Source: Myxococcota bacterium (GTDB lineage Bacteria; Myxococcota_A; Polyangia; Nannocystales; Nannocystaceae). From it: 64,000 nt of DNA. Below, piece by piece: positions 1 to 64,000 of the stretch. The stretch is from NCBI GenBank assembly GCA_039028615.1, contig JBCCHT010000003.1, positions 64,001-128,000 of the forward strand. The letters are read 5' to 3'. The notes beneath the pieces were generated by a model. The model was not told where the DNA came from. It ran no database searches and was given only the letters and a program-made list of their open reading frames with translations. Within the stretch, counting starts at the first letter, position 1. Every line of letters starts with the position of its first letter. The translations under genes were made by a program, and so were the position numbers.

Positions 1-1
1 C

Positions 2-577
2 AACCACGACGTCACCCGCTTCGCCTCCGAGGCGGAGGGCAACGCGGGGGGCGACCCCTGGTCCGCGCCGCCGACGGTGCCCACCGACGAGGACGTCTAC
101 GTGCACACCGGCCTGGGGTTGGGCCTGGTGCTCACGCTGCCCGGCTTGCCCGTGATCTACTACGGCGACGAGCTGGGTTTGGCGGGCGGGCGCGACCCCG
201 ACAACCGTCGCGTGATGCCCGATCTCTCGTTATTGAATCCGGCCCAGGTCGACCTGCTGAACCAGGTGCAAGCGCTGGCACAGCTCCGTCGGTGCCTGCC
301 CGCGCTGCGCAGCGGCACGCGGACCTCGTTGTTGACGGAGCGCGACGTGTACGCGTTCCTGCGGGACTCCGGTGATTCCGAGCCCGCGGTGGTCGTGCTC
401 TCGCGTGACGCCGACCCCGCGACGGTCCAGCTCCCGGCCGGGTCGACCCCGGTGACGGGCTGGTATAAGGATGCCGTGTCGGGACAGCGCTTCGAGATCA
501 CCGCCGCAGGGGCGGCCATCGAGATGGAGCCGCGCTCACTCCGAGTGCTCGTGCCCGAGACCTCTTCTTGCGGTTGA
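2..577 (+). CDS. GH13 alpha-amylase family protein, C-terminal part (5' truncated by window)
   Basis: Frame open from base 2: NHDVTRF (GH13 region IV), LPGLPVIYYGDELG...DPDNRR, C-terminal beta-sandwich. Confidence 0.85.
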   Translation, partial: NHDVTRFASEAEGNAGGDPWSAPPTVPTDEDVYVHTGLGLGLVLTLPGLPVIYYGDELGLAGGRDPDNRRVMPDLSLLNPAQVDLLNQVQALAQLRRCLPALRSGTRTSLLTERDVYAFLRDSGDSEPAVVVLSRDADPATVQLPAGSTPVTGWYKDAVSGQRFEITAAGAAIEMEPRSLRVLVPETSSCG

Positions 578-582
578 ACGCC

Positions 583-2397
583 ATGACCATGCCTCGCCTC
601 CGCTCGACCCGCTGCTCGTCCTTCCTCGGCGCGACGTCCATCGCCGTGCTGGCCTCGTCGATGGCCCTCACCGCGTGCGGCACCGATGGCCTGCAGTCGG
701 CGACGAGCCTCGATCCTCCCATCGACACCTACGACCCCTCGGATGGTCGGCCCGGCGGCGGCGATGGCTACGACACGACGGGCGGCATGGCCACGGGGGG
801 CAACGACGACACCTCGGGCGACGACGGCCCGCCGCCTCCGCCCCCCGCCCAGGGCACCTGGGACTGGCGCGACTCGATCATCTACTTCGTGTTCGTCGAC
901 CGCTTCGAAAACGGCGACCTGAGCAACGACGGCCAGATCGGCGGCGAGGTCGAGGACCCCGCGGACTGGTACGGCGGCGACTGGCAGGGGGTCATCGATC
1001 GCATCGACGAGGGCTACTTCAACGAGCTGGGCATCAACACGCTGTGGATCACGGTGCCCATGGACAACACCAGCGCGGCCGGGCTGGGCGTGGGCGGCGA
1101 TACGCACCTGTACGCCGGCTACCACGGCTACTGGCCCTCCGATCTCGAGACCACCGAGGAGCACTTCGGCACGCTCGAGCTGTTGCAGACGCTGGTCACG
1201 GTGGCCCACGATCACGACCTCAAGGTCATCTTCGACTACGCCATGAACCACGTGCACTCCGACTCGCCGGCGTTCACGGAGAACCCGGACTGGTTCTGGC
1301 CCAACGACAACGGGGCGGGCGGCAACTGCATCTGTGGTGAGGGCTGCTCGTGGGACGGCGACGAAGGCCGCCGCTGCTGGTTCACCGGGTACCTGCCCGA
1401 CTTCAACTTCAGCAACCAGGACGCGCGCGACTTCTCCGTCGACAACGCCATCGCCTGGGCCCAGATGACGGGCGCGGACGGCTTCCGCCTCGACGCGGTC
1501 AAGCACATCGAAGACTCCTGGCTGCTCGACCTGCGCCTGCGCAGCAATGACGAGCTCGACCAGTACAACGACGACGGCGACCTGTCGCAGCGCTTTTATA
1601 TGGTCGGCGAGACCTTCACCGGGGACCAGGGGCAGATCGCCTACTACGTCCGCGACGACATGCTCGACGGGCAGTTCGACTTCCCGCTGCGCACGGCGAT
1701 CGTCGACCGCGTGCTCATGCGCCAGGGCTCGATGAGCGACCTGGCCGGGTTCATGGACGGCAACGACGGCTTCTACTGGTCGGGCGCGGTGATGAGCACC
1801 TTCATCGGCAACCACGACTTGCCGCGGGTCATTCACTACGCCGAGGACGCGCCGCGCTCTGGCACCGACCCGTGGTGGAACGACAAGGAGCTGGGCTGGT
1901 CCAACCCTCCGCCCGTGCCGGGCGGCACCTCGGCCTTCGAGCGCTTGGTGGTCGGCTTCGGCATCGTCATGACCACCCCGGGCGCGCCGCTGGTCTACTA
2001 CGGGGACGAGATCGGCTTGGCGGGGGCGGGCGATCCCGACAACCGTCGCCCCATGGATTGGAACTCCGGCGGCTACACGGCGGGCCAGCAGCTGGTCAAC
2101 GATCAGCTCAAGCGGCTCACGGCCATCCGCGCCGCGCACCCGGCCACTCGGTACGGCATTCGCAGCACGCTCTCGAGCGAATTCGACACCTTCAGCTACC
2201 AGATGGAGCTGTCGGCAGGAGACCCCGAGCTCGACGAGACCCTATATGTGGCGATCAACCGGGCCGACGGCGCCAACGATGTCGGTGGGCTGCCCGATGG
2301 CACCTACCTCGACGAGCTTGCCAACGAAATGGTCACCGTCTCCGGCGGGGCCGTGAACGTGCCCGCCCGCGGCATCCGGGTGCTCATTCCGCAGTAG
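583..2397 (+). CDS. GH13 alpha-amylase family lipoprotein
   Basis: Lipobox LTAC; DRFENGD, YHGYW, DYAMNH, GFRLDAVKH, MVGE, NHD motifs. Confidence 0.92.
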   Translation: MTMPRLRSTRCSSFLGATSIAVLASSMALTACGTDGLQSATSLDPPIDTYDPSDGRPGGGDGYDTTGGMATGGNDDTSGDDGPPPPPPAQGTWDWRDSIIYFVFVDRFENGDLSNDGQIGGEVEDPADWYGGDWQGVIDRIDEGYFNELGINTLWITVPMDNTSAAGLGVGGDTHLYAGYHGYWPSDLETTEEHFGTLELLQTLVTVAHDHDLKVIFDYAMNHVHSDSPAFTENPDWFWPNDNGAGGNCICGEGCSWDGDEGRRCWFTGYLPDFNFSNQDARDFSVDNAIAWAQMTGADGFRLDAVKHIEDSWLLDLRLRSNDELDQYNDDGDLSQRFYMVGETFTGDQGQIAYYVRDDMLDGQFDFPLRTAIVDRVLMRQGSMSDLAGFMDGNDGFYWSGAVMSTFIGNHDLPRVIHYAEDAPRSGTDPWWNDKELGWSNPPPVPGGTSAFERLVVGFGIVMTTPGAPLVYYGDEIGLAGAGDPDNRRPMDWNSGGYTAGQQLVNDQLKRLTAIRAAHPATRYGIRSTLSSEFDTFSYQMELSAGDPELDETLYVAINRADGANDVGGLPDGTYLDELANEMVTVSGGAVNVPARGIRVLIPQ

Positions 2398-2412
2398 GCC
2401 CCACGCGGTTCT

Positions 2413-2429
2413 TTGCAACTCGATTGCAA
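2413..2429. promoter_or_regulatory. Palindromic operator TTGCAA-N5-TTGCAA (putative Zur box)
   Basis: ttgcaactcgattgcaa, about 60 bp upstream of the Fur-family gene; similar boxes at 3002 and 6371. Confidence 0.65.
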
Positions 2430-2487
2430 GAACCGAAGGGATGTCGCATGCTCGGGCCTCATCCCCCCCTCTGGACACCCAGTTCTC

Positions 2488-2937
2488 ATGCCTGACGTCG
2501 ACCCAACCATTCGCGACGCACTCCGCCAGGCCGGCCTGCGCGCGACACCGGCGAGGGTCGCGGTGCTCGACGCCGTTCGCAAGGCCGAGGCGCTCCTGAG
2601 TCACTCGGAGATCGTCACTTTGCTCGATGGGCAGGGGTGGGATCCGGCCACCATCTTCCGCAACCTCACTGCGTTGGTCGAAGCGGGGTTCATTCGCCGA
2701 ACCGACGTGGGCGACCATGTCTGGCGCTTCGAGGCCCTCACGGAGGAAGAGGACGAGCCGGGTCATCTGTTGACTCACGAGCACGCGCACTTCCTGTGCA
2801 CGGGCTGTGGCGAGGTCTCCTGCATGCCGGAGCTCCAGCTCCAGCTCCAGCTCCCCCGGGGTAAGCAGGTCCCGCAGTCGGTGCGCGCGCAAGAGGTGCG
2901 CATCCAGCTCCAGGGTCTGTGCGACGAGTGCGGCTGA
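2488..2937 (+). CDS. Fur-family metalloregulator (probably Zur)
   Basis: GLRATPAR, ATIFRNL, HEHAHFLCTGCG and C-terminal GLCDEC; zinc-uptake neighbours. Confidence 0.9.
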   Translation: MPDVDPTIRDALRQAGLRATPARVAVLDAVRKAEALLSHSEIVTLLDGQGWDPATIFRNLTALVEAGFIRRTDVGDHVWRFEALTEEEDEPGHLLTHEHAHFLCTGCGEVSCMPELQLQLQLPRGKQVPQSVRAQEVRIQLQGLCDECG

Positions 2938-3001
2938 GTCAAAGGTCGCGGTAAACACCCCAATCTCACCCGTACGCGGTGTTACCGGCGGTTGTTTCTA
3001 C

Positions 3002-3018
3002 TTGCAATTGTATTGTAT
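3002..3018. promoter_or_regulatory. Second putative Zur box
   Basis: ttgcaattgtattgtat, about 30 bp upstream of the TonB receptor start. Confidence 0.55.
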
Positions 3019-3047
3019 GTGGGCCGGACCCGCTTCGGGAACCCACA

Positions 3048-5459
3048 ATGAGCGCGTCCACCCTCGCCATCGCGCTGGGCCTCATCGGCCCGGTCGAATG
3101 CACCGATACGGTGGCGGGACGCGTGATCGACCAGGCCACGGACGAGCCGATCACGGGGGCGGTGGTGCGGTTGGGCGAGGCCGAGGTGGAGACGGACGAG
3201 ACCGGCCACTTCGAGCTGGTCGACGTGTGCCCCGGTGACCACGCCCTGTTCGTGGAGGGGCCCGACCACGAGCCGGTCAAGCGCGACGTCAGCGTGCACG
3301 GGCACGTCGAGGTCGATGTGCATGCGCTGCTTCGTGAGCACGGGGCCGAGCACGAGGACCACGTCGTGGTGCAGGTCGAGGCGGCCCAACCCACCCAGAC
3401 CAAGGCTTCGACCACCCTCGACGGGGAGCGCCTGGCTCGGACCCGCGGGCAGGACTTCGCCGAAGCCCTCAGCGGAGTGGCCGGGGTCAGCGTGCTGCGC
3501 TCGTCCGCGGGCGGCATGGGCAAGCCGATCATTCGCGGGCAGTACGGCCGCCGCAACCTGATCCTCAACAACGGGGTGCGCCACGAAGGGCAGCGCTGGG
3601 GCATCGACCATGCGCCCGAGATCGATCCGCTCTCAGCGGGCAGCATCACCGTGATCAAGGGCGCGGGCTCCATTCGCTACGGGCCCGACGCGGTCGGCGG
3701 GGTGGTGCTGGTCGAGCCGCCCCCCTTGCCGCGCTCGCCGGGGGTCTCCGGTCAGGCCCACTTGGTGGGCTCGAGCAACGCCCGTCGGGGCCTGGTCGCG
3801 GGCCGGGTCGACGGGGCGCATCGCAGGCTCCCCGGGTTCGTGTGGCGGGCCGAGGGCAATGTCTCGCGCGGCGGCTCCGAGGTGGCGCCCGACTACCCGC
3901 TCGACAACACCGCGGCGCTGCTGTGGAACGCGGGCGGCACGCTGGGCTACCTGGGCAAGGACATCGAGACGACCTTGTCGTATCGCCGCCACTTCATGAA
4001 GGCGGGGCTGTGTAGCTGCCTGCGCAACGACACGCCCGAGGCCTTCGAGCAGAGCTTTGCCTTCGAGGCGCCCATCGGCTCGGAGCTGTACCAGGCCGAC
4101 TACGAGATCGAGCGCGCGTTCCAGCGAGTGACGCACGACCTGGCGCTCGCGCGCATGCGAGCCGGGCTGGGGCGGGCAGGGCAGCTCACCGCGACCTATG
4201 CGTTCCAAGACAACCGTCGCATGGAGTTCGACATCGTGCGCACGGGCGTCGAGGGCCCGCAGATCGACTTCGAGCTCCGTACCCACATGGGCGAGCTGGC
4301 CTTCGAGCACGCCCCCGTGGTGCTCGGCGAGGGCCTGTGGCTCGAGGGCACCGCCGGGACCACCGTCTCGCAGCAGGACAACGTCTTCAACTCCAACCGA
4401 ACGCTGATCCCCGACTACGACCAGTGGTCGGGCGGGGCCTTCGTGCTCGAGCGCGTGTCGACGCAGCACTTCGAGATGCAGTGGGGCATTCGCTACGACG
4501 GCATGCTGCGGACCTCGAGCCTCAGCGAGCGCGACTACCTGGGCCAGACCAACGCCGGCTACCTCGATCCCGACGAGTGCGAGCGCACCTCCAACGGCGG
4601 GGCGCGGTGCAGCTTCCCCTTCCACGCCGCCTCGGGCTCGTACGGCGTGTTGGTGCGCGCCACCGACTCGCTCGACCTGCGGCTCGACCTGAGCTCGACC
4701 GCTCGCTTTCCCAACGTCGACGAGCACTTCCTCAACGGCATCGCCCCTTCGTTTCCCGTGCTGGGTCTGGGCGGATCGGCGCTGGGGGTCGAGCGCACCT
4801 GGGGGGCGTCGCCGTCGGTGAGCTACGCCAACCACTGGATCGCCAACGAGACCTCCGTCTACGCCAACTACATCGACGACTACATCTACTTCGCGCCCGA
4901 GCCGAGCGACGGCCCGCTCGGCCTCAACCAGACCGTGCGCGGCACCTTCCCCGTGTTCTCGTTCCGCCCCGTGGACGCGGTGTTCTATGGCGGCGAGGAA
5001 GCGTTCGCCATCGCGCCGCCCAAGTGGCCCGTGTCCTTCGACGGCCAGGTCACCATCGTTCGCGCCATCGATGTCGCGAACCGGGAGTTCTTGGTCTTCG
5101 TCCCCGCCGATCGTTATCGTCTCGGCATCACCTATCACTGGCCCGAGTTCTGGAAGTTCACCCACGGCTTCGTCTCGGTGGGCGGCACCTTCGTCGATCG
5201 TCAGCGCCGTACCGATCCCGAGGCAGACTTCGCCCCGCCGCCGCCCGCCTACTTCCTGCTCGGGGCCTCGGCCGGGGTGCAGGTGCCCATGCGTCACCAG
5301 CTGCTGTCGATCGGCATCGAGGGCAACAACCTGACCAATGCTCGCTATCGGCAGTACACGAGCCTGCTGCGCTACTTCGCCGACGAGCCCGGCTGGGACC
5401 TTCGCCTGCGCCTGAGCCTGGACTTCACCATCCACGCCCCCCGGCGGCACCGGGACTGA
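3048..5459 (+). CDS. TonB-dependent receptor with N-terminal carboxypeptidase-regulatory-like domain (metal uptake)
   Basis: GRVIDQATDEPITGAVV; plug KPIIRG...VIKGAGSIRYGPDAVGGVV; C-terminal NNLTNARY...PG. Confidence 0.9.
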   Translation: MSASTLAIALGLIGPVECTDTVAGRVIDQATDEPITGAVVRLGEAEVETDETGHFELVDVCPGDHALFVEGPDHEPVKRDVSVHGHVEVDVHALLREHGAEHEDHVVVQVEAAQPTQTKASTTLDGERLARTRGQDFAEALSGVAGVSVLRSSAGGMGKPIIRGQYGRRNLILNNGVRHEGQRWGIDHAPEIDPLSAGSITVIKGAGSIRYGPDAVGGVVLVEPPPLPRSPGVSGQAHLVGSSNARRGLVAGRVDGAHRRLPGFVWRAEGNVSRGGSEVAPDYPLDNTAALLWNAGGTLGYLGKDIETTLSYRRHFMKAGLCSCLRNDTPEAFEQSFAFEAPIGSELYQADYEIERAFQRVTHDLALARMRAGLGRAGQLTATYAFQDNRRMEFDIVRTGVEGPQIDFELRTHMGELAFEHAPVVLGEGLWLEGTAGTTVSQQDNVFNSNRTLIPDYDQWSGGAFVLERVSTQHFEMQWGIRYDGMLRTSSLSERDYLGQTNAGYLDPDECERTSNGGARCSFPFHAASGSYGVLVRATDSLDLRLDLSSTARFPNVDEHFLNGIAPSFPVLGLGGSALGVERTWGASPSVSYANHWIANETSVYANYIDDYIYFAPEPSDGPLGLNQTVRGTFPVFSFRPVDAVFYGGEEAFAIAPPKWPVSFDGQVTIVRAIDVANREFLVFVPADRYRLGITYHWPEFWKFTHGFVSVGGTFVDRQRRTDPEADFAPPPPAYFLLGASAGVQVPMRHQLLSIGIEGNNLTNARYRQYTSLLRYFADEPGWDLRLRLSLDFTIHAPRRHRD

Positions 5460-5469
5460 GCGTCGCCCT

Positions 5470-6281
5470 TCACTCCTCGGTCTCGCGCTCGTCGGCCAGC
5501 TTGGCGAGCTTGGGGTAGCGCTCCAGCGCCTGCTCGCCGAGCTCGTCCAGCCATTGCGAGAGCCGGGTCTTGGTGGTCCGCAGCTGCACCGGATCCGCCT
5601 CGAGGGCCTCCAGCCGCTTCTTCAGCAGCTTCCGCGCCTGCCGAATGCGCCCGTGCACGGTGTTGAGGCTGACCCCCAGCGCCTCGCCCAGCTCGGGCCC
5701 GCTGAAACCTCCCACACGTACAGCTCGAACGCGATCTGGTGCTTCCAGTCGAGCCCCCGCAATGCATCGAGCAGGACCTGGTCTTGGCCCGTACCCAGCA
5801 GGCCGGGCAGGGGGGGGCCCGGGTCGACGACCTGAGCCTCGGCGACGCTGTTGAAGGTCTGAGGATCGCGGGCGTGCTCGCGGAAGTACTCCTTGAGCTT
5901 GTTGTTGGCGATGCCGAACAGGTAGACCTCGAAGCGCGACTTGCCGGCGAAGCCCTTGGGGTTCTCGACGCAGACGGCCAGCGTCTCTTGCACGAGGTCG
6001 GCGATGTCTCGGTTGATGCGGCGGCCGAAGAAGTCGTGGAGCCGATCGTAGTAGTGGGCGAACAGTCGCTTGCCCGCCTTCTTGTCGCCCGCCTGCCATG
6101 CCGCGAGCTCGGTCCGGTCGATGAGGTCTCGCTTTTGTTGGCGCTCACGCTTGGCCGCGAGCGCCCGCTTCTTCTTTGACGATGGGCCGGACGGGGGACG
6201 GTTCACGGGCTCGACGTTCCGAGCGGGGCGTCGCCCACCACGGCGTTGCATCCGCGATGGACGAGAGATTTCGGGGGACAC
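5470..6281 (-). pseudogene. ECF sigma-70 factor split by a 1-nt frameshift near 5708 (pseudogene or assembly error); start uncertain
   Basis: ORF 5622..6281 has region 2 (DLVQET, FEVYLFGIANN); ORF 5470..6099 has region 4 (GPELGEALGVSLNTVHGRIRQAR); one added G restores WEGFSGPEL. Confidence 0.8.
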
Positions 6282-6370
6282 GAAGCTCGGGGCTCATCGG
6301 CTACTAGTGTCCCGGTCGGGTCGGCTCGTCAGCGGCGTGGTTAGATTTCGCCCATCACCATGAAATTCAA

Positions 6371-6387
6371 ACGCAATTTTCTTGCGA
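6371..6387. promoter_or_regulatory. Third putative Zur-like box
   Basis: acgcaattttcttgcga (GCAA-N5-TTGC) upstream of the ECF gene. Confidence 0.4.
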
Positions 6388-6403
6388 ATGGCCCCGCCGG
6401 AGC

Positions 6404-8284
6404 TCAGTGGTGGTGGTGCCCGTGATCGTGATCGTGATCGTGATGATCGTGATCATGATGATGGTGGTGATGGCCGTGGCTATGGCCATGGCCGTGCCCG
6501 TGATCATGGTCGTGATCGTGGGTATGGGACCCCTCGAGGATCTCGAGCCACGGGCGCAGGCCCCAGCGCCATAGCTGGGCCACCAACACCAGGCCCAAGA
6601 TGGCGATCGCACCGAAGCTCGTGACGCCATGTCCGTGCTCGTGCTGGAGCTGCTCGGGCACATACGCGGGGACGCCCACCAGGTTGACGGCGTAGGCCAT
6701 GGCGATGCTGACCACCAGGGTCACGCACACGCCCAGCAATACGGCCCGGGTGCCATAGCCGCGGCGCAGCACGCCGATGGTGGCGAGGTTGGTGGCGGGG
6801 CCGAGCAACAAGCCCACCAGCACCGCGCCCGGCGACACACCCTTGAGCACGAGGACGGCCGCCATGGGCGTGGCCGATGCGGCGCACACGTAGCTCGGCA
6901 TGGCGACGGCGGCGACGACCAATACGTCGAGCCCGGAGTCGGCCAGCCCGGCGAGCGAGCCTTCGCCCAGCACCACCTGGAGGAACGCGGCGGCGAGCAA
7001 TCCCACCACCGTCCACGGGGCGGTGTGCAGCACCAGCTCGTCGAAGTAGCCGTAGATCCGACTCAGCGTGCGGCCATGCGCGGCGGCGCCGGCCAGCAGT
7101 GTCTCGCCCGGGTGCGGCCGCTGGGTCCGGGGCGGCACCGCGTCGACCAACCGAGCGAAGGCCACCGCCACCAGCAGCGCGAGACCGAGGGCGGCGACCA
7201 GGCGCAAGATGGCGAAGGGCCAGCCCAGGAATCGAACGGTGAGGGTGAGCGTCTCCGGGCCGAGCTCCGGCGTGGCGATGAGGAACGCCATGACCAGAGC
7301 CGGCCCCGCGCCGCGCTTGCGCAGGGATTCGGCCAGGGGCAGGACCCCGCACGCACACAGCGGCAGCGGGGCACCCACCGCGATTCCCCGCAGAGCCTGG
7401 GTCCACGAGCCGCCGCTCGAGTAGTAGCGCGAGGGAATGCGCGAGCCGACGATCTGCAGCACGGCGCCCAGGGCCAGCCCGAGGATCAGCATCGGCGCGG
7501 TCTCGGCCATCAGCTCGATGAAGGCGTCGCTGATCTCGCTGCGAATGACCGAGCTGTGGTTGTCGGTGGACAGGGCCGCCCACAGCGGCAGCCCCACGCC
7601 GATCGCCGCCCCCAAGACGTCGAGGGCGCTGGTCCAGAGCCGCCGTCGCCCCGTTTGCCCGTGGTCGGGGTGGAAGATCACGTGCACCAAAAAACCCGCG
7701 ATGCCGGCCGAGAGCCAGGGGTGCAGGTCGAGGTGCAGACGTTGGTGCACCACGCCGGCCAGCACGAAGCCGAGCACGGTGGCCCCCGCGATCCCGAAGG
7801 TGCGGCGCATCGCGCTGGCGCGGCCGCCATGCGCCACCGCCTCGGCGACGAACACCGCGGACAACGGCAACGTGTGGGCCGCGACCGCGACGATCAACGA
7901 CTCGTGCCCGTGTCCGGCGTGGTCGGCCCCCGCGAAGGTGCCGATGGCCAGGCCTTCGGCGAGCTGGTGCGCCAAGAACCCGTAGAACCCGAGCTCGGTG
8001 CCCACGCGGTGCGTGGAGACCTCGACCGAGGGACGCAGACGGCGGGCGATCGGTGCCAGCAGGCCGGGCAAGGCCAGCGCCACCACGAACACGATCAGCG
8101 CACCGCCGCCGATCTCGGCGATGGCATCGGGCAACAGCTGCACGACGACCGCGGTGCCCACCGCCGCCACGGCGAAGGTCCGCAGCGGCCCGAGCCACGA
8201 GCCTTCTCGACGGCTCAGCCCACCGACCATCGCCCCCGCGAGGATCGAGCCCACGGTGATCGCGATCGCTTCGATCACGGGCAC
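6404..8284 (-). CDS. Metal permease: ZIP-like N-half + DUF318/ArsP-like C-half + His-rich tail
   Basis: HQLAEGLAIG, AVAAHTLP; PLPLCACGVLP, YVCAASATP, GPATN; 25 His in the last 40 aa. Confidence 0.85.
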   Translation of the reverse strand: MPVIEAIAITVGSILAGAMVGGLSRREGSWLGPLRTFAVAAVGTAVVVQLLPDAIAEIGGGALIVFVVALALPGLLAPIARRLRPSVEVSTHRVGTELGFYGFLAHQLAEGLAIGTFAGADHAGHGHESLIVAVAAHTLPLSAVFVAEAVAHGGRASAMRRTFGIAGATVLGFVLAGVVHQRLHLDLHPWLSAGIAGFLVHVIFHPDHGQTGRRRLWTSALDVLGAAIGVGLPLWAALSTDNHSSVIRSEISDAFIELMAETAPMLILGLALGAVLQIVGSRIPSRYYSSGGSWTQALRGIAVGAPLPLCACGVLPLAESLRKRGAGPALVMAFLIATPELGPETLTLTVRFLGWPFAILRLVAALGLALLVAVAFARLVDAVPPRTQRPHPGETLLAGAAAHGRTLSRIYGYFDELVLHTAPWTVVGLLAAAFLQVVLGEGSLAGLADSGLDVLVVAAVAMPSYVCAASATPMAAVLVLKGVSPGAVLVGLLLGPATNLATIGVLRRGYGTRAVLLGVCVTLVVSIAMAYAVNLVGVPAYVPEQLQHEHGHGVTSFGAIAILGLVLVAQLWRWGLRPWLEILEGSHTHDHDHDHGHGHGHSHGHHHHHHDHDHHDHDHDHGHHHH

Positions 8285-8430
8285 CTCTGCCGTCGGGCTG
8301 CCATCCGGCGCAATGTAGCTCGCATTGCCCTCGGTGCGCAGCCTTCGGCCCCAACGACGACGAGCCGCGCTCCCGGAGGTGCGCGGCCCGCTGTTCCTGG
8401 CCCCATGAGGCCGGACTCACGTGGAGCGGC

Positions 8431-9285
8431 TCAGACCTTGGCTTTACCCTTGGCGATGGTCTTGGCGTAGACCTGGGCCTTGGGGGTGCCAGCGGCGACG
8501 AGCTTGGCCGCCTTGGCCTTCTCCTCGTCGATCAGCTTCTTGAAGGCGGGGAAGGGCTGCGCTCCGGACAGGAAGCGGCCGTTGACGAAGAAGGCGGGGG
8601 TGCCCCGGGCCCCGAGCGTGGTGCCCTGGCTCTGCTGACTGGTGACCTTCTTGGCGAGGGCCGGGTCGGCCAGGTCCTTCTTGAATTTCTCGACGTCGAG
8701 GCCCAGCTCGCCGGCCCACGTGACGAAGTTCTCGTCGGTGAGCGCCTTTTGGTTGGCGAAGAGCTTGTCGTGCATGTCCCAGAACTTGCCCTGGCGACCG
8801 GCGGCCTCGGCCGCGAGCGCGGCGGGCTTGGCTCGCGGGTGGAAGCCCAGCGGGTTGTGCTTGAAGGCGATGCGCACCTCGTCGCCGTACTCCTCGGCGA
8901 TCTGCTTGAGGGTGGGCGTGACCCGGCTGCAGTACGGACACTGGAAGTCCGACCACTCGACCACGGTGACCAGCGCATCGGTGGGACCCTTGGCGTGGGC
9001 GTCGCCGACGGGCACTTTGTAGGTCAGCTTGGGGTCGGGGCGGCCGGGCTGCGGGCCCTTGGGCGCGGCCTTGCCGGGCGCAGCGGGGGCCGCTTTGGCC
9101 GCCTCGGCCACTTTGGCCTCGAGGGAGTCGAGGCGAGCGAGGACTTGGGTCTGGCCGTCGGCGATCTGGTTGAGACGCTCGTTGACCTGGGCGAATCCGC
9201 CTGCGCCCTGGCAGCCGGCGATGGTGAACGACGCGCCGAGCAGCGCGGTCATGCTCAATCCGAGGAGAGTGGATCGTCGGTTCAT
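8431..9285 (-). CDS. DsbA-family thioredoxin-fold lipoprotein
   Basis: Lipobox IAGC; SDFQCPYC; GTPAFFVNG; SGAQP. Confidence 0.92.
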   Translation of the reverse strand: MNRRSTLLGLSMTALLGASFTIAGCQGAGGFAQVNERLNQIADGQTQVLARLDSLEAKVAEAAKAAPAAPGKAAPKGPQPGRPDPKLTYKVPVGDAHAKGPTDALVTVVEWSDFQCPYCSRVTPTLKQIAEEYGDEVRIAFKHNPLGFHPRAKPAALAAEAAGRQGKFWDMHDKLFANQKALTDENFVTWAGELGLDVEKFKKDLADPALAKKVTSQQSQGTTLGARGTPAFFVNGRFLSGAQPFPAFKKLIDEEKAKAAKLVAAGTPKAQVYAKTIAKGKAKV

Positions 9286-9533
9286 GGGGTTGCTTTCTCG
9301 TAGGGAGTGTCTGGACCGAGGGGTTCCGCAGCTCCGCTGGGGATGCAGGTGCACGCGCCGGGCTCGCGGCTCGGGCGCGTCATCACCTCTCTCATCGGGC
9401 AGACACGCGTTATAACGGCACGAGGGTCGCGAAAGGAAAGGACGGTTTTCGGGAATCCGTACCCTCGGATTTGCCGCAGGCCGTACCGACGAATCCGTGC
9501 GGTCACTCACCCATTTAGGGGACGCCTTCGTTC

Positions 9534-10526
9534 TCAGCGCGAGCCGTAGTTGTGCGCGCTCGACTCTTCGTTGCGATCGGTCGCAGGTGGGGGCGCGGGG
9601 TTCAGCGCGGAGATGGCTTCGTACAGCTCGGAGGACAGCTCGACGTCGGCCGCCTTCAAGCACGGCTCGAGCTGCTCCAGGTTGCGTGCACCGAGTAGCG
9701 GCGCGGTGACGCCGGGATGCGCTGCGACCCAAGCAATCGCGAGTGCGGCGGGCTCGTAGCCGTGCTCTGCCGCGAGCGCGGTGAAGCGCTCGGCGACCTC
9801 GAAGTTGTGGGCGTCGCCGTAGCGCACGCCATACATCTTGTTGTCGACGATGCGGCCTTGCTCCGGTCGTCGCTCGACGCCGTACTTACCCGTGAGCAGG
9901 CCGCCTGCCAGCGGGCTGTAGGTCAGGCACCCGAGGCCTTCGGCCTCGCACATCGGCAGAATCTCCACCTCGGCCTGACGCTTGAGCAGGTTGTACATCG
10001 GCTGCACGCAGACGGTGGGGGCCCAGCCGTGGCGCTCGGCCACCCCCAGCGCGCGGGCGGTCTGCCAGGCCGAGAAATTGCTGACGGCGGGATAAAGGAC
10101 CTTGCCCGACTGCACCAAGTGCTCCACTTCGCGGAGCGTCTCGTCCATGGGCGTGCGGTCGTCCATGCGGTGCAAGAAGAAGATGTCGATGACCTCGGTG
10201 TTCAGCCGACGCAGGCTCGCCTCGACGGCGCGGCGCAGGTGGTAGCGGCTGCTGCCGCGATCGTTGGGACCCGAGCCGGTCGGGAAGTAGGCCTTGGTGG
10301 TGATCACCACCTCGTCGCGACTGCTCGCGATCAAGCGGCCGAGGACTTCTTCCGCGCGACCCTGGTGATAGACGTCGGCGCAGTCGAACAGGTTGATGCC
10401 CGCGTCGCGGCACCGGTCGAACATCGCCGACGCGGTGGCCTCGTGGTCGTCGGCGCCGAAAGACATGGTGCCGAAGGCCAGCCGGGAAACGCGAAGTCCA
10501 CTACGACCGAGGAAGACGTGCTCCAT
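9534..10526 (-). CDS. Aldo/keto reductase
   Basis: LGRSGLRVSRLAFGTM, DCADVY, SLRRL, YSPLAGGLLTGKY. Confidence 0.95.
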   Translation of the reverse strand: MEHVFLGRSGLRVSRLAFGTMSFGADDHEATASAMFDRCRDAGINLFDCADVYHQGRAEEVLGRLIASSRDEVVITTKAYFPTGSGPNDRGSSRYHLRRAVEASLRRLNTEVIDIFFLHRMDDRTPMDETLREVEHLVQSGKVLYPAVSNFSAWQTARALGVAERHGWAPTVCVQPMYNLLKRQAEVEILPMCEAEGLGCLTYSPLAGGLLTGKYGVERRPEQGRIVDNKMYGVRYGDAHNFEVAERFTALAAEHGYEPAALAIAWVAAHPGVTAPLLGARNLEQLEPCLKAADVELSSELYEAISALNPAPPPATDRNEESSAHNYGSR

Positions 10527-10632
10527 CGCCCGCAGGGTAGCGAGCGTCGGCGCACCCGGCTACGGATCCCGCACGGCGAGCCCACGATTGCGCGCGTCGC
10601 CCTGATCGGCCCGCGTGGTATCGTGGCGAGCG

Positions 10633-11388
10633 ATGGGGCGGGGGCTCTCGATCTCGGCGTTGGCCATCGCTGCGCTCGCATGCAGCCCGGATTCCTCGGC
10701 CGTGGGGGGAGCGGTGGCGGGCTCGAGCGGTTCGAGTGGCACGGGGTCGACCACCGATCCGAGCACGAGCGGGATGACGCTGGGCTCGACCGAGGACACG
10801 GCCACCACCACGAGCGGGGGGCCGGGCACCAGCGGCACCACCGTCGGAGCCGAGGGTCCCGCCAGCTCGACCGGCGACGATACGGACAGCTCGGGCGGCT
10901 CCACCAGCGACGGCACCACGGGCGACGGGCTCGGGATGATCGAGTACTGCACCATCGCCGACCTGCCGATCCCCGACAACGACGGTGGGGGCGTCAGCTC
11001 CGACATCGGCGTCGATCTGGCCGGGGGCGGCATCGTCCAGACGGTCGAGCTGGTGATCGTCGCCGCCCACTCCTACGTGGGTGATCTGCGTTTCGACCTG
11101 CGCAAGGGCGAGATGGAGATCGTGGTGATCGACCATCCGGGCGGCGGGGGCTGTGACGGCGACGACATCGACGTCCAGCTCCACGATGCGGCCAGCGACG
11201 CGGTCGGGGATGCCTGCATGCCGGCCAGCGTCCCCGCGCTCAGTGGCGAGCTGCGCCCGCAGCTGCCGTTGAACCCCGTCTTCTTCAACCAGCAGATGCT
11301 CGGCACCTGGCGTTTGCGAGCGACCGACGACGCCGGGGGCGACAGCGGGGTGCTTCAGCAGTGGTGCCTGCGGTTCACGTATCGCTGA
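10633..11388 (+). CDS. Lipoprotein with proprotein-convertase P-domain
   Basis: Lipobox ALAC, Ser/Thr/Gly linker, IPDND...HSYVGDL...GTWRLRATDDAGGDSGVLQQW. Confidence 0.85.
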   Translation: MGRGLSISALAIAALACSPDSSAVGGAVAGSSGSSGTGSTTDPSTSGMTLGSTEDTATTTSGGPGTSGTTVGAEGPASSTGDDTDSSGGSTSDGTTGDGLGMIEYCTIADLPIPDNDGGGVSSDIGVDLAGGGIVQTVELVIVAAHSYVGDLRFDLRKGEMEIVVIDHPGGGGCDGDDIDVQLHDAASDAVGDACMPASVPALSGELRPQLPLNPVFFNQQMLGTWRLRATDDAGGDSGVLQQWCLRFTYR

Positions 11389-11593
11389 AGGATTTCAGCG
11401 CGTTGCTCGAGTGCGATATTTGCGCGGTGCCGAATCGCGGGCGCGGGAGACTCCAGTCACGTGCCCACAACGCGGCGCGAAGCCGAGCCAGATCGACGCT
11501 CGTGCCTCGACGTCCTGAATTTCGCTTTGCTCCTACGCGGGTGGCCGCCACACTATGGGTCCCACGACGGGGCCCAAGGGGACTTAGCAAGCG

Positions 11594-13042
11594 GTGACAC
11601 GGCACCAGGCGATCTTCTTTCGTCGGCTGATCTTCGTCTACGACGTGGTGATCACCACCGTGGCGTTCTTCGCCGCCCTCGGTATCCGGCAGAGCCTCGC
11701 TCTGTCGCACGCGGACGGGGTCCTCCCGGAGTTCCTCGTCCCGCTGGGCGCCACGCCCATCCACATCCCCGACTACTACCCCATGCTGTGGGGTCTGTGG
11801 CCGCTGTGGATCGTCGCCCTGTACTTCGGCGACAGCTCGGACTTCCGCATGCCGTATCGCCGGGTCGCGTTCCGCTACCTCAAGGTGGTGGGGCTCGGCC
11901 TCGTGTTCTTCGTGGCCGCGATCTTCGTGTTCAAGCTCGGCTTCGTCGCCCGGACCTTCGTGGTGCTGTTCGGCGCGGTGCAGCTGTTTTCGTTGTTGCT
12001 CGGCCGCGTCCTCATCATGGAGCTGGTCTCCACCTTCCGCCGCAAGTCGGTCGATGGACACCGCGTGCTGGTGGTGGGCCGAGGCGAGCAGTCGGTGGCC
12101 TTCGCCCGCTCGCTGCGGACCGGTGCGCCGTGGAACAACAAGCTCATCGGGCACGTCGAGGTGCCCAACGATTTCTCCGTGCCCGAGGCCCTGCCGGTCG
12201 TCGGTCAGCTGCGGGAGCTCGACAAGATCCTCGATGCCCAGCCCATCGACGAGGTCGTGTTCGCGGTGCCCGACCAGCCGCCCGAGATCTTCGAAGAGGC
12301 GCTGCGGCACTGTGAAGAGCGCGGCGTCGACGTGCTGCTGACCATGCCGCCCGACGTGCCGCGAGCCGGCAAGATCGAGGTCGCCCAGGTCACCGGATAC
12401 GACCTGCCCATGATCGGCATGCGCCGCACGCCGACCAGCGAGGGCCGGCTGCTGCTCAAGCGCCTGCTCGACCTCAGCGGGGCCATCTTCGGCCTGGTCG
12501 TGCTCTCGCCCCTGCTGCTGGTCACCGCGATCATCATCAAGGTCACCGACCCGGGCCCGATCTTCTTTTCTCAGGTCCGCTCGGGCCGCAACGGCCGCAA
12601 GTTTCGGATGCACAAGTTCCGATCGATGGTCGTCAACGCCGAGAAGCTCAAGGCCGAGCTCGAGAAGCTCAACGAGATGGACGGGCCGGTCTTCAAGATC
12701 AAGCACGACCCGCGCATCACCCGGATCGGCCGCTTCATCCGCAAGACCAGCATCGACGAGCTGCCTCAGCTGTTCAACGTGCTGCTCGGCGACATGAGCC
12801 TGGTGGGCCCGCGTCCGCCCTTGCCCTCCGAGGTCGCGCAGTACAAGCCGTGGCAGCGGCGTCGACTCTCGGTCAAGCCGGGCATCACCGGCCCCTGGCA
12901 GGTCTCCGGTCGCAACAACATCGACTTCGAAGAGTGGATGCGGATGGACCTCGAGTACATTGACAACTGGTCGCTGTGGCTCGATCTGCGGATCATCTTC
13001 ATGACGATCCCCGTGGTGCTCATCCACAAGGGCGCCAGCTGA
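11594..13042 (+). CDS. Polyprenyl-phosphate sugar phosphotransferase (WcaJ/WbaP-like priming glycosyltransferase)
   Basis: N-terminal TM helices; KRLLD, KFRSM, DPRITRIGRFIRKTSIDELPQL, GDMSLVGPRP. Confidence 0.95.
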   Translation: MTRHQAIFFRRLIFVYDVVITTVAFFAALGIRQSLALSHADGVLPEFLVPLGATPIHIPDYYPMLWGLWPLWIVALYFGDSSDFRMPYRRVAFRYLKVVGLGLVFFVAAIFVFKLGFVARTFVVLFGAVQLFSLLLGRVLIMELVSTFRRKSVDGHRVLVVGRGEQSVAFARSLRTGAPWNNKLIGHVEVPNDFSVPEALPVVGQLRELDKILDAQPIDEVVFAVPDQPPEIFEEALRHCEERGVDVLLTMPPDVPRAGKIEVAQVTGYDLPMIGMRRTPTSEGRLLLKRLLDLSGAIFGLVVLSPLLLVTAIIIKVTDPGPIFFSQVRSGRNGRKFRMHKFRSMVVNAEKLKAELEKLNEMDGPVFKIKHDPRITRIGRFIRKTSIDELPQLFNVLLGDMSLVGPRPPLPSEVAQYKPWQRRRLSVKPGITGPWQVSGRNNIDFEEWMRMDLEYIDNWSLWLDLRIIFMTIPVVLIHKGAS

Positions 13043-13085
13043 AGTTCCGCCGTAGCGCGCCGCCATGCACGGCGCTGGGCCCCGA

Positions 13086-14726
13086 TCACGGAGCCGCGGT
13101 CGGCTTCGCCTCGGGCGGGGTTGGAAGCCCCTCCACCCGATACAGCACCCAGAGCCCCTCCCGGGCGACCTCGGTCGCCACGACATCCAACTTCTTCTTC
13201 ACCTTGGCCCCGGTCGACGCCCGCTTCTCGGGATCCCGCTGGCTCGACGGCGCCCGCACGATCACATAGTCCGAGTCCTGCACGTCCGCGGTTCGAAAAT
13301 TGCCGGGGCTCCAGTCCTCGGTCTGCCGCGGCCGCTGGCCCTCGGCGTAGTCGACCGGCAGGTGATGGGTGTACCGCGCCCAGAACTGGGTGCAGATCCC
13401 GTCGTACCGCACCGTGTAGTACATCGGCATGAAGTGCGGCACGCGAAACTGCTTGGCCAGGTGCGGGCTGTCGTTGTTGATGACCAGGCTCATCAACACC
13501 TTCCCCCGGTCCACCTGATCGAGCAGCCCGAACAACGACGTGGCTTCCCCGGCGGCTCGCTCGAGGCGATACGCCAGGTGCAGGAAGAACGCCACGCTGG
13601 CCACGATCAACGCCGTGCGCAGTCGCGGGGACGCGAACGCGGCCGAGGGCACGCTGCACGCGGCGAGCATCCAGCCGACCGACAGCAAGCGCAGGTCGAT
13701 GAAGGTGAGCTCGGTGGGTCGGTGCATGCCGAACGGCACCAGCCAGCCGAGCAGGACCATCAACAGCGCCACGCGGAGCAGGGCGCGGTTGGCCGGGGGC
13801 ATCACGTGCTCCTGCAGGTGCTCGCGTAGCGCCCGGCGGGTAGGGATGGCCAGCGCGAGCGCAGCAAGGCCCACCGCGACCAGCACGGGCAGCGTGAACG
13901 GCCCGAACATGGACCACAGCGAGTAGTTGATCTTGGAGGTGGTGCCCGACCACTCGAAGCCGAGCAGGATCGCGATGAACTCGACCCCGAAGCCGCGGCG
14001 CCAGGCTTCCTCGGGCTCGAGCGACGAGGCCTGGCCGAGTCCGGAGCTCCCCACCCAAAAGCCCACCCCGACGAGCACGAGGATCAGCAGCGCGGGGAGC
14101 AGTGCCCGGCGGGCCCGTGAGCGCTCGGGGTGGACGAGGGCGCACAGGACTAGGGCCGTGAACGCGGTCGCCCCGAGGAATGGATGCAACAGGGCGCAGA
14201 TCGCCGAGGCGACGACGGCTCCGATCGCCATGGGGCCGGGGCGGCGCGCGATCCAGCCGAGGGTCGACCCGATCGCGGCCAGCAGCAGCGGCAGACCCAG
14301 GTAGTAGGCCAAGAAGCCCATCACGACCGGGGGATTCCAGATGAACGGAATCACCAGCAGCGACGACCAGCGCGGGCTGTCGTTCGAGGGGCTGACCACG
14401 CGCACCACGAAGGCGAACGCGGCGAACATGCCGACCACGTACAGCGACATCAGCATGCGCATGCCCACCTCGACCGAGGCGCCGAACGACAGCCAGCGCA
14501 TCAGGTAGTAGCTGGTGAAGTAGGCCTGGAACTCGTCGATCGGGGCGTAGCGGGTCGAAAACGGCAGGCTGGGATCGCCGAAGTCGCGGAGGATCCTCGT
14601 GTAGGCCAGGTGTTGCGGCAGGTCCTGCTGCGGGAGCACGGGCAGCAGCCACACGAGCAACACGTTGGCGACGACCAGCAGCCAGAACGTCAGCTGCAAG
14701 GTGCGGGTCTGGGCATTGCGAGGCAA
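13086..14726 (-). CDS. Polytopic membrane protein, possible GT-C-type glycosyltransferase (start uncertain, TTG chosen)
   Basis: Many TM segments, LPQQDLPQH loop after TM1, soluble C-terminal domain. Confidence 0.65.
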   Translation of the reverse strand: MPRNAQTRTLQLTFWLLVVANVLLVWLLPVLPQQDLPQHLAYTRILRDFGDPSLPFSTRYAPIDEFQAYFTSYYLMRWLSFGASVEVGMRMLMSLYVVGMFAAFAFVVRVVSPSNDSPRWSSLLVIPFIWNPPVVMGFLAYYLGLPLLLAAIGSTLGWIARRPGPMAIGAVVASAICALLHPFLGATAFTALVLCALVHPERSRARRALLPALLILVLVGVGFWVGSSGLGQASSLEPEEAWRRGFGVEFIAILLGFEWSGTTSKINYSLWSMFGPFTLPVLVAVGLAALALAIPTRRALREHLQEHVMPPANRALLRVALLMVLLGWLVPFGMHRPTELTFIDLRLLSVGWMLAACSVPSAAFASPRLRTALIVASVAFFLHLAYRLERAAGEATSLFGLLDQVDRGKVLMSLVINNDSPHLAKQFRVPHFMPMYYTVRYDGICTQFWARYTHHLPVDYAEGQRPRQTEDWSPGNFRTADVQDSDYVIVRAPSSQRDPEKRASTGAKVKKKLDVVATEVAREGLWVLYRVEGLPTPPEAKPTAAP

Positions 14727-14820
14727 GCGACCATGACAGGGTCGGCCAACGCAGGGTGGGGTGCAAGACCGCTGCCCCGTTCTCGGTGCGTTCCTGGAGC
14801 CGCGGTGCGGCGCGTCGGAC

Positions 14821-15582
14821 TCAGGTCCCGGACCCAGAGCCAGATCCAGATCCAGAGCCAGATCCAGATCCAGAGCCGGACCCAGACCCGTCATCAGCGC
14901 ACGCCATCATCGGCCACGAACCGCCACCCGGCCCGTTGCCGGATCCGCTACCACTACCGCTACCGCCACTGCGGCATGGGGTGCAGCCGTAGTTCTGGTG
15001 GAAGACCCCCGTCCCCCCGACGGTCGCCGTGTATTTGCAATCGACAGCGCCGCCGGGTTCCGCGTTCCAGACGAACTTCCAGGAACAGTTCCCCTCCGGC
15101 GGCCCCCACTCCGCGGGGCAGTAGAAGTTGTGGCGATGAAAATCGCAGCCGGTCTGTCCTGCGGGGCAGCCCGGGCACTCCCAGCCCTCCGTAAAATCGT
15201 CCAACTCGTCAAAGGCCGATACGCGAGCCGCCTCGACTGCGGCCGCAACTCCACCGATCGCGAGTGCCGCGGCTGCGTCGCACGCCTCGGTGGTGACGGG
15301 CGTATCAACACCACAGGCCGCCTGGGCGGCCGCTACAGTGGCATAGGGGCCGCGGGTGACTTCGGCGGAGGCCTCGTATGGCTCATCATGCTCGATGAAG
15401 TTGTCCATCTTGCCGCAGGTGAGCTGGTCTTCGTTGGCGGCCGGGGCGGCCACCCCCGGGTCGCCGTCGCGATCGTCCCAGTCGTCCGGAACGGTGTCAT
15501 CGAGTGAACACCCCCCGAAGGCCATTGCGGTGGCGAGAACGCTGAGAGAACAGGTGAGAAAGAAACGGTTTCGTGCGTTCAT
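14821..15582 (-). CDS. Cys-rich hypothetical lipoprotein with (GS)n tail
   Basis: Signal peptide ending FGGC, multiple Cys, GSGSGS tail. Confidence 0.65.
   Translation of the reverse strand: MNARNRFFLTCSLSVLATAMAFGGCSLDDTVPDDWDDRDGDPGVAAPAANEDQLTCGKMDNFIEHDEPYEASAEVTRGPYATVAAAQAACGVDTPVTTEACDAAAALAIGGVAAAVEAARVSAFDELDDFTEGWECPGCPAGQTGCDFHRHNFYCPAEWGPPEGNCSWKFVWNAEPGGAVDCKYTATVGGTGVFHQNYGCTPCRSGGSGSGSGSGNGPGGGSWPMMACADDGSGSGSGSGSGSGSGSGSGSGT
14830..14890. repeat. 6-nt tandem repeat encoding (GS)n
   Basis: ccagat/ccagag units. Confidence 0.8.
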
Positions 15583-15785
15583 GGTGCCTATCCGGCTGGC
15601 TTTCAGCCAAGGTGAGCGTGTCAGGTTTTCTCTGTATGGAGAAGTTGTACGTTGCAGGGGCAGTCGTTCTTCAAAGTGAATTGCCAAATTGTTGAGGGTT
15701 CGATTCCGTCCATGACAGGAACGAGTCGACCGCTTCTCAGTAGCCGTGCTGCGGTCGCTCGTGTTCGAGCTTCGGATGTTCGGTT

Positions 15786-16259
15786 TTGAGCAACCGGGCC
15801 TCTCGGCGCGGGTGGCTGGGCACTTGTGGTGACCTTCAGGTCTCCTTCGCGTGGCGTGCTGTTGAACGCTGGCCGGTAGCGACAGTGGGGAGCGGTCACG
15901 CGTACCTACGTCAGAGTGACTGCCTCCGAAGCGGCGAGTGGTGGGTCAAGCACTCGTGGATCGTCGACGGCGAGGGCTACTACAACTGCGAGATGACTCC
16001 TCGAGAAAGCTACGATGACTGCTTCGTTGTCGAAGGCGTCATGCTCGAAGACGGCATCACCATGGAGATTGGTGGCACGACCGAAGAAGGCGAGTTCTTC
16101 AACCGCCGACGAGCTCTCTTTGACACCAGCCCTCCCGGATACGAACTCGTCCGATTCGAACCCGACGCCTCCGACCCGCAAGCGGAATCGCAAGAAACCT
16201 TGGTGGCCAGCGCATCGCGACCCACGTCCCAGTGCCAGCCGGAGTACGTAGTGCGATAG
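15786..16259 (+). CDS. Hypothetical protein (start uncertain, possibly degenerate)
   Basis: 3' half has protein-like acidic/aromatic composition; no motif recognised. Confidence 0.4.
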   Translation: MSNRASRRGWLGTCGDLQVSFAWRAVERWPVATVGSGHAYLRQSDCLRSGEWWVKHSWIVDGEGYYNCEMTPRESYDDCFVVEGVMLEDGITMEIGGTTEEGEFFNRRRALFDTSPPGYELVRFEPDASDPQAESQETLVASASRPTSQCQPEYVVR

Positions 16260-16435
16260 CGTCGCCGGGCTTTGGTCTGCGGGGTCAGTACTAGGCCCGA
16301 TACTGCGTCGAGTTTCGCGGCCTTGCCCTCGGAGGGCCCAACTCCGCACCTGCCGACACGCGAGGGTCTCGAAACAGCTCCTGGGCCTGCCCGCGAGCCG
16401 TTTTGTGGACAGTGGCGCCTGATATGCTCCGCGCG

Positions 16436-17767
16436 ATGGCTGCTCGCGTTTGGATCTCCACCGCCTTCGTCACCACTGCGGCTGCCCTCGCCCTCGCGAT
16501 GGGCTGCGGCTCGAGCTCGGACAAGGGCGGCGACAAAGACGAGAAGGCCGAGGGCGGTGCCAAGGGCGAAAAGGCCGGTCCGAAGACACCGGACCAGATC
16601 GCAGCCGCATACCCCGTCGGATCGACCGCAGGCTGTGACGCCAAGGCGCTCGAGGCCGCGACCGGGACGTTGAAGGACGTGCCCGCCGATGGCCTGGCCA
16701 AGGCTGCGGGGGCGGCGATCACCGCGGCCTGTGGCGAAGCGCTCAGCGACGAGCAGAAGAGGTTCCTCCGCCTCGTCGAGCAGAACCTGCGACCGTTCAC
16801 CGACGGCGTCGAGAAGGAGACGGACGCGATCGCGGCCGAGGCCTGCCCCTCGCTGGCCAAGCTTCGGGCCGACAACGCCAAGGTGGCCCCGCTGGACGCC
16901 GCGCAGGCCATCTTCGACGGCTGTGGCTTCGCCGAGTACGGGGTGCTGAGCAAAGACGACGTCACCGCGTACTACGGGGCCGACCCATGGGCGAACAGCT
17001 TCTTCCCCTGGCTCGCCGAGCGGGGCGTCGCTGGTCCGGTTGCCGCTTCCGTCGTGCGCGGGCTGCTGACCTTCCAGACCCACACGGCAGGCGCGGCGTC
17101 GATGGGCTCCGAGGGGCGACTGCCCACCGTGGCCAAGGCGGGCGCGATTCCGGTGTGCCCCATCGTTCGCGTCAGCACCCGCTCCATCGATCTGGACTGG
17201 AAGAAGCTGGTGATGATCGGGCCGGAAAAGGAGATCGATCCTTCGGCGCTGCGCGGGCACCTGGTCGGCCCGCTGTACAAAGAACTCGAACCGCTGCGCC
17301 CCGCGGACGGCGACGAGACCCCGCTGTGCATCGCGGCTGACGCGACCATGCCCTTTTCCACGGTCGTCGACCTGATGTACACGGGCGCCCGCTTGAACTT
17401 TCGGCACTTTGCCTGGGTGGTCGCGACTGAAGACAAGCCGCACGGGTTTGGGGCCGTGCCTGCCGATCCGCCGAGCTTTGCTCGTCCCGGCCAAGAGGCG
17501 CCCTTTGGTCCGGGCCTGCGCCTGAGCACCTCGGCCATCTCCATGGAGCTGGCCTCCGAGGGCTACGAGAAGAAGTACGAGGCGATCGGGACGGGCCTGG
17601 ACTACGACGCGCTGGCCAAGAAGCTCGGCCGCATGAAGCTCGAGGTTCCCGACGCCAGCATCGTCACCATCCGGGCCGACGGCGAGGTCCCGGTCTCCGT
17701 GCTCGCGAAGACCTTGGCCGTGGGGGCCGAGGCCGGCTTCCAGCCGGTCGTCGAGGCGGGACCCTAG
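16436..17767 (+). CDS. Lipoprotein with two ExbD/TolR-like C-terminal domains
   Basis: Lipobox AMGC; LCIAADATMPFSTVVDLM and VTIRADGEVPVSVLAKTL. Confidence 0.75.
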   Translation: MAARVWISTAFVTTAAALALAMGCGSSSDKGGDKDEKAEGGAKGEKAGPKTPDQIAAAYPVGSTAGCDAKALEAATGTLKDVPADGLAKAAGAAITAACGEALSDEQKRFLRLVEQNLRPFTDGVEKETDAIAAEACPSLAKLRADNAKVAPLDAAQAIFDGCGFAEYGVLSKDDVTAYYGADPWANSFFPWLAERGVAGPVAASVVRGLLTFQTHTAGAASMGSEGRLPTVAKAGAIPVCPIVRVSTRSIDLDWKKLVMIGPEKEIDPSALRGHLVGPLYKELEPLRPADGDETPLCIAADATMPFSTVVDLMYTGARLNFRHFAWVVATEDKPHGFGAVPADPPSFARPGQEAPFGPGLRLSTSAISMELASEGYEKKYEAIGTGLDYDALAKKLGRMKLEVPDASIVTIRADGEVPVSVLAKTLAVGAEAGFQPVVEAGP

Positions 17768-17770
17768 CCC

Positions 17771-20293
17771 CTAGAACGACTTGCTCGGCCAGGGGTTGAA
17801 CGAGAACCGACGCACCCGGGTGAGCCAGGGCAGCAGCTCCTCCACGGGGAGCGCGTCGGTGCCCGCGTCCCGGACCGCCGAGTGCAGCTCTCGCCAGCGA
17901 CGCTCGCGACGGTCGGAGGTCGTGTCCTTGGCCAGCTCGATGATCGCCGCGCCGAGGGTCGGCTGCCGGGTGTGGGCCAGGGCCTCGAACACCACCGCCG
18001 CCTCGCCCGAGCGTCCGACCTGAATGGCCAGCAAGGTCATCACCCGTAGGTAGGACTGGTCGGCGATGTACTCGTCGATGTCGTCGGCGGGGATCTCCGC
18101 TCGCAGCAAGCGATAGGTGTTCACCAGAGCCTTGGCCAGCCGCGGGGTGTCGATCACCGCGTGGAGGTTCTTGGCGAAGGCGACCTCGTCGTCGTCCAGC
18201 TCCAGCACCAGGTCGCAGGCGAGGTCCTCTTCTTCGGCCGCGCGGGCCTTCGCCGTGGCCTCGGACTTCGCCTCCTCGGTGGTCTTCGAGTCTTCGGGCT
18301 TCTTGGAGCCCTCGGGCTTCTTGGAGGTCTCGGCCTTCTTCGAGTCGTCGGCCTTCTTCGAGTCGTCGTTCGCCGTGGGCTCGCTCGCGTCCTTGCTTCC
18401 GAACTTCTTCTCCAGCCCCGGCTCGAGCACGTGCTCCACGAGCGACGCAAAGCCGCGGGGGCCCATGGGGCGCAGCGAGAACGGGATCTGGAACACCTTC
18501 TCCAAGTAGTGCTGCGGCGTGGGGCGAGCCTCGTCGACCGGCCGATCGGGGCCACGCGGCGGCCCGAGCAGGCGCTCGTAGTGCAGGCTCAGCGAGCGCC
18601 GCAGCCAGCGAACGTCCACCGCGAGCACCACCACGAAGATCGGCGTCGCCAGCAGCAGGTGCACGGCTTGCAGCACCTCGACCACGCGCTCCGGCTCGCA
18701 GCGATCGAGGTCGTCGATGTAGATGACGATCCGCGACACGGGCGGGGCAGGGGCATCTTCACCGGGCCCCTCCTTTTCGACCTGGCGCAGGATTTCCTCG
18801 AGCTTGGCGAAGTCTTCGCGAACGGTGGAGACCAGGCCGAGGTGCTGCCGGTAGTCGTCACTCTCGCCCTTGTCGCGGATGAAGCTGTAAAAGCGCTGCC
18901 CGCCGTCGAGTTCCTTGAGCGCCTTGCGGGCCCGGGTGACGTCCTCGGCGGCGAGTTCGGCCGCCGTCTGTGCGCTCTCGGTCCCGGCCGCGGCGGACTC
19001 GTAGCGGCGTCGGGCGTCGTCCAGCGCGTTGATCCCCGGGGCCAGCAGGTCCCGGGCCGCGCCATCGAGGAAGTCGGTGACGGTGGCGTGGGTCTGGTTG
19101 GCGACCGCATAGCCCAGCTTGGCCTTCTCGATGTTGGGCGAGACGATGGCCCACCACGCCACGCAGGTGCTGACGATGCCGGTCACGAAGCCCACGCAGG
19201 TGGTGCCCAGGGTGATGGCGGGCTCCAGATCGATGATCTCCCGCCACGCCAGGATCGCCAGCACGATGCCGAGCACGATCAGGATGAGGCCCACGATGAT
19301 GCCGATGCGGGTCCACTTCCCCTGCGACCAGATCCACCGCAGGCTGATCCGCAACGCGGCGATGGGATTTTTGACCTTGAGCACGGGCCGCGGCTCGGCC
19401 CCCTCCACGCCCTCGAGGTCGCCCGTGACCGGCGCGGCACATTCCACCACCGCCAGCTCTTCGCGCAGGGCCTCGAGCTCGCGCTCGCGCTCGTCTCGCT
19501 CGACCTTGGCCTCCGCGAGGATCTTCTCCGCGTCCTCGAGCTCGACGCTCGCCTCTTCGCGTCGCCGATTGCCGTCGCTGATCTCGTTGAGCAGGCGCGC
19601 CCGCGTCTCGTCGATCTTCTCCTTCGGATTGATGATCTCCGCGAGCTGGTCGAAGATTCGCGTGACCAGGCTGGCCCACAGGTTGGGCTCGGCGAAGTGC
19701 CAGGCGTTGAAGTCGACCTGGGCGACCCGCGAGTGCCAGCGGTCTTCGAGCTCGGCGAGACCGGCGTCGTCGCCCTTCGTTTCGAGCTTGGTCGCGACGC
19801 GATCGTAGGCATCGCAGCGGGCCTGCACCTTGGCCTGGAGCTGCGACATGAAGAAGCTCTTGCCCGCGCCCCAGTCTCCGAACAGGCCCACCGACAGCGG
19901 CGTCCCGGTTCGGCGGGAGCACAGCACGCGGGCGAAGGCCTGGGCCTCCACGTTCACGCCGAGCACGTCGGCGCCGTGCTGCTCGCCCTTGGCGATGCCC
20001 TTGGCGGCGGACGGGTCGTCGAAGTCGGTCGGCTCGAACACCGCCGGAGGCACGACCTTGCGCGTGGGGCTGGGGTTGGACGCCACTTGGCTCAGCAGCG
20101 TCATCCCTTGCTCGTTCAGCGTGGCGCCATCGCCTTTTTGACCTTGTTCGGCGAGGAACGCCGCGACGGCCGCCTGCGTACGCGATCCATAGTCACCGTC
20201 GACCAGGACCACATAGCCCGCCTGGTTCAGCCAACGCTGCAACTGCTCGACATCGTCGCCACTCTCCCCGCGACGCAAAGTGCCACCCATCAT
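17771..20293 (-). CDS. KAP-family P-loop NTPase with N-terminal peptidoglycan-binding domain
   Basis: LRRGESGDDVEQLQ...DGDYGSRTQAAV; Walker A GDWGAGKS; FNAW; 2 TM; IVIYIDDLDRC; YLEKVFQIPF. Confidence 0.9.
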   Translation of the reverse strand: MMGGTLRRGESGDDVEQLQRWLNQAGYVVLVDGDYGSRTQAAVAAFLAEQGQKGDGATLNEQGMTLLSQVASNPSPTRKVVPPAVFEPTDFDDPSAAKGIAKGEQHGADVLGVNVEAQAFARVLCSRRTGTPLSVGLFGDWGAGKSFFMSQLQAKVQARCDAYDRVATKLETKGDDAGLAELEDRWHSRVAQVDFNAWHFAEPNLWASLVTRIFDQLAEIINPKEKIDETRARLLNEISDGNRRREEASVELEDAEKILAEAKVERDERERELEALREELAVVECAAPVTGDLEGVEGAEPRPVLKVKNPIAALRISLRWIWSQGKWTRIGIIVGLILIVLGIVLAILAWREIIDLEPAITLGTTCVGFVTGIVSTCVAWWAIVSPNIEKAKLGYAVANQTHATVTDFLDGAARDLLAPGINALDDARRRYESAAAGTESAQTAAELAAEDVTRARKALKELDGGQRFYSFIRDKGESDDYRQHLGLVSTVREDFAKLEEILRQVEKEGPGEDAPAPPVSRIVIYIDDLDRCEPERVVEVLQAVHLLLATPIFVVVLAVDVRWLRRSLSLHYERLLGPPRGPDRPVDEARPTPQHYLEKVFQIPFSLRPMGPRGFASLVEHVLEPGLEKKFGSKDASEPTANDDSKKADDSKKAETSKKPEGSKKPEDSKTTEEAKSEATAKARAAEEEDLACDLVLELDDDEVAFAKNLHAVIDTPRLAKALVNTYRLLRAEIPADDIDEYIADQSYLRVMTLLAIQVGRSGEAAVVFEALAHTRQPTLGAAIIELAKDTTSDRRERRWRELHSAVRDAGTDALPVEELLPWLTRVRRFSFNPWPSKSF

Positions 20294-20394
20294 GGTGGTC
20301 GGGATTGTTGCATGGGCGTGACGGGTCGCGGGGACGGGATCGAGCGCGACGCAGCGGGCCCACGAGCCGCCGATGATCGAAATCGCGTGGGTTC

Positions 20395-20462
20395 AAAAAA
20401 GGAACCCGACCGTCCGGTCCGCGAGCCAGGTAGGCAGGGGCTCGCGGACCGGGGTCGGGTCC
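20395..20462 (-). terminator. Long GC hairpin followed by U6 on the minus strand
   Basis: ccggtccgcgagcc/ggctcgcggaccgg stem plus outer cccgac/gtcggg; aaaaaa at 20395-20400. Confidence 0.7.
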
Positions 20463-20487
20463 ACGGTGGTGATGCGGGACGCGCGCT

Positions 20488-20865
20488 TTAGCGGTAGCCG
20501 GTTATGTCGTCGAGGACCGTGATCGACGCTGCGGCCGATGAGCTTCCAAGGCGGAAGCGAAGGAGGCACAACCGTCGTCTCGAGGGGGCAACGCGGATCA
20601 CTCGCAGGCTGAGGAGCACTTGGTTGTTACTCTCTGCTTGCTGGGTCCAGTCGACCTGGAATCCCGGCGTACCCGAGCGAACCTCGAGCTGCGATGCATC
20701 GCCATCGGCGATGTTGATCCACGCCAATATTGCCGAGGACCCGCGAACCATTGCGCTTTGCAGGCGAATGGACTCGAACCGGGCCCCAACGATGGGTGGG
20801 ACGGGGTAGTGACCTCGACCATCGGGTCGCGGCCGGGGCGCGTTGAACTGCGTCGGAGCCAACAT
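20488..20865 (-). CDS. Hypothetical protein
   Basis: ATG ORF directly followed by the terminator; beta-strand-like sequence. Confidence 0.5.
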   Translation of the reverse strand: MLAPTQFNAPRPRPDGRGHYPVPPIVGARFESIRLQSAMVRGSSAILAWINIADGDASQLEVRSGTPGFQVDWTQQAESNNQVLLSLRVIRVAPSRRRLCLLRFRLGSSSAAASITVLDDITGYR

Positions 20866-21230
20866 CAGGTGGGGGCGGGCACCGACCCTAAGGCCGGCGA
20901 CTGAACGTATTAGTGGAAATGAGAGCCCAACCGATCACGGTTTTCTCGATCGAATTTCAGTGATGAACCCCCGTGGGCGGAAACCCCATGCACGCCCGGT
21001 TCCGTAGGGGAAAACCTCCGTCGTTCCCGGACGTTCCGATCGGGCTCAAAATCGCGCGGAGGCCGACGGGTCGGGTACTGTGGACCTCAGAATTCCGCTC
21101 ACCACCATGATCGGTTGTCACCCGTTTCACACTAAAGAGTCCGTCCGCCGTTTCGGTGGGACCCGGTCCTCGAACGAACGCGCCCCGCCCTGGTCACCCC
21201 AGGGTGCCATTCCCACGGAGTCACCCCCTC

Positions 21231-21602
21231 ATGCCCGACCATGCTTCTCGGCATCGCCGAACCGCCACTCTTCTCGTTCCTCCGACCGCTACCACCCGAA
21301 CATCCGAAATGCGACTCATCTGCGATGATCCCAAGGACGGCACCGAACTCGTTCGGTCCCTGCCCACCAGCAACCCCGCTACGACCGTCGAAGTCCGCTT
21401 CGAGCCCCTCAGCCCCAACGAGCGCCTCAGCGGCGAGCCCGTCAATTGGTGCAATAGCCCCGCAACGGGCCAGCCGCTCATCTACACGATTCCGGTCCCG
21501 CAAAAGCCGAGTCACCCCCCCACCTCCGATACGCTGAAGGTCACGAAGAACACCGCGGGCGGGACGACCAACTTCCCCGTGATCGTCAAGCGCTCCACCT
21601 AG
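21231..21602 (+). CDS. Hypothetical protein
   Basis: ATG ORF ending 49 nt before the kinase gene on the same strand. Confidence 0.5.
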   Translation: MPDHASRHRRTATLLVPPTATTRTSEMRLICDDPKDGTELVRSLPTSNPATTVEVRFEPLSPNERLSGEPVNWCNSPATGQPLIYTIPVPQKPSHPPTSDTLKVTKNTAGGTTNFPVIVKRST

Positions 21603-21651
21603 TCGATCCCCAGCCGAACCGTACGCCTCCCATCCCCAAGGACTGGCCACG

Positions 21652-24333
21652 ATGTCTGCCATCGATACCCACCCCGAGAGCCTCGACGGGGATTCGACCA
21701 CCCTGCAATCGCAGCGGGTGTGGAAAGCAGCAGGCAAGCCCGACCTCGACTTCGACAGTCAGCGGCTTCGCAATCGCCTGCGGGCCAAGATGTTCGGCGT
21801 CGACGCGGCGCCGATCAACATCGGGCGCTTCAACGTGCTCGAGACGGTCGGCTCCGGGGGGATGGGGGTCGTGTACGCGGCCTACGACGAGGAGCTCGAC
21901 CGCCGCGTCGCCGTCAAGCTCCTGCGCTCCTCCCACTACGAGGACGCCTCGATCGGCAAGGGCCGGCTGCTCCGCGAGGCGCAGGCGCTCGCCAAGCTCT
22001 CCCACCCCAACGTCGTGCAGGTCTACGACGTGGGGACCTTCGACGAGAACGTGTTCCTGGCCATGGAGTTCCTCCCGGGCCCCACGCTGCGCGCGTGGAT
22101 CCTCGAGGGGGAGCAGCCGTGGCAAGACGTCCTGCGTCACTTCATCGAGGCGGGGCAGGGGCTGGCGGCGGCCCATCGCGAGGGCATCATCCATCGCGAC
22201 TTCAAGCCAGCGAACTTGCTCTTCGGCGCCGATGGTCGGGTCCGCGTCGTGGACTTCGGGCTCGCGCGAGCGACCGAGCATGCGCGGGTCGAGCCCGATC
22301 CCACCCCCTCGGGCCGCGCCCGGGCCTTCGCCGTCGAGCTCACCCAGACGGGGGAGATCATGGGGACCCCGGCGTACATGTCCCCCGAGCAGGCGCGCTA
22401 CGAGAAAATCGACGCGCGTAGCGATCAATATAGTTTCTGCGTGGCCCTGTACGAGGCGCTCTTCGGTCGGCGCCCGCACGTCGGTCGCAGCTCCGCCGAG
22501 GTCCTCGTGGCCGTCTCCGAAGGCGAGGTCCAGCCCCCGCCTCGCTCCACGAAGGTGCCCGCGCGGATCGTTCGCGCCGTCATGCGAGGGCTATCCGCCT
22601 CGCCCGACCAACGCTTCCCCGACATGGACGCGCTGCTGGCCGAGCTGTCGCTCGACCGATCGGCGCGCTGGCACTGGCTGGGCGGCGGCGTGGTGGCGGC
22701 CCTGGGCCTGAGCGCGGTGGTCATGGCCTCCGAAGCCCCCTGCGAAGGCGTGAAGGATTCCGTCTCCACCGCGTGGAACTCCTCCGCGCGGGCCGAGCTG
22801 CGGCAAGCCTTCGACGCCAGCGGGCTGCGTGACGCCGCGTCCACGGCCGACCGCGTGTCGGGCGAGCTGGACGACTACGCATCGCAGTGGACCGAGGCGC
22901 GGCAGGACGTGTGCGAGGCCCACCACGTGCGCCGCGAGCTGTCGGCCGAGCTTCACGATCTTCGCATGGCGTGCCTGCTGGAGCGCCGCGCCGAGCTGGG
23001 GGCGTTCGCCAAGACTCTCGCGAACGCCGATCTCGAGATGGTCGAGCAGGCTCCGGCGGCCGTGATGGAGCTGTCGGCGATCTCGGCCTGTGACGACGTC
23101 GAGCGCATGATGGCCACCGAGACCCCCGAACATCGCAACCTGCGGCAGCAGCTCGCCGAGGCCAAGGCCTGGTACAAGCTCGGCCGCTACGAAAAGGCGC
23201 TCCAGTCCATGGAGCACGTGGCGAGCGAAGCCCGGCAGGGCGCCGCCGAAGGTCTCGAAGCCGAGGCGCTGTACCACCGGGGCATCGTGTTCGAGCGGTT
23301 GTGGAAGCACGAAGCCGCCGTAGAGACCCTCGACACCGCGGTCGACATGGCCGAAGCGGCGGGGGTCGATCGGCTCGGTGCGCAGGTGTGGACCCTGATG
23401 GCCCGCCAGCTCGCCTTCCGTGGCCGCGCCGAGGATGCCGAGCGCTCGCTGCGAATGGCCAAGGCCAAGCTCAAGCGGCTCGGTGACGACGAAGAACTCG
23501 AGCGAGACTTGATGCAGGCCCGCGCCGTCGTGGCATGGCAGGGCGGTCGCCACGACGAGGCGATCGAGGTGCAGCAAACCGCGGTCCAGCAGTGGCAGGC
23601 CGAGGGCGGCGACGCCGATCCCCGGCTCGCGGCGGCGCTCAACGTCCTCGGGAACATCCTCGCCGATGCGGGTCGACTGGCCGAGGCCGGGGTCCAGCGC
23701 GCGCGGGCCCTGAAGTTGCTCGAGAAGGTCTACGGCGCCGAGCACCCGCGCGTGGCTCTGCTTCTGGTCTCGATGGGCATGGACCAGCGCGATGCGGGTC
23801 TGCTGGCCGAGGCGCGGCAGACGTATCTTCGCGCCGAGAAGATGCTCATCGCCAGCGTCGGCGCCGAGTCGCCCTCGCTCATCAAGGTGCAGAAGGCACT
23901 GGGGCAGCTGGCGCTGACCCAAGAAGACTACGAGGAAGCCGAGCTGCGAGGCGTTCGCACGATGGAGCTGGTGAGTGACGTCGAAGGGATGGCCGACCAC
24001 CGCCTCGACGCCCTGTCCATGCTGGCCAGCGTGGCGATGAACCGCGAGCAGCTCCCCAAGGCGGAGGGCTATATCCGAGAGTACGTGGACATCGTGGCGA
24101 CCAAGAACGTCAGCCCCGAGTACCGCGACGCCGTGTTCGCCCTGCGGCTCGGGTTGGTGACCGTCGTCCAGCAGCAAGGGCGGCACGCCGAGGCCAAAGA
24201 GATCGCCACCCGAATCCTCCACGACCTCGACGGGAAGCCGGAGCATCTCGATGGCATGCGTCAGGCGGCTCAGGCTGCCCTCGACGAGCTCACGGCTTCG
24301 GACGACCCGACGCCCTCATCCACCGGGGCCTGA
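21652..24333 (+). CDS. Hanks-type Ser/Thr kinase with TM and TPR domain
   Basis: GSGGMG, VAVK, HRDFKPAN, DFG, GTPAYMSPE; TPR-like helices. Confidence 0.95.
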   Translation: MSAIDTHPESLDGDSTTLQSQRVWKAAGKPDLDFDSQRLRNRLRAKMFGVDAAPINIGRFNVLETVGSGGMGVVYAAYDEELDRRVAVKLLRSSHYEDASIGKGRLLREAQALAKLSHPNVVQVYDVGTFDENVFLAMEFLPGPTLRAWILEGEQPWQDVLRHFIEAGQGLAAAHREGIIHRDFKPANLLFGADGRVRVVDFGLARATEHARVEPDPTPSGRARAFAVELTQTGEIMGTPAYMSPEQARYEKIDARSDQYSFCVALYEALFGRRPHVGRSSAEVLVAVSEGEVQPPPRSTKVPARIVRAVMRGLSASPDQRFPDMDALLAELSLDRSARWHWLGGGVVAALGLSAVVMASEAPCEGVKDSVSTAWNSSARAELRQAFDASGLRDAASTADRVSGELDDYASQWTEARQDVCEAHHVRRELSAELHDLRMACLLERRAELGAFAKTLANADLEMVEQAPAAVMELSAISACDDVERMMATETPEHRNLRQQLAEAKAWYKLGRYEKALQSMEHVASEARQGAAEGLEAEALYHRGIVFERLWKHEAAVETLDTAVDMAEAAGVDRLGAQVWTLMARQLAFRGRAEDAERSLRMAKAKLKRLGDDEELERDLMQARAVVAWQGGRHDEAIEVQQTAVQQWQAEGGDADPRLAAALNVLGNILADAGRLAEAGVQRARALKLLEKVYGAEHPRVALLLVSMGMDQRDAGLLAEARQTYLRAEKMLIASVGAESPSLIKVQKALGQLALTQEDYEEAELRGVRTMELVSDVEGMADHRLDALSMLASVAMNREQLPKAEGYIREYVDIVATKNVSPEYRDAVFALRLGLVTVVQQQGRHAEAKEIATRILHDLDGKPEHLDGMRQAAQAALDELTASDDPTPSSTGA

Positions 24334-24540
24334 CGCCGCCGTCATTCGGCCTGCGTCGAGCCTCTCGAAAGAACCGTCCGTGGCTGGCCCGTTCACCACC
24401 CCGCGGACCGTAGAAAACGCGCTCTGCCCGCAGTTCGTCGGATGAGGATGGGGCGGCCTGTGGGAAGCAACGCGGCAAGGGGTGCGCGGTTGACGGGGCG
24501 GCAAGCACGGCCGGCGGAAGGACTTGCTAGGATTCGGCCG

Positions 24541-25161
24541 GTGCCGCCGACCGACTTGGAGTTGCTCGACGCCTGGCGCAACGGGGACCTCGATGCGGGG
24601 GATGCTCTGTTCAACCGGCATTTCGCTGCGATCCATCGGTTCTTCCGAAACAAGGTTAGCGACGGCCTCGAGGATCTGGTTCAGCAGACGTTCATGGCCT
24701 CCGTCGAGGGCCGCGAGCGATTCCGTAATGATTCCAGCTTTCGAACGTACCTGTTCGGCGTCGCGCACAACCTGCTGCGCGATCACTACCGGGCACAGCG
24801 ACGCGAGCCGGAGGCCTTCGACTTCGGCAAGAGTTCCGCGGTCGACGCCGGAGCCGGCCCGTCGACCGTTGTGGGCAAGCGCCGGGAGGAGCGGCTGCTG
24901 CTCGAGGCGCTGCGCCGCATCCCGCTCGATAGCCAGATCGTGCTGGAGCTGTACTACTGGGAAGAGATGTCCGCGTCGCAGACGGCAGCGGTCCTCGGCG
25001 TTCCAGAGGGCACGGTGCGCGGGCGAGTGCGGCGAGCCAAGCAGCTGCTGAAGGGCGAGCTGGCCAAGCTGGCCGAGTCACCCCAGGAGCTGGAGACCAC
25101 GGTCTGCAACCTCGACCGCTGGGCCGAGGGCCTGCGGCAGCAGATGTCCGACGGCAAGTAG
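24541..25161 (+). CDS. ECF sigma-70 factor
   Basis: EDLVQQTF, FRTYLFGVAHN, LGVPEGTVRGRVRRA. Confidence 0.92.
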   Translation: MPPTDLELLDAWRNGDLDAGDALFNRHFAAIHRFFRNKVSDGLEDLVQQTFMASVEGRERFRNDSSFRTYLFGVAHNLLRDHYRAQRREPEAFDFGKSSAVDAGAGPSTVVGKRREERLLLEALRRIPLDSQIVLELYYWEEMSASQTAAVLGVPEGTVRGRVRRAKQLLKGELAKLAESPQELETTVCNLDRWAEGLRQQMSDGK

Positions 25162-25210
25162 CCGTCCGAGGCGAGACGGCCCCATCGGGTCGTGGGGAAG
25201 GGGCGACCGC

Positions 25211-25885
25211 CTACTCTTCGCAGTCGTCGCAGGCCTGCATCGCGGCGGCACACTGGAGCTCGGCGCGGAGGCAGGCCTTTTCGTAGCGCGGCTCGTCGGG
25301 ATGCTGCTCGGCCAGCTCGCAGATCTGGGCCTCGAGGTCGCAGGTGGCCTCGGCGAGGTCGCAGACCCGCTCGCACCGCGTACGCTCTCGTTCGCGGCTG
25401 TCGCGGCTGGAGGCCCGGGCGGCCTTGCGCTCGGCCCGTCGGGCCCGGCCTCGCCTGCGCCTGGACTCGGACTCCATCAAGACGATGTCTTCGTCGGCCG
25501 ACATCTCGCGCTCGGCTGCGGGCATGGGCTCGCTGGCGGTGGAGCTGAGCTCGGGCCCGTCGTCCGAGTCGAACACGGCGTCGGACTCGTCCTCCGGCTC
25601 GGGCCCGGGTTCGGCGGGCTCGGGCAGTGTCTCGGGCTCGTCGCCGCCGGAGCGCGCCCGGGGCTCGAACTGCGGCGGGGGAGGGGTCATCTGTGCGACC
25701 TGGATCCCGGCATCGGCGAGCACGTCACCGTTGCGCTCGAGCTCGGCCTCGATGTCGTTGAGCGACCACTGGCGGAGATCGATGGAGGGCTCCTGGCTCG
25801 CCTTGTTCTTGGCCGCACACCCGGCGGTGACGAAGCCCAAGCTCAGCGCGGTCCCCAGGGTCAGCAGGCGGAGATCAGCCATCAC
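25211..25885 (-). CDS. Lipoprotein with C-terminal 8-Cys helical domain
   Basis: Lipobox TAGC; RCERVCDLAEATCDLEAQIC...ACLRAELQCAAAMQACDDC. Confidence 0.8.
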   Translation of the reverse strand: MMADLRLLTLGTALSLGFVTAGCAAKNKASQEPSIDLRQWSLNDIEAELERNGDVLADAGIQVAQMTPPPPQFEPRARSGGDEPETLPEPAEPGPEPEDESDAVFDSDDGPELSSTASEPMPAAEREMSADEDIVLMESESRRRRGRARRAERKAARASSRDSRERERTRCERVCDLAEATCDLEAQICELAEQHPDEPRYEKACLRAELQCAAAMQACDDCEE

Positions 25886-26393
25886 AGGATTCCTCGCACG
25901 CGGTCTCGGCCCGCTCGCAGTCGAGGGTGGCGCGCTCGCACGCGTTGGCGTAGCGAGGGTCGTCGTGGTCGTCCGCGAGGTTGCAGATCTGGGTGGCGAG
26001 GTCGCAGATGGTGGTGGCGAGATCGCAGACGCGGGTGCAGCGGTCGGGGGTCTCGAAGGCGGTGGCGGGGCTGGCGTCCCGACCCGACTCCGTCCAGCGC
26101 CGCTGCACGAGCTCGGGCAGCGGGATGCCGGCCTCGATCAAGCTCTGCTCGTGCGTCTCGAGCTGGTACTCGAGGTCGTCGATGCCGACCGGCCGCTCCT
26201 CGGCGGCCTCCGCCTCGGACCGGAAGTCCTCGGAGGCTTCGCCGGCGTCCATCCCGGCGGCGGCGTCGCTCGGCGGGCTGGTCTCGGGCGCGCCCGCGGA
26301 CTTCTTGCAGCCGTTGGTCATCAGGCCGCCCACGAGCACGCCGACGATCACACCAGGCCAGGACAGGGAGGAGCCACGAAAACCTCGCGTCAT
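25875..26393 (-). CDS. Paralogous lipoprotein with C-terminal 8-Cys helical domain
   Basis: Lipobox TNGC; RCTRVCDLATTICDLATQIC...ACERATLDCERAETACEESC. Confidence 0.8.
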   Translation of the reverse strand: MTRGFRGSSLSWPGVIVGVLVGGLMTNGCKKSAGAPETSPPSDAAAGMDAGEASEDFRSEAEAAEERPVGIDDLEYQLETHEQSLIEAGIPLPELVQRRWTESGRDASPATAFETPDRCTRVCDLATTICDLATQICNLADDHDDPRYANACERATLDCERAETACEESCDG

Positions 26394-26487
26394 GGGAGGC
26401 CCGAGCATCTCCCCTGGGCGGGGGTTGGTGCAATCGGGCTGCGCTCGCGGCATCTCAGGGGCCGGAACGGCCCCCGCAGTCTCGCCC

Positions 26488-28209
26488 TTACAGGGTGGTG
26501 GCGGCCCGTCGTCGGCGGAGGGTCAGGCCCGCACCGATCAGCACGATCGCCATACCCATGGCCCAGCGGCCCTCGGAGGAGGGTTTGCTCTCGATCTGGC
26601 AGCCGCCGCAGCCGTCGGCGTTGAAGCCTGCGTCGGCGTTGTAGGCCTCGAGCATGGCGTCGATCTGCTCCGTATTGTTGGCCAGCGTCATCGGGGCGCC
26701 GGCCATGGGGATCTCGGAGACTTCTTCCTCCCAGGGCATTTCTGCCGGGAACTCTGGCCAGTCTCGTCCGTTGGGCACGAAGACCTGGCGTCCGTCGGGG
26801 AGGTTGAAGACCGAGTCGCCGCTACAGCGGATGCGGCGGTCGGCGATGCGCATGTTGGGCACCTCGTCGAGGTCTTCCCGGGCGTGGAAGATCGGGTCCT
26901 CGGTCATCTCGTGCGGCGAGATGGTGGTGTACAGGCGCGTCACGTAGTCGTGGGTCTGGAGCAAGTCCTCGGCGTGCTGGCCCGGGCCGACGATGCGCTC
27001 GTCGAAGGCGTCGGCGAAGCCCTCACTGTCGAACGCCACCGCGTTTTCACCCTCGGTGTAGCACTCGGGGCAGTCGATGAACTGCTCGACGCTGACACCG
27101 TCGGGGAGCTGGAGGAACTCGCCGAGCACACCGCCGACGAGGGGGTGATTGAGCTGGCAGCCGTCCCACTCGTTGCAGAAGGCCAGGCTCTGCGACTCGA
27201 GGATGCCGGGGAGCTGCCCCGGGGTGGCCCCGCGGAAGTCGTCGGGGGCCCAGGCGGCCACGTAAAGCCCCGCGGAGGACACGGTGTTGCTGGGCCCGGC
27301 GAACTCGGTGACGAAGGCGCGGCCGTTGGCGTGCTCGGCATCGACGGCGGCGGTGATCACCTCTTTGTAGTTGGCGCCGAAGTTCAGCCAGTCGATCTTC
27401 AGCGGGTTGACCAGCACGTGCCGATAGTTGGTGGGCACCATGCGGGCATCGCTGAGGAAGAACGTCCGGACGTCCATGTCCTCGACGGCGGCGATCCGCG
27501 TGAGGCGGAGCGGCACGCACAGCTCGGTGCCCGTGTAGCGCAGCGTGATGGGGTGAATCTGGTCGACGTCGGCTCCGCCGGTCAGCTTGATGGCGCCGAA
27601 CAGGTGGCCCTCGGCGAGGTACTCCTCGAGGATCGGGGTGGCCTCGGGGTCTTGCTGGTAGCCGTTCTCGTCGAGCCAGGCGACGACCTCGTCGGCCGTG
27701 CCACCCTCGAGCACCACGATGTCGAAGGCGCCGACCGTCTCTTTGAGCACGATGGTCGGTCCGCCGTCGTCTTCCCCGTCGCCGCCGCTGTCGGCCGCGC
27801 CGCTGGTGATCCCGGCGCCGTTGCTGGGGTCGTCTTGCGCTCCGCCGTCGAACCGGCTGTCGGTGCAGGTCTCGCGCGTCGAGTTGAAGCCGTAGCTCGG
27901 CACGGTGCCGGTGAGCAGGTTGCTGAACAGCGCGTCGGAGCCGATGGAGAAGCTCGGCACCGCGGTCAGCGGAATGACCCAGGCGAAGTTCTCGGCTTCA
28001 CCGTCGTAGCGGATCTGAATGTGGACTTCGACGTCCTCGCCGTCGCGAACGAACAGGATGTTCTCGCCCGACTGATCGACCGGCATCGACTGCGGGCCGG
28101 CATCGCAGAACGTGCCGCCGCACGCCTGGGCCGGCTGGGGCATGGCCACCCATGCTCCGCAAGAGATCAACGCACCGAGGAACGCACCACTACGCCAAGA
28201 AACGAGCAT
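26488..28209 (-). CDS. DUF2330-domain secreted protein with C-terminal membrane anchor
   Basis: AQACGGTFC, FAWVIP, WLDENGY, VPLRLT; GCGGC + TM + RRRR tail. Confidence 0.85.
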   Translation of the reverse strand: MLVSWRSGAFLGALISCGAWVAMPQPAQACGGTFCDAGPQSMPVDQSGENILFVRDGEDVEVHIQIRYDGEAENFAWVIPLTAVPSFSIGSDALFSNLLTGTVPSYGFNSTRETCTDSRFDGGAQDDPSNGAGITSGAADSGGDGEDDGGPTIVLKETVGAFDIVVLEGGTADEVVAWLDENGYQQDPEATPILEEYLAEGHLFGAIKLTGGADVDQIHPITLRYTGTELCVPLRLTRIAAVEDMDVRTFFLSDARMVPTNYRHVLVNPLKIDWLNFGANYKEVITAAVDAEHANGRAFVTEFAGPSNTVSSAGLYVAAWAPDDFRGATPGQLPGILESQSLAFCNEWDGCQLNHPLVGGVLGEFLQLPDGVSVEQFIDCPECYTEGENAVAFDSEGFADAFDERIVGPGQHAEDLLQTHDYVTRLYTTISPHEMTEDPIFHAREDLDEVPNMRIADRRIRCSGDSVFNLPDGRQVFVPNGRDWPEFPAEMPWEEEVSEIPMAGAPMTLANNTEQIDAMLEAYNADAGFNADGCGGCQIESKPSSEGRWAMGMAIVLIGAGLTLRRRRAATTL

Positions 28210-28637
28210 CACTAAGTCCAATTCCGTGAGGGGTTTTGCGAGCTACCGTCGTGCAACCGCAACGGACACGACGGATCCGCCTACCGACTTCAACCTCACC
28301 ACGATAGCAGTCGGGACGAAGCCGCTCCAGGTGGGTCCATGCCCGCCGAGGCCGTGCTCGGGTGCGATCGAACATGACGGAGATGTCGCGGCCAAGCTCG
28401 CCGAAAGTGCCGGTGTTTGCGCGATAACGATGTTTTTACCCAGTAAAGTGCGTTGGCGTAGAACGATTTGGGGTGTCACACGTGTCACGGCTCGACCCAT
28501 GAGGTCGCTGTCTTCACGCATTGGTTCGAGGTCCGTGCCCGGAGGGCCTCGATCGTTTCGGTTTGGGACGCGGCGGCGATCGAGCTGTCGTTTGCTGCGA
28601 GCCTGATCGATCCTGCTTTTCGAAAGAGACCACCCCG

Positions 28638-30776
28638 ATGTCCCACTCCTGGATTCGCCCCACTTCGCTCATCGTCTCTCTGTTCTGGCTGGCGACGACC
28701 CCAGCCTGTGGCACGAGCGCTGCGAGTGAGAGCAAGCCGCTCCAGGCTCCGGTCGCGGCCGCGCAGGTCGCCGCGGAGCCGCCTCCCCACGTGTTCACGC
28801 CGCGGTCTCATCCCGCGCGCGTGCACAGCCTGCCGCCGTCGCCTCAGCTGGCCAGCTTGCCGCCGCTCGTCGATCGGTCGGCGACGTGCTTCGGGTGGCA
28901 CGTCGAGGAGGAGCGGCAGGTGATGCCGACCTCCACCAACACGCGGAGGACCAAGAAGGGCAAGAAGAAGAAAAAGCGGGCCCCGGGTCACGTGCCCTAT
29001 AGCGGCGGCGGATCGGGAGCCAAGAAGAAGGACTCGAAAGGGCGTCGTCGCAAAGAGGCGAGGGCGCGTGGATCGGGCGGAGTACCCGGAGGCGTTCCGG
29101 GCGGCGTCGCCGGGGGCGTGGTCGGTGGAGTCTTGGGCGGCACGGTGGGGGGCAAGGCCAGCGGCAGCGGTGCATCCTCGAAACCGAGGCCGAAGCCCCA
29201 ACCCAAGCCCGAGTCGAAACCCCGCCCGCAGCCCGAGCCGGAGCCCGCACCCGCCATGCCATCGGCGTCTGCTCCGGTCGACGCCAACCGCGACACCCGG
29301 GCCTACGAGTACAACGACACCGACGAGTCCGCGCCCGCGATCGCCAGCGATCCCCACCACGGCTACGAGGACTGGGGCTCGGCCATCTACCTGAGCAACG
29401 ACGACACCATGAGCCTGTCGTCGGCGCAGCGGGTGATCTACGCGATCGACCACTTCCTCCCGCTGCCCTCCGAGCACATTCGGCCCCACGAGCTGCTCAA
29501 CTACTTCTCGTTTCACACCGAGCCGGTGGCCGACACGGACGATTTTTCCGTGCACGCCTCCATCGCGCCCGACCTGCACGACGAGGGCATCTACAGCCTC
29601 GCCATGGCCGTCCGCGGGCGCCCTCTGGGCATCGAGCAGCGGCGCAACGCCAACCTCTCGCTGGTGATCGATCGCTCGGGCTCGATGTCGGCCGAGGGCC
29701 GCATGGAGTACCTCAAGCGCGGGCTCAAGCAGCTCACCGGTCAGCTCAAGAAGGGCGACATGATCCACCTGGCGCTGTTCGATCACAGCGTCTGCGTGCC
29801 GGTGAAGAACTTCGTCGTCGGCCGCGATCCCCAGTCGGTGCTCGACAAGGCCATCGACTCGCTGCAGCCGCGGGGCTCCACCAACCTGCACTCCGGCCTC
29901 CAAGAGGGCTACCAGATCGCCGACCAGGCCTATCAGCCCGAGTACACCAACCGGGTGGTGATGATCACCGACGCCATCGCCAACACCGGGGTGACCGACG
30001 AGCGGCTGCTGTCCACCGTCTCGCGCTACTATGACAAGCGGCAGATCCGGCTCAGCGGGGTCGGGGTGGGGCGGGACTTCAACGACTCGCTGCTCGACAA
30101 GCTCACCGAAGAGGGCAAGGGCGCCTACGTGTTCTTGGGCTCCGAGGCCGAGGTCGACGCCGTGTTCGGGGCCCGCTTCACCTCGCTCATCGAGACCACC
30201 GCGCTCGACGTGCACTTCCAGCTGCACCTGCCGCCCTCGCTGCGGATGAACACCTTCTACGGCGAGGAGAGCTCGACCATCAAAGAAGACGTGCAGGCGA
30301 TTCACTACTTCGCCAACACCTCGCAGCTGTTCCTCTCCGATCTCATGGCGAAGAACGCCGCCTTGCGTGCGCAGGACTCGGTGATGCTCACCATCGAGTA
30401 CGAAGACCCGGAGTCGGGCGACGAGAAGATCGAGGAGGTCGCGTTCAACCTCGGCGAGATCAGCCAAGACGTCCGCAACGTCCGCAAGGGGCGGCTCATC
30501 ATGCACTTCGTCGACGGGCTGGCGTGGATGGCCGCGCGGCCCCGGCCGACGCGGTGGAACAACCACGCGGGCTCGTGGGATGACGCCGATGCGGTCGAGG
30601 CCTGTGATGCCGGTCGCGCCGAGCTGAACACGCTCGCCGAAGGCATCGGTGACGATCCCGAGGTGCAGCGCGTGCAAGGCCTGTGGGAGTCGTATTGCTC
30701 GCGCTTCTCGAGGCCGCGTCGTCCGGTGAAGCGAGCCCCGCCCGAGGACACGTGGCCCTCGGCTTCGGGCCAGTAG
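28638..30776 (+). CDS. VWA-domain lipoprotein (YfbK-like)
   Basis: IRPHELLNYF; MIDAS DRSGSM, GSTNL, ITDAIAN; low-complexity N-region. Confidence 0.9.
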   Translation: MSHSWIRPTSLIVSLFWLATTPACGTSAASESKPLQAPVAAAQVAAEPPPHVFTPRSHPARVHSLPPSPQLASLPPLVDRSATCFGWHVEEERQVMPTSTNTRRTKKGKKKKKRAPGHVPYSGGGSGAKKKDSKGRRRKEARARGSGGVPGGVPGGVAGGVVGGVLGGTVGGKASGSGASSKPRPKPQPKPESKPRPQPEPEPAPAMPSASAPVDANRDTRAYEYNDTDESAPAIASDPHHGYEDWGSAIYLSNDDTMSLSSAQRVIYAIDHFLPLPSEHIRPHELLNYFSFHTEPVADTDDFSVHASIAPDLHDEGIYSLAMAVRGRPLGIEQRRNANLSLVIDRSGSMSAEGRMEYLKRGLKQLTGQLKKGDMIHLALFDHSVCVPVKNFVVGRDPQSVLDKAIDSLQPRGSTNLHSGLQEGYQIADQAYQPEYTNRVVMITDAIANTGVTDERLLSTVSRYYDKRQIRLSGVGVGRDFNDSLLDKLTEEGKGAYVFLGSEAEVDAVFGARFTSLIETTALDVHFQLHLPPSLRMNTFYGEESSTIKEDVQAIHYFANTSQLFLSDLMAKNAALRAQDSVMLTIEYEDPESGDEKIEEVAFNLGEISQDVRNVRKGRLIMHFVDGLAWMAARPRPTRWNNHAGSWDDADAVEACDAGRAELNTLAEGIGDDPEVQRVQGLWESYCSRFSRPRRPVKRAPPEDTWPSASGQ

Positions 30777-31099
30777 GCGCGTAGGCGCATCCCTTGCTCA
30801 TCGCGTTTTCGAGCGCCATGGGCACACCCTTCCGTCGCCGGGGATCCGTCCCTGGCGACAGTCGTTTCGAATCGTGCGCGTTCGGCGAGGCCAAACCGGC
30901 CGATCGGCTCCTGGAGGCCGTTTTCCGCCGTGGCGCGGCAAAAACGGGAGCTGGAGCACAATCGGTCGTCCGAAAGATTTCGTCGCGCCCGTAACCGTAC
31001 CGCGGCCCACGAATACTTCCGGCCATGAGCCTCGGACCCACTCTGCCGCCGTTGGATGTTTGCCCCGACTTCGCCGTGTCCGTGAGCAAGGGAGCTGCC

Positions 31100-31660
31100 A
31101 TGCCGAAAGAGCCGGTCTTCGACGACCACGACTTGCTGGTCGAAGCCATCGATCACGATCACATCCAGGGAGGCCTCTTCGACGTCTACCTCATGGTCTG
31201 GGCGGGACACGTCACCGAGGCCGCGGTCGAGTCGTTGGACGTCGGGCTTCGCCTCGCGACGGAGCGCGGCTCGGGCAGCGTCATGCTGCTCGGCGTCATC
31301 TTGCCCGGCGCGCCCATGACCATGTCTCGCGAGGCTCGCGACAAGCTGTCCGCGGTGCTGAGCAAGCACGCGGGCTCGCTGCGGGGCATCGCGATGGTCA
31401 GCGGCGGCGACACGAGCATCACCCGATGGCTGCGGAGCGGGCTGGTGTCCTCCATCGCGGTGGCGGCCAGCGGCGTCGAGCTGCGTGGCTTCGGCGACGT
31501 CGACGAGGCGCTCGTGTGGACCAGCGACCGTGCTCAAGACGTGGCGGCGACCCCCGATCGCCTCAAGGTCTCGCTCGAGGATTTCCGCGACCGTCTCGAC
31601 CGCGCCCGCAACCCCGAGGCCCCGCACGCGCGCCGCGAGACGATCATGCTTTGCTGCTGA
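31100..31660 (+). CDS. Hypothetical protein (myxobacterial STAS/SEC14-like)
   Basis: GGAG SD before ATG; alpha/beta pattern ending FGDVDEALVW. Confidence 0.65.
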   Translation: MPKEPVFDDHDLLVEAIDHDHIQGGLFDVYLMVWAGHVTEAAVESLDVGLRLATERGSGSVMLLGVILPGAPMTMSREARDKLSAVLSKHAGSLRGIAMVSGGDTSITRWLRSGLVSSIAVAASGVELRGFGDVDEALVWTSDRAQDVAATPDRLKVSLEDFRDRLDRARNPEAPHARRETIMLCC

Positions 31661-32672
31661 GCGGCTGCGTCGACCAGCACCCCAGTCGATGACCCGAAGC
31701 GTCGTCGCGGCCCAGACCGAGGTTCAGGGTGGCCGCCACGACGCTTTGCTTTTGTCGAGCGTCCTGCGCGTCCTGGGCCCGCATGTTGGGTCGTTTGTTG
31801 AGCTCGAGCAGCCAGGCCCGGTCCTGGTCGTCGAACACGAAGTCGACCCCGAAGAGCTGAAAGCAGCGGTGGGCGTGGAGCCGGCCGGCATCCAGGCGCG
31901 CCGCAGTGGCGGCGAGGGCCAGGGACGACGCCTCGATCATGCTGCGCTCGAGCGCGTCGGGATCGGCCCCCGTCGCCGCGAGGAGGGTGCGGCGTAGGCC
32001 GGGGAGATCTCGGGGGGCGTCTGCCGGCCCGGTCCAGCCATCTTGGGTGGTGGTGACCAGGGTCGAGCGCGAGGTGTCGTCGTCCCGCCAGGGATCTCGC
32101 GCGTAGACGCACTTGCCCGCGTGCAGCAGGTAGCCGTGGACTTCGTGGTGCCGAGCCACCACGACCAGGTAGCGGCGCAGGTGCATGCGGTGCCCGTGGA
32201 CGAGCCGCAGTCGCGGGACCGGGCGCTGAAGCAGGGTGAAGCCCTGCTCCGCGGCGCTGTGCAGATCGAAGGGGACGGTCGGCACGCGGATGCCCCGTCG
32301 TGCCTGGCGCGTCGGGTGCTTGAGGAACCACGACGAGCCCGCGCTCGCCTGGGCCTCGAAGCGGGCCCGGTCCGAGGGCAGATCGATCAAGAACGTCTCG
32401 GGCATGATCGTGGCCGCGCGTGCCCGCCCCAGGTGCGTGCACAGGCGAGCCCACAGGATGCGCTTGGACGCCAGCGCGTCCGCGCCCGGTACCGCTCCGA
32501 TGACGACGCCCGGCCGCGGCTTCAGGGCCCGCAGCTCGGACGATTGTCCCTTGCCCGAACGAAGAAGCACGAGGTCCGCAGCATCCGCTGCGGCCTCGTG
32601 CAGGTTTGCGTCGGCGAGCGCACGGAGCCAGGTCGACGTCAGCTCGCTCGACGCGTAGTAGGTCGCGGTCGT
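31644..32672 (-). CDS. Tubulin-tyrosine ligase (TTL/TTLL) family ATP-grasp protein; start ACG 32672 or GTG 32570
   Basis: PGADALASKRILW, IMPETFLI, WFLKHP...GI, LLQRPV, GHRMHLRRYLVV, CFQLFGVDFVFD...WLLELNKRP. Confidence 0.85.
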   Translation of the reverse strand, partial: TTATYYASSELTSTWLRALADANLHEAAADAADLVLLRSGKGQSSELRALKPRPGVVIGAVPGADALASKRILWARLCTHLGRARAATIMPETFLIDLPSDRARFEAQASAGSSWFLKHPTRQARRGIRVPTVPFDLHSAAEQGFTLLQRPVPRLRLVHGHRMHLRRYLVVVARHHEVHGYLLHAGKCVYARDPWRDDDTSRSTLVTTTQDGWTGPADAPRDLPGLRRTLLAATGADPDALERSMIEASSLALAATAARLDAGRLHAHRCFQLFGVDFVFDDQDRAWLLELNKRPNMRAQDAQDARQKQSVVAATLNLGLGRDDASGHRLGCWSTQPLSSKA

Positions 32673-32675
32673 GGC

Positions 32676-33731
32676 CTACTCCTCGATGTCCTCCTCGCCC
32701 TCGACATCCGCACTCTCGGCCCCGACCTCCTCATAGTCGAAGTCCTCGGGCGGCGGAGGTGCCGTGTCGGGCACGAAGTCGGGCGGAGGGGGAGCGGGCG
32801 GCGGAGGTGCCGAGTCGGGCACGAAGTCGGGCGGCGGATCGGTCGGCAGATCCGGTACGTCGGGAATGTCCGGCAGCAGCAGCTCCCAGTACATCCACTG
32901 GGTGGGGAACTGCACTTCCACGTGCATGGGCTGGCAGGGCTGCAGCTCGATGTCCCCGTCCTCCGGGTAGCGGTGCTCGGTCTGCGTGGCGGCATCCCAG
33001 GCGCGAATGCGGGTGGCTCCGGCCAAGGCATGGAGTTCGCTGGCCATGATGGTGCCCGTCTGCAGGGGCAGGGTGACGAGGTTGTCGCCCGGCTCGAGCA
33101 TGATCGCCATCGACTCCACCGAGGCGACCGAGCCCACCATCGAGTAGGACGACGGGTTTACCGGTACGCCCGACTGGTGCTGGACCGCCACCACTTGGCC
33201 CGGCGAAAAGGGCAGGTTCGACCACGTCTGCCACGGCCGATGTCCACTGAAGCTCTGCGAGAAGGGATTCCACGTCCACGCGGACAGGACGTTGGAGTCC
33301 ATGTCGGCGAACAGCTCGGCCGTGTTCGCGATCTGGGCGTCGAGACACAGACCAACCTTCGTGAACCCCGGGAACAGCGGGGTCGGGACCACGGCCGCGG
33401 TGGCCGAGCCGAGGTTGGGGTATGTGACGGGCGCGACCGTGTAGAACCGAGTCGTGCCGTTGTTGGCACCCTGATCGATGAAGATTCCATCATCTGTCTC
33501 CGCGATGAGGGTCGAGTCGTCGCCGCCGGGCACCGCGTTGGGGCTGTCGCTCACCCACACGGCGTCCAGATCTCCGGGAGTCGGAGTCCAGGTGAGGACG
33601 ATGTTCGTGCCGTCCTTGCTGATGTCGACGGTCTCTCCCGGGTCGATCGCGTGCGCGTTCGTTCCGTACGAGTACGCGCACAAAGCGCAAGCCGCGGCGA
33701 TCCCCAAAGGCGCCCAACGATTCGATTCCAT
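32676..33731 (-). CDS. Secreted beta-rich protein with Pro-rich stalk and alpha-tubulin-like acidic C-terminal tail
   Basis: Signal peptide ending AHA; FN3-like IVLTW...FYTV; [8 protein letters not shown] repeats; ends [20 protein letters not shown]. Confidence 0.85.
   Translation of the reverse strand: [351 protein letters not shown]
32747..32834. repeat. 40-nt direct repeat, 48-nt period, encoding PPDFVPD(S/T)APPPP
   Basis: 32747-32786 vs 32795-32834, one mismatch. Confidence 0.85.
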
Positions 33732-33800
33732 TACGTTCTCCCCCAAACAGGCCCAATCATCCGGGCCTCCACACTGGGCACCCTAACGGTCCAGTTCTGC

Positions 33801-33840
33801 ATTGAATGTATTTTGAATTACATTTAATACCATAAATAAC
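33801..33840. promoter_or_regulatory. AT-rich divergent promoter region with inverted repeat
   Basis: attgaatgtattt-tg-aattacatttaat (11 of 13 paired). Confidence 0.55.
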
Positions 33841-34041
33841 GTGTGCTTTCCCGTCATGAGTTTCTCGACAGGGACCCCCTTACAAGCGCGTGAACGCGAT
33901 TTCCCGAGTCGGGTGCGAGGCGCTGGGGCGCTCGACCGCATCGGTCGATGAAAGCCGTGCGAGAGCGACAGGGTCTCTGCTCTCACGTCGGTGCACGAGC
34001 GCCGCAGAAACTGACACGGGCCGACTCGGGTCGAAGCCGCG

Positions 34042-34929
34042 ATGTCCGAAAAGAGTGCCGAACTCGTCATCGAAGGCTTGTCCAAGACCTATCCCGGTGG
34101 AGTTCGGGCATTGCGTGGCGTCGACCTTCGCATCGCCCCCGGGATGTTCGGCCTGCTGGGTCCCAATGGCGCGGGCAAGTCCTCGCTCATGCGCACCATC
34201 GCCACGCTGCAAGAGCCCGACGAAGGCAGCATTCGCCTCGGTGAGCTCGACGTCTTGCGCGACAAAGATGCGGTCCGGGCGGTGCTCGGCTACCTGCCGC
34301 AGGACTTCGGGGTCTATCCCCATCTCGATGCGCTGTCCTTGCTCGATCACTTCGCCGTGCTCAAGGGCATCACCGCTCGCGGTCAACGAAAAGACGTCGT
34401 CGAGGCCCTGCTCAACCGGGTCAACCTCTGGGACAAGCGCAAGCAGAAGCTCGGTGGGTTTTCGGGGGGCATGCGCCAGCGCTTCGGCATCGCCCAGGCG
34501 CTGCTGGGCGATCCACGGCTGATCATCGTCGATGAGCCGACGGCGGGCCTCGACCCCCAAGAGCGCAGCCGGTTCCTGAACCTGCTGTCGGAGATCGGCG
34601 AGCACGTGGTCGTCCTGCTCTCGACCCACATCGTCGAGGACGTCGCCGACCTGTGCCTGCAGATGGCCATCATCGCAGGCGGGCAGGTGCTGCGCACGGG
34701 CCAGCCGCTCGCGGCCATCGACGAGCTCCGCGGGTGCACCTGGAAGAAGGTCATCACCAAGGACGAGCTGCCCGAGCACCGCGAGGAACATATGGTCATC
34801 TCCACCCGCCTGGTGGGCGGCCGCACCGTCATTCACGTCTTTGCCGAGGACGATCCGGGCGGGCAGTTCGCCGCCGTCGACCCCGTGCTCGAAGACGTCT
34901 ACTTCACCACCTTGGCCCACGCCGCGTAG
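34042..34929 (+). CDS. ABC transporter ATP-binding protein
   Basis: GPNGAGKS, FSGGMRQR, IIVDEPT, STH. Confidence 0.97.
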   Translation: MSEKSAELVIEGLSKTYPGGVRALRGVDLRIAPGMFGLLGPNGAGKSSLMRTIATLQEPDEGSIRLGELDVLRDKDAVRAVLGYLPQDFGVYPHLDALSLLDHFAVLKGITARGQRKDVVEALLNRVNLWDKRKQKLGGFSGGMRQRFGIAQALLGDPRLIIVDEPTAGLDPQERSRFLNLLSEIGEHVVVLLSTHIVEDVADLCLQMAIIAGGQVLRTGQPLAAIDELRGCTWKKVITKDELPEHREEHMVISTRLVGGRTVIHVFAEDDPGGQFAAVDPVLEDVYFTTLAHAA

Positions 34930-34941
34930 GGGACTTCGTTC

Positions 34942-37900
34942 ATGTTCCTCTCGTTTCTCAGTTTCGAGCTGCGGTACCGGCTGCGGCAACCCGCGGTCTA
35001 TATCTTCTCCGTCGTCTTCGCCCTGCTCACGTTCGCCGCGATCACCTCCGACGCGGTGGTCATCGGCGGCGGCGTGGGCCAGACGGCCATCAACTCGCCC
35101 TTCGTGATCACCCAGATGCTGGGGATCATGAGCGCGGTCTCGGTCATCCTCGTCACCGCCTTCGTCTCGACTGCGCTCACCCGCGACTTCGAACTGGGCA
35201 CCGACGCCCTGTTCTTCACCAAGCCGATCCGCAAGTTCGACCTGCTCGCGGGGCGCTTCGTGGGCGCGGTGCTGGTGGCCGGCATCGTGATGGTGGCCGC
35301 GGCGTTCGGGCTGATGGTGGGCTCGTTCATGCCCTGGCTCGACCCCGAGCGCTTGGTCGGGTTCTCGCTGGCGCCCTACCTGATGGCGCTTTCCGTATTC
35401 GTGCTCCCCAACTTGCTGGTGATGGGGTCGTTCTTCTTTTCCATCGCCACCCTCACCCGCCGGGTGCTGCCCGCCTATGTCGGCGTGATCGCGTTCTTCG
35501 TGATCTTCTCCGTCGCCGACTCGTTCATCTCCGATCTCGACAACGACCTCGTTGCGGCGCTGGTCGATCCCTTCGGCCTGGCCTCCCTGCAGATCTCCAC
35601 CCGCTACTGGACGGTCGCCGAGCGCAACGGCTCGCTGGTGCCGCTGACGGGGGCGCTGTGGCTCAACCGGGCGGTGTGGCTCGCCCTGGCCGCGGCCTGC
35701 TTCGCCTTCACCGTGCGGCGCTTCTCCTTTGCCGCGCGGGCACGCAAGCCCAAGAAGGCGGGGGCGCAGGCCGAGGCCTCGCGCACCGAAGCCCCGCTGG
35801 TGGTGGTGCGCCCGAACATCACGTCCAGCACCGCGCTGCACCAGCTATGGCATCAGCTGCGGGTCGAGCTGGGCACGGTGCTCCGCGGCAAGGCGTTCAT
35901 CGTCATCACGCTGTTCGGGGTGCTCAACGTGGTCGGCGGCGCGCTGGGGACCATCGACGAGGTCTTCGGCACGCCCATCCTGCCCGTCACCCACCTCATG
36001 GTGCGGGTCATCGATCAGGTCTCAGCGCTCTTCGTCATCATCGTCATCACCTTCTATGCGGGTGAGCTGGTGCATCGCGAGCGCCAGGTCGGCCTGCACG
36101 AGGTCCACGACGCCCTCCCCATGCCGGGCTGGGTCCCGCTGCTGGGCAAGCTCGGCGCGCTCACGGTGGCCGTGTTCTCGCTGCTGGTCATCGCCTCGAT
36201 GTCCGGGGTGATGATCCAGCTCTCGCAGGGCTACACCCACGTGGAGCTGCCGCTGTACGCCAAGGGGCTGTGGGGGCTGTCGCTGTCCCGCTGGGTGCTG
36301 ATCTGCGTGCTCGCCATGTTCTTCCAGGTCTTGGTCAACCACAAGTACCTGGGCTTCATGTTGATGCTGCTGTTTTACGTCTCGCAGGCGGCCCTGCCCG
36401 CGCTCGACCTGAACCACGGCTTGTATCGCTTCGGGTGGGCCCCCGGCACGCCCTACTCCGACATGAACGGCTACGGGCACTTCTTCTCGCCCGCCATGTG
36501 GTACCGCCTGTACTGGTCGGCCTTCGCGGTGGGCCTGTTGCTGGTGGCCAACCTGTTTTGGGTGCGAGGCACCGACAACCGCTTCCGCCTGCGCCTGCGC
36601 GAGGCCCGGCGTCGCACCTCGGGGCGCCAGACGGCCATGCTCGCGGTGGTGGCCGGCGTGGTCTTCGGCACCGGGGCCTTCATCTTTCACAACACGACGG
36701 TCCTCAACGAGTTCCTCACCCAGGACGACCAGCAAGCGGCGCAGGTGCGCTACGAGCAGACCTACCGCGACGAGTGGTACGGCGCGGTGCAGCCCCGGGT
36801 GACCGCGGCCGACCTCGACGTCGACATCTTCCCGCATCGGCGCGAGGTGAACATCGGCGGCACGATCACCCTGGTCAACAAGGCCGACACCCCCATCGAA
36901 AAGCTCTTCGTCACCGTCGACACCGATCTCGACGTGAAGTCGCTCGGCTTGCCCGACGAGGCGCTGCTCGAGCACGACAAAGAACTGGGCATCCGCATCT
37001 ATCGGCTCGAGCCGGCCATGGCCCCCGGGGCCACGCTGGAGTTCCCCTTCGCGCTGCACTTCTCCGAGCCGGGCTTCAAGAACAACGGCTCGAATACCGG
37101 GGTCGTCGAAAACGGCACCTTCTTCAATAGCGGCTGGGTGCCGCACTTCGGCTACGACAAGAACGTCGAGCTGCAAGATCCCAACGAGCGGCGCAAGCGA
37201 GACCTGCCCGAGCGCGAGCGGGCGCGACCCCCCACCGACATGGAGGCGCGCGCCAACACCTACCTCACCGCCGAGGGCGACTGGATCGACTTCGCCGCCA
37301 CCGTCAGCACCTCGTCCGACCAGATCGCGCTGGCGCCGGGCTACCTGACCAAGGAGTGGGAGGAGGGCGATCGGCACTACTTCCGCTACGAGATGGACGC
37401 GCCGATCCTCGACTTCTACGCGTTCCTGTCTGCCGACTACGTGGTGGCCCGCGACTCGTGGAACGACGTGGCGATCGAGGTCTACCACCATCACTCCCAC
37501 GGGATGAACGTGGCGCGGATGATCGACGCGGTGAAGAAGTCACTCGACTACTACACGACCAACTTCAGCCCCTACCAGCATCGCCAGGTTCGGATCGTCG
37601 AGTTCCCGCGCTACGCCAGCTTCGCCCAGTCCTTCCCCAACACCATCCCCTACTCGGAGAGCATCGGCTTCATCGCCGATCTCAGCGACGAGGAGCGGAT
37701 CGACTATGTGTTCTACGTGACCGCCCACGAGGTCGCCCACCAGTGGTGGGCTCACCAGGTGATCGGCGGTGACGTGCAGGGCGGCACCATGCTCTCGGAG
37801 ACCTTGTCGCAGTACTCGGCGCTCATGGTCATGGAAAAGGAGTATGGGCGCACCAAGATCGGCAAGTTCCTGAAGTACGAGCTCGACAACTACCTCGAGG

Positions 37901-38499
37901 GTCGCGGGGCGGAGTCCGAGCGCGAGCTGCCCCTGTCGCTGGTCGAAAACCAACAGTACATCCACTACAACAAGGGCAGCCTGGTCATGTATGCCCTGCG
38001 GGAGGCCATGGGCGAAGACGTGCTCAACGGCGTGCTCGCGGCCTATATCGAGGATGTCGGGTTCCAGCAGCCGCCCTTCACGGCGGCCACCGAGTTGGTC
38101 GATCGCATCCGGGCGGCGATGCCCGAGCGCTTCGACTACCTCGTGGAGGACCTGTTCGAGACCATCACGCTGTACGACAACCGGGCGGTGTCCGCGACCG
38201 CCAGCGAGACGTCCGACGGACAGTGGCAGGTCGATCTGGTACTCGACTCCCGCAAGGTCCACGCCGACGAGAAGGGCAACGAAGAAGCAGTCGCGCTCGG
38301 CGATTGGCTCGAGGTGGGGGTCTTCGGCGAGGACGAGGATGCCGAGCCGCTCTACCTGGAGTGGCACCGCATCGAGGACGAGCGCACCGAGCTGAGCGTG
38401 ACCGTGGGTGAGCGTCCGGCCCGGGCTGGCATCGACCCGCGGGTGCTCTTCGTCGACCGTGATTCCGATGACAACGTTCGTCGGGTCGACATCCCATGA
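34942..38499 (+). CDS. ABC-2 type permease fused to M1-family aminopeptidase
   Basis: Two permease halves, then HEVAHQWW...LSE and YIHYNKG. Confidence 0.92.
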   Translation: MFLSFLSFELRYRLRQPAVYIFSVVFALLTFAAITSDAVVIGGGVGQTAINSPFVITQMLGIMSAVSVILVTAFVSTALTRDFELGTDALFFTKPIRKFDLLAGRFVGAVLVAGIVMVAAAFGLMVGSFMPWLDPERLVGFSLAPYLMALSVFVLPNLLVMGSFFFSIATLTRRVLPAYVGVIAFFVIFSVADSFISDLDNDLVAALVDPFGLASLQISTRYWTVAERNGSLVPLTGALWLNRAVWLALAAACFAFTVRRFSFAARARKPKKAGAQAEASRTEAPLVVVRPNITSSTALHQLWHQLRVELGTVLRGKAFIVITLFGVLNVVGGALGTIDEVFGTPILPVTHLMVRVIDQVSALFVIIVITFYAGELVHRERQVGLHEVHDALPMPGWVPLLGKLGALTVAVFSLLVIASMSGVMIQLSQGYTHVELPLYAKGLWGLSLSRWVLICVLAMFFQVLVNHKYLGFMLMLLFYVSQAALPALDLNHGLYRFGWAPGTPYSDMNGYGHFFSPAMWYRLYWSAFAVGLLLVANLFWVRGTDNRFRLRLREARRRTSGRQTAMLAVVAGVVFGTGAFIFHNTTVLNEFLTQDDQQAAQVRYEQTYRDEWYGAVQPRVTAADLDVDIFPHRREVNIGGTITLVNKADTPIEKLFVTVDTDLDVKSLGLPDEALLEHDKELGIRIYRLEPAMAPGATLEFPFALHFSEPGFKNNGSNTGVVENGTFFNSGWVPHFGYDKNVELQDPNERRKRDLPERERARPPTDMEARANTYLTAEGDWIDFAATVSTSSDQIALAPGYLTKEWEEGDRHYFRYEMDAPILDFYAFLSADYVVARDSWNDVAIEVYHHHSHGMNVARMIDAVKKSLDYYTTNFSPYQHRQVRIVEFPRYASFAQSFPNTIPYSESIGFIADLSDEERIDYVFYVTAHEVAHQWWAHQVIGGDVQGGTMLSETLSQYSALMVMEKEYGRTKIGKFLKYELDNYLEGRGAESERELPLSLVENQQYIHYNKGSLVMYALREAMGEDVLNGVLAAYIEDVGFQQPPFTAATELVDRIRAAMPERFDYLVEDLFETITLYDNRAVSATASETSDGQWQVDLVLDSRKVHADEKGNEEAVALGDWLEVGVFGEDEDAEPLYLEWHRIEDERTELSVTVGERPARAGIDPRVLFVDRDSDDNVRRVDIP

Positions 38500-38504
38500 G
38501 TCGG

Positions 38505-38539
38505 TGGGACAGTCGCGACACTGGCTCGCGACTGTCCCA
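38505..38539. terminator. Perfect 14-bp hairpin after the ABC operon
   Basis: tgggacagtcgcga-cactggc-tcgcgactgtccca. Confidence 0.65.
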
Positions 38540-38670
38540 ACATTGACCGGTGAAAAATACGAGACCGTGACCACTATCTAAACTCTGTTCCAGCTCCGTT
38601 TCTCTTGGTAACATTGCCATCGGACTCGTACGCAAATACGCGACGAGATTTGGTGGGAGGCGACAACACA

Positions 38671-39687
38671 ATGGGGATGGACTGGCTTCGATGCGTGGCT
38701 CTGTTGAGCTGTGGTTTGGCGCTTGCGTGCGGCGATGTGGACGATCCGGCCGCGGGTGGCACTGAAGGCGAGGGGTCGACCGGGGAGGCGACCTCGGGCG
38801 AAACGCCGCCCGGGGGCACCGCGGTCAATGACGATGCGGCCGACACCAGCGGTGGTGGGGCCGAGGCCGACAGCGGTGGATCGGATGACTCGAGCGATCC
38901 TTCGGCGACCGACGACGGCAGCGAGGACGACACCACGACCGGTGACGATCCTCCGCCCTTGGCATGTCAGCCGGATCCGGCGCGCATGGTGGTGCTGGGC
39001 GACAGCATCGCGGCGTGTGCGGGCGTGGGCGGCATCAACTCCGACGACTGTGCGCCGCGCTTGGTTCACGACTACCTGGCCGAGCGCTTCGGCGACGTCA
39101 CCTACGAGAACATCTCCGTCGGCGGCGCGGTGACGACCGGGGTGTCGAACAATCAGATCTTCAACATCGAGGTCGGCCAGCCCGGCCACGTGTTCGTGAT
39201 GATCTACATCGGCGGCAACGACCTGGCGCCGTACATCTTCCAGTCCGACGAGGCGGCCATCAACGGCTGGGAGAACACCACCGGGCCCACGGTGGCGACG
39301 GCGTGGGAGGAGATCTTGGCGTTCTTCGACGACGAGACCAACTTCCCCGACGGGGTCACGCTGCTGATGAACACGCAGTACAACCCCTTCGACGACTGCA
39401 CGGCGCCGCCGTACTTCGTCAGCCAGGTGAAGATCGAGCTGCTGCACGCGCACAACGACGCGCTCACCGATCGCGCCGCCTCGCGTCCCTGGGCGTTCAT
39501 CGCCGACCAGCACCCGGTGTACCTGGGCCACGGGCACTACGTGAACGACTCGAACTGTCCGCACTACGACGCGAGCTTCGAGCCGTACATGAACGACCTC
39601 ATCCATCCCAACGAGCCGGGGCATCACAACCTCGCCGACGTGATGATCGAGGAGATGGAGGCCACGGTCTACGGCGAGTGCGAGTAG
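38671..39687 (+). CDS. SGNH/GDSL hydrolase lipoprotein
   Basis: Lipobox ALAC; LGDS, GGND, DLIHPN. Confidence 0.9.
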   Translation: MGMDWLRCVALLSCGLALACGDVDDPAAGGTEGEGSTGEATSGETPPGGTAVNDDAADTSGGGAEADSGGSDDSSDPSATDDGSEDDTTTGDDPPPLACQPDPARMVVLGDSIAACAGVGGINSDDCAPRLVHDYLAERFGDVTYENISVGGAVTTGVSNNQIFNIEVGQPGHVFVMIYIGGNDLAPYIFQSDEAAINGWENTTGPTVATAWEEILAFFDDETNFPDGVTLLMNTQYNPFDDCTAPPYFVSQVKIELLHAHNDALTDRAASRPWAFIADQHPVYLGHGHYVNDSNCPHYDASFEPYMNDLIHPNEPGHHNLADVMIEEMEATVYGECE

Positions 39688-39711
39688 GCACGCGTCCGGG
39701 TAACGTGGAGG

Positions 39712-39737
39712 CGCCGACTCTCGCGAGTCGGCGTTTT
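39712..39737 (+). terminator. Intrinsic terminator
   Basis: cgccgactc-tcgc-gagtcggcg followed by tttt. Confidence 0.7.
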
Positions 39738-40747
39738 CATTTGGTTGCGTCGCGGCGGAAGCGGGAGGGCGGCGACCCGGTCCAGCGGCGGAAGGCCCGG
39801 CGGAAGTTGGCGGTGTCGGTGTAGCCGAGCAGGTAGGCGATCTCGTCGATGGTGGTGCCCGACTCGAGGTGATCGGTGGCCATGCGACGCCGCAGGTCGT
39901 CGAGGATCGTGCGGTAGGAGGTGCCCTCGGCCCGCAGCCGACGATCGAGGGTGCGGGGCGTGACGTGCAGGCGTCGGGCCACGGTGGGGAAGCTCGGGAA
40001 CCCCAAGGGACGCTCCAGCATGATCCGACGGACGCGGATCTCGAACGATCGACCGCTGCCCAGGGCGTCCAGCTCGCGCTCGCAGAGGCGGGCGGCGAGC
40101 TCGAGCGCGCGGGGGTCGGCCATCCGCGGGGGGCGGGCCAACGCGGCACGCGGGATCCAGAAGCAGGCGCGGGGCGAGTCGAAGACCAGCGGGCACCCGA
40201 ACGCCTCTTCGGCCAGCGCCAGGTACTCGGGCGTGGGGAACGGGAACTCGGCCCCGAGCAGTTGGCAGGCTCCCATCGAGGCGTCGTGGAGCACGTTCTT
40301 CACGCTGAGCATCACCGCCTCGAGCACCATGGTTCGCGGGTAGCCCAAGGGGAGCAGCTCGCGGATCTCGATGCGGACGCGCTCGCCCTCGACCTCGTGG
40401 GTCAGCCCGAGCACGCTGATCCGCGAGGCGATGAAGCGCCGCAGCAGGTCGAGCAGCTCGGCCATGCTCGCCGCGCTCACGGCCGCCATCCCGAGCGCAC
40501 CGTGGGTCGAGGTCACGAGGTTGGAGCCGACCACGATCCCCAGCGCGGGCTCGCCCGACATGGCCACCGCATTGCGCGACAGCTCGGCGAACACATCGAG
40601 TCGGATCACCGCTTCGGGATCGTCGAGCGTGTCGACGGCCAAGCCGCTGCCCTCGAGCCACGACGCCGTGTCGACGCCCAGGCCGCGCAGGTACTCGGCG
40701 GTCAGGCGCACGTACTGCACGGCGAGCCTCGGTACGTGGGGTTCCAT
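39737..40747 (-). CDS. AraC-family transcriptional regulator
   Basis: RTLDRRLRAEGTSY, IAYLLGYTDTANFRRAFRRWTG. Confidence 0.95.
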   Translation of the reverse strand: MEPHVPRLAVQYVRLTAEYLRGLGVDTASWLEGSGLAVDTLDDPEAVIRLDVFAELSRNAVAMSGEPALGIVVGSNLVTSTHGALGMAAVSAASMAELLDLLRRFIASRISVLGLTHEVEGERVRIEIRELLPLGYPRTMVLEAVMLSVKNVLHDASMGACQLLGAEFPFPTPEYLALAEEAFGCPLVFDSPRACFWIPRAALARPPRMADPRALELAARLCERELDALGSGRSFEIRVRRIMLERPLGFPSFPTVARRLHVTPRTLDRRLRAEGTSYRTILDDLRRRMATDHLESGTTIDEIAYLLGYTDTANFRRAFRRWTGSPPSRFRRDATK

Positions 40748-40757
40748 GGCCCTTCGA

Positions 40758-40795
40758 TTGTCTATAAATGACCGGGTGTTTGTCCATAAATGACC
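40758..40795. promoter_or_regulatory. Tandem 16-bp direct repeat (22-bp period), putative AraC sites
   Basis: ttgtctataaatgacc / ttgtccataaatgacc between divergent araC-family and alkB genes. Confidence 0.7.
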
Positions 40796-40860
40796 TCCGA
40801 CAGTGTCCGTGGGGCTGCTACTTCCAATAGGCGCCATTCGTGGCGGGGGGAGGCATTGCG

Positions 40861-43071
40861 ATGGGCCTGGTAGCGATCCGTGCGAACAAGACCGCCAACA
40901 TCAACGGCGAGGATATCGAGGTCCAGGCGGGGGAGACCCTGCTCGACGCGGCGCTGCGGCAGGGCGTGGACTTTCCCAACAGCTGCCGCGTGGGGGGCTG
41001 CGCGAGCTGCAAGTGCCGCGTGACTTCGGGGCAGGTTCGCGAGCTGACCGAGACGGCCTACCTGCTCAGCGCGGAGGAGATCGCCGACGGCACGGTGCTC
41101 GCCTGCCAGAGCGTGCCCAAGACCGACGTCACCATCGAGGTCGACAACGCGGTCGAGGGCACGCGAGGAGTGGTGGTGGGGCAGACCAAGCTGACGCACG
41201 ACATCACGCGGCTCGAGGTGCTCACCGAGCACGCCCATGGCTACCGCGCGGGTCAGTTCGCTCAGGTCACCCTCGACGGCCTCGAGCACGCGAGCCGCAG
41301 CTACTCGTTTGCGTGCCCGCCTCGTCGCGATGGCCACGTCGAGTTCTTCATCCGCCACGTGCCCGGCGGGACCTTCTCGAGCGCGGTGCAGGAGACCGAC
41401 CTCGTCGGGCGGGGCGTGAACCTACGGCCCGCCGATGGGCAGTTCTACCTGCGTGACGGAGAGGGACCTCTGCTGTTCGTGGCGGGGGGCAGCGGGCTGG
41501 CCCCCGTGCTCGCCATCCTCGAAGAGGCGGCCGCCCGCGGGGTCGAGCGCCCCGTGGTGCTGCTGTTCGGGGCGCGGGAGCAGCGTGACCTCTACGCGCT
41601 CGACCGCATCCACCGGGTGGCGGATCGATGGCGCGGGTCGTTCACCTTCGTGCCCGTGCTCTCGCAGGTGCCGGAGGGCGACGGATGGGACGGCGCCCGG
41701 GGCATGGTCACCGACTTGATCCCCGCGCTGGCCGACGCGAACACCCAGGCCTACCTCTGCGGGCCCCCGGCCATGGTCGATGCCGGGGTCGAGCGGCTGA
41801 GCGAGCTGGGCGTGGGGCCGCGCTCGATCTTCTTCGACCGCTTCACCACGCGGGCGGATGCCACGGCGTCGGCGGGGGCGGCCACGGTGGCGAAGGCCGA
41901 GACCGATCGCCAGGCCGGGTTCCTCGACTACGCCAAGTTCTTCGGCTTCCACGCGGTGGGCCTGGCCGTGGCCGCGTCGTTCATCGCGGGAGGGTTGAAC
42001 ATCGTCGCCGGCCTCATCGGGGTCATCGCCGCCTATGTGCTCGGTGACCTGTTGCTGGGCGACGACGCCGAGCTGCCGGCCTACGGTCGCCCCGCCATCC
42101 TCACCGTGCAGCTGTGGCTCGCGCTGCCCCTGCTGCTGTTCATCAGCTTCGTGTCGGTGTGGACGGTGTGCCCCACCGACGTGCTCGGGTTCGGGGAGCT
42201 CGTGACCCGGCTGACGGGTTACGACGTGCTGGCGGCCCGGGCCGCGACCAGCTTCGGTCAGCACTTCGCCGGGTTCATCGCCACCGGCCTGATGATCGGC
42301 ATGGTGGGCACCATTCCCGCCCATGAGCTGACCCACCGCACCTGGGACCGCATCTCGATGTTCATTGGTCGGGGCCTGCTCGCCTTCAGCTTCGACACCA
42401 TCTTCGCCATCGAGCACGTCTACGGTCACCACCGCTACGTGTGCACCACCGAGGACCCGGCCACGGCACCCCGCGGGCGCAACGTGTATTGGCACATCCT
42501 CGTGTCCACCCTCGAGGGCAACATCAGCGCCTGGAAGATCGAGCGCGATCGCCTGGCCAAGCGCGGCCACCACGTGCTGTCCACGCGCAACGCGTTCCTC
42601 CGCGGCCACCTGGTGAGCGTGGGCTTGGTGGGGCTGGCCGGGCTCATGGGCGGCTGGACGGCAGCGGGCTACTTCCTGGTCTGTGCGCTGTGGGGCAAGG
42701 CCACCCTCGAGATCGTCAACTACATGGAGCACTACGGCCTGGTGCGGGACCCGGCCACTCCGGTGCAGCCGCGGCACTCGTGGAACACCAACCGCCGGAT
42801 GAGCTCGTGGACCATGTTCAACCTCACCCGGCACTCGCACCATCACGCGCAGGGCGAGGTGCCCTACCACGAGCTGCAGGCCTACCCTGACGCGCCGATG
42901 ATGGTCAGCGGTTATCTGTCGACCATGCTGCTCACCTTGATCCCGCCCCTGTGGTACGCGCTCATGGACCGCAAGCTGGCCGACTGGGATCGAAACTTCG
43001 CGACCGACCACGAGCGGATCCTGGCGCGCCAGGCCGACGAGCGGGCGTTCTCCGAGCCCGTGCATTCCTGA
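40861..43071 (+). CDS. alkB: 2Fe-2S ferredoxin + FAD/NAD reductase + AlkB-type alkane monooxygenase fusion
   Basis: CRVGGCASC...C; RSYS, GGSGLAP, YLCGPP; HELTH, EHVYGHH, NYMEHYG, RHSHHH. Confidence 0.9.
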   Translation: MGLVAIRANKTANINGEDIEVQAGETLLDAALRQGVDFPNSCRVGGCASCKCRVTSGQVRELTETAYLLSAEEIADGTVLACQSVPKTDVTIEVDNAVEGTRGVVVGQTKLTHDITRLEVLTEHAHGYRAGQFAQVTLDGLEHASRSYSFACPPRRDGHVEFFIRHVPGGTFSSAVQETDLVGRGVNLRPADGQFYLRDGEGPLLFVAGGSGLAPVLAILEEAAARGVERPVVLLFGAREQRDLYALDRIHRVADRWRGSFTFVPVLSQVPEGDGWDGARGMVTDLIPALADANTQAYLCGPPAMVDAGVERLSELGVGPRSIFFDRFTTRADATASAGAATVAKAETDRQAGFLDYAKFFGFHAVGLAVAASFIAGGLNIVAGLIGVIAAYVLGDLLLGDDAELPAYGRPAILTVQLWLALPLLLFISFVSVWTVCPTDVLGFGELVTRLTGYDVLAARAATSFGQHFAGFIATGLMIGMVGTIPAHELTHRTWDRISMFIGRGLLAFSFDTIFAIEHVYGHHRYVCTTEDPATAPRGRNVYWHILVSTLEGNISAWKIERDRLAKRGHHVLSTRNAFLRGHLVSVGLVGLAGLMGGWTAAGYFLVCALWGKATLEIVNYMEHYGLVRDPATPVQPRHSWNTNRRMSSWTMFNLTRHSHHHAQGEVPYHELQAYPDAPMMVSGYLSTMLLTLIPPLWYALMDRKLADWDRNFATDHERILARQADERAFSEPVHS

Positions 43072-43258
43072 GCGCTCCGGGGGGGAAGCGACCGGCGAAG
43101 GCCGCGGCGAGGAGACCGCGGCCTTCGTTCGTCGGCCTGGACCCTGGAGCGAGCGCTCGGGGCGCGACCCGAAAACACGGCCAGAAACCCTCCTGGCGTG
43201 CCGCGTGGTGCCGAATCCCATTTGTTGCGAACAATGGGAGGCCAGGGTGGATACTCCG

Positions 43259-44323
43259 ATGATCGTGAACGCCTCGCTGCGAGACCGAACTTCCCGAATC
43301 GCTCCTTCCCGTGCCCTCGTGGGCGGGCTGTTGCTCTGCCTCGGGGGTGCTTGCACCTCGCCCGAAGAGGGCGGCGACGACATCGGTGGCGGCGACATCA
43401 CCGAGCGCGCTCGCGTCATCGAGTTCGGCTACTGCCCGCCGCACCTGTGCGGGCTCAACAGCGACTTGGCCGGAGCCGTCTCGTTTCACACCAAGGGCGA
43501 CGTCGCCAACGCGGGCATGCGCTTCGTCTCGGCGCACGCCCCCAGCGGAGAGCAGTATCCGCTGCGGGTGATTCGGGACGGGCTCGAGCTCGATCCTCCC
43601 GAGGGCGAAGGCGAGATCATCGACGGCACCGACCTCATCGGCAGCTGGTTCGTGTTCCAGCACGAGGACGACGGCCTCCAGACCATCGTGTACCTCGACG
43701 ACGTCATCCCGGGCGCGCTGCAGACCTACAACAACCCGGGCGTGGCCTATACGTCCTATCGCTTCAGCTATCGCGACGAGGACGAGGCCGAAGACGTCCG
43801 GCATCCGCTGTGCGGCGAGTTCCCCTGGGACGAGGACTACGAGATCGGCGAGATCGTCAGCACCGACGCGCTGGTGATCCAAAGCGAGTCCTACGACTGG
43901 CACGGTCGCGCGGTCGAGGAGCCCGGTGATTCGTTTCAGTGGGCGACGCTGGGGTGCATCGGGGGGGCCTACGCCAAGAAGGTGCTGATGGGCTACGACC
44001 CGCACCATCCCGCGCCCGGCGACACCAGCCTCCAAGAAAACGAGACCATGCTGCGCATGCTCACCGCGCGCTACTGCGACGGTGAGAACCACACCGAGCC
44101 GGGCACGCCGATCCGCTGGGAGAACGACCGCGGCTGGTCGTCACTGCACGAGGATGACGGCGTCACGATCGAGGCGATCTGGAACGAAGAGGGGGTCGTC
44201 TGCCTCGACGAGCCTCGCTACGCCGATCGGGCGGACGTGGAGGCGGAGTGCGGCGCCATCCCGCGCTGCGACGGCTTCGATCCGGCCCAGTATCACCTGG
44301 TGTCGTATCGCGTGACCGAGTAG
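43259..44323 (+). CDS. ADYC-domain lipoprotein
   Basis: Lipobox GGAC; GAYAK..GYDP; RMLTARYCDGENHTEPGTPI; EAIWNEEGVVCL. Confidence 0.75.
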   Translation: MIVNASLRDRTSRIAPSRALVGGLLLCLGGACTSPEEGGDDIGGGDITERARVIEFGYCPPHLCGLNSDLAGAVSFHTKGDVANAGMRFVSAHAPSGEQYPLRVIRDGLELDPPEGEGEIIDGTDLIGSWFVFQHEDDGLQTIVYLDDVIPGALQTYNNPGVAYTSYRFSYRDEDEAEDVRHPLCGEFPWDEDYEIGEIVSTDALVIQSESYDWHGRAVEEPGDSFQWATLGCIGGAYAKKVLMGYDPHHPAPGDTSLQENETMLRMLTARYCDGENHTEPGTPIRWENDRGWSSLHEDDGVTIEAIWNEEGVVCLDEPRYADRADVEAECGAIPRCDGFDPAQYHLVSYRVTE

Positions 44324-46951
44324 CTACTCGGTCGGCTCCGCCCCGAGGGTCGTGAGCAGGCGATCGATGTCGGCGTCGTGGCCCAGGGCGGCGACGTTGC
44401 GGAGGTGGTCCGCCGCCCGTTGCCGTGCGGTGCGGGCCGCCTCTTCGTTGCCGCGGTCGTCTTCGATCATCGCCACGCCGAGCTGGGCGCGAGCTAGGTG
44501 ACGCTCGACCCACAGCGGTGCCTGCTCACCCGCGGCCGCGATCACGGCCTCGAAACGCGCTCGGGCGGCGTCGCGCTTGCCCCCGATTCGCTGGATGTGG
44601 CCGCGGGCGACCTCGAGCATCGCGGTGTCCGGGGGCGGGGTCTGTTCGGCGACCGCGACCAGCCGCTCGAACGCCTCCACCGCGGTGTCTTGGTCCTGCA
44701 GCTCCAGCGACACCAGACCGAGCGAGTACAGGCACTCAAGTCGCATCGTCGGCTCTTCGGACTGCATGCGGTCGTAGGCTTCGCAGATGGCAGCGCGGGT
44801 CTGCTGGGCTTCGCGGGGGTCGGCGATGGCGTGGCTGTCGACGTAGCGGGCGCCCAGGGTCATGGAGTGGGAGGGGCCCAGGGCGGCCTCCAGCTCCTGC
44901 ACTGCGCGGTGGGTGAAGCGACGTCGGGCGTCGGCCTGCGGCTCGAGCAGCGCGAGGTTGACGAGGATGTTGGTCAGCTCCACCTCGCTCAGCTCGGCGT
45001 CTTCCTTCACGGCGAGCGCTCGCTCGAAGCGCTCGCGGGCGCCCTTGCGATCACCCGTGGCCAGGTGAGCCGTGCCCGCGTTGTTGAGCAGCAGGGCCCG
45101 GCCGAAGGCCGCGTGCGGGAACCGGCGGGTCATGGCTTCGGCGAAGGGCACATGGCCGAGGGCCTGGGCCTCGGGGTCGCGGCCCATGGCGGAGGCGTGG
45201 ATGTGCCGGGCGAGTGCTTCGAGGGCCACGGTGTCCAGGCCGATCTCGAAGGCGGACAGCGAGGCGTGATGCAGGGGCTCGGTGGAGCCGGCGAAGTCCT
45301 TGGTCTGCAGCAAGATCCGCCCCTGCGCTAGCTCGGCCTCGGCCAGGGTCGGCGCGTGACCGAGGGCGCGGGCTTCGGCGACGACCGTCTCCACGTCGGC
45401 CAGCGCTTCGGCGTAGCGCCCGGCGTGCTCGCGTGCCTGCACGGCGATGAGCCGCTCGCGGAGCTGTCGGACCTGGGCGGCGATTTCGGGCGGGGGCGGG
45501 GCCCGCTCGGCCTCGAGCCAGCGCGGCTCGTCGCAGCGCGCCAGCGAGGGCAGCCCCTCCGTCACGTTGACCACGCGGGGGAGGGTCTTGGCTGTCGTCT
45601 CGCCGAGCACGCCCACCGCCTCACCGAGCGCCAGCCGTCGCTCGTCGAAGCAGGTCATGCGGCGGTCGTACTGGGTGTCGGAGTACTCGCCGCGAAGGTG
45701 TCCCAGGCAGGCATCGCGACGCATGCTCACCCATTGGTCGCCGTAGTCGTCGAGAGCGGCGTCGACCAGCGGCTGGGCCTCGCGAGCATAGGGGCGCTCG
45801 GTTCGGAGCAACGCCTCGGAAATGGCTTGGCGGCGGGGCTCGTCCCAGACCTCGGCCAGCGCGGCCTCGTTGCCTGTGCACGGCTCGATGGTCTCGACCG
45901 GCGGCGTCGGGGCGAGGCCCCATGCGCTCAGGCCCACGCCGAGCCCCAGGGCCACGGCGCCCGGGATGGCGAAGCGTCGCCACGGGGAGATCAAGCAGCG
46001 CCCGAGCGCTTCGGCCACGTGCTCCATCGAGGGAAAGCGGCGCTTCGGATCCGTCTGCAGGCCGCGCTCGATGATGGCGATCAGGCGCTTGGGTACATCG
46101 GTCTCGGGGAGCGCCCGGCGATCGCCCTGAGCAATGGCGTGCAGCAGCGCGAACACGGTCGCCCCGGCGAAAGGGCGCTGCTGGAACAGCGCCTCGTACA
46201 AGGCCACGAAGAACGAGAACTGGTCCGAGTGCGCGTCGCCCAGCGCCCCGCGGACGACCTCGGGCGCCATGTAGGCCGGCGTGCCGCTGAGGCCGGAGCG
46301 AGCGCTGCGGTCTTGTTCCTCTTCCGATTCCCCGAGCGTGGCGGAGTTGGTCAGGGTGCGGCGCAGGGTCTGGTCGATGCGCGCGATCCCGAAGTCGCTG
46401 ACCTTGACCTCGTTGGACTCGCTGAGCAGCACGTTGTCGGGCTTGAAGTCGCGATGCACGATGCCCTCGCGGTGGGCGGCATGCAGCCCCCGCGCGGCGG
46501 CCTCGTACGCACGCACCACCTCGGGCCAGGGGCGCGGCTGCTGGTGCCAGTCGCGGAGCGTGCCCCCGAGGATCCGCTCCATCGCGATATAGACCTGGTC
46601 GCCTTGCTCGCCGAGCTCGAACACGGTGACCACGTTGGGGTGCACCAGCCGGGCCATGACCCGCGCTTCGATCATCAGCAGCTCGCGGTGGGCCGAGCGC
46701 TGGTGGGGGCGCAGCACCTTGAGCGCGACCTCGCGATCGAGATCGGGGTCTCGCGCGACGAAGACCTCGCCCATGGCGCCCTTGCCGAGCAGCCCGAGGA
46801 TCTCGTAGCGACCGATCGTTCGCTTCGTGGGCGCGGACGTGCCCTTGCCGAAGAGCTTGGCCATGACCGACTCCTCGACCTCGCGCTGACGCTCGGGGGA
46901 GACCGGGCCGTCGGCGAGACCGTCGAGCGTGGCGACTTCGTCCTCAGTCAC
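44324..46951 (-). CDS. Ser/Thr kinase with TM and TPR domain
   Basis: [30 protein letters not shown]. Confidence 0.95.
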   Translation of the reverse strand: MTEDEVATLDGLADGPVSPERQREVEESVMAKLFGKGTSAPTKRTIGRYEILGLLGKGAMGEVFVARDPDLDREVALKVLRPHQRSAHRELLMIEARVMARLVHPNVVTVFELGEQGDQVYIAMERILGGTLRDWHQQPRPWPEVVRAYEAAARGLHAAHREGIVHRDFKPDNVLLSESNEVKVSDFGIARIDQTLRRTLTNSATLGESEEEQDRSARSGLSGTPAYMAPEVVRGALGDAHSDQFSFFVALYEALFQQRPFAGATVFALLHAIAQGDRRALPETDVPKRLIAIIERGLQTDPKRRFPSMEHVAEALGRCLISPWRRFAIPGAVALGLGVGLSAWGLAPTPPVETIEPCTGNEAALAEVWDEPRRQAISEALLRTERPYAREAQPLVDAALDDYGDQWVSMRRDACLGHLRGEYSDTQYDRRMTCFDERRLALGEAVGVLGETTAKTLPRVVNVTEGLPSLARCDEPRWLEAERAPPPPEIAAQVRQLRERLIAVQAREHAGRYAEALADVETVVAEARALGHAPTLAEAELAQGRILLQTKDFAGSTEPLHHASLSAFEIGLDTVALEALARHIHASAMGRDPEAQALGHVPFAEAMTRRFPHAAFGRALLLNNAGTAHLATGDRKGARERFERALAVKEDAELSEVELTNILVNLALLEPQADARRRFTHRAVQELEAALGPSHSMTLGARYVDSHAIADPREAQQTRAAICEAYDRMQSEEPTMRLECLYSLGLVSLELQDQDTAVEAFERLVAVAEQTPPPDTAMLEVARGHIQRIGGKRDAARARFEAVIAAAGEQAPLWVERHLARAQLGVAMIEDDRGNEEAARTARQRAADHLRNVAALGHDADIDRLLTTLGAEPTE

Positions 46952-47586
46952 TGCTGTCCGTCGAGCTCCTGCCGTACCTTCACGGCCCAGGTCTGGAGCC
47001 CCATCACGGTGGACTGGGCTTGCTCGGGGCTCTCGGCGAGCTCCTCGACGATCTGCGCCAGCCGGGCCTTGCCTCGCCGGATGCGGGTGTAGACCGTGAA
47101 CTTGGAGATCCCGAGCAACTCGCCGATCTCCGCGCCCTCGAGGCCCTCGAGGAAGGCGAGCTCGAGGACGATCTGCTGGTCGAGCGACAGTCGCCGCAGA
47201 CCTCGGACGAGCAGCACGGTTTCTTGCTGCCGCGAGACCATCGAGGTCATCGATTGCGAGGTCGAGTCTTCACCCACGAACACGTCGCTGAAGTCGTCGA
47301 GCTCGCGCTTGCGCTTGACCGACTTGCGGTAGTGACGACGCAGCTGGTTCATGGCCGCCGCGAACACGTAGGAGCGGAAGGCGCCCGCGTCGTCGACCCG
47401 GTCTCTGCCCTGCGTGCAGGCGAGCATCGTGTCGGAGACGAGGTCGGCCACGTCGTCGGAGTTGCGTACCTTGTTGTGGAAGAACCGGGTGAGCAGGCCG
47501 ACGTAGCGCCGGACGAGCTCGGCCCCCGAGCGCTCGTCGCCACCCCGCCAGGCGTCGAGCAGCTCCCAGTCCTCGGCCTTGCTCAT
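46948..47586 (-). CDS. ECF sigma-70 factor
   Basis: DWELLDAWRGGD, DLVSDT, FRSYVF, LGISKFTVYTRIRRG; 4-nt overlap with the downstream kinase. Confidence 0.9.
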   Translation of the reverse strand: MSKAEDWELLDAWRGGDERSGAELVRRYVGLLTRFFHNKVRNSDDVADLVSDTMLACTQGRDRVDDAGAFRSYVFAAAMNQLRRHYRKSVKRKRELDDFSDVFVGEDSTSQSMTSMVSRQQETVLLVRGLRRLSLDQQIVLELAFLEGLEGAEIGELLGISKFTVYTRIRRGKARLAQIVEELAESPEQAQSTVMGLQTWAVKVRQELDGQQ

Positions 47587-47657
47587 CGCGGCGAGGCTAA
47601 CGTGGACCCGCGGCCGTGCGCCATAGGGAGGAGGCCGACATTCGGCGTGGGCGGCAC

Positions 47658-50600
47658 TCAGGGGTGCTCTTGGAGCCACTGCTCGAGTTGCTCGACTTGG
47701 CCCGGCTGCACGAAGTCGGCGGTGCCCAGCAGCTTCAGGGCATCACGTACGAGGGCCTTGGCGCGCTCGCGGTCGGTGTCGGTGGCCCACAGCGCCCGCG
47801 CCAGCGCGAAATCGATTTCAGCCTGGTTGGTGGGCATCTGCTCGCTGCGACTGGCCATCTCCTTGGCCCGCTGCATCCACGGCAGAGCGGTTTGCGCCTG
47901 GTCGCTCGCCAGGTACGCCTCGCCGACGAGCATCATCAGGGCGCCGCGACCGTCTTCGGGCAGCAGCGCTCCGTCGTTGATGGTGTCGACCAGGGGCGCG
48001 GCCTCGCGAAGGATGAGGTCGTGGCGCCCCACGTAGTGGGCTTCCATCGCCACCCCCAGCACCGACCAGGCGACGCTGGAGTGGGCATCGGGAAGGGTGA
48101 CACGGCGGATCTTCAGGCCGCGCTCATGCAACGCCAGGGCGCGCTCGTGGTCGCCCAGCTCCCCCACGGGCAGGGCCAGGGTGTAGACCGCGTCGGCGAT
48201 GCGGGCGTGGTCCTTTCCCAGGCTGCGCTCGTACACCCCGAGCGCCTCTTCGTAGTTGTCGATCGCTGCCTTCATGTCCCCCATGGTGGCGAGGGTCTGG
48301 CCCCGGTTGATGAGCGCGTTGCCGATGTCGGGGTGATCGGTGGGCAAGGTCTTGCGGCGAATCGCCAGGGCCCGGTCGCTGATCTTCAGGCCTTCGTCGA
48401 GGCGACCGGTGACGCGACTGACGAGCACGAGGTTGTCCAGCGGTGCGCCGAGCTTGCCGTCGAGCCCGGCGGTGTCGAAGATCTCGACCGAGCGCTCGAG
48501 GTGCTCGCGGGCGCGCTCGTACTCTCCGATGTTGAGCAGCGCCGCCGCGAGGTCGTTGTGGGCCGAGCCGGTCTCGGGGTGATCGAGCCCGTAGGATTCC
48601 TTGTAGCGGGTCAGCACCAGCTCGAGGTTCTCGGTCGCGCGCACGGGCTCGCCGAGGCGGTCGTGGACCACGGCCATCGTCTTGAGCGTGTCGCTGGTGC
48701 GGGAGCTGTCGTCGCCGAGCACCCGCCGAAACACCTCGAGGGCGGAGCTCATGCGCTCGAGCGCCTCTTTGTAGTTGCCGGCCCCGAACTCGAGGGTGCC
48801 GAGGTTGAGCTCGATGCGCGCGTGCTGGACCTCGTCGAGCGCGGCCGCATTGGCGAGGATCTCCGCGTGCCGGGCCCATCGCCGCCCCTGGGTGTGTTGG
48901 GCGAGATCATGGCCGACCAGCTCGACCAAGACCCGCGCCGCGTACGAAGCCAGCGCGTCGGCACCGGCCGCCCGCGCGACGAAGAAGCCCTCCTCCAGCT
49001 GGGCCGCGGCGTCGTCGTAGCGACCGATCGCATATAGCGTGCGGCCTTGCCTCACCAGGGCGGAGGCCAGCAGGTGCTTGTGCTCCAGCGCGCGGGCTTC
49101 GGGGAGGTTGTCCTCGAGGAGCGCGAGGGCGTCCTTGAAGTGGCCGGAGGCGCGGAGGTTCGATGCTTGCTCGAGCCGGGCCCGGATCTGAGCCACACGC
49201 TCGGCGAGCTCCGGGTCGTCGGGCAAGGGCATGCGGTGCCGCAGCTGCGCCGGGTCGGCACAGGGCGTGACGCGAAACCGGGCGGTGACGGCTTGGATGG
49301 CCCGGTTGAGCACGGCCGCGTCCGCCTCGGCCAACAGCCGTAGCTCGCCGCGCAGCATGGTCAGGGTGGTGTCGAAGCACTCGTCCTGTCGGGCGTGCAG
49401 CGAGGGGGGCACCGAGTTCGGCTCGGCGCAGCTTTCGTAGCGCAGGTCCTTCCACTGCTGCGCGCGCTCGTCCAGGCGCGGCTCCAGGTGGGCCCATGTC
49501 GACGGGGCGTAGCTCAAGCCGGTCTCGAGCATGCCTTCTCGGGTCTGCTGGCGGACCTCGTCGTTCCAGACCTCGTCGATGGCGGCGGCCGAGCGACGGC
49601 ACTCGGCTAGGCGCTGTCGTTCCACCACCAGGTTGGAGCCGTACACCGCCCCGATGCCCGCGAGGCCGAGTCCCACCGCGACGATGCGGCGTCGGGTTCG
49701 GGTGGGATCGCGGCTCAGGGCGTCGTCGAGGTCGGCGAGCGAAGGCCAGCGATCGGCCGGCTTGGGCGCGAGCCCTCGTACCACGATCTCACGCAGCCAT
49801 CGCGGCACGCGGGAGCCGGCCGGGACCGACTGGAACTCGCCCCGAGTGACGGCGGCGACGAGTGCGGGCAGCGAATCGGCAGGGAAGGGGCGCTGCCCGT
49901 ACAGCGCCTCGTAGAGCGTCACGCAGAAGGCGAACTGATCGCTGCGAGAATCGGTGGGCCGACCCGCGTGCTGCTCGGGCGCCATATAGGCGGGCGTACC
50001 CATCACCGCGCCCGTGCGGGTGAGGTTGGCCAGGAACTCGGACGAGGTCAGCGAGCTGGTGCTCACCTGCGAGCTGATCTCGGGGTCGATGCCCGTCTGG
50101 CTCCCCGTGGGCGTGGCCAGGCCGAAGTCCATCACCAGGATGCGCCGCGGCGGGCCGCCGCCCTCGCTCGGCTCGATCATGAGGTTGTCGGGCTTGAAGT
50201 CCCGATGGACCATGTCCTTGACGTGGGCGGCATGCAGCCCGCGCCCCGCCTCGCGCATCACCGCCACGATCTCGCGCCAGCTTCGGTTCTCGCTTCGCAG
50301 CCACTGCTGAAACGTGACCCCGTCGATGAACTCCATCGCCACGAAGACCTGGCCCTCGTGCTCGCCCACGTCGTGCACGGTGATCACGTTGGGGTGCTGC
50401 AGGCGCGCGAGGGCCTGGGCCTCGCGCATCAGCCGACCGCGCCCCTTGCTGGTGTCGATGGAGCCGATCAGCGCGGGTCGGAGCAGCTTGATCGCCACAC
50501 GCCGCTCGAGCTCTGGATCGTAGGCTGCATACACGACCCCCATGCCGCCCGAGCCCAGCACGTCGAGCACCACGTAGCGACCCAAGGAGTCACCCTTGAG

Positions 50601-50687
50601 CAGGCGAACGGGCTCCGACGACGAAGAATTACGACCGGTGGCATCGGTCTCCCCCAGCAGGGTGTCTCCGAACTCGGTCTCCTCCAC
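47658..50687 (-). CDS. Ser/Thr kinase with TM and TPR repeats
   Basis: [33 protein letters not shown]-type TPRs. Confidence 0.95.
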
Positions 50688-50858
50688 GCAGACCCAAGGG
50701 TACCGCTGCGGCGAGGTGTGGGCGACCCACGGCGACGGCGAACGACGTGCCGGTCGGGATCGGTGTTTCGTCGGCCTCGGAGCGTAGGCATGGGCACCCG
50801 TTGTTCATGCTGCGTACGGTCGCGGGGGCCGGCCAATCCGGGTAGGGTCGTCTTCGCC

Positions 50859-51734
50859 GTGCCCGCCCGCCACCGCATCCTCGTTGCCTTGGTCTTGGGG
50901 TTGGGGACGGCCGCACCCGGCTGCAACAACCGCCTGTTCCTTCACCCTAGTCACGATCCCGTCGCCACTGCGGCCGAGCGGGTCGAGATCGGGACGATGC
51001 ACCGCCGACTCGAGGGGCGTCCGCTCGAGGCCTTCTACCGCGAGTACGGGACGCAGGGGCGCCCGCCCGGCGTCTTCGTCCTCGCGTTCACGGGCAACGC
51101 GGGGCGAGCGGAGCGACTCGTCGATGCGGTCCCCCGGGTGCTGTCGCCCTGGAACGAGCAGGGGATGGCGGTGCTCGCCGTCAACTACCCCGGCTTCGGC
51201 TCGATGCCCGAGCCGGGGCCGGCCAACCTGCGGCGTCTCGGCGTGGCGGCCGAAGAGGCCTATGCCTACGCCGTCGAGCGGGCCGCAGGCGCGCCCATCG
51301 TGATCTACGGCATCAGCATGGGCACGACCGCGGCGTTGCACATCGCGGCGTCCCACCCCGAGCAGCCGCCGGCCGGGCTGGTCCTCGATCGCGGCCCCAA
51401 CATCCCGCGCATCGTGATGGGGCGCTTCGGCTGGTGGAACCTGTGGCTCGCGGCGGGACCGGTGACGCTGAGCCTGCCGCGCTCGGTCTGGAGCCGCGGC
51501 AACGCCCGGCGCATCGATGACGTGCCCGCCGTGTTCGTGCTCGGGACCACGGACACGCTGGTCACCCCGCGCAACGGGGGCTCGGTCATCGCCAAATACG
51601 ACGCGCCGCATCGGGTGGTGCAGCTCGACATCGGCCACAACACCTCGGTCACCGCCGACGAACACCCCGGGCTCGTCGAGGGACTGACGTGGTTGTGGAC
51701 GCAGGTCGACGCGGGGCCGCCCGGCGCTCGCTGA
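50859..51734 (+). CDS. Alpha/beta hydrolase lipoprotein
   Basis: FTGNA, NYPGFG, GISMG nucleophile, GTTD, GHN. Confidence 0.85.
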   Translation: MPARHRILVALVLGLGTAAPGCNNRLFLHPSHDPVATAAERVEIGTMHRRLEGRPLEAFYREYGTQGRPPGVFVLAFTGNAGRAERLVDAVPRVLSPWNEQGMAVLAVNYPGFGSMPEPGPANLRRLGVAAEEAYAYAVERAAGAPIVIYGISMGTTAALHIAASHPEQPPAGLVLDRGPNIPRIVMGRFGWWNLWLAAGPVTLSLPRSVWSRGNARRIDDVPAVFVLGTTDTLVTPRNGGSVIAKYDAPHRVVQLDIGHNTSVTADEHPGLVEGLTWLWTQVDAGPPGAR

Positions 51735-51746
51735 GCATCGCGGCGA

Positions 51747-52838
51747 TCAGACGGGTCGATACACGAGCACGTCGCAGATGGGGTCCGAGCCCACGCCTTC
51801 CTGCCCCGTGATCATGATCCGCAGGTCGTCCCCGCTCCCTACGCTGGTGATGCCCCCCGCGAACCCGACGTACTCGGGCGGGAGCTCGGTGACCGACAGC
51901 GCTTGCAGGTCGGTATCGAAGCTCGCGATGGCTCGGGTCGGTGCATCGAAATCGCTGAGGGTCACGTACAGGGCACCATCGGCGGCCAGCGTCAGGTAGA
52001 TGGCCGCGGTCAGCGACACGGGCCCGGCGACCTGAGTGCCGCGGGCGTCGTACTTGCGCAGGTTCACCGGGTCGCCGCTGTTGAGGGGGTTGGAGACGAT
52101 CGAGGTCAGCACGTAGTGATTGCCGCTGGCATCCACCGCGACGTCGAGCGGCACCTCGTGCACGTCGATCGAGCCCACCACCGTGCCGCTGCCCGGCTCG
52201 ATGCGCAGCACCTGGCCGTTGCCGGGCGCCCCGTTGCACGCGTACAGCGACTGTTCACCGTCGACCACTGCGTGAGTCAGGCCCAGCAACAGCGCGTCGG
52301 GAATGGTGACGCCGTCTTCGCCCCACAGCGGCTCGCCCGTGGCCCCGTCCCACTTGAGCAGGCGCTCGCCGCTGGTATTGCCCCCCTGGCTGACGACCAC
52401 GCCGCCCGCGTCGTCGAGCGACAGGTCGGTGCCGAAGCTGGTCGAGATGCTCGGGTTCGCGACCGTCTCGAGCATGCCGTCCGCGTAGCGCTCGAGATCG
52501 TCCTGGTTGTAGTTCCACAGGAAGATCTCACCGCCCGCCCCGACGTCCATACCCTTGGTCGAGACCACCGAGTTCACGTCGATGATCGTGTCGAGCTCGA
52601 GCTGCCCCGAGGGTGGATCGCCCGAGGTGCTCTCGTCGGCGGAAGTCTCCGTTCCGGCCTCGGTCGTGCCCTCGTCGGTCTCGTCGACACTGCCGCTGGA
52701 GTCGGTCAACGGCGCAGCCGTCGTCGTGGTCATACCCGTCTCGCCGGCCGCCGTGTCGGCTCCGCTTCCGCTCTCGTTCGCTTCGGGGGTGCAGGCCAAC
52801 AGCAGCGAGGCGATGGCGGTGAGGCGAGACCAGGTCAT
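51747..52838 (-). CDS. Lipoprotein with probable beta-propeller (NHL-like)
   Basis: Lipobox LLAC, T/S/E linker, PLDVAVDASGNHYV-type repeats. Confidence 0.75.
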   Translation of the reverse strand: MTWSRLTAIASLLLACTPEANESGSGADTAAGETGMTTTTAAPLTDSSGSVDETDEGTTEAGTETSADESTSGDPPSGQLELDTIIDVNSVVSTKGMDVGAGGEIFLWNYNQDDLERYADGMLETVANPSISTSFGTDLSLDDAGGVVVSQGGNTSGERLLKWDGATGEPLWGEDGVTIPDALLLGLTHAVVDGEQSLYACNGAPGNGQVLRIEPGSGTVVGSIDVHEVPLDVAVDASGNHYVLTSIVSNPLNSGDPVNLRKYDARGTQVAGPVSLTAAIYLTLAADGALYVTLSDFDAPTRAIASFDTDLQALSVTELPPEYVGFAGGITSVGSGDDLRIMITGQEGVGSDPICDVLVYRPV

Positions 52839-52897
52839 GCCCGAGTCTATCAAGTCCGACGAACGCACCGAGTCGTGGGGGCTATGATGTGCGCGCC

Positions 52898-53680
52898 GTG
52901 GGCGACACCTACGATCCCGAGCTCTACGATCTGTTTCATCCGCCCCAGGCGGAGGACAGCGACATCGCGCTCTACCAGCAGCTCGCGTGCGACAGTGGGG
53001 GCCCGGTACTCGAGCTGGGCGTGGGCACGGGGCGGACGCTGCTGCCCATCGCCCGTGATGGCATCCCGATCGTCGGCATGGATACATCGCCTCGCATGCT
53101 CGAGGCGTTGCGCCAGCGGCTCGCCGCCGAGGAGCCCGAAGTCCGCGCCCGCGTACGAATCGAGAACGGGGACATGCGGCAGTTCTCGCTGGACGAGACC
53201 TTCTCGCTGATCACCATCCCGTTTCGGGGATTCCTGCACAACCGCACCAAGGGGGATCAGAAGGCCTGCCTGCGTGCATGCCATCGGCACCTGCGCTCGG
53301 GCGGGGAGCTGGCCTTCAGCGTGTTCCACCCTTCACTCGAGTTCGGCCGCGACGACGACTCGCTGGTCTCCGGGGTGTGGCGCTGGCGAGGCAGCCGCGA
53401 GCGCGAAGACGGAGGCCACGTCGATCTGTCCGAGTGCACGATCTACGACACCGAAGCGCAGCGGCTCTCGGCTCGCCTGCGCTACGAGGCCTACGACGCC
53501 CGCGGTCGCCTCGAGTACGCCCACATGCATCGCCTCGAGCTGGGCTACCTGTACCCCACCGACATCCGCGGCCTGCTCGGCGAGATGGGCTTCGTCGACG
53601 TTCACATCGAGGGAGGCTTCGCGGGCGCTCCCTTTGCCGAGGACGCCAAAGAACTCATCGTGCGGGCGCGTCGACCGTGA
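52898..53680 (+). CDS. Class I SAM-dependent methyltransferase
   Basis: VLELGVGTGR, GMDTSPRML, GDMRQF, HLRSGG. Confidence 0.92.
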   Translation: MGDTYDPELYDLFHPPQAEDSDIALYQQLACDSGGPVLELGVGTGRTLLPIARDGIPIVGMDTSPRMLEALRQRLAAEEPEVRARVRIENGDMRQFSLDETFSLITIPFRGFLHNRTKGDQKACLRACHRHLRSGGELAFSVFHPSLEFGRDDDSLVSGVWRWRGSREREDGGHVDLSECTIYDTEAQRLSARLRYEAYDARGRLEYAHMHRLELGYLYPTDIRGLLGEMGFVDVHIEGGFAGAPFAEDAKELIVRARRP

Positions 53681-54644
53681 GCCCCAGCTCGTTCATCAGC
53701 ACGCGCAGGGGCTCTTCGACCCCGCTTCGATGCAGGAGGCTGAGGACGGGCTCGATGACCCCGTTGAAGATCCGCTCGAGGGCCGCGGCATCGTGCAGCG
53801 TCATGGCGCGGATCTTGGTGATGCCGTCGCGATAGGCCTCGACCATGCGATAGACGCAGTACGAAGCCGCCCCGGAGGGAAAGATGATCGCCTGGGCGGC
53901 GGCGAGGGCTTCGGCGTCGTCGCGGGCGCGCTCGACCAGGGACTCGAAGTGGTCGCGATCGGGGTGCGGCGCGGTCAGGCCGTACAGGATCGCGAGGTTG
54001 TTGCGCGGCCGAGCCCAGTCGGCACTGGCTGGTTGGTCGAGCGCATCGCGGAGGTCGTCGCTCACCTGGATGAGCCGTCCCAGCGGGCCGCCCAGGGCAT
54101 CGAGGGCATCGGCCAGCGCAGGCGAGGCACCGCCGATCGTCCCGCCCATGGCCAGTGCACAGCCGAACAGCGGCGGGGTCTTGAGGTCGACGACCCGCCA
54201 GTACTCGTCCTCGTCGGCGCAGGGCTGGATGTCGATGTGCTGGGCCATCGAGGTCTGCATGTTCATGCGCGCCAGCCGAACCGTGAGGTCGTGCTCTACT
54301 GCCGCCTCGAGGCCGCCCTCGGCGATCGCTCGCGATGCCGCCGACTGGAAGCTGAGCGCCATGTTGGCGACTTGCCCCGGTCCCAGCGTGCGATAGAGGC
54401 CATCGGGTTCCTCGTCGAGCATGTCGTCGACGAGGTGGATGGCCCCCAGCATGGAGAAGATCGCGATGGCGGCGGGCAGCGAGCGCTCGGGTTCGCTACC
54501 GACCGCGACGCAGGCCCACGGACAGTAGTCCCAGCAGGGCATGCCGCCGCGGAGCACCGTGCGCAGGACGAAGTCCCGCATCGGCGGGATCCCGTCCAGT
54601 TCGGGCATCGCCAGCAGACTCTGCTGGATTTGTTGCAGCGCCAT
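53655..54644 (-). CDS. Isoprenoid-synthase-fold (ComQ-like) prenyltransferase
   Basis: HLVDDMLD, AQHIDI, LKT, IQVSDDLRD; lacks GKxxR and the post-FARM RR. Confidence 0.85.
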   Translation of the reverse strand: MALQQIQQSLLAMPELDGIPPMRDFVLRTVLRGGMPCWDYCPWACVAVGSEPERSLPAAIAIFSMLGAIHLVDDMLDEEPDGLYRTLGPGQVANMALSFQSAASRAIAEGGLEAAVEHDLTVRLARMNMQTSMAQHIDIQPCADEDEYWRVVDLKTPPLFGCALAMGGTIGGASPALADALDALGGPLGRLIQVSDDLRDALDQPASADWARPRNNLAILYGLTAPHPDRDHFESLVERARDDAEALAAAQAIIFPSGAASYCVYRMVEAYRDGITKIRAMTLHDAAALERIFNGVIEPVLSLLHRSGVEEPLRVLMNELGLTVDAPAR

Positions 54645-54662
54645 GCGCGGGCGAAACGGAGA

Positions 54663-54977
54663 CTAGCTGGTGGTCTCGGTGGGCGTCGCCTCGTGCCAGA
54701 CCGTCCAGGCGGCGAGCTCGGAGCGGGTGTCGGTCGCGTTCCACACCTGCCAGCCATGCATCTGCGACTGGGCTTTGGCGGCGCCCCAAGGGGTCCAGGC
54801 GCTGAGCTGAGCGCTCTGCTCTTGGGCGCCCCAGGGGTCCCAGTGGTTGAGCTGGGCGTTGGTGCCCCCGGTCAGCTCGCCATCGTGCTGGTAGTCGCAG
54901 ACGCGGCGCAGCGCGACGGCCCAGGGATCATCGTCGCCATTGGCGATCAAGCGCTGATGAAAATCCTTGATGTCCAT
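54663..54977 (-). CDS. Putative multicore RiPP precursor (104 aa, four WxxW repeats)
   Basis: Leader ending ELTGG; W46/49, W61/64, W76/79, W91/94; 18 nt from the prenyltransferase start. Confidence 0.75.
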   Translation of the reverse strand: MDIKDFHQRLIANGDDDPWAVALRRVCDYQHDGELTGGTNAQLNHWDPWGAQEQSAQLSAWTPWGAAKAQSQMHGWQVWNATDTRSELAAWTVWHEATPTETTS

Positions 54978-55126
54978 GCCGAACAACCATGCCTGATGTC
55001 GCGATGAGTTACTCGGCGTTCGCTCACGACTTGGACACGAATCGTGCCGCCCGATTTCGCTTTTCGTGCCAAGTCGCGGACTCGCCCTGAAGGTCCGTAT
55101 CCGGAACCCGGGGCTGCGACGGTCGT

Positions 55127-55552
55127 TCACTCGGACGAGACGGTATCGGAGCCTGGTGTGATCTCGACCTCGACCCACGCTGGCTCACGCTCAGGCACGT
55201 CGAAGCTGACCCGCACGTTGTCTTCGGGGGGGGCCTTCACATCGGCGGGGCGACTGAAAGAAAAGTGGCCGTCCTCGTCCGTGGTGATTTGAAAGTCGTG
55301 TTGCCACCCGGTCCAGGAGACCGAGAGGTTGACGTAGGGGAGCTCCGCATCCGCGGTGTCCACAGTGCAACGCGCACGCCCCTCGAGGGTGAGTCCCTCG
55401 GTGTCGGAACCTATCGCCGACAGTTCCGTGAAGGTCGCCGCGTCGGCCGGACACTTCGCCCCTTCGAAACCGTATATGTAGTCCGGCTGCTGGACTGTGC
55501 TGCAACCGATGAGAGGGAGTGCGAGTACTGCTACCGATTGGAGTCGTTTCAT
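55127..55552 (-). CDS. Hypothetical lipoprotein
   Basis: MKRLQSVAVLALPLIGC; TTDEDGHFSF beta-sandwich motif. Confidence 0.7.
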   Translation of the reverse strand: MKRLQSVAVLALPLIGCSTVQQPDYIYGFEGAKCPADAATFTELSAIGSDTEGLTLEGRARCTVDTADAELPYVNLSVSWTGWQHDFQITTDEDGHFSFSRPADVKAPPEDNVRVSFDVPEREPAWVEVEITPGSDTVSSE

Positions 55553-55944
55553 TTTCGTTGCCAGTTGGTGCTCGCGATGCCTACCGGCATCGAGTTCCAC
55601 AGCTCACCGGTGCGGGGGGCCGTGGATGAACGCGTTGTCGGCCGAGGACCACGTTTCGGTGACGGTCGCCGCCCGCGTTGTTCCAGAACGAGCTGCCTTG
55701 GATGGACCCTGAGGTGGGTGACTACGGCGAACGTCATGGGGTGGAGCCCGGCTCGGTCGCTCAGGTGGCTCGAGCCGGGGCATGGGGTAGATGACGACCT
55801 CCGCCCCAATCATTCATCCCGATCGATTTTTCCTCGCAGTGGATGGAGACCCGGCCGGTCGTGGGATGGAGGAGACCGTCCGACCACGATGGCGCGATGG
55901 GTAACGTCGAAGTCGAAGCCGCCGAAATCCGACGTTCCGCAGGC

Positions 55945-57207
55945 TCAGCCACCAAGCGGCGTATAGAGCACTTGGCACCCCGGCGGTAGGTCCTCGGCCC
56001 AGTGCCAGGCCAACAGCGAGCACTCGGAGCCGCGCAACGCCTGACGCAACGAGACGAATTGCTGGACGGTCATCCCCGAGTCCTCGATGCGAACCGTGAT
56101 GTCGGAGGAGATCGTCGCTGCCCATCGCTCGATGCCGGAAGGGTCGGCGATCGTCGCACGGAGCTTCACTTCACCGTGTGCGGTCTCGCGAACCTCGAAG
56201 TGCTCGCCGTTCACACCCACGACGAACGACGCCGACTCGAGCGGTCGATCGTCGATGATCGTCTCCGCGCCGAAGTGGCGTTCGCCCAGCTGGACCACCA
56301 GCACGTAGTCTGGCCCCTTCAGAGCCTCCGCGATCGACACGAGGGCCGACGCAGGCGCATCTCGGCTGGCAAAGACCAACACTTGCCACTCGTAGTCGTC
56401 CGTGGCAGGCGACTGCACGCCGATCGCGGAGAATTGCTCGGTCAGCCAGCGCTCGAGCTCTGCACCGTCGTCCGGGACCCCGCCACGGAGGGGGAGGGTC
56501 GGCCCTCCCGGCAATGAGATCTCGGTCGCGCTCACCTGCACGGCGATCCCCTCGCGCAGGACGGCACCCTCGGTCTTGGCCTCGGGCAACACCGCCTCGG
56601 TCTGTACCGACATCCTGGGGTAGGCAAACAGCCCGATCGCCTCACGAGCGAGCGGGGCGGGGATCTCGGCGTCGAGCAGCACGCGATGGAAGATCAAGCC
56701 ATCAACCGATACGCGATCGAGCACCCATGGCATGACATCACCCAGCTCGATGCGGTCGAACTGGCAGCGGCGCATCACCTCCGGCCGGCGTTGTTCGGGA
56801 GGCATCGTGCCGATTTCATCGAACACCGTGGTGTCGACACAGACTCGAGCGCGCCAACGTCGGTAGCGCTCGGCCTCGGCCTCGGTGGCCTGGTACTCGA
56901 GCAAATTGGGCCTCGCGGGATGCTCGTCCCTGCCCCTCCAGGCGAAGATCTCCAGTCGATGCTTCAGCTCAGGTGTCAGGCCGGGACAACTCCGGAGCAG
57001 CAGGTCTCGAACCATCGCATGACCCAAATGACGGTCTGGGGTCAGGTCTCCGTACCAGGCTGGATGTTGGTTCCGCAGCGCCTGCGTGCGCGTGACTCCC
57101 TCGCGGAGGACGTCAGCATTACACTCGATCCGGTCCCTCTTCGAGCACCCCACGACAAGGCTCGCGGACAGAAGGCAGCTGATGATCGAGGTCCTCGAGC
57201 CTCGCAT
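55945..57207 (-). CDS. Hypothetical lipoprotein with degenerate ExbD-like C-terminal domains
   Basis: Lipobox VVGC; VLVFASRDAPASALVSI; MTVQQFVSL. Confidence 0.6.
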   Translation of the reverse strand: MRGSRTSIISCLLSASLVVGCSKRDRIECNADVLREGVTRTQALRNQHPAWYGDLTPDRHLGHAMVRDLLLRSCPGLTPELKHRLEIFAWRGRDEHPARPNLLEYQATEAEAERYRRWRARVCVDTTVFDEIGTMPPEQRRPEVMRRCQFDRIELGDVMPWVLDRVSVDGLIFHRVLLDAEIPAPLAREAIGLFAYPRMSVQTEAVLPEAKTEGAVLREGIAVQVSATEISLPGGPTLPLRGGVPDDGAELERWLTEQFSAIGVQSPATDDYEWQVLVFASRDAPASALVSIAEALKGPDYVLVVQLGERHFGAETIIDDRPLESASFVVGVNGEHFEVRETAHGEVKLRATIADPSGIERWAATISSDITVRIEDSGMTVQQFVSLRQALRGSECSLLAWHWAEDLPPGCQVLYTPLGG

Positions 57208-57465
57208 TTTTCCGAGTATAGCGGAGAGGCGTGGTCCCACGGATGCGTATGACCCTCGGGGCACACGCCGATATTCCGACGAGAATTCGTCCTCGCGCGC
57301 AACACCTCGTGTTCACTCCAAGTCTCCCCGGAAGATGCAAACCACCGCCAAAGAGGAACCACAGGGCCACCGCTACTACTTCTAGCGCAACGCGCCGAGC
57401 ACCCAGCGCTGCTGATAGGCGGCGCTGGGGTTGTCGACCTGTACCGTGATCGTGCCGTCGCCGAC

Positions 57466-58182
57466 TCACAGATTCAGGTGCGTCTTGATCGTGGAGCACC
57501 ACGCCTTTTGGAAATCGTTGGGGCTGTCGTAGTAGCCGCCCGAGTGGCTCTTGTACTTCTTGGTCATCAACCCGGGCGCGCCATCGGGGAGGCCGAAGAA
57601 GTGGCCGACCTCGTGGCGCTTGTCGTAGAGCTTGCTGACGTTGTCGGCGGCCACGATGTTGGGCGCGTAGTACTTGCCGGGCACGTTGCCCGAGCCGCTG
57701 CTGGTCTGGGGCTTGGCGGTCACCTTCTCGAAGAACGCGACGTGGAAGAAGCGCGGATCGGGCGGGGCAAAGCCCAGGGCGCGCAGGGCCGCTTCACCGT
57801 GGAGCGTGTAGTACTTTTTGCTCGGCTTCACCTTGCCGGAGTCGGTGACGAAGATCTTTTTCTTGCCGGGTAGCTTGCTCTCGTCGTTGCCTTCGTTGAT
57901 GACCCCGTCGATATGCGTGAGGTCTTCGCAGTTCGCATTGGTGCCGTCGATCCACCACTGGACCTGCTCGACCCATTGGCTGGCTTCTTTGATCTTGGCC
58001 GCCTTGGGGCCGCTATAGAACTTGATGTGGAGGTCGAGTCGGGTGCTCTCCTTCTCGTCGTTGTCGGGCTGGCCTTGTTCCTCGCCGGACGGGTTCTGCC
58101 CGGCGTCGTCTTCTTTGGGGGGCTCGGGGGCGTCGAAGGACAGCCCCAGGAGGGAAATACCGATGAGCAATACGCGTAGCAT
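57466..58182 (-). CDS. Secreted metzincin-like metallopeptidase
   Basis: Signal peptide; HEVGHFFGLPD followed by GLM (Met-turn). Confidence 0.7.
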   Translation of the reverse strand: MLRVLLIGISLLGLSFDAPEPPKEDDAGQNPSGEEQGQPDNDEKESTRLDLHIKFYSGPKAAKIKEASQWVEQVQWWIDGTNANCEDLTHIDGVINEGNDESKLPGKKKIFVTDSGKVKPSKKYYTLHGEAALRALGFAPPDPRFFHVAFFEKVTAKPQTSSGSGNVPGKYYAPNIVAADNVSKLYDKRHEVGHFFGLPDGAPGLMTKKYKSHSGGYYDSPNDFQKAWCSTIKTHLNL

Positions 58183-58254
58183 GGAGGTCTCTCGCTGTGT
58201 GTCAGCGGGAGACGGACGGCCACGCGAGTCGATTGCAAAAAGTACGAGCAAAGG

Positions 58255-58284
58255 GCTCGACCCCACGCGAGCGCGGGGTCGAGC
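58255..58284 (-). terminator. Hairpin downstream of the DNRLRE gene
   Basis: gctcgacccc...ggggtcgagc. Confidence 0.5.
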
Positions 58285-58295
58285 GCTCCGGCTGG

Positions 58296-59402
58296 CTAGT
58301 CGGCGTTCACGGCCTCGCAGGCGGCGTCGAAGAGCGGCTGGCAAGTAAAGAACGCACCCGGGCTCACGGCCGCGTGTCCCAGCGACGCCGAGAACAGACC
58401 GTCGCAGTGGCTGAACGTGCCCTGCTCGGTGCTCCAGCCGTCGAGCGAGCTGCGGTTCAGGGTCACCTCGAACGAGCCGGGGCCGCTGCCGACCGACGCC
58501 AGGGTCAGGGTGGTGCCGTCGCAGCTGAACTCGGCCTCCTGCATGCAGCTGGCGTCCATGTTGGCGTTGGCGTGGGCCATCATGGTCTCGAGCGGGTCGG
58601 TGTACACCGGGCACTCGGTCATGCAACCGGTGGTGTCGTCCGGCACGCCGCAGCCGCAGATCCCCGCCTCGGTCTTGTCCGGGTCGTCGGGGCACTCGTC
58701 GGCCTCGGTCTCCAGCACGAGGACGGGAGCGTTGCCCGACTCGATGGAGTCGAAGCGAACGCGCCCGGGGCTCGAGTCGTCGCGCTTGCGGACGATCCAG
58801 CCGCCGATCGGCATGCCGTTGACGACATCGGCGGTCACGTCGAACTCGATGATCCCGTCGTCACCGTTGGCGATGTCGTGGCTGGCGGTCGCGGTGGTGT
58901 CGTAGGGCGGGGTGCCCTGCTGCCCGTGCTGCCAGCGGGGGTCACAATCGATGGAGGTATTGCTGGTGTCGGTATCGTCGGGGCAGGTCCAGGTCGCGTT
59001 GTTGGTCCACGCCTGCGTCATCGCGTGCACATCGAGCGTGCCGCCGGCCGCTGGCCAGTTCGCCGCGGGCACGGCCACGCTCAGCTGCAGGGTGGCCGAG
59101 ATGATGGAGTCGGTGCCGACGACCGCGTCGATATCCGCGGGGTCGAACTGGATGAGGCTGCGGTGCTTGCCCGACTGCTTGATGCTCAGGAAGGTCTGGT
59201 CGCTGTCGGATTGATAGGGGCGACCGAAGCGGATGAAGGTGTCGGCCGAGGCGTCGACGGTGGCGCTCGAAGAGCGAAAGTCGACCTCGCCCTCAGCGAC
59301 GTCGAGGTCGTCGATGAGCTCGTCTTCGACGATGCAGCCGGAGAACGTGGACAGAGCGAGGGCACAGAGGCCGAGGGTTGCGGGATGTTTGATCATGAAC
59401 AT
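58296..59402 (-). CDS. DNRLRE-domain lipoprotein
   Basis: Lipobox FSGC; ADTFI, RSLIQFD, ATLQL, FDVT, FDSIESGNAPVLV; DECPDDPDKTEAGICGCG. Confidence 0.8.
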   Translation of the reverse strand: MFMIKHPATLGLCALALSTFSGCIVEDELIDDLDVAEGEVDFRSSSATVDASADTFIRFGRPYQSDSDQTFLSIKQSGKHRSLIQFDPADIDAVVGTDSIISATLQLSVAVPAANWPAAGGTLDVHAMTQAWTNNATWTCPDDTDTSNTSIDCDPRWQHGQQGTPPYDTTATASHDIANGDDGIIEFDVTADVVNGMPIGGWIVRKRDDSSPGRVRFDSIESGNAPVLVLETEADECPDDPDKTEAGICGCGVPDDTTGCMTECPVYTDPLETMMAHANANMDASCMQEAEFSCDGTTLTLASVGSGPGSFEVTLNRSSLDGWSTEQGTFSHCDGLFSASLGHAAVSPGAFFTCQPLFDAACEAVNAD

Positions 59403-59733
59403 GGGAGCGAGTCCTTGCCGCCGCGCCCGATAGATGAAGGCCGGCGTGCGTCAGCCGAGGGAGTCCCGATCGATCGCGAATCCTCTCAAGCGTTCATGAA
59501 AAAGTTCGGAGGCCGGTCGCCCTTCGATCGGTTGGGGGCAAAGAGGCCCCAGACGTGTCGGGCAGAACCGACAGGTCGATCGATTTCGTGACCGAGCGTT
59601 CGAACTCGAAATGTACGGCGCGCCCGGTTGGATCCCTCGACCCACGGAGGGCGCAACGAACAGCGGCTCGGGCTTCGCCCGCCCTTGCGAGGCGGACACG
59701 AAGCTCGAGCCGTGCAGGGACTCGGGAGGAAGG

Positions 59734-60390
59734 TCAGGCGGCTTGCTCGAGCCCGCCGTCGCCGGGCAGCCCGAACTCCTTGCGAACCGCGGCCAGGGGC
59801 TCGGACCAGCGATGATCCCAACGGACGCCGAACAGCGGCTTGGCGGCGCGCCCGATGTTCCAGCCCCGCGTCACCGCTTCCATGGTGATCGCGATGTCCT
59901 CGGGGTGCTTGATCGTGGTGTGCAGCAGCCCGGCGGAGAGGATGGCCAGCGGAGGAGGGCCCTCGATCTGCGCCAGGTAGAACGACTGCAGCCCCAGCTC
60001 ACCGGGCACGTCCGTCTCGAACCCCGTGAGCACGTGCCAGATGTCGTGGGTCTGCTCGAAGTGCGAGTTGAGCCAGCCCATGCCGTCCTTGGGATGACGA
60101 CGAAACAACGCCGCGGGGTCGAGGCCATTGGCGCGGAGGTGATCGGCAAACACCCGCCCGAGGGAGCCGGGCGGCAGCCGTCCCAGCGTGTCGAGATCGG
60201 GGCACTCCATGGACCACGGATTCGCCAAGAAGGCGGCGATGGCCGGGTTGCCGCTCAGTTTTTCCAGGGCCTCGGGGTATTCGCGCTGGGTGGACTCGAT
60301 GAGGTCGAAGACCTTGTCGAGCTGGTTGGGGTCGCGAACCAATTGGACGTAGGTCCAGGCCGCGCGAAGGGTCTGTAGGGGTCCGGGCAT
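59734..60390 (-). CDS. Coq4-family protein
   Basis: LPPGSLG; THDIWHVLTGFETDVPGE. Confidence 0.85.
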   Translation of the reverse strand: MPGPLQTLRAAWTYVQLVRDPNQLDKVFDLIESTQREYPEALEKLSGNPAIAAFLANPWSMECPDLDTLGRLPPGSLGRVFADHLRANGLDPAALFRRHPKDGMGWLNSHFEQTHDIWHVLTGFETDVPGELGLQSFYLAQIEGPPPLAILSAGLLHTTIKHPEDIAITMEAVTRGWNIGRAAKPLFGVRWDHRWSEPLAAVRKEFGLPGDGGLEQAA

Positions 60391-60474
60391 GAGCGTCCCT
60401 TTTTTCGATTGCCTCACCATCCAGGATGAGGCCACGCTGTGGACCAGCAACTCGCGTTTGCTCAGTTCGGCTCG

Positions 60475-61092
60475 ATGCCCACAAACACCCAAAATCGCCG
60501 TCGTAGACCCCAGCAGGACCGGTCTCGGTCCACGGTCGAGGCCATCGTCGATGCAGCCGCTCAGATTTTGGAGGCGCAGGGTCCCCAACACGCCACCACC
60601 AACCACATCGCCGAACGCGCCGGGGTCAGCATCGGGACGCTCTACCAGTACTTCCCCAACAAGCAGGCGCTGTTCACCGAGCTGGCGCGGCGCTTCATCG
60701 AGGAGCTGGGCACGGCCACCGAGGAGTCGCTCGAGAGCATCTCCATGGGGCCGATGCAGGAGGTGGTGCCACAGTTTCTGCACACCCTGGGCCGGTTGCA
60801 CGGCACCTCGCCGCGCCTTCGCAGCTTCCTGTTTCAGCAACCGGGCAGCCAGGTGCTCATGCGCGACTTCAACGAGCGGATCGAGGCGGTGGTCGCTCGC
60901 GTGCTGGCGCGGCGTCCCGAGTTTCGCGATGGCAATCCCACGCTGACGGCCCAGGTCGTGGTGCGAGCGGTTGACGGCGTGATGCGAGACACCACCCTGC
61001 GCGAGCCCGAGCGGGTCCACGAGCGTGCGTTCATCGACGAGCTGTCGCGTCTCGTGCTCGGCTATCTCATGCTGAGCGCCACCGGGGGCTGA
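60475..61092 (+). CDS. TetR/AcrR-family regulator
   Basis: PQQDRS; TTNHIAERAGVSIGTLYQYFPNK. Confidence 0.95.
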   Translation: MPTNTQNRRRRPQQDRSRSTVEAIVDAAAQILEAQGPQHATTNHIAERAGVSIGTLYQYFPNKQALFTELARRFIEELGTATEESLESISMGPMQEVVPQFLHTLGRLHGTSPRLRSFLFQQPGSQVLMRDFNERIEAVVARVLARRPEFRDGNPTLTAQVVVRAVDGVMRDTTLREPERVHERAFIDELSRLVLGYLMLSATGG

Positions 61093-61099
61093 GGCCGGC

Positions 61100-61798
61100 T
61101 CAGCCGATCCCGAGCCGTCGCTTGAGCTCGGTGACCAGGCGTCGTCCCACCGCGGCATGGCTGCCGTCGTTGAGTTCGACCCGGGTGCTGCCGCCGTCCG
61201 CATGCAGGGCCACGACGGCGTGGATGTTGACCAGCTCGGAGCGGTGCGTGCGGAAGAAGCCGTGCGCGCTCAGTCGCTTTTCGAGGCTGGCGAGGCTGTC
61301 GTCGAGCACGAGCTCCCGTCCCGCGTGGGTGAACACGGTGTACTTGTCCTCCGCGTGGAAGCGGGTGATCTGGGCGGCATCGATGACGTGCACGGTGGCC
61401 CCGTCGCGGGCGGTGATCCGCGGGGGCCCGGACGCGGCGGGATCGGGTGCCGCCGTGCGGGCCCGGGCGCGGGCGATCGCCTCGGCGAGGCGGTCCTTGG
61501 AGATGGGCTTGAGCAGGTAGTCCACCGCGTCGACCTCGAAGGCGCGCAGGGCATGCTCGGCGTGGGCGGTGGTGAACACCACGGGGGGCAGGCTGGGCTC
61601 TTCGGCCAGCTCGAGGCCGTCCATCTGCGGCATGTCGATGTCGAGCAGCAGCAGGTCGGGAGGCGAGGCGCGGACCATGTTCAGGGCCTCTTCACCATCG
61701 GCGGCTTCACCCGCGACCTCGACTCCGTCCATGCGCTGGAGCATGCGGACCAACCGGCGGCGGGCGGGCGCTTCGTCGTCGACGACCAGGACTCTCAT
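61100..61798 (-). CDS. LytTR-family response regulator
   Basis: VVDDE, LDIDMP, TTA, DYLLKP, FFRTHRSELVN. Confidence 0.95.
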   Translation of the reverse strand: MRVLVVDDEAPARRRLVRMLQRMDGVEVAGEAADGEEALNMVRASPPDLLLLDIDMPQMDGLELAEEPSLPPVVFTTAHAEHALRAFEVDAVDYLLKPISKDRLAEAIARARARTAAPDPAASGPPRITARDGATVHVIDAAQITRFHAEDKYTVFTHAGRELVLDDSLASLEKRLSAHGFFRTHRSELVNIHAVVALHADGGSTRVELNDGSHAAVGRRLVTELKRRLGIG

Positions 61799-62886
61799 GA
61801 TGCGCGGCTTTGTGCGGGATGGGTGCGGGGCACGACGAGCTCGACTCGATAGCCACCGTCGATGCCGGGGCCGGCCGAGAACCGAGCCGCCTTGCCGTAG
61901 AGCAGCTTCAATCGCTTGGCCACGTTGGCGTGACCGACCTTGGTGCCCGGGGACTGCGAGTGTCCGGGGCCGTCGTCGCGGACCTGGAAGCGGAGGTTGT
62001 CGCCCTCGGCCGTGACCTGCACCCAGACCTTGCCGCCTTCGCGGCGGGCCGCGATGCCGTGCTTGACCGCGTTCTCCACCAGGGGCTGGATCAGGAAGGG
62101 CGGCACGTCGACCGACTCGACGCCGTCGTCGACGTCGACGCGGCTGCTCAGGCGCTCGCCGAAGCGGAGCTCCTCGAGGGCGAGGTAGCTCCGCACCGCA
62201 TCGAGTTCACGGCGGAGGCTGACCTGGCCCCGCTCGGCGCCCTCGAGCGAGTAGCGCAGCAACGCGGACAGGCGCTCCACCGCCTCGACCGCGGCCTCGG
62301 AGTCCTCTTCGGCCAGCGTGGCCACGGTGTTGAGCGCATTGAACAGGAAGTGCGGGTTGACCTTGGCCTGGAGGTTGTCGATCTGGGCGCGGAGCAGGGC
62401 TTGTTGGGCTTTTTGCTCGCGGAGCTCGACGGTACGGATGCGCTCGAGGAGCCGGTCGTAGGTCACGCTGCCCATCATCACGATGGCGGTGATCACCACT
62501 GCTACGCGCCAGATGTCCTCGCGGTTGATCGTCACGCGTACGTCGGCGAGGAGGGTGAGGTGCAGCAGGCCGAGCGCCAGCTCCACGCCGATCAGCACCC
62601 CCACGATGACCGAGATGCCATGCGCCGCCGCCCGCCGCAGCGGGCCGCCCTCGATGAGGGTCGTACCCCAGCCGTACACGTAGATCGCGGTGGTGGCCAT
62701 GCCGATGCACACCGACAGCAGCAGGTTGGCCCCGAAGACGATGAACCACCGCGCCCACGGCTCGTCGTCTCCGTTGAGGGCGAAGGTCAGGATGGTCGCG
62801 ATCAGCAGGTGTGACCACCACTGCCCTCGAAGCGCGCGGATGTAGTCCGCGTTCCGTTCGAGGCGGCTGTTGTGGAGCGAGGTCAC
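61795..62886 (-). CDS. LytS-family sensor histidine kinase
   Basis: 4 TM; LQAKVNPHFLFNALN, QPLVENAVKHG, DDGPG. Confidence 0.92.
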   Translation of the reverse strand: MTSLHNSRLERNADYIRALRGQWWSHLLIATILTFALNGDDEPWARWFIVFGANLLLSVCIGMATTAIYVYGWGTTLIEGGPLRRAAAHGISVIVGVLIGVELALGLLHLTLLADVRVTINREDIWRVAVVITAIVMMGSVTYDRLLERIRTVELREQKAQQALLRAQIDNLQAKVNPHFLFNALNTVATLAEEDSEAAVEAVERLSALLRYSLEGAERGQVSLRRELDAVRSYLALEELRFGERLSSRVDVDDGVESVDVPPFLIQPLVENAVKHGIAARREGGKVWVQVTAEGDNLRFQVRDDGPGHSQSPGTKVGHANVAKRLKLLYGKAARFSAGPGIDGGYRVELVVPRTHPAQSRAS

Positions 62887-63052
62887 GGGGAGGTTTCCGA
62901 GTATAGCGACTGCTCGGGACCGCCCGGCACCGAGGAACCGGGGGCCGACGAGCGGTGCCCCTGCCCGGACGAACGGTCGCGCGGAGGCGACCGGCGGCGG
63001 GGCGAGCCGACGGCTGTCGCGTCGCGCGGCGGGGAGCGCGTTGGCGTGCCGC

Positions 63053-64000
63053 TCAGATGCCGCTGCGCTCGCACGCCAGGATGCGCTCGAAGGTCGACCA
63101 CGCGGGGCCACCGACGGCGCGCAAGCGTGCGGCGAGCAGGCGGTTGTCGAGCGCCCGGGTCAGTCGCTCGTAGGGCGCGGACTGGCGTCGCAGGTCCCAC
63201 AGGCGCTGGCTCAGATGGTCGACCTCCCCGCGAATCTCGAGGTAGTCCCGATAGCTCGGCGAGTGCTCCAGGTGCTCGGCGATCGCGTCGTGCTGCTCCG
63301 CGATGACGTGGGGTTGCTCGGGGTGCCAGGGGTCGTCGAGCACGGGCCAGCGCGCGAGCAGGTCGGCGGCGGCACGGCGGTAGGCGTAGTCCTCGTCGCG
63401 CTGGGCATCGTCGAGGCGGCGGGTGACCGCCTCGAGGTCGTCCCCGAGGCGCTGAAGCTCGACGTAGGCCTGTGCCTCGTTGCCCTCGAGGTGCAGCTGC
63501 CGAGCGAGCGCCGACACCACGGCGTCTTCTTCGGGCAGGCTCACCTCGAGCTGGGGGCCCTTGGTCGGCGCGGCGTGTCGGAGCCAGCGCTCGGCGGTCG
63601 TGGTGGGCACGTCCGCCGACGACGAGGCGATGCGGACTCGGGTATGGGCCTCGAGCAGGGAGATGTGCCGATCGCCATCGAAGTCGAACTGCTCGATCGG
63701 CTGCGGGTGCCCCTGTCGATCGCGCCCGCGCAGCGCGTTGAGAAAATGCAGCCCGTAGCCCTCTTGCGCCGCGCGATCGGGGTTGGGATCGCAGCCGGTC
63801 GCTTCGAGATCCCACGGGGCGGAAAACAGCCCGCAGCGCTGGCCCACGCTGGCCCCCAGCTGGGCGTCGGCGCCTTGGAAGACCAGCTCGCCGAACCCCC
63901 CGGAGAAGCAGGTCGTGGCCACGACGCGGACCGGGCGGGGGCTTCGGTCGAGGCGCTCGGCCAGGTCGACGACCGCGAGCTCGCTCTGCTCCCACAGCGA
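63053..64000 (-). CDS. Hypothetical protein, possible clan CD (C13/caspase-like) peptidase with helical tail (5' truncated by window)
   Basis: VRVVATTCFSGGF; ATGC; DFDGD..ISLLEAH. Confidence 0.6.
   Translation of the reverse strand, partial: SLWEQSELAVVDLAERLDRSPRPVRVVATTCFSGGFGELVFQGADAQLGASVGQRCGLFSAPWDLEATGCDPNPDRAAQEGYGLHFLNALRGRDRQGHPQPIEQFDFDGDRHISLLEAHTRVRIASSSADVPTTTAERWLRHAAPTKGPQLEVSLPEEDAVVSALARQLHLEGNEAQAYVELQRLGDDLEAVTRRLDDAQRDEDYAYRRAAADLLARWPVLDDPWHPEQPHVIAEQHDAIAEHLEHSPSYRDYLEIRGEVDHLSQRLWDLRRQSAPYERLTRALDNRLLAARLRAVGGPAWSTFERILACERSGI

Follow-up and report, generated by a model that had tools for sequence, protein, structure and literature searches.

In a 64,000-nucleotide stretch of DNA from a marine bacterium of the phylum Myxococcota (the window), we find two neighbouring genes, the first of which encodes a putatively exported protein that ends in a copy of an alpha-tubulin C-terminal tail, and the second a ligase of the TTL/TTLL family. 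We lean towards reading the pair as a ligase–substrate cassette whose product is exported and mimics the tubulin tail of a euglenozoan. A wider proposal, which we put forward only tentatively, is that several bacterial groups export proteins bearing grafts of the modification hot spots of euglenozoan alpha-tubulin (C-terminal tail, helix H12 and, in some, the K40 acetylation loop), and that in some of these bacteria a TTL/TTLL-type ligase of their own writes on the tail in advance. This would be cross-kingdom mimicry of the tubulin code, directed at the readers and writers of protist grazers or hosts. The features of the locus are as follows.

32676–33731, minus strand: tail protein P0001, 351 aa, with an ATG start at 33731
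32676–33746, minus strand: longer open reading frame of the tail protein, with a TTG start, 356 aa
33648–33731, minus strand: ATG start and predicted Sec signal peptide, residues 1–28, judged by eye
32877–33644, minus strand: predicted extracellular scaffold of folded beta domains, the first of them FN3-like, residues ~30–285
32739–32876, minus strand: Pro-rich spacer (stalk) with a PPPDFVPD(S/T)APPPP repeat, from the translation
32679–32738, minus strand: copy of an alpha-tubulin C-terminal tail, 20 aa, equivalent to tubulin residues 431–450 without the terminal Tyr
32676–32678, minus strand: TAG stop of the tail gene
32571–32675, minus strand: 35 codons for the N-terminal domain of the ligase, containing no ATG, GTG or TTG (GC3, BLASTP and model)
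31644–32570, minus strand: TTL/TTLL-family ATP-grasp ligase, 308 aa counted from GTG (Pfam TTL PF03133)

The original prediction described the first gene product as a secreted protein with beta domains, a proline stalk and a tubulin-like tail, and both the translation and the structure model bear out this architecture. Read by eye, the signal peptide consists of MESNR, a hydrophobic run and then AHA/IDPG, and the A-x-A/IDPG junction is common to P0001 and its homologue P0002. In the AlphaFold model, pLDDT is below 50 over residues 1–29 and mostly above 90 over the beta domains (residues ~35–285), while the stalk and tail are disordered, with the spacer at pLDDT 53–70. Foldseek matches the scaffold to FN3 arrays (E 4e-5 to 1e-3, low TM). 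Outside the tail, the protein (in its 356-aa form) matches no Pfam family and nothing in NCBIfam, and is therefore not a tubulin, in agreement with what had been claimed; the alpha-tubulin GTPase and C-terminal domains are absent from it, and only residues 332–351 match tubulin. The same scaffold module stands at the head of a paralogue family whose C-terminal parts are highly variable, and the stalk is ~48 nt shorter in a relative from another sample. The pair does not have the form of a RiPP system: the putative substrate is a 351-aa folded protein with a signal peptide, and the ligase has no PqqD match in Pfam. A promoter and terminator scan of 31300–34200 gave no promoter-like sites and a single terminator-like site on the wrong strand, no more than shuffled sequences gave. 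Named members of the clusters are all annotated “hypothetical protein”, and an Atlas search with the N-terminal part of P0012 was set aside, its score of 0.80 being at chance level.

The tail itself is supported as specifically alpha-tubulin by sequence comparison. When the last 28 aa were searched against PDB sequences with phmmer, 21 sequences were returned at E<=10 and all 21 were alpha-tubulins, a likeness that goes beyond mere acidity; the top match was 9e2g_AA, residues 430–450, at E 3.7e-4. The resemblance to Trypanosoma brucei that the original prediction put forward is confirmed by the T. brucei alpha-tubulin tail printed, with a (Y) end, in bioRxiv 10.1101/2025.02.06.636787: 17 of 20 residues are identical, and only the final Tyr is missing. 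These matches support a euglenozoan (T. brucei-type) sequence as the nearest.

The adjoining gene had been assigned to the TTL-family ATP-grasp enzymes, an assignment that holds: it matches Pfam TTL PF03133 at E 6.9e-18 (65.3 bits against a cut-off of 20.1), and the corresponding ligases of G105 and G101 reach 78.2 and 49.7 bits. Its model (pLDDT 81, pTM 0.85) has the three-domain TTL fold with its cleft, and the top Foldseek matches are TTLL7 (4ylr), TTLL6 (6vz*) and TTL, at E 1e-14 to 7e-17 and TM 0.66–0.77. Within the family its placement depends on the method. A single-sequence PDB search puts TTL first (E 3.6e-6) and TTLL3 at 0.004, the profile of the bacterial subfamily ranks TTLL6 (1.2e-15) above TTLL7 (3.2e-14) and TTL (1.2e-10), and the fold scores for TTL and TTLL6/7 are equal. 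The Arg of the FDIR strand, which by alignment we take to be TTL R202, presumably holds the substrate carboxylate. In an alignment to TTL 305–338, a D, E, N and P of the ligase fall opposite TTL D318, E331, N333 and P336, residues whose roles are set out in the portion of PMC3563685 used here. These four residues and the Arg are invariant in six bacterial members, and with its catalytic residues intact the ligase looks active, as judged from the alignment. Searches with the ligase alignment returned nothing among genome contigs and two distant loci among metagenome contigs (L026 and L027), the former AT-rich; neither entered the comparisons. The genome has a second TTL-family gene (L001, on contig C16), which, like its orthologs in G002 and G053, has no acidic-tailed neighbour and was set apart as a different system.

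The reading frame of the ligase opens at the codon right after the TAG of the tail gene, in the same frame, and no canonical start codon precedes its N-terminal domain. The last two Glu codons form an AGGAG-like run that precedes an ACG by 6 nt; near-cognate initiation there, read-through of the stop codon and a start at the GTG are candidate routes to the enzyme. Several observations mark the 35 codons at 32571–32675 as coding: their GC3 is 0.86, versus 0.56–0.60 for true intergenic DNA; a BLASTP alignment to the G744 ligase (E 9e-40) begins at residue 5 of the stretch; and model pLDDT over it is 85–92. Scored with an HMM built from four distant ligases' N-termini, the 35 codons did no better than shuffles (650 of 2000 scored as high or higher), a result superseded by the alignment to the closer G744 ligase. 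On the other side of the stop codon, a 3-base insertion in the X2/X3 relative puts a Phe codon directly before TAG. The window tail ends in -EE and the orthologous X3 tail would end in -EEF; what sets them apart is just an aromatic end residue of the kind with which TTL extends tubulin in eukaryotes, an indirect hint at a TTL-like addition. Since the encoded tails of G105, G744 and the X3 relative already end in Tyr or Phe, tyrosination is not required there.

The pairing of tail and ligase recurs in other bacteria. In G744, which belongs to the window’s phylum and to another family, a tail gene is followed by a ligase gene on the same strand after a gap of 52 nt, and the pairing that the original prediction had proposed to look for elsewhere in the phylum is therefore found. 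In G105, a Bacteroidota single-cell genome, the same order and strand occur with a gap of 103 nt, and in G194 an ortholog of the G105 protein with a degenerate acidic tail (...EGDEDFEEDVEEL) adjoins a ligase. G101 and G892 have both ligase and tail, on different contigs. The tail-then-ligase order is thus kept on three mutually unrelated carrier proteins, and this recurrence in other bacteria is our reason for regarding ligase and tail as functionally linked, as had been suggested. The ligase type is rare: the sets that were searched have it in 2/81, 4/301, 2/401 and 6/201 genomes. About 6–7 of the 12 ligase-bearing genomes checked for tails hold one, adjacent to the ligase in five, and six ligase-bearing genomes (G116, G198, G199, G889, G956 and G975) have neither a tubulin-like tail nor an adjacent gene with an acidic tail. 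Conversely, no ligase was found in five of the seven other tail-bearing genomes (G102, G103, G104, G107 and G108). With ligase-only and tail-only genomes both present, neither partner strictly needs the other.

The case first noticed is one instance of something more widespread. A DNA pattern scan combined with a profile search, the latter positive for 1110 clusters, finds this tail in several groups of bacteria, on unrelated proteins with signal peptides, and all of the tail proteins are predicted, from their signal peptides, to be exported. The tail grafts are often lengthened by tubulin helix H12; the last 40 aa of L035, for example, match tubulin 412–450 at E 1.5e-13. Three tail proteins additionally have the K40 loop, and in P0023 and the G744 protein this segment matches tubulin 29–57 at E 1e-7 to 1e-8. 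Twelve of the 21 pattern matches in genome contigs lie within unrelated frames and were treated as chance, and viral contigs gave no matches to the tail pattern. The tail amino acids are near-invariant across hosts of 32–72% GC and the codons track host GC. That the grafts are almost letter-perfect across such hosts implies a eukaryotic partner that reads the sequence. Euglenozoans are major bacterivores, and the reader is most likely to be found among them (kinetoplastids, diplonemids, euglenids).

Structure prediction of the complex weakly favours binding of the tail by the ligase. The pair scored 0.49 (0.81, 0.01 and 0.49 in three runs), versus 0.01 for the best of three controls; at least 40% of contacts are common to the runs, and partner pLDDT is at least 35. 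Of 157 solved complexes, 116 reach the mark applied, as do 2 of 215 mismatched pairs; at scores of 0.60 or below, the range of the present score, only 18 of the 157 solved complexes passed, and both of the passing mismatches lie there. Because TTL–tubulin complexes have already been solved, the pass may reflect structures already known to the predictor.

In the mechanism we propose, the first gene product would be a Sec-exported beta-sandwich scaffold displaying, at the end of a flexible Pro stalk, a tail copy that was acquired horizontally from a euglenozoan-type alpha-tubulin. The second gene product has no signal peptide and is therefore presumably cytoplasmic; it would use ATP to add at least one amino acid to this tail, probably before export is complete. 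With the substrate exported and the enzyme not, only a short time would be available for the two to meet. What is added might be an aromatic residue, joined to the terminal -EE, or else glutamates, joined to side chains of Glu residues in the tail; once exported, the protein would display a tubulin tail fixed in one defined state of the tubulin code. Outside the cell, such a tail might imitate the protist’s own and, one step further, might engage or jam the proteins that read or write it. The original prediction of a captured tubulin tail with a dedicated enzyme stands in part: the alpha-tubulin identity of the tail, its closeness to the euglenozoan type and its link to the ligase hold, and the added amino acid (Tyr/Phe or Glu) and the ecological role are what we infer.

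Could the tail be an artefact, or of no consequence? An assembly chimera or eukaryotic contamination has a counterpart in our own searches, where one pattern match in a Verrucomicrobiota MAG (L042) looks eukaryotic; it has a tubulin fragment beside a LINE-like endonuclease/reverse-transcriptase ORF and was dropped as probable contamination. We give this explanation practically no credence for the window, which lies within a contig of at least 128 kb (bases 64001–128000 of contig C3), the longest contig bearing P0001 having 517,631 bases. The assembly was checked with contigs, as the original prediction had advised for spanning reads, and no chimera appeared: an independent Logan assembly of the source run covers 31400–34000 with 0 differences, and a 2230-nt contig from another study (X3, ~85–88% nucleotide identity, ligase P0159) spans the downstream ORF, the ligase, the stop junction, the tail and the stalk. 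The GC3 of the tail (0.86) equals that of host genes, and its codons match host usage. P0002, only 52% identical overall, retains 17 aa of the tail, which is also conserved in seven other bacterial genomes. Over eight bacterial loci, the GC3 of the tail follows the host, with AT-rich hosts at the low end (0.12) and GC-rich hosts at the high end (0.88), and the 17 shared residues show 0–3 amino-acid differences, yet up to 18 of 51 bases differ. These comparisons show the tail to be native to the genome and, as judged from its codons, its amino-acid sequence to be under selection. They bear equally on the idea that the tail is an evolutionarily neutral leftover, or an acidic disordered end of a generic kind unconnected with tubulin, and that the ligase lies next to it by coincidence. 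Acidic disordered tails are common, and the window tail alone reaches only the E-value given above against the PDB; but changes between hosts are mostly synonymous, relatives have longer tubulin segments, and the adjacency to the ligase recurs, so that this idea, already disfavoured, appears very improbable.

The remaining alternatives accept the tail and dispute its relation to the ligase or to tubulin. The locus might be an island with two separate anti-eukaryote tools, a ligase that is delivered into the protist and acts on the protist’s alpha-tubulin, and a tail protein that serves as an independent, unmodified mimic or decoy; adjacency would then reflect co-regulation or joint transfer. 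The ligase-only and tail-only genomes are in keeping with such independence, as is the presence of a Sec signal on the tail protein and not on the ligase, and a host-directed role has been proposed for TTL-domain proteins of Legionella (PMC4256840). However, three unrelated carriers share this order and strand, the ligase shows no sign of a secretion signal or of a delivery system, and the complex prediction lends weak support to tail binding, and we consider two independent tools unlikely. Less probable still, in our view, is a purely bacterial form of tail tagging, in which the ligase extends an acidic C-terminus for charge, metal binding, adhesion or release of a modified peptide, and the likeness to tubulin means only that such a sequence is a good TTL-type substrate. 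The RimK–S6 precedent fits this, the ligase neighbour in G194 retains merely a generic acidic tail, and the Atlas offers a lead in a bacterial cluster whose TTL domains are fused to peptide-recognition domains of the PqqD type. Against it, the amino acids are near-invariant over hosts of widely different GC, helix H12 and the K40 loop are co-grafted though they are not ligase sites, and all of the tail proteins appear to be exported.

Eukaryotes and giant viruses are regarded as the domain of tubulin tails and of the TTL/TTLL enzymes that write on them. Here, both tail and writer are neighbouring genes of one marine bacterium in which no tubulin was found, and the recurrence of the pairing in unrelated bacteria points to an undescribed bacterial imitation of eukaryotic microtubule signals. 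In a full-text literature search of a library with few subscription papers, no account of tubulin tails on bacterial proteins came up. The pair offers a minimal, genetically linked enzyme and putative substrate, of value because the substrate rules of this family are difficult to work out on microtubules. If a eukaryotic partner does read the grafts, these genes would be bacterial factors of a new, protist-directed class and a metagenome marker for such interactions, and if pre-writing in particular is true, TTL-family enzymes would have natural, genetically paired, non-tubulin substrates in bacteria.

Compared with the eukaryotic tubulin code, the window has the same substrate sequence (17/20 to the T. 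brucei tail), enzyme family, fold and catalytic residues. It differs in that the tail sits on an exported FN3-like scaffold without a tubulin body, the enzyme is shorter (~340 aa), and enzyme and substrate are neighbouring bacterial genes. It also differs in that the four genomes searched (G000, G101, G105 and G116) gave no detyrosinase (MATCAP PF08014, Vasohibin PF14822) and no CAP-Gly reader (PF01302), nor Tubulin_C (PF03953), all weak negatives in that the control genomes were silent too. RimK, a bacterial ATP-grasp ligase, adds Glu to the C-terminal -EE of ribosomal protein S6, and the window likewise pairs an ATP-grasp ligase with a genetically encoded acidic C-terminus; in contrast to RimK–S6, the enzyme belongs to another Pfam family (in the G105 ligase, RimK PF08443 is sub-threshold only, at E 0.0037 and 17.3 bits against a cut-off of 21), and the substrate would be exported and copied from a eukaryote. 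The Legionella TTL-domain proteins such as Llo2200 are, in the sections of PMC4256840 drawn on here, “eukaryotic-like” orphan enzymes presumed to act on host tubulin; they share with the window a bacterial TTL-family gene thought to be of eukaryotic origin, whereas those sections report no partner bearing a tubulin tail. BtubA/B of Prosthecobacter, as far as the consulted part of PMC5372463 describes them, are a further case of horizontal acquisition of tubulin sequence by bacteria and are whole tubulins that polymerise inside the cell, whereas here only surface pieces of 17–53 residues (tail, H12 and K40 loop) are borne by proteins that are predicted to be secreted.

The gene pair encodes an exported scaffold bearing a selected, euglenozoan-type tubulin tail and an intact adjoining TTL/TTLL-family ligase, and the pair recurs in other genomes. 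The two ORFs are as follows:

33746 (TTG) or 33731 (ATG; P0001, 351 aa) to TAG at 32676–32678, minus strand: tail-protein ORF, by translation
31644–32570, minus strand: ligase ORF, by Pfam TTL match

P0001, the tail protein, begins with MESNR, a hydrophobic run, and an AHA/IDPG junction, which we judged by eye to be a Sec-type signal peptide. In an AlphaFold prediction that drew on 18 relatives, residues ~35–285 form confident beta domains (pLDDT mostly >90), while the 46-residue proline stalk and the tail (the final 20 residues) are of low confidence. Foldseek matched the model to FN3-domain arrays only (E 4e-5 to 1e-3, low TM), and a Pfam and NCBIfam scan of the protein found no family, which agrees with the original prediction that the rest of the protein is not tubulin. 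The FN3-like N-terminal module (32877–33644, minus strand) stands at the head of a paralogue family (L005–L023), and as many as 12 matches occur in a single genome of the genus. Its C-terminal “payloads” following a PPP linker are highly varied (Kazal-like Cys motifs, EGF-like repeats, Rhs-like regions, and beta-propeller-like parts), and the tubulin tail of P0001 sits in this payload position. Elsewhere in the window, an ABC ATPase gene (34042–34929) directly precedes a single 1185-aa ORF (34942–38499, plus strand) that fuses ABC-2 type permease domains and an M1 peptidase domain.

When the last 28 residues were searched against all PDB sequences (phmmer, E ≤ 10), 21 sequences were returned and 21/21 were alpha-tubulins, the best being 9e2g_AA residues 430–450 (E 3.7e-4). 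The tail of this chain is the T. brucei peptide ending (Y) that is printed in the accessible part of bioRxiv 10.1101/2025.02.06.636787; against that peptide, the T. brucei sequence given in the original prediction, its 17/20 identity to the window tail, and the absence of the final Tyr from the latter all hold. Since eukaryotic fragments with the identical 12-residue ending occur in the same protein library (P0011, P0014, P0019, and P0021), the donor-type tubulin is real.

Similar tails are found in other bacteria. The back-translated pattern EVGAESAD[VIM][DE], run over 185,579 prokaryote species with a single genome for each, matched 21 places, nine of which are ORF ends with further similarity, of the form (EFSEAREDLAALEK) + 20 residues + (Y). 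Two of the nine are duplicates within one MAG. Another, L042 on a Verrucomicrobiota MAG contig, was set aside as probable eukaryotic contamination: it is an alpha-tubulin C-terminal fragment beside a 1568-aa LINE-like endonuclease/reverse-transcriptase ORF, and it is evidence that precisely this 12-residue ending exists in a eukaryote. This leaves seven bacterial genomes, labeled Bacteroidetes, Bacteroidota (single-cell genome), Balneolaceae, Deltaproteobacteria, Rhodobacterales, “proteobacterium”, and, doubtfully, Enterobacteriaceae, and a signal-peptide-like start is present in 7/7 of the proteins. The last label (uncultured Enterobacteriaceae, locus L035) looks wrong; this MAG locus has 71% GC, MopE-type metal-binding repeats, and Lcl_C and Dictyostelium-repeat neighbors. 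The last 40 residues of the L035 protein match tubulin 412–450 at E 1.5e-13.

A tail profile searched against 1.84 billion representative proteins gave 1110 clusters at E ≤ 0.001. We classified 151 sequences, namely 149 of the 150 listed clusters, P0001, and its homologue P0002; 65 have tubulin-core motifs upstream and were taken as eukaryotic tubulin fragments, and roughly 20 have a signal peptide, often together with an N-terminal V-x-V-C-H...H-G-D motif. P0023, P0039, and the protein of G744 (L069 1474–2934; a genome of the window’s phylum but another family) also carry tubulin residues ~29–57, the loop in which the K40 acetylation site lies (E 1e-7 to 1e-8), and their nearest match is again the T. 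brucei-type chain. In P0023, residues ~29–57 are spliced straight onto residues ~407–451. A short N-terminal module common to many tail proteins, (K)V-x-V/I-C-H ... A-x-x-A-H-x-x-H-G-D, follows the signal peptide (loci L032, L035, L036, L039, L045, and L069; proteins P0012, P0027, P0032, P0053, P0057, P0090, and P0151), and a Pfam scan of nine tail proteins, six of them with this module, found no family over it.

The window locus of tail and ligase is not an artefact, an explanation that we regard as next to impossible. The window (bases 64001–128000 of its contig) belongs to a 12.27 Mb genome (completeness 96.7%, contamination 1.8%). The tail has the GC3 of both genes (0.86), and true intergenic DNA (33747–34041) has a GC3 of 0.56–0.60 in every frame. 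P0002 (370 aa, another assembly, 52% identical) ends in a matching 21-residue tail sequence. The probable source run is X1, a marine metagenome, whose Logan assembly covers 31400–34000 with 0 differences, and X2/X3, a biofilm metagenome from another study, hold a relative at roughly 85–88% nucleotide identity, with one 2230-nt contig spanning the downstream ORF, ligase (P0159 in X3), stop junction, tail, and start of the stalk; the support from these runs is in assembled contigs, not raw reads. That the tail is instead a neutral remnant is very improbable. Over 17 shared codons, eight bacterial loci show 0–3 residue differences against up to 18/51 base differences, and the GC3 of the tails spans 0.12–0.88, lowest in AT-rich and highest in GC-rich hosts, so the grafts have adapted to their individual host genomes with hardly any change in the peptide.

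The ligase frame is that of the tail gene and opens at the codon immediately after the TAG, and the 35 codons ahead of its listed GTG (32571–32675, minus strand) contain no ATG, GTG, or TTG. These codons have a coding-type GC3 (0.86) and in the ligase model form the initial strand-helix-strand of the N domain (pLDDT 85–92). Starting at their fifth residue, they can be aligned by BLASTP (38% identity, E 9e-40) to the N-terminus of the G744 ligase, for which a start codon is present; a test before that alignment, against an HMM of more distant ligases, was not significant. Taken together, these features place the ligase’s true N-terminus within about four codons of the tail-gene stop. An AGGAG-like run made up of the tail’s last pair of Glu codons lies 6 nt ahead of an ACG codon, and the ligase may start by near-cognate initiation, re-initiation after termination, or read-through. 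In the X3 relative, read with the window’s flanking letters, a 3-base insertion at the stop places a Phe codon right before the TAG, so the orthologous tails end in -EE (window) and -EEF (X3). Its proline stalk is ~48 nt shorter. A 211-aa ORF without family (31025–31660, plus strand) is convergent with the ligase gene, overlaps its end by 17 nt, and is conserved in the X2/X3 relative at ~87% nucleotide identity.

The predicted ligase scores 65.3 bits (E 6.9e-18) with the Pfam TTL profile, whose cut-off is 20.1. Its model, built on six bacterial relatives (pLDDT 81, pTM 0.85), superposes on TTLL7, TTLL6, and TTL at TM 0.66–0.77 (Foldseek). In an alignment to TTL 305–338, its Asp, Glu, Asn, and Pro fall on D318, E331, N333, and P336; according to PMC3563685, D318 and E331 bind the pair of magnesium ions, and P336 is in contact with the tail. 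All six bacterial members keep these four residues, as well as the FDIR-strand Arg, without change, so the enzyme looks active. TTL ranked first in a single-sequence PDB search, and with a bacterial-subfamily profile TTLL6 (1.2e-15) and TTLL7 (3.2e-14) came ahead of TTL (1.2e-10). The window’s genome, G000, also encodes another TTL-family member of more canonical type (contig C16 117850–118680, L001; Pfam 116 bits), syntenic with an aminotransferase-like gene in G002 and G053 (L059 and L060) and with no acidic-tailed neighbor seen; this gene probably belongs to a different system.

The ligase type is rare: it occurs in 2/81 relatives of G101, 4/301 relatives of G105 (the Bacteroidota single-cell genome), 2/401 genomes of the window’s phylum, and 6/201 relatives of G744, and is carried by 12 genomes in all plus the X3 relative. 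In G000, the X3 relative, G105, and G744, a tubulin-type tail gene adjoins it on the same strand, tail gene first. The G105 tail protein (108 aa) ends ...EGEGDEEEY, 103 nt from the ligase, and that of G744 (486 aa) has the K40 loop, tubulin helix H12, and tail, with a 52-nt gap. In G194, an ortholog of the G105 protein with a degenerate acidic tail (...EGDEDFEEDVEEL) adjoins the ligase. The three carrier types (FN3-like, small CH...HGD protein, and large CH...HGD protein with MopE-like repeats) are mutually unrelated, so the tail and ligase are what travel together. Among the ligase-bearing genomes surveyed, all but G977, the tail lies elsewhere in G101 and in G892 (at the 20-residue end of a large protein) and was not found in G116, G198, G199, G889, G956, and G975; the ligase was not found in 5/7 pattern-positive genomes. 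The link is thus strong but not obligatory, and it is unlikely that the ligase and tail protein are independent effectors. Complex prediction for ligase, tail, ATP, and Mg scored 0.49 (runs 0.81, 0.01, and 0.49; best control 0.01), with runs sharing at least 40% of contacts and partner pLDDT at least 35. The mark was reached by 116/157 solved complexes and 2/215 mismatches; at scores ≤0.60, only 18/157 solved complexes passed, and both passing mismatches are in that range. This lends weak support to predicted binding, and the pass may reflect already solved TTL-tubulin complexes.

We propose that the cytoplasmic ligase would charge the tail carboxylate using ATP, and would then add a terminal aromatic residue or side-chain glutamates before export finishes; once exported, the tail might imitate that of protist tubulin. 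A purely bacterial tagging system is a still more doubtful explanation than independent effectors. Because all tail proteins appear to be exported, and H12 and the K40 loop were co-grafted though a ligase would have no need of them, we argue that the ultimate target would be a eukaryotic reader.

In the literature searched, we found no tubulin-tail grafts on secreted bacterial proteins and no pairing with a ligase, and neither is described in the cluster annotations, in which every named member is a “hypothetical protein”. Among bacteria, TTL-domain genes are already known from Legionella (PMC4256840), and Prosthecobacter is known to have tubulins of full extent (PMC5372463).

Follow-up and report, generated by a model that had tools for sequence, protein, structure and literature searches.

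A two-gene cassette predicted to encode a peptide tryptophan prenyltransferase and its four-core precursor in a Nannocystaceae genome

Two adjacent genes on the minus strand of a Myxococcota bacterium (GCA_039028615.1, contig JBCCHT010000003.1) appear to encode a peptide tryptophan prenyltransferase and its own precursor peptide; we infer prenylation, processing and function alike from sequence comparisons and structural models. Our preferred reading, to which we give a probability of about one half, is that the enzyme likely prenylates one Trp in each of four WxxW units, and that four short lipopeptides are likely excised, which would act on other cells. Action on other cells rather than self-sensing is proposed because the genome is without the sensor that accompanies this enzyme family elsewhere. 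All coordinates below are positions in the window, the whole 64,000-nt stretch that was analysed (64,001-128,000 of the contig).

The precursor gene (P0001, 54663..54977, minus strand) encodes 104 aa and matches the precursor profile with E 5e-16, and the enzyme gene (P0002, 53655..54644, minus strand) encodes a trans-IDS-fold protein of 329 aa, predicted to be a peptide tryptophan prenyltransferase. The ORF coordinates agree with the gap of 18 nt between the precursor stop codon and the enzyme start that was given in the preliminary description, where the strand was unstated. Because the GC3 of the precursor (0.88) is similar to that of the enzyme gene, and its evenly spaced WxxW motifs are unique among the short ORFs of the genome, this ORF is not a chance one: of 50,333 short six-frame ORFs, 18 contain at least three WxxW and five at least four, and only P0001 has them at an even spacing of 15-15-15. 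The precursor profile found it as a single copy in the genome. As had also been described, the operon holds neither a protease nor an exporter gene, and the flanks examined carry a convergent methyltransferase gene and a small lipoprotein-like gene. The methyltransferase, which scored 94.9 bits against a daptide-type NCBIfam with a cut-off of 175, was rejected as a part of the system; it and three other rejected neighbours were matched in none of the other 156 loci. A promoter scan found none, no cyclase domain or gene is present here, and the recurring neighbour families scanned included no P450 or radical SAM gene as a candidate for Trp-Trp cross-linking and no linked C39 peptidase transporter. 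Positions 52500-56000 are covered with 0 differences by a single contig from run X1, which may be the source sample.

The peptide is exactly as first quoted, with ELTGG at residues 34-38 followed by four 15-aa units, and its Trp pairs stand at 46/49, 61/64, 76/79 and 91/94, the last Trp being 10 residues from the C-terminus. The core units lie on the minus strand at 54819..54863 (unit 1, W46/W49), 54774..54818 (unit 2, W61/W64), 54729..54773 (unit 3, W76/W79) and 54684..54728 (unit 4, W91/W94). The WDPWG of unit 1 also terminates an Aureisphaera precursor, the WTPW of unit 2 is also found in a Kordia precursor, and the central eight residues of unit 4, AAWTVWHE (54690-54713), are identical at 8/8 positions to the C-terminal end of an Aureisphaera galaxeae precursor with one core, a match whose 6/6 agreement outside the Trp residues was reached in 0/2000 simulations. 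The four units have diverged (pairwise identity 19-29 of 45 nt and 4-8 of 15 aa) and each has its WxxW, which supports the multicore reading made earlier; no cleavage motif common to the four was found. P0001 matched no Pfam or NCBIfam family, the 74 family precursors likewise matched none consistently, and an Atlas search with the precursor gave no usable match.

Family precursors share the leader pattern MxIxxFH...ALRxL, and a WxxW nearly always comes next, usually once. In P0001 this conserved leader comprises residues 1-28 (MxIxxF...ALRxV, 54894..54977, minus strand), which the alignment of 74 precursors and the predicted complex mark as a putative enzyme-docking element; F6 is invariant in the alignment, and M1, I3, L23 and R24 are conserved at 90% or more. 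The first WxxW is 12-19 residues past the leader throughout the family, a median of 13 residues follows the last Trp, and WxxW lies at most three residues from the precursor end in 21/214. At least two precursor genes are present at 71/103 loci, and Aureisphaera has three single-core precursor genes, one of them ending in the core-4 octapeptide; units are spaced by 13-17 residues in all multicore precursors. Gly-Gly leaders had been cited as a RiPP hallmark, and as a defining trait of the precursor this is not supported: the Gly-Gly at residues 37-38 (54864..54869, minus strand) is a possible clade-specific cleavage site that is not conserved family-wide, as G[GSA] precedes the first core in 5/6 precursors of the Nannocystaceae clade versus 25/189 others, and GH stands here in the closest relative. 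The genome contains three C39 peptidase genes, all unlinked to the pair. Among the 74 precursors, none matched PF05952 (ComX) at E up to 5 or an NHLP leader, and a single one gave a weak Nif11 match (E 0.11).

The enzyme matches PF00348 (E 3.3e-11), and its model (pLDDT 94) superimposes on the IDS fold of 6kd7 with Z 29.9 and rmsd 2.3 Å over 292 residues, and on Ord1 with Z 26.3 and rmsd 3.3 Å over 284 aligned residues at 19% identity. These fold searches do not separate prenyltransferases from elongating synthases; Ord1 did not rank above ordinary synthases (rank 11 by fold Z, rank 10 by profile), and no ComQ, PalQ or StheQ chain was among the structures listed. The first aspartate-rich motif, DDMLD (D73-D77, 54414..54428, minus strand), is the predicted Mg and prenyl-diphosphate site, is 98-99% conserved in 238 relatives and is not followed by RRG. 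Q193 and the intact second motif D196-D200 (QVSDDLRD, residues 193-200, 54045..54068, minus strand) are 99-100% conserved (D196 99%, D197 100%, D200 100%), and QxxDDxxD is present in 233/238 relatives. GKxxR, ExxH and an RRG after the first motif are diphosphate ligands in chain-elongating synthases. All three are absent from the enzyme, and each is found in 0/238 relatives, so the preliminary description was right that both DDxxD motifs are kept and the IPP-binding residues are missing. For ordinary chain elongation the genome has eight further PF00348 genes; the two of them that served as canonical controls carry GKxxR, ExxH and RRG, and in a second set of six control synthases, which were picked by RRG, GKxxR occurs in 5/6. 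Judged by its Pfam match, model and motifs, the enzyme thus has the IDS fold with two DDxxD but not the ligand set of a chain-elongating synthase. Q193 and the second motif occupy the positions of PalQ Q197 and its SARM and of Ord1 Q216/D219, and their roles are known from the PalQ (PMC10853753) and Ord1 (PMC12510300) work; Q193 is not diagnostic of a peptide prenyltransferase, however, because canonical synthases have the same Gln before the SARM. The earlier term ComQ-like stands for the predicted function only and fails for the motif, since the second DDxxD is intact here and is a pseudo-SARM in ComQ.

A check for Trp-repeat ORFs upstream of enzyme homologues had been proposed, and a precursor was found beside the enzyme at 132/135 related loci with at least 500 nt upstream, a tally that combines profile iteration with seven loci read by eye and in which counts are not independent, because the loci are interrelated (∼116 distinct enzymes at 90% among 149, mostly of one class). 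A profile of the leader alone, built from the leader pattern without use of Trp, gave 224 matches in 157 loci, 223 of them on the enzyme strand and 215 with WxxW next; WxxW occurs in 2.9% of random 35-aa windows, and reversed sequence gave 0 matches. Moreover, P0196 is a natural precursor-enzyme fusion. The complex was modelled as had been suggested, and the leader docks on the enzyme with a score of 0.86 against 0.00 for the best of three controls; the score mark is reached by 116/157 solved and 2/215 mismatched pairs, at least 49% of contacts recur between runs, and the partner pLDDT is at least 47. The confident interface comprises only leader residues 1-36, no core Trp is confidently placed, and the precursor's own fold is uncertain in the predicted complex. 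The predicted leader-binding surface spans enzyme residues 220-265 (53850..53987, minus strand); the contacts with least error are made by Y221, A225, G258, S261 and Y262 with leader I3, F6, L23, V26 and C27, and G258, Y262 and S261 are conserved at 99%, 94% and 86%. The co-occurrence, the predicted docking, the natural fusion and the lost IPP ligands together support the pairing of peptide and prenyltransferase.

In the mechanism that we propose, the two helices of the leader would dock on the C-terminal helices of the enzyme, and the flexible cores would stay free and enter the active site one by one. By analogy with ComQ, PalQ, StheQ and Ord1, the first motif would hold Mg and a C10-C20 prenyl diphosphate, Q193 and D196 would orient the indole, and forward C3 prenylation would close a pyrroloindoline, with the second Trp of WxxW as the likelier acceptor. 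Unlinked proteases may then trim both sides, as with ComX natto. The identity of core 4 with an Aureisphaera single core favours separate products, and the fixed leader-WxxW distance, the terminal WxxW, the multiple precursor genes and the Aureisphaera single cores support separate cores in the same way. Against the preferred reading, PalQ loses activity on internal Trp (PMC10853753), and internal cores would therefore need a ComQ- or ChrPC-like site. It is also a point against this reading that no protease or exporter is linked and that the units have no cleavage motif in common.

In Thermoanaerobaculia and Anaerolineae the pair adjoins a ComP-like PDZ/multi-TM sensor, present at 98/104 loci with at least 1500 nt downstream, and REC-EAL is found at 85/113 loci with at least 1200 nt upstream; two Anaerolineae loci have an HD-type output. 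These sensors are HisKA hybrid kinases with a predicted topology of a PDZ-like domain after the first TM and then a TM bundle, about 9-10 TM in all. The family thus seems to form a signalling system of ComQXP type in hosts other than Firmicutes, wired to c-di-GMP phosphodiesterases: the product would be the ligand of the neighbouring sensor, which would lower c-di-GMP through either REC-EAL as a partner or HD-GYP as a fused domain. The family sensor was found in 0/73 Nannocystaceae genomes, this one included (positive control E 4.5e-176), and the pair in 4/73, at unrelated genomic sites with no common neighbour. Across the order, the precursor profile picked out the very four genomes that carry the enzyme; the four enzymes share 52-62% identity with all catalytic residues intact, and in the precursors the cores have multiplied with WxxW kept in each lineage. 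With five candidates scored per genome, the pair was found in none of 400 other genomes sampled from the phylum and in none of 400 further Flavobacteriaceae. The Nannocystaceae cassette may be the producer half alone, with its cores multiplied. In quick trees the Nannocystaceae clade falls among lineages that have the sensor linked, but loss of the sensor in Nannocystaceae is not proven, because an alternative root between this clade and all others was not rejected (AU p 0.16). As a speculation that we hold only tentatively, a widespread prenyl-Trp peptide signalling system would control c-di-GMP in Acidobacteriota and Chloroflexota, some marine myxobacteria and flavobacteria would have retained the producer half alone, and this myxobacterium, with no receptor of its own for them, would make four such pheromones, one with a core identical to that of a flavobacterial one, and thereby mimic or jam signalling in other phyla.

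The same chemistry could instead serve the producer itself, with lipopeptides read by an unrelated receptor of its own, as the preliminary description suggested in calling the product a possible myxobacterial signal. This genome may have such a receptor: most family loci are receptor-linked, kinases and regulators abound in these genomes, and a LytTR regulator and kinase lie 6-8 kb from the gene pair; the absence of a sensor homologue from the 73 genomes and the occurrence of the pair in only four of them, scattered without a common neighbour, nevertheless make a self-signal doubtful, and four differing cores would fit a product panel better than one private signal, so that we regard this reading as unlikely. 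Somewhat less probable in our view is that several Trp on one chain are prenylated and that an unlinked C39 transporter makes a single cut, at Gly-Gly, to give one peptide of ∼66 residues that carries several lipids and is membrane-active or surface-anchored. The G[GSA] of the clade, the C39 genes elsewhere in the genome, the units without a common cleavage motif and the regular unit spacing would all suit this reading, but the closest relative has GH at the cleavage position, most family precursors need two-sided trimming anyway given their median of 13 residues past the last Trp, and unit 4 is matched elsewhere by a terminal core that stands alone.

The leader is the only part confidently placed on the enzyme, and Ord1, of the same fold, acts on indole (PMC12510300); hence the peptide might bind and regulate an enzyme that prenylates free indole or Trp, or that makes an isoprenoid. 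This we consider improbable, because it leaves unexplained why WxxW is nearly invariant and keeps its fixed distance from the leader, as well as the hypervariable flanks, the adjacent extracellular sensor and the multiplication of cores, and because the IPP ligands are missing. Finally, the patchy distribution among Nannocystaceae, the phylum sample and the Flavobacteriaceae, and the missing sensor, are what a functionless, horizontally acquired leftover of a signalling operon would show; an intact enzyme with complete catalytic residues in four genomes at 52-62% identity, and cores that multiplied with WxxW retained in each lineage, make this highly improbable.

The preferred reading, a leader-directed prenyltransferase with four separate products, has a close parallel in Bacillus ComQXPA, where an IDS-fold enzyme also adjoins a short Trp precursor with the protease unlinked. 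According to PMC9620489, ComP is a membrane kinase predicted to have a PDZ-like loop past the first TM and about 9-10 TM, the same as the family sensors when compared by predicted topology only, and PMC5331326 gives ComX natto, with an internal Trp and C-terminal trimming, as a precedent for the trimming proposed here. In ComQ, however, a pseudo-SARM (NDxxx) stands where the second DDxxD would be (PMC10853753; bioRxiv 10.64898/2026.08.29.745113), ComX has a single Trp and not a conserved leader with WxxW, the outputs of the family are HisKA hybrid kinases with REC-EAL or HD-type proteins and not ComP/ComA, its hosts are outside Firmicutes, where a 2014 census found no ComQXPA (PMC4008528), and in this genome the cores number four and the locus is without a sensor kinase or regulator. 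The ChrPC cluster, PalQ and StheQ were compared by description only. PalQ of Paenibacillus alvei (with PalX and PalP) is an IDS-like enzyme that prenylates peptide Trp with help from the leader; it keeps both aspartate motifs and the Gln before the SARM, is encoded with a histidine kinase and carries a terpene-enzyme annotation (PMC10853753). The leader of PalX, however, is of the NHLP type, and PalX has a single Trp that is strictly C-terminal, whereas here the leader has no family match and the Trp occur as repeated internal pairs. StheQ of Sphaerobacter thermophilus (Chloroflexota) is ComQ-like and farnesylates Trp in a 69-aa precursor with two near-terminal Trp; it differs in its pseudo-SARM (N215), and StheX has a single core with adjacent Trp at -2/-3, not WxxW (bioRxiv 10.64898/2026.08.29.745113). 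The P domain of ChrPC (Hubrich et al. 2024), as described in the review PMC13290415, is IDS-like and uses C10-C20 donors to prenylate a Trp inside a RiPP precursor, but is fused to a cyclase. Ord1 (PDB 9V4G) shares the fold and has the Gln/Asp pair in the same place, and differs in acting on free indole, in its pseudo-SARM and in having no precursor peptide (PMC12510300).

The family comprises at least 280 clusters at 50% identity, annotated as ordinary polyprenyl synthetases, and is apparently undescribed; among the titles and abstracts searched, a coverage that leaves out most subscription journals, no paper on it was found. Multicore RiPP precursors such as those of cyanobactins and others resemble P0001 in having one leader and several variable cores, but here conserved inter-core recognition sequences and a linked protease are absent and the prenyltransferase fold is unrelated. 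No multicore substrate of an IDS-type peptide prenyltransferase was found in the literature searched, and the four-core version would be one; an enzyme that is directed by a leader and acts on internal WxxW sites would also be of use as a tool for lipidation. Peptide pheromones that carry prenyl groups are well established in Firmicutes, and one ComQ-like enzyme has lately been reported from Chloroflexota; the gene context of the family points to c-di-GMP-wired peptide signalling in hard-to-culture soil and sediment phyla. The leader profile offers a tool for mining the family, and Plesiocystis pacifica SIR-1, strain ST9 and Aureisphaera galaxeae are cultured carriers, so the product can be searched for directly.

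The precursor gene lies at 54663–54977 on the minus strand and encodes 104 aa, comprising an ELTGG-ended leader (ELTGG at residues 34–38) and four 15-residue units with Trp pairs at 46/49, 61/64, 76/79 and 91/94; the enzyme gene (53655–54644, minus strand, 329 aa) starts 18 nt past it, matches PF00348 and is modelled with an isoprenyl diphosphate synthase (IDS) fold. Apart from the strand and the Pfam match, the preliminary description had read both genes in this way, and the gene pair is real. GC3 is 0.88 in both genes, and a single contig of a marine metagenome run that may be the source sample covers the region with 0 differences. In the host genome (12.3 Mb, 96.7% complete), which falls within Nannocystaceae judging by its named relatives, 18 of 50,333 short six-frame ORFs carry at least three WxxW motifs and 5 at least four, and even spacing was found only in the window precursor among these WxxW-rich ORFs. 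The enzyme gene overlaps by 26 nt the 3′-end of a convergent SAM-type methyltransferase gene (52889–53680, plus strand), whose top NCBIfam match is a daptide-type RiPP methyltransferase, under cut-off; no homologue of it was found beside any other locus of the enzyme family. Coq4-domain, TetR regulator, LytTR response regulator and His_kinase-family sensor genes (59734–63111) lie 5–8 kb from the pair, with no evidence tying them to it. Several Ser/Thr kinase-TPR genes at 21652–25161 and 44324–50687 are each paired with an ECF sigma factor (one pair Pfam-confirmed), an arrangement typical for this myxobacterial family.

PF00348 was the only Pfam match of the enzyme (E 3.3e-11), no NCBIfam model reached its cut-off, and the predicted structure (pLDDT 94) has the trans-IDS fold. 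In the fold search the indole prenyltransferase Ord1 (rank 11; Z 26.3, rmsd 3.3, 284 aligned) came below a GGPP synthase (Z 29.9, rmsd 2.3 Å, 292 aligned), therefore the fold leaves the reaction undecided. The active-site residues are more telling. In elongating synthases the GKxxR, ExxH and RRG residues are ligands of the substrate diphosphates; each motif, the RRG being that after the first Asp-rich motif, occurred in 0/238 relatives of 290–350 aa, whereas QxxDDxxD was kept in 233/238, which agrees with the earlier observation that both DDxxD motifs are present and IPP-binding residues missing. All three motifs were present in both canonical controls, taken from the genome's 8 other PF00348 genes, and GKxxR in 5/6 of a second set chosen by RRG. 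A family-specific W38 (87%) stands where the basic motif would be, and D209/W210 are conserved at 99% among the 238 relatives. At 50% identity the family falls into at least 280 clusters (E up to 1e-30); source records label its enzymes as polyprenyl or GGPP synthases and its precursors as hypothetical. Two proteins, P0245 (509 aa) and P0257 (641 aa), carry two tandem enzyme-family domains each.

Pairing was studied in 157 loci. The order search supplied 4 of them, genomes gave 78 (among the best 80 of 175 matches) and metagenomes 75 (among the best 80 of 290). The precursor profile was built from leaders alone, its seed being a leader pattern that contains no Trp. Of its 224 matches, 223 lay on the enzyme strand and 215 were followed by WxxW, a motif held by 2.9% of random 35-aa windows; one iteration gave 232 matches vs 0 on reversed sequence. 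With 7 loci judged by eye added and 2 duplicates removed, a precursor was present in 143/155 loci and in 132/135 with at least 500 nt of upstream flank. These loci are not independent: their 149 enzymes reduce to ∼116 distinct ones at 90%, and most of the loci belong to one class. The exceptions among the 135 were L046 (precursor at 3.8 kb), L063 and L087. Most precursors have a single WxxW: among 206 distinct precursors, 185 have one, 7 two, 3 three, 10 none, and the window's alone four. F6 of the leader is invariant and M1, I3, L23 and R24 nearly so (74 aligned precursors, all selected for WxxW), and the first WxxW follows the leader by 12–19 residues. In the order survey, the enzyme occurred in 4/73 genomes and the precursor profile matched those same 4, with one further weak match within a long frame. 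At least two precursor genes occur in 71/103 loci having both flanks. One protein record, P0196, is an in-frame precursor–enzyme fusion that could be a read-through artefact, and another, P0213, joins a truncated enzyme to an N-terminal sensor part, probably by frameshift or assembly artefact. WxxxW replaces WxxW in a few precursors (L045 at 5685–5858 and 7295–7501, L133, L155); its presence in both L045 genes suggests a coupled specificity change.

The peptide–enzyme complex that had been proposed for modelling scored 0.86, vs 0.00 for the top control; the score mark is reached by 116/157 solved and 2/215 mismatched pairs, figures only rough for the alignments used here. Runs shared at least 49% of contacts, with partner pLDDT of at least 47. 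Leader residues 1–36 are predicted to dock on enzyme residues 220–227, 251–265 and 299–319, no core Trp being confidently positioned, and the best-contact enzyme residues are more conserved than the region mean (0.66 vs 0.50).

The gene pair, leader, cores, residue pattern and neighbours are observed and leader docking on the enzyme is predicted; Mg-dependent forward prenylation at Trp C3 with ring closure would follow, by analogy with ComQ, PalQ and StheQ (bioRxiv 10.64898/2026.08.29.745113). The second Trp of WxxW is perhaps the likelier acceptor, because 21/214 precursors end at most 3 residues past it, as in ComX, and because in the three types with a single Trp (L072, L078, L153) that Trp resembles the second position. 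Unlinked proteases would then trim on both sides, for which ComX natto offers a precedent (PMC5331326). We consider it very probable that the precursor is prenylated and, given that, fairly probable that separate cores are released; the whole reading, including outward action of the products, has a probability of about 0.5.

Clustering of the genes flanking the loci gave two recurring neighbours. A PDZ/multi-TM sensor lies downstream in 98/104 loci with at least 1500 nt, and has ∼9 hydrophobic segments followed by GAF, PAS, HisKA, HATPase and REC. Its first extracellular loop is weakly PDZ-like (best E 0.001; Atlas clusters with PDZ in 10–65% of members), a topology also predicted for Bacillus ComP (PMC9620489). 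A REC-EAL protein lies upstream in 85/113 loci with at least 1200 nt, and ExLxR is kept in 74/76 full-length copies. In 2 Anaerolineae loci (L067:1222–3978, L074:6954–9722) the sensor forms a fusion with GAF and with an HD-type (HD-GYP-like) domain, not with a kinase; thus two independent outputs would indicate c-di-GMP breakdown. The family therefore resembles a signalling system, and the conserved Thermoanaerobaculia operon (L007–L157; e.g. L042:4080–10831, L145:2749–9945), in which REC-EAL, precursor, prenyltransferase, second precursor and PDZ/multi-TM hybrid kinase occur, is a candidate for quorum sensing by peptides with c-di-GMP as output. In Kordia, the gene upstream of the loci encodes a TPR or TPR-AraC protein.

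The window pair would work like ComQ/ComX and PalQ/PalX (PMC10853753) but, on the features tested, belongs to neither: the enzyme differs from ComQ by an intact second Asp-rich motif, the precursor matches neither the ComX family nor the NHLP of PalX and has internal, repeated WxxW, and no kinase is linked to the pair. No description of the family was found in a literature search of titles and abstracts, although its members may be among the sequences mined by Hubrich et al. 2024 or those in the PalQ supplement. What appears new, judged from sequence, is a putative, apparently undescribed signalling family and its sensor-less multicore form.

Of the 104 loci, the 6 that lack the sensor come from Nannocystaceae (2), Flavobacteriaceae (3) and Entotheonella. 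The sensor profile (positive control, E 4.5e-176) gave PDZ-only matches in the host genome, and no sensor in the 73 genomes surveyed for the order, of which 42 are at least 90% complete, or in the 3 flavobacterial genomes. The distribution of the pair is patchy, as it was found in none of 400 other genomes sampled in the phylum and none of 400 further Flavobacteriaceae (only 5 candidates scored per genome). Nannocystaceae-clade enzymes form one clade (SH-aLRT 100%), their precursors being multicore in 6/6 (2–4 units, spacing 13–17), and sensor loss and original absence are not separated by the AU test (p 0.16). The GG leader claimed as a RiPP hallmark holds for the window precursor and is enriched in its clade (GG before the first core in 3/6, G[GSA] in 5/6), but is scarce elsewhere (8/189 and 25/189), and the closest relative has GH instead. 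Three C39 genes in the host genome are all unlinked to the pair. Nannocystaceae leaders carry 1–3 Cys (window 54897–54899, minus strand; L002, L005, L006), mostly missing in the rest of the family. In Entotheonella, a distant PDZ/multi-TM sensor (L168, frame 1, 851-aa open frame; E 5.5e-6), unlinked to the prenyltransferase, has by eye an apparent GAF and nucleotide cyclase domain behind it; two precursors and a convergent ABC transporter accompany the prenyltransferase itself, at locus L061.

Unit 4 includes the octapeptide AAWTVWHE, with which one of the three single-core precursors in Aureisphaera galaxeae ends; another ends in NWDPWGV, resembling unit 1. One unit thereby equates to one stand-alone core. 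The 204 other cores share at most 3/6 non-Trp positions with AAWTVWHE, and a 6/6 match arose in 0/2000 simulations, which points to either shared descent under constraint or convergence; the identity does not demonstrate mimicry, because Aureisphaera likewise lacks the sensor. The three Aureisphaera precursor genes stand in tandem ahead of the enzyme (L043:5238–5916), and before them come genes for a Trans_reg_C protein and, divergently oriented, an S9/S15/S33-type hydrolase.
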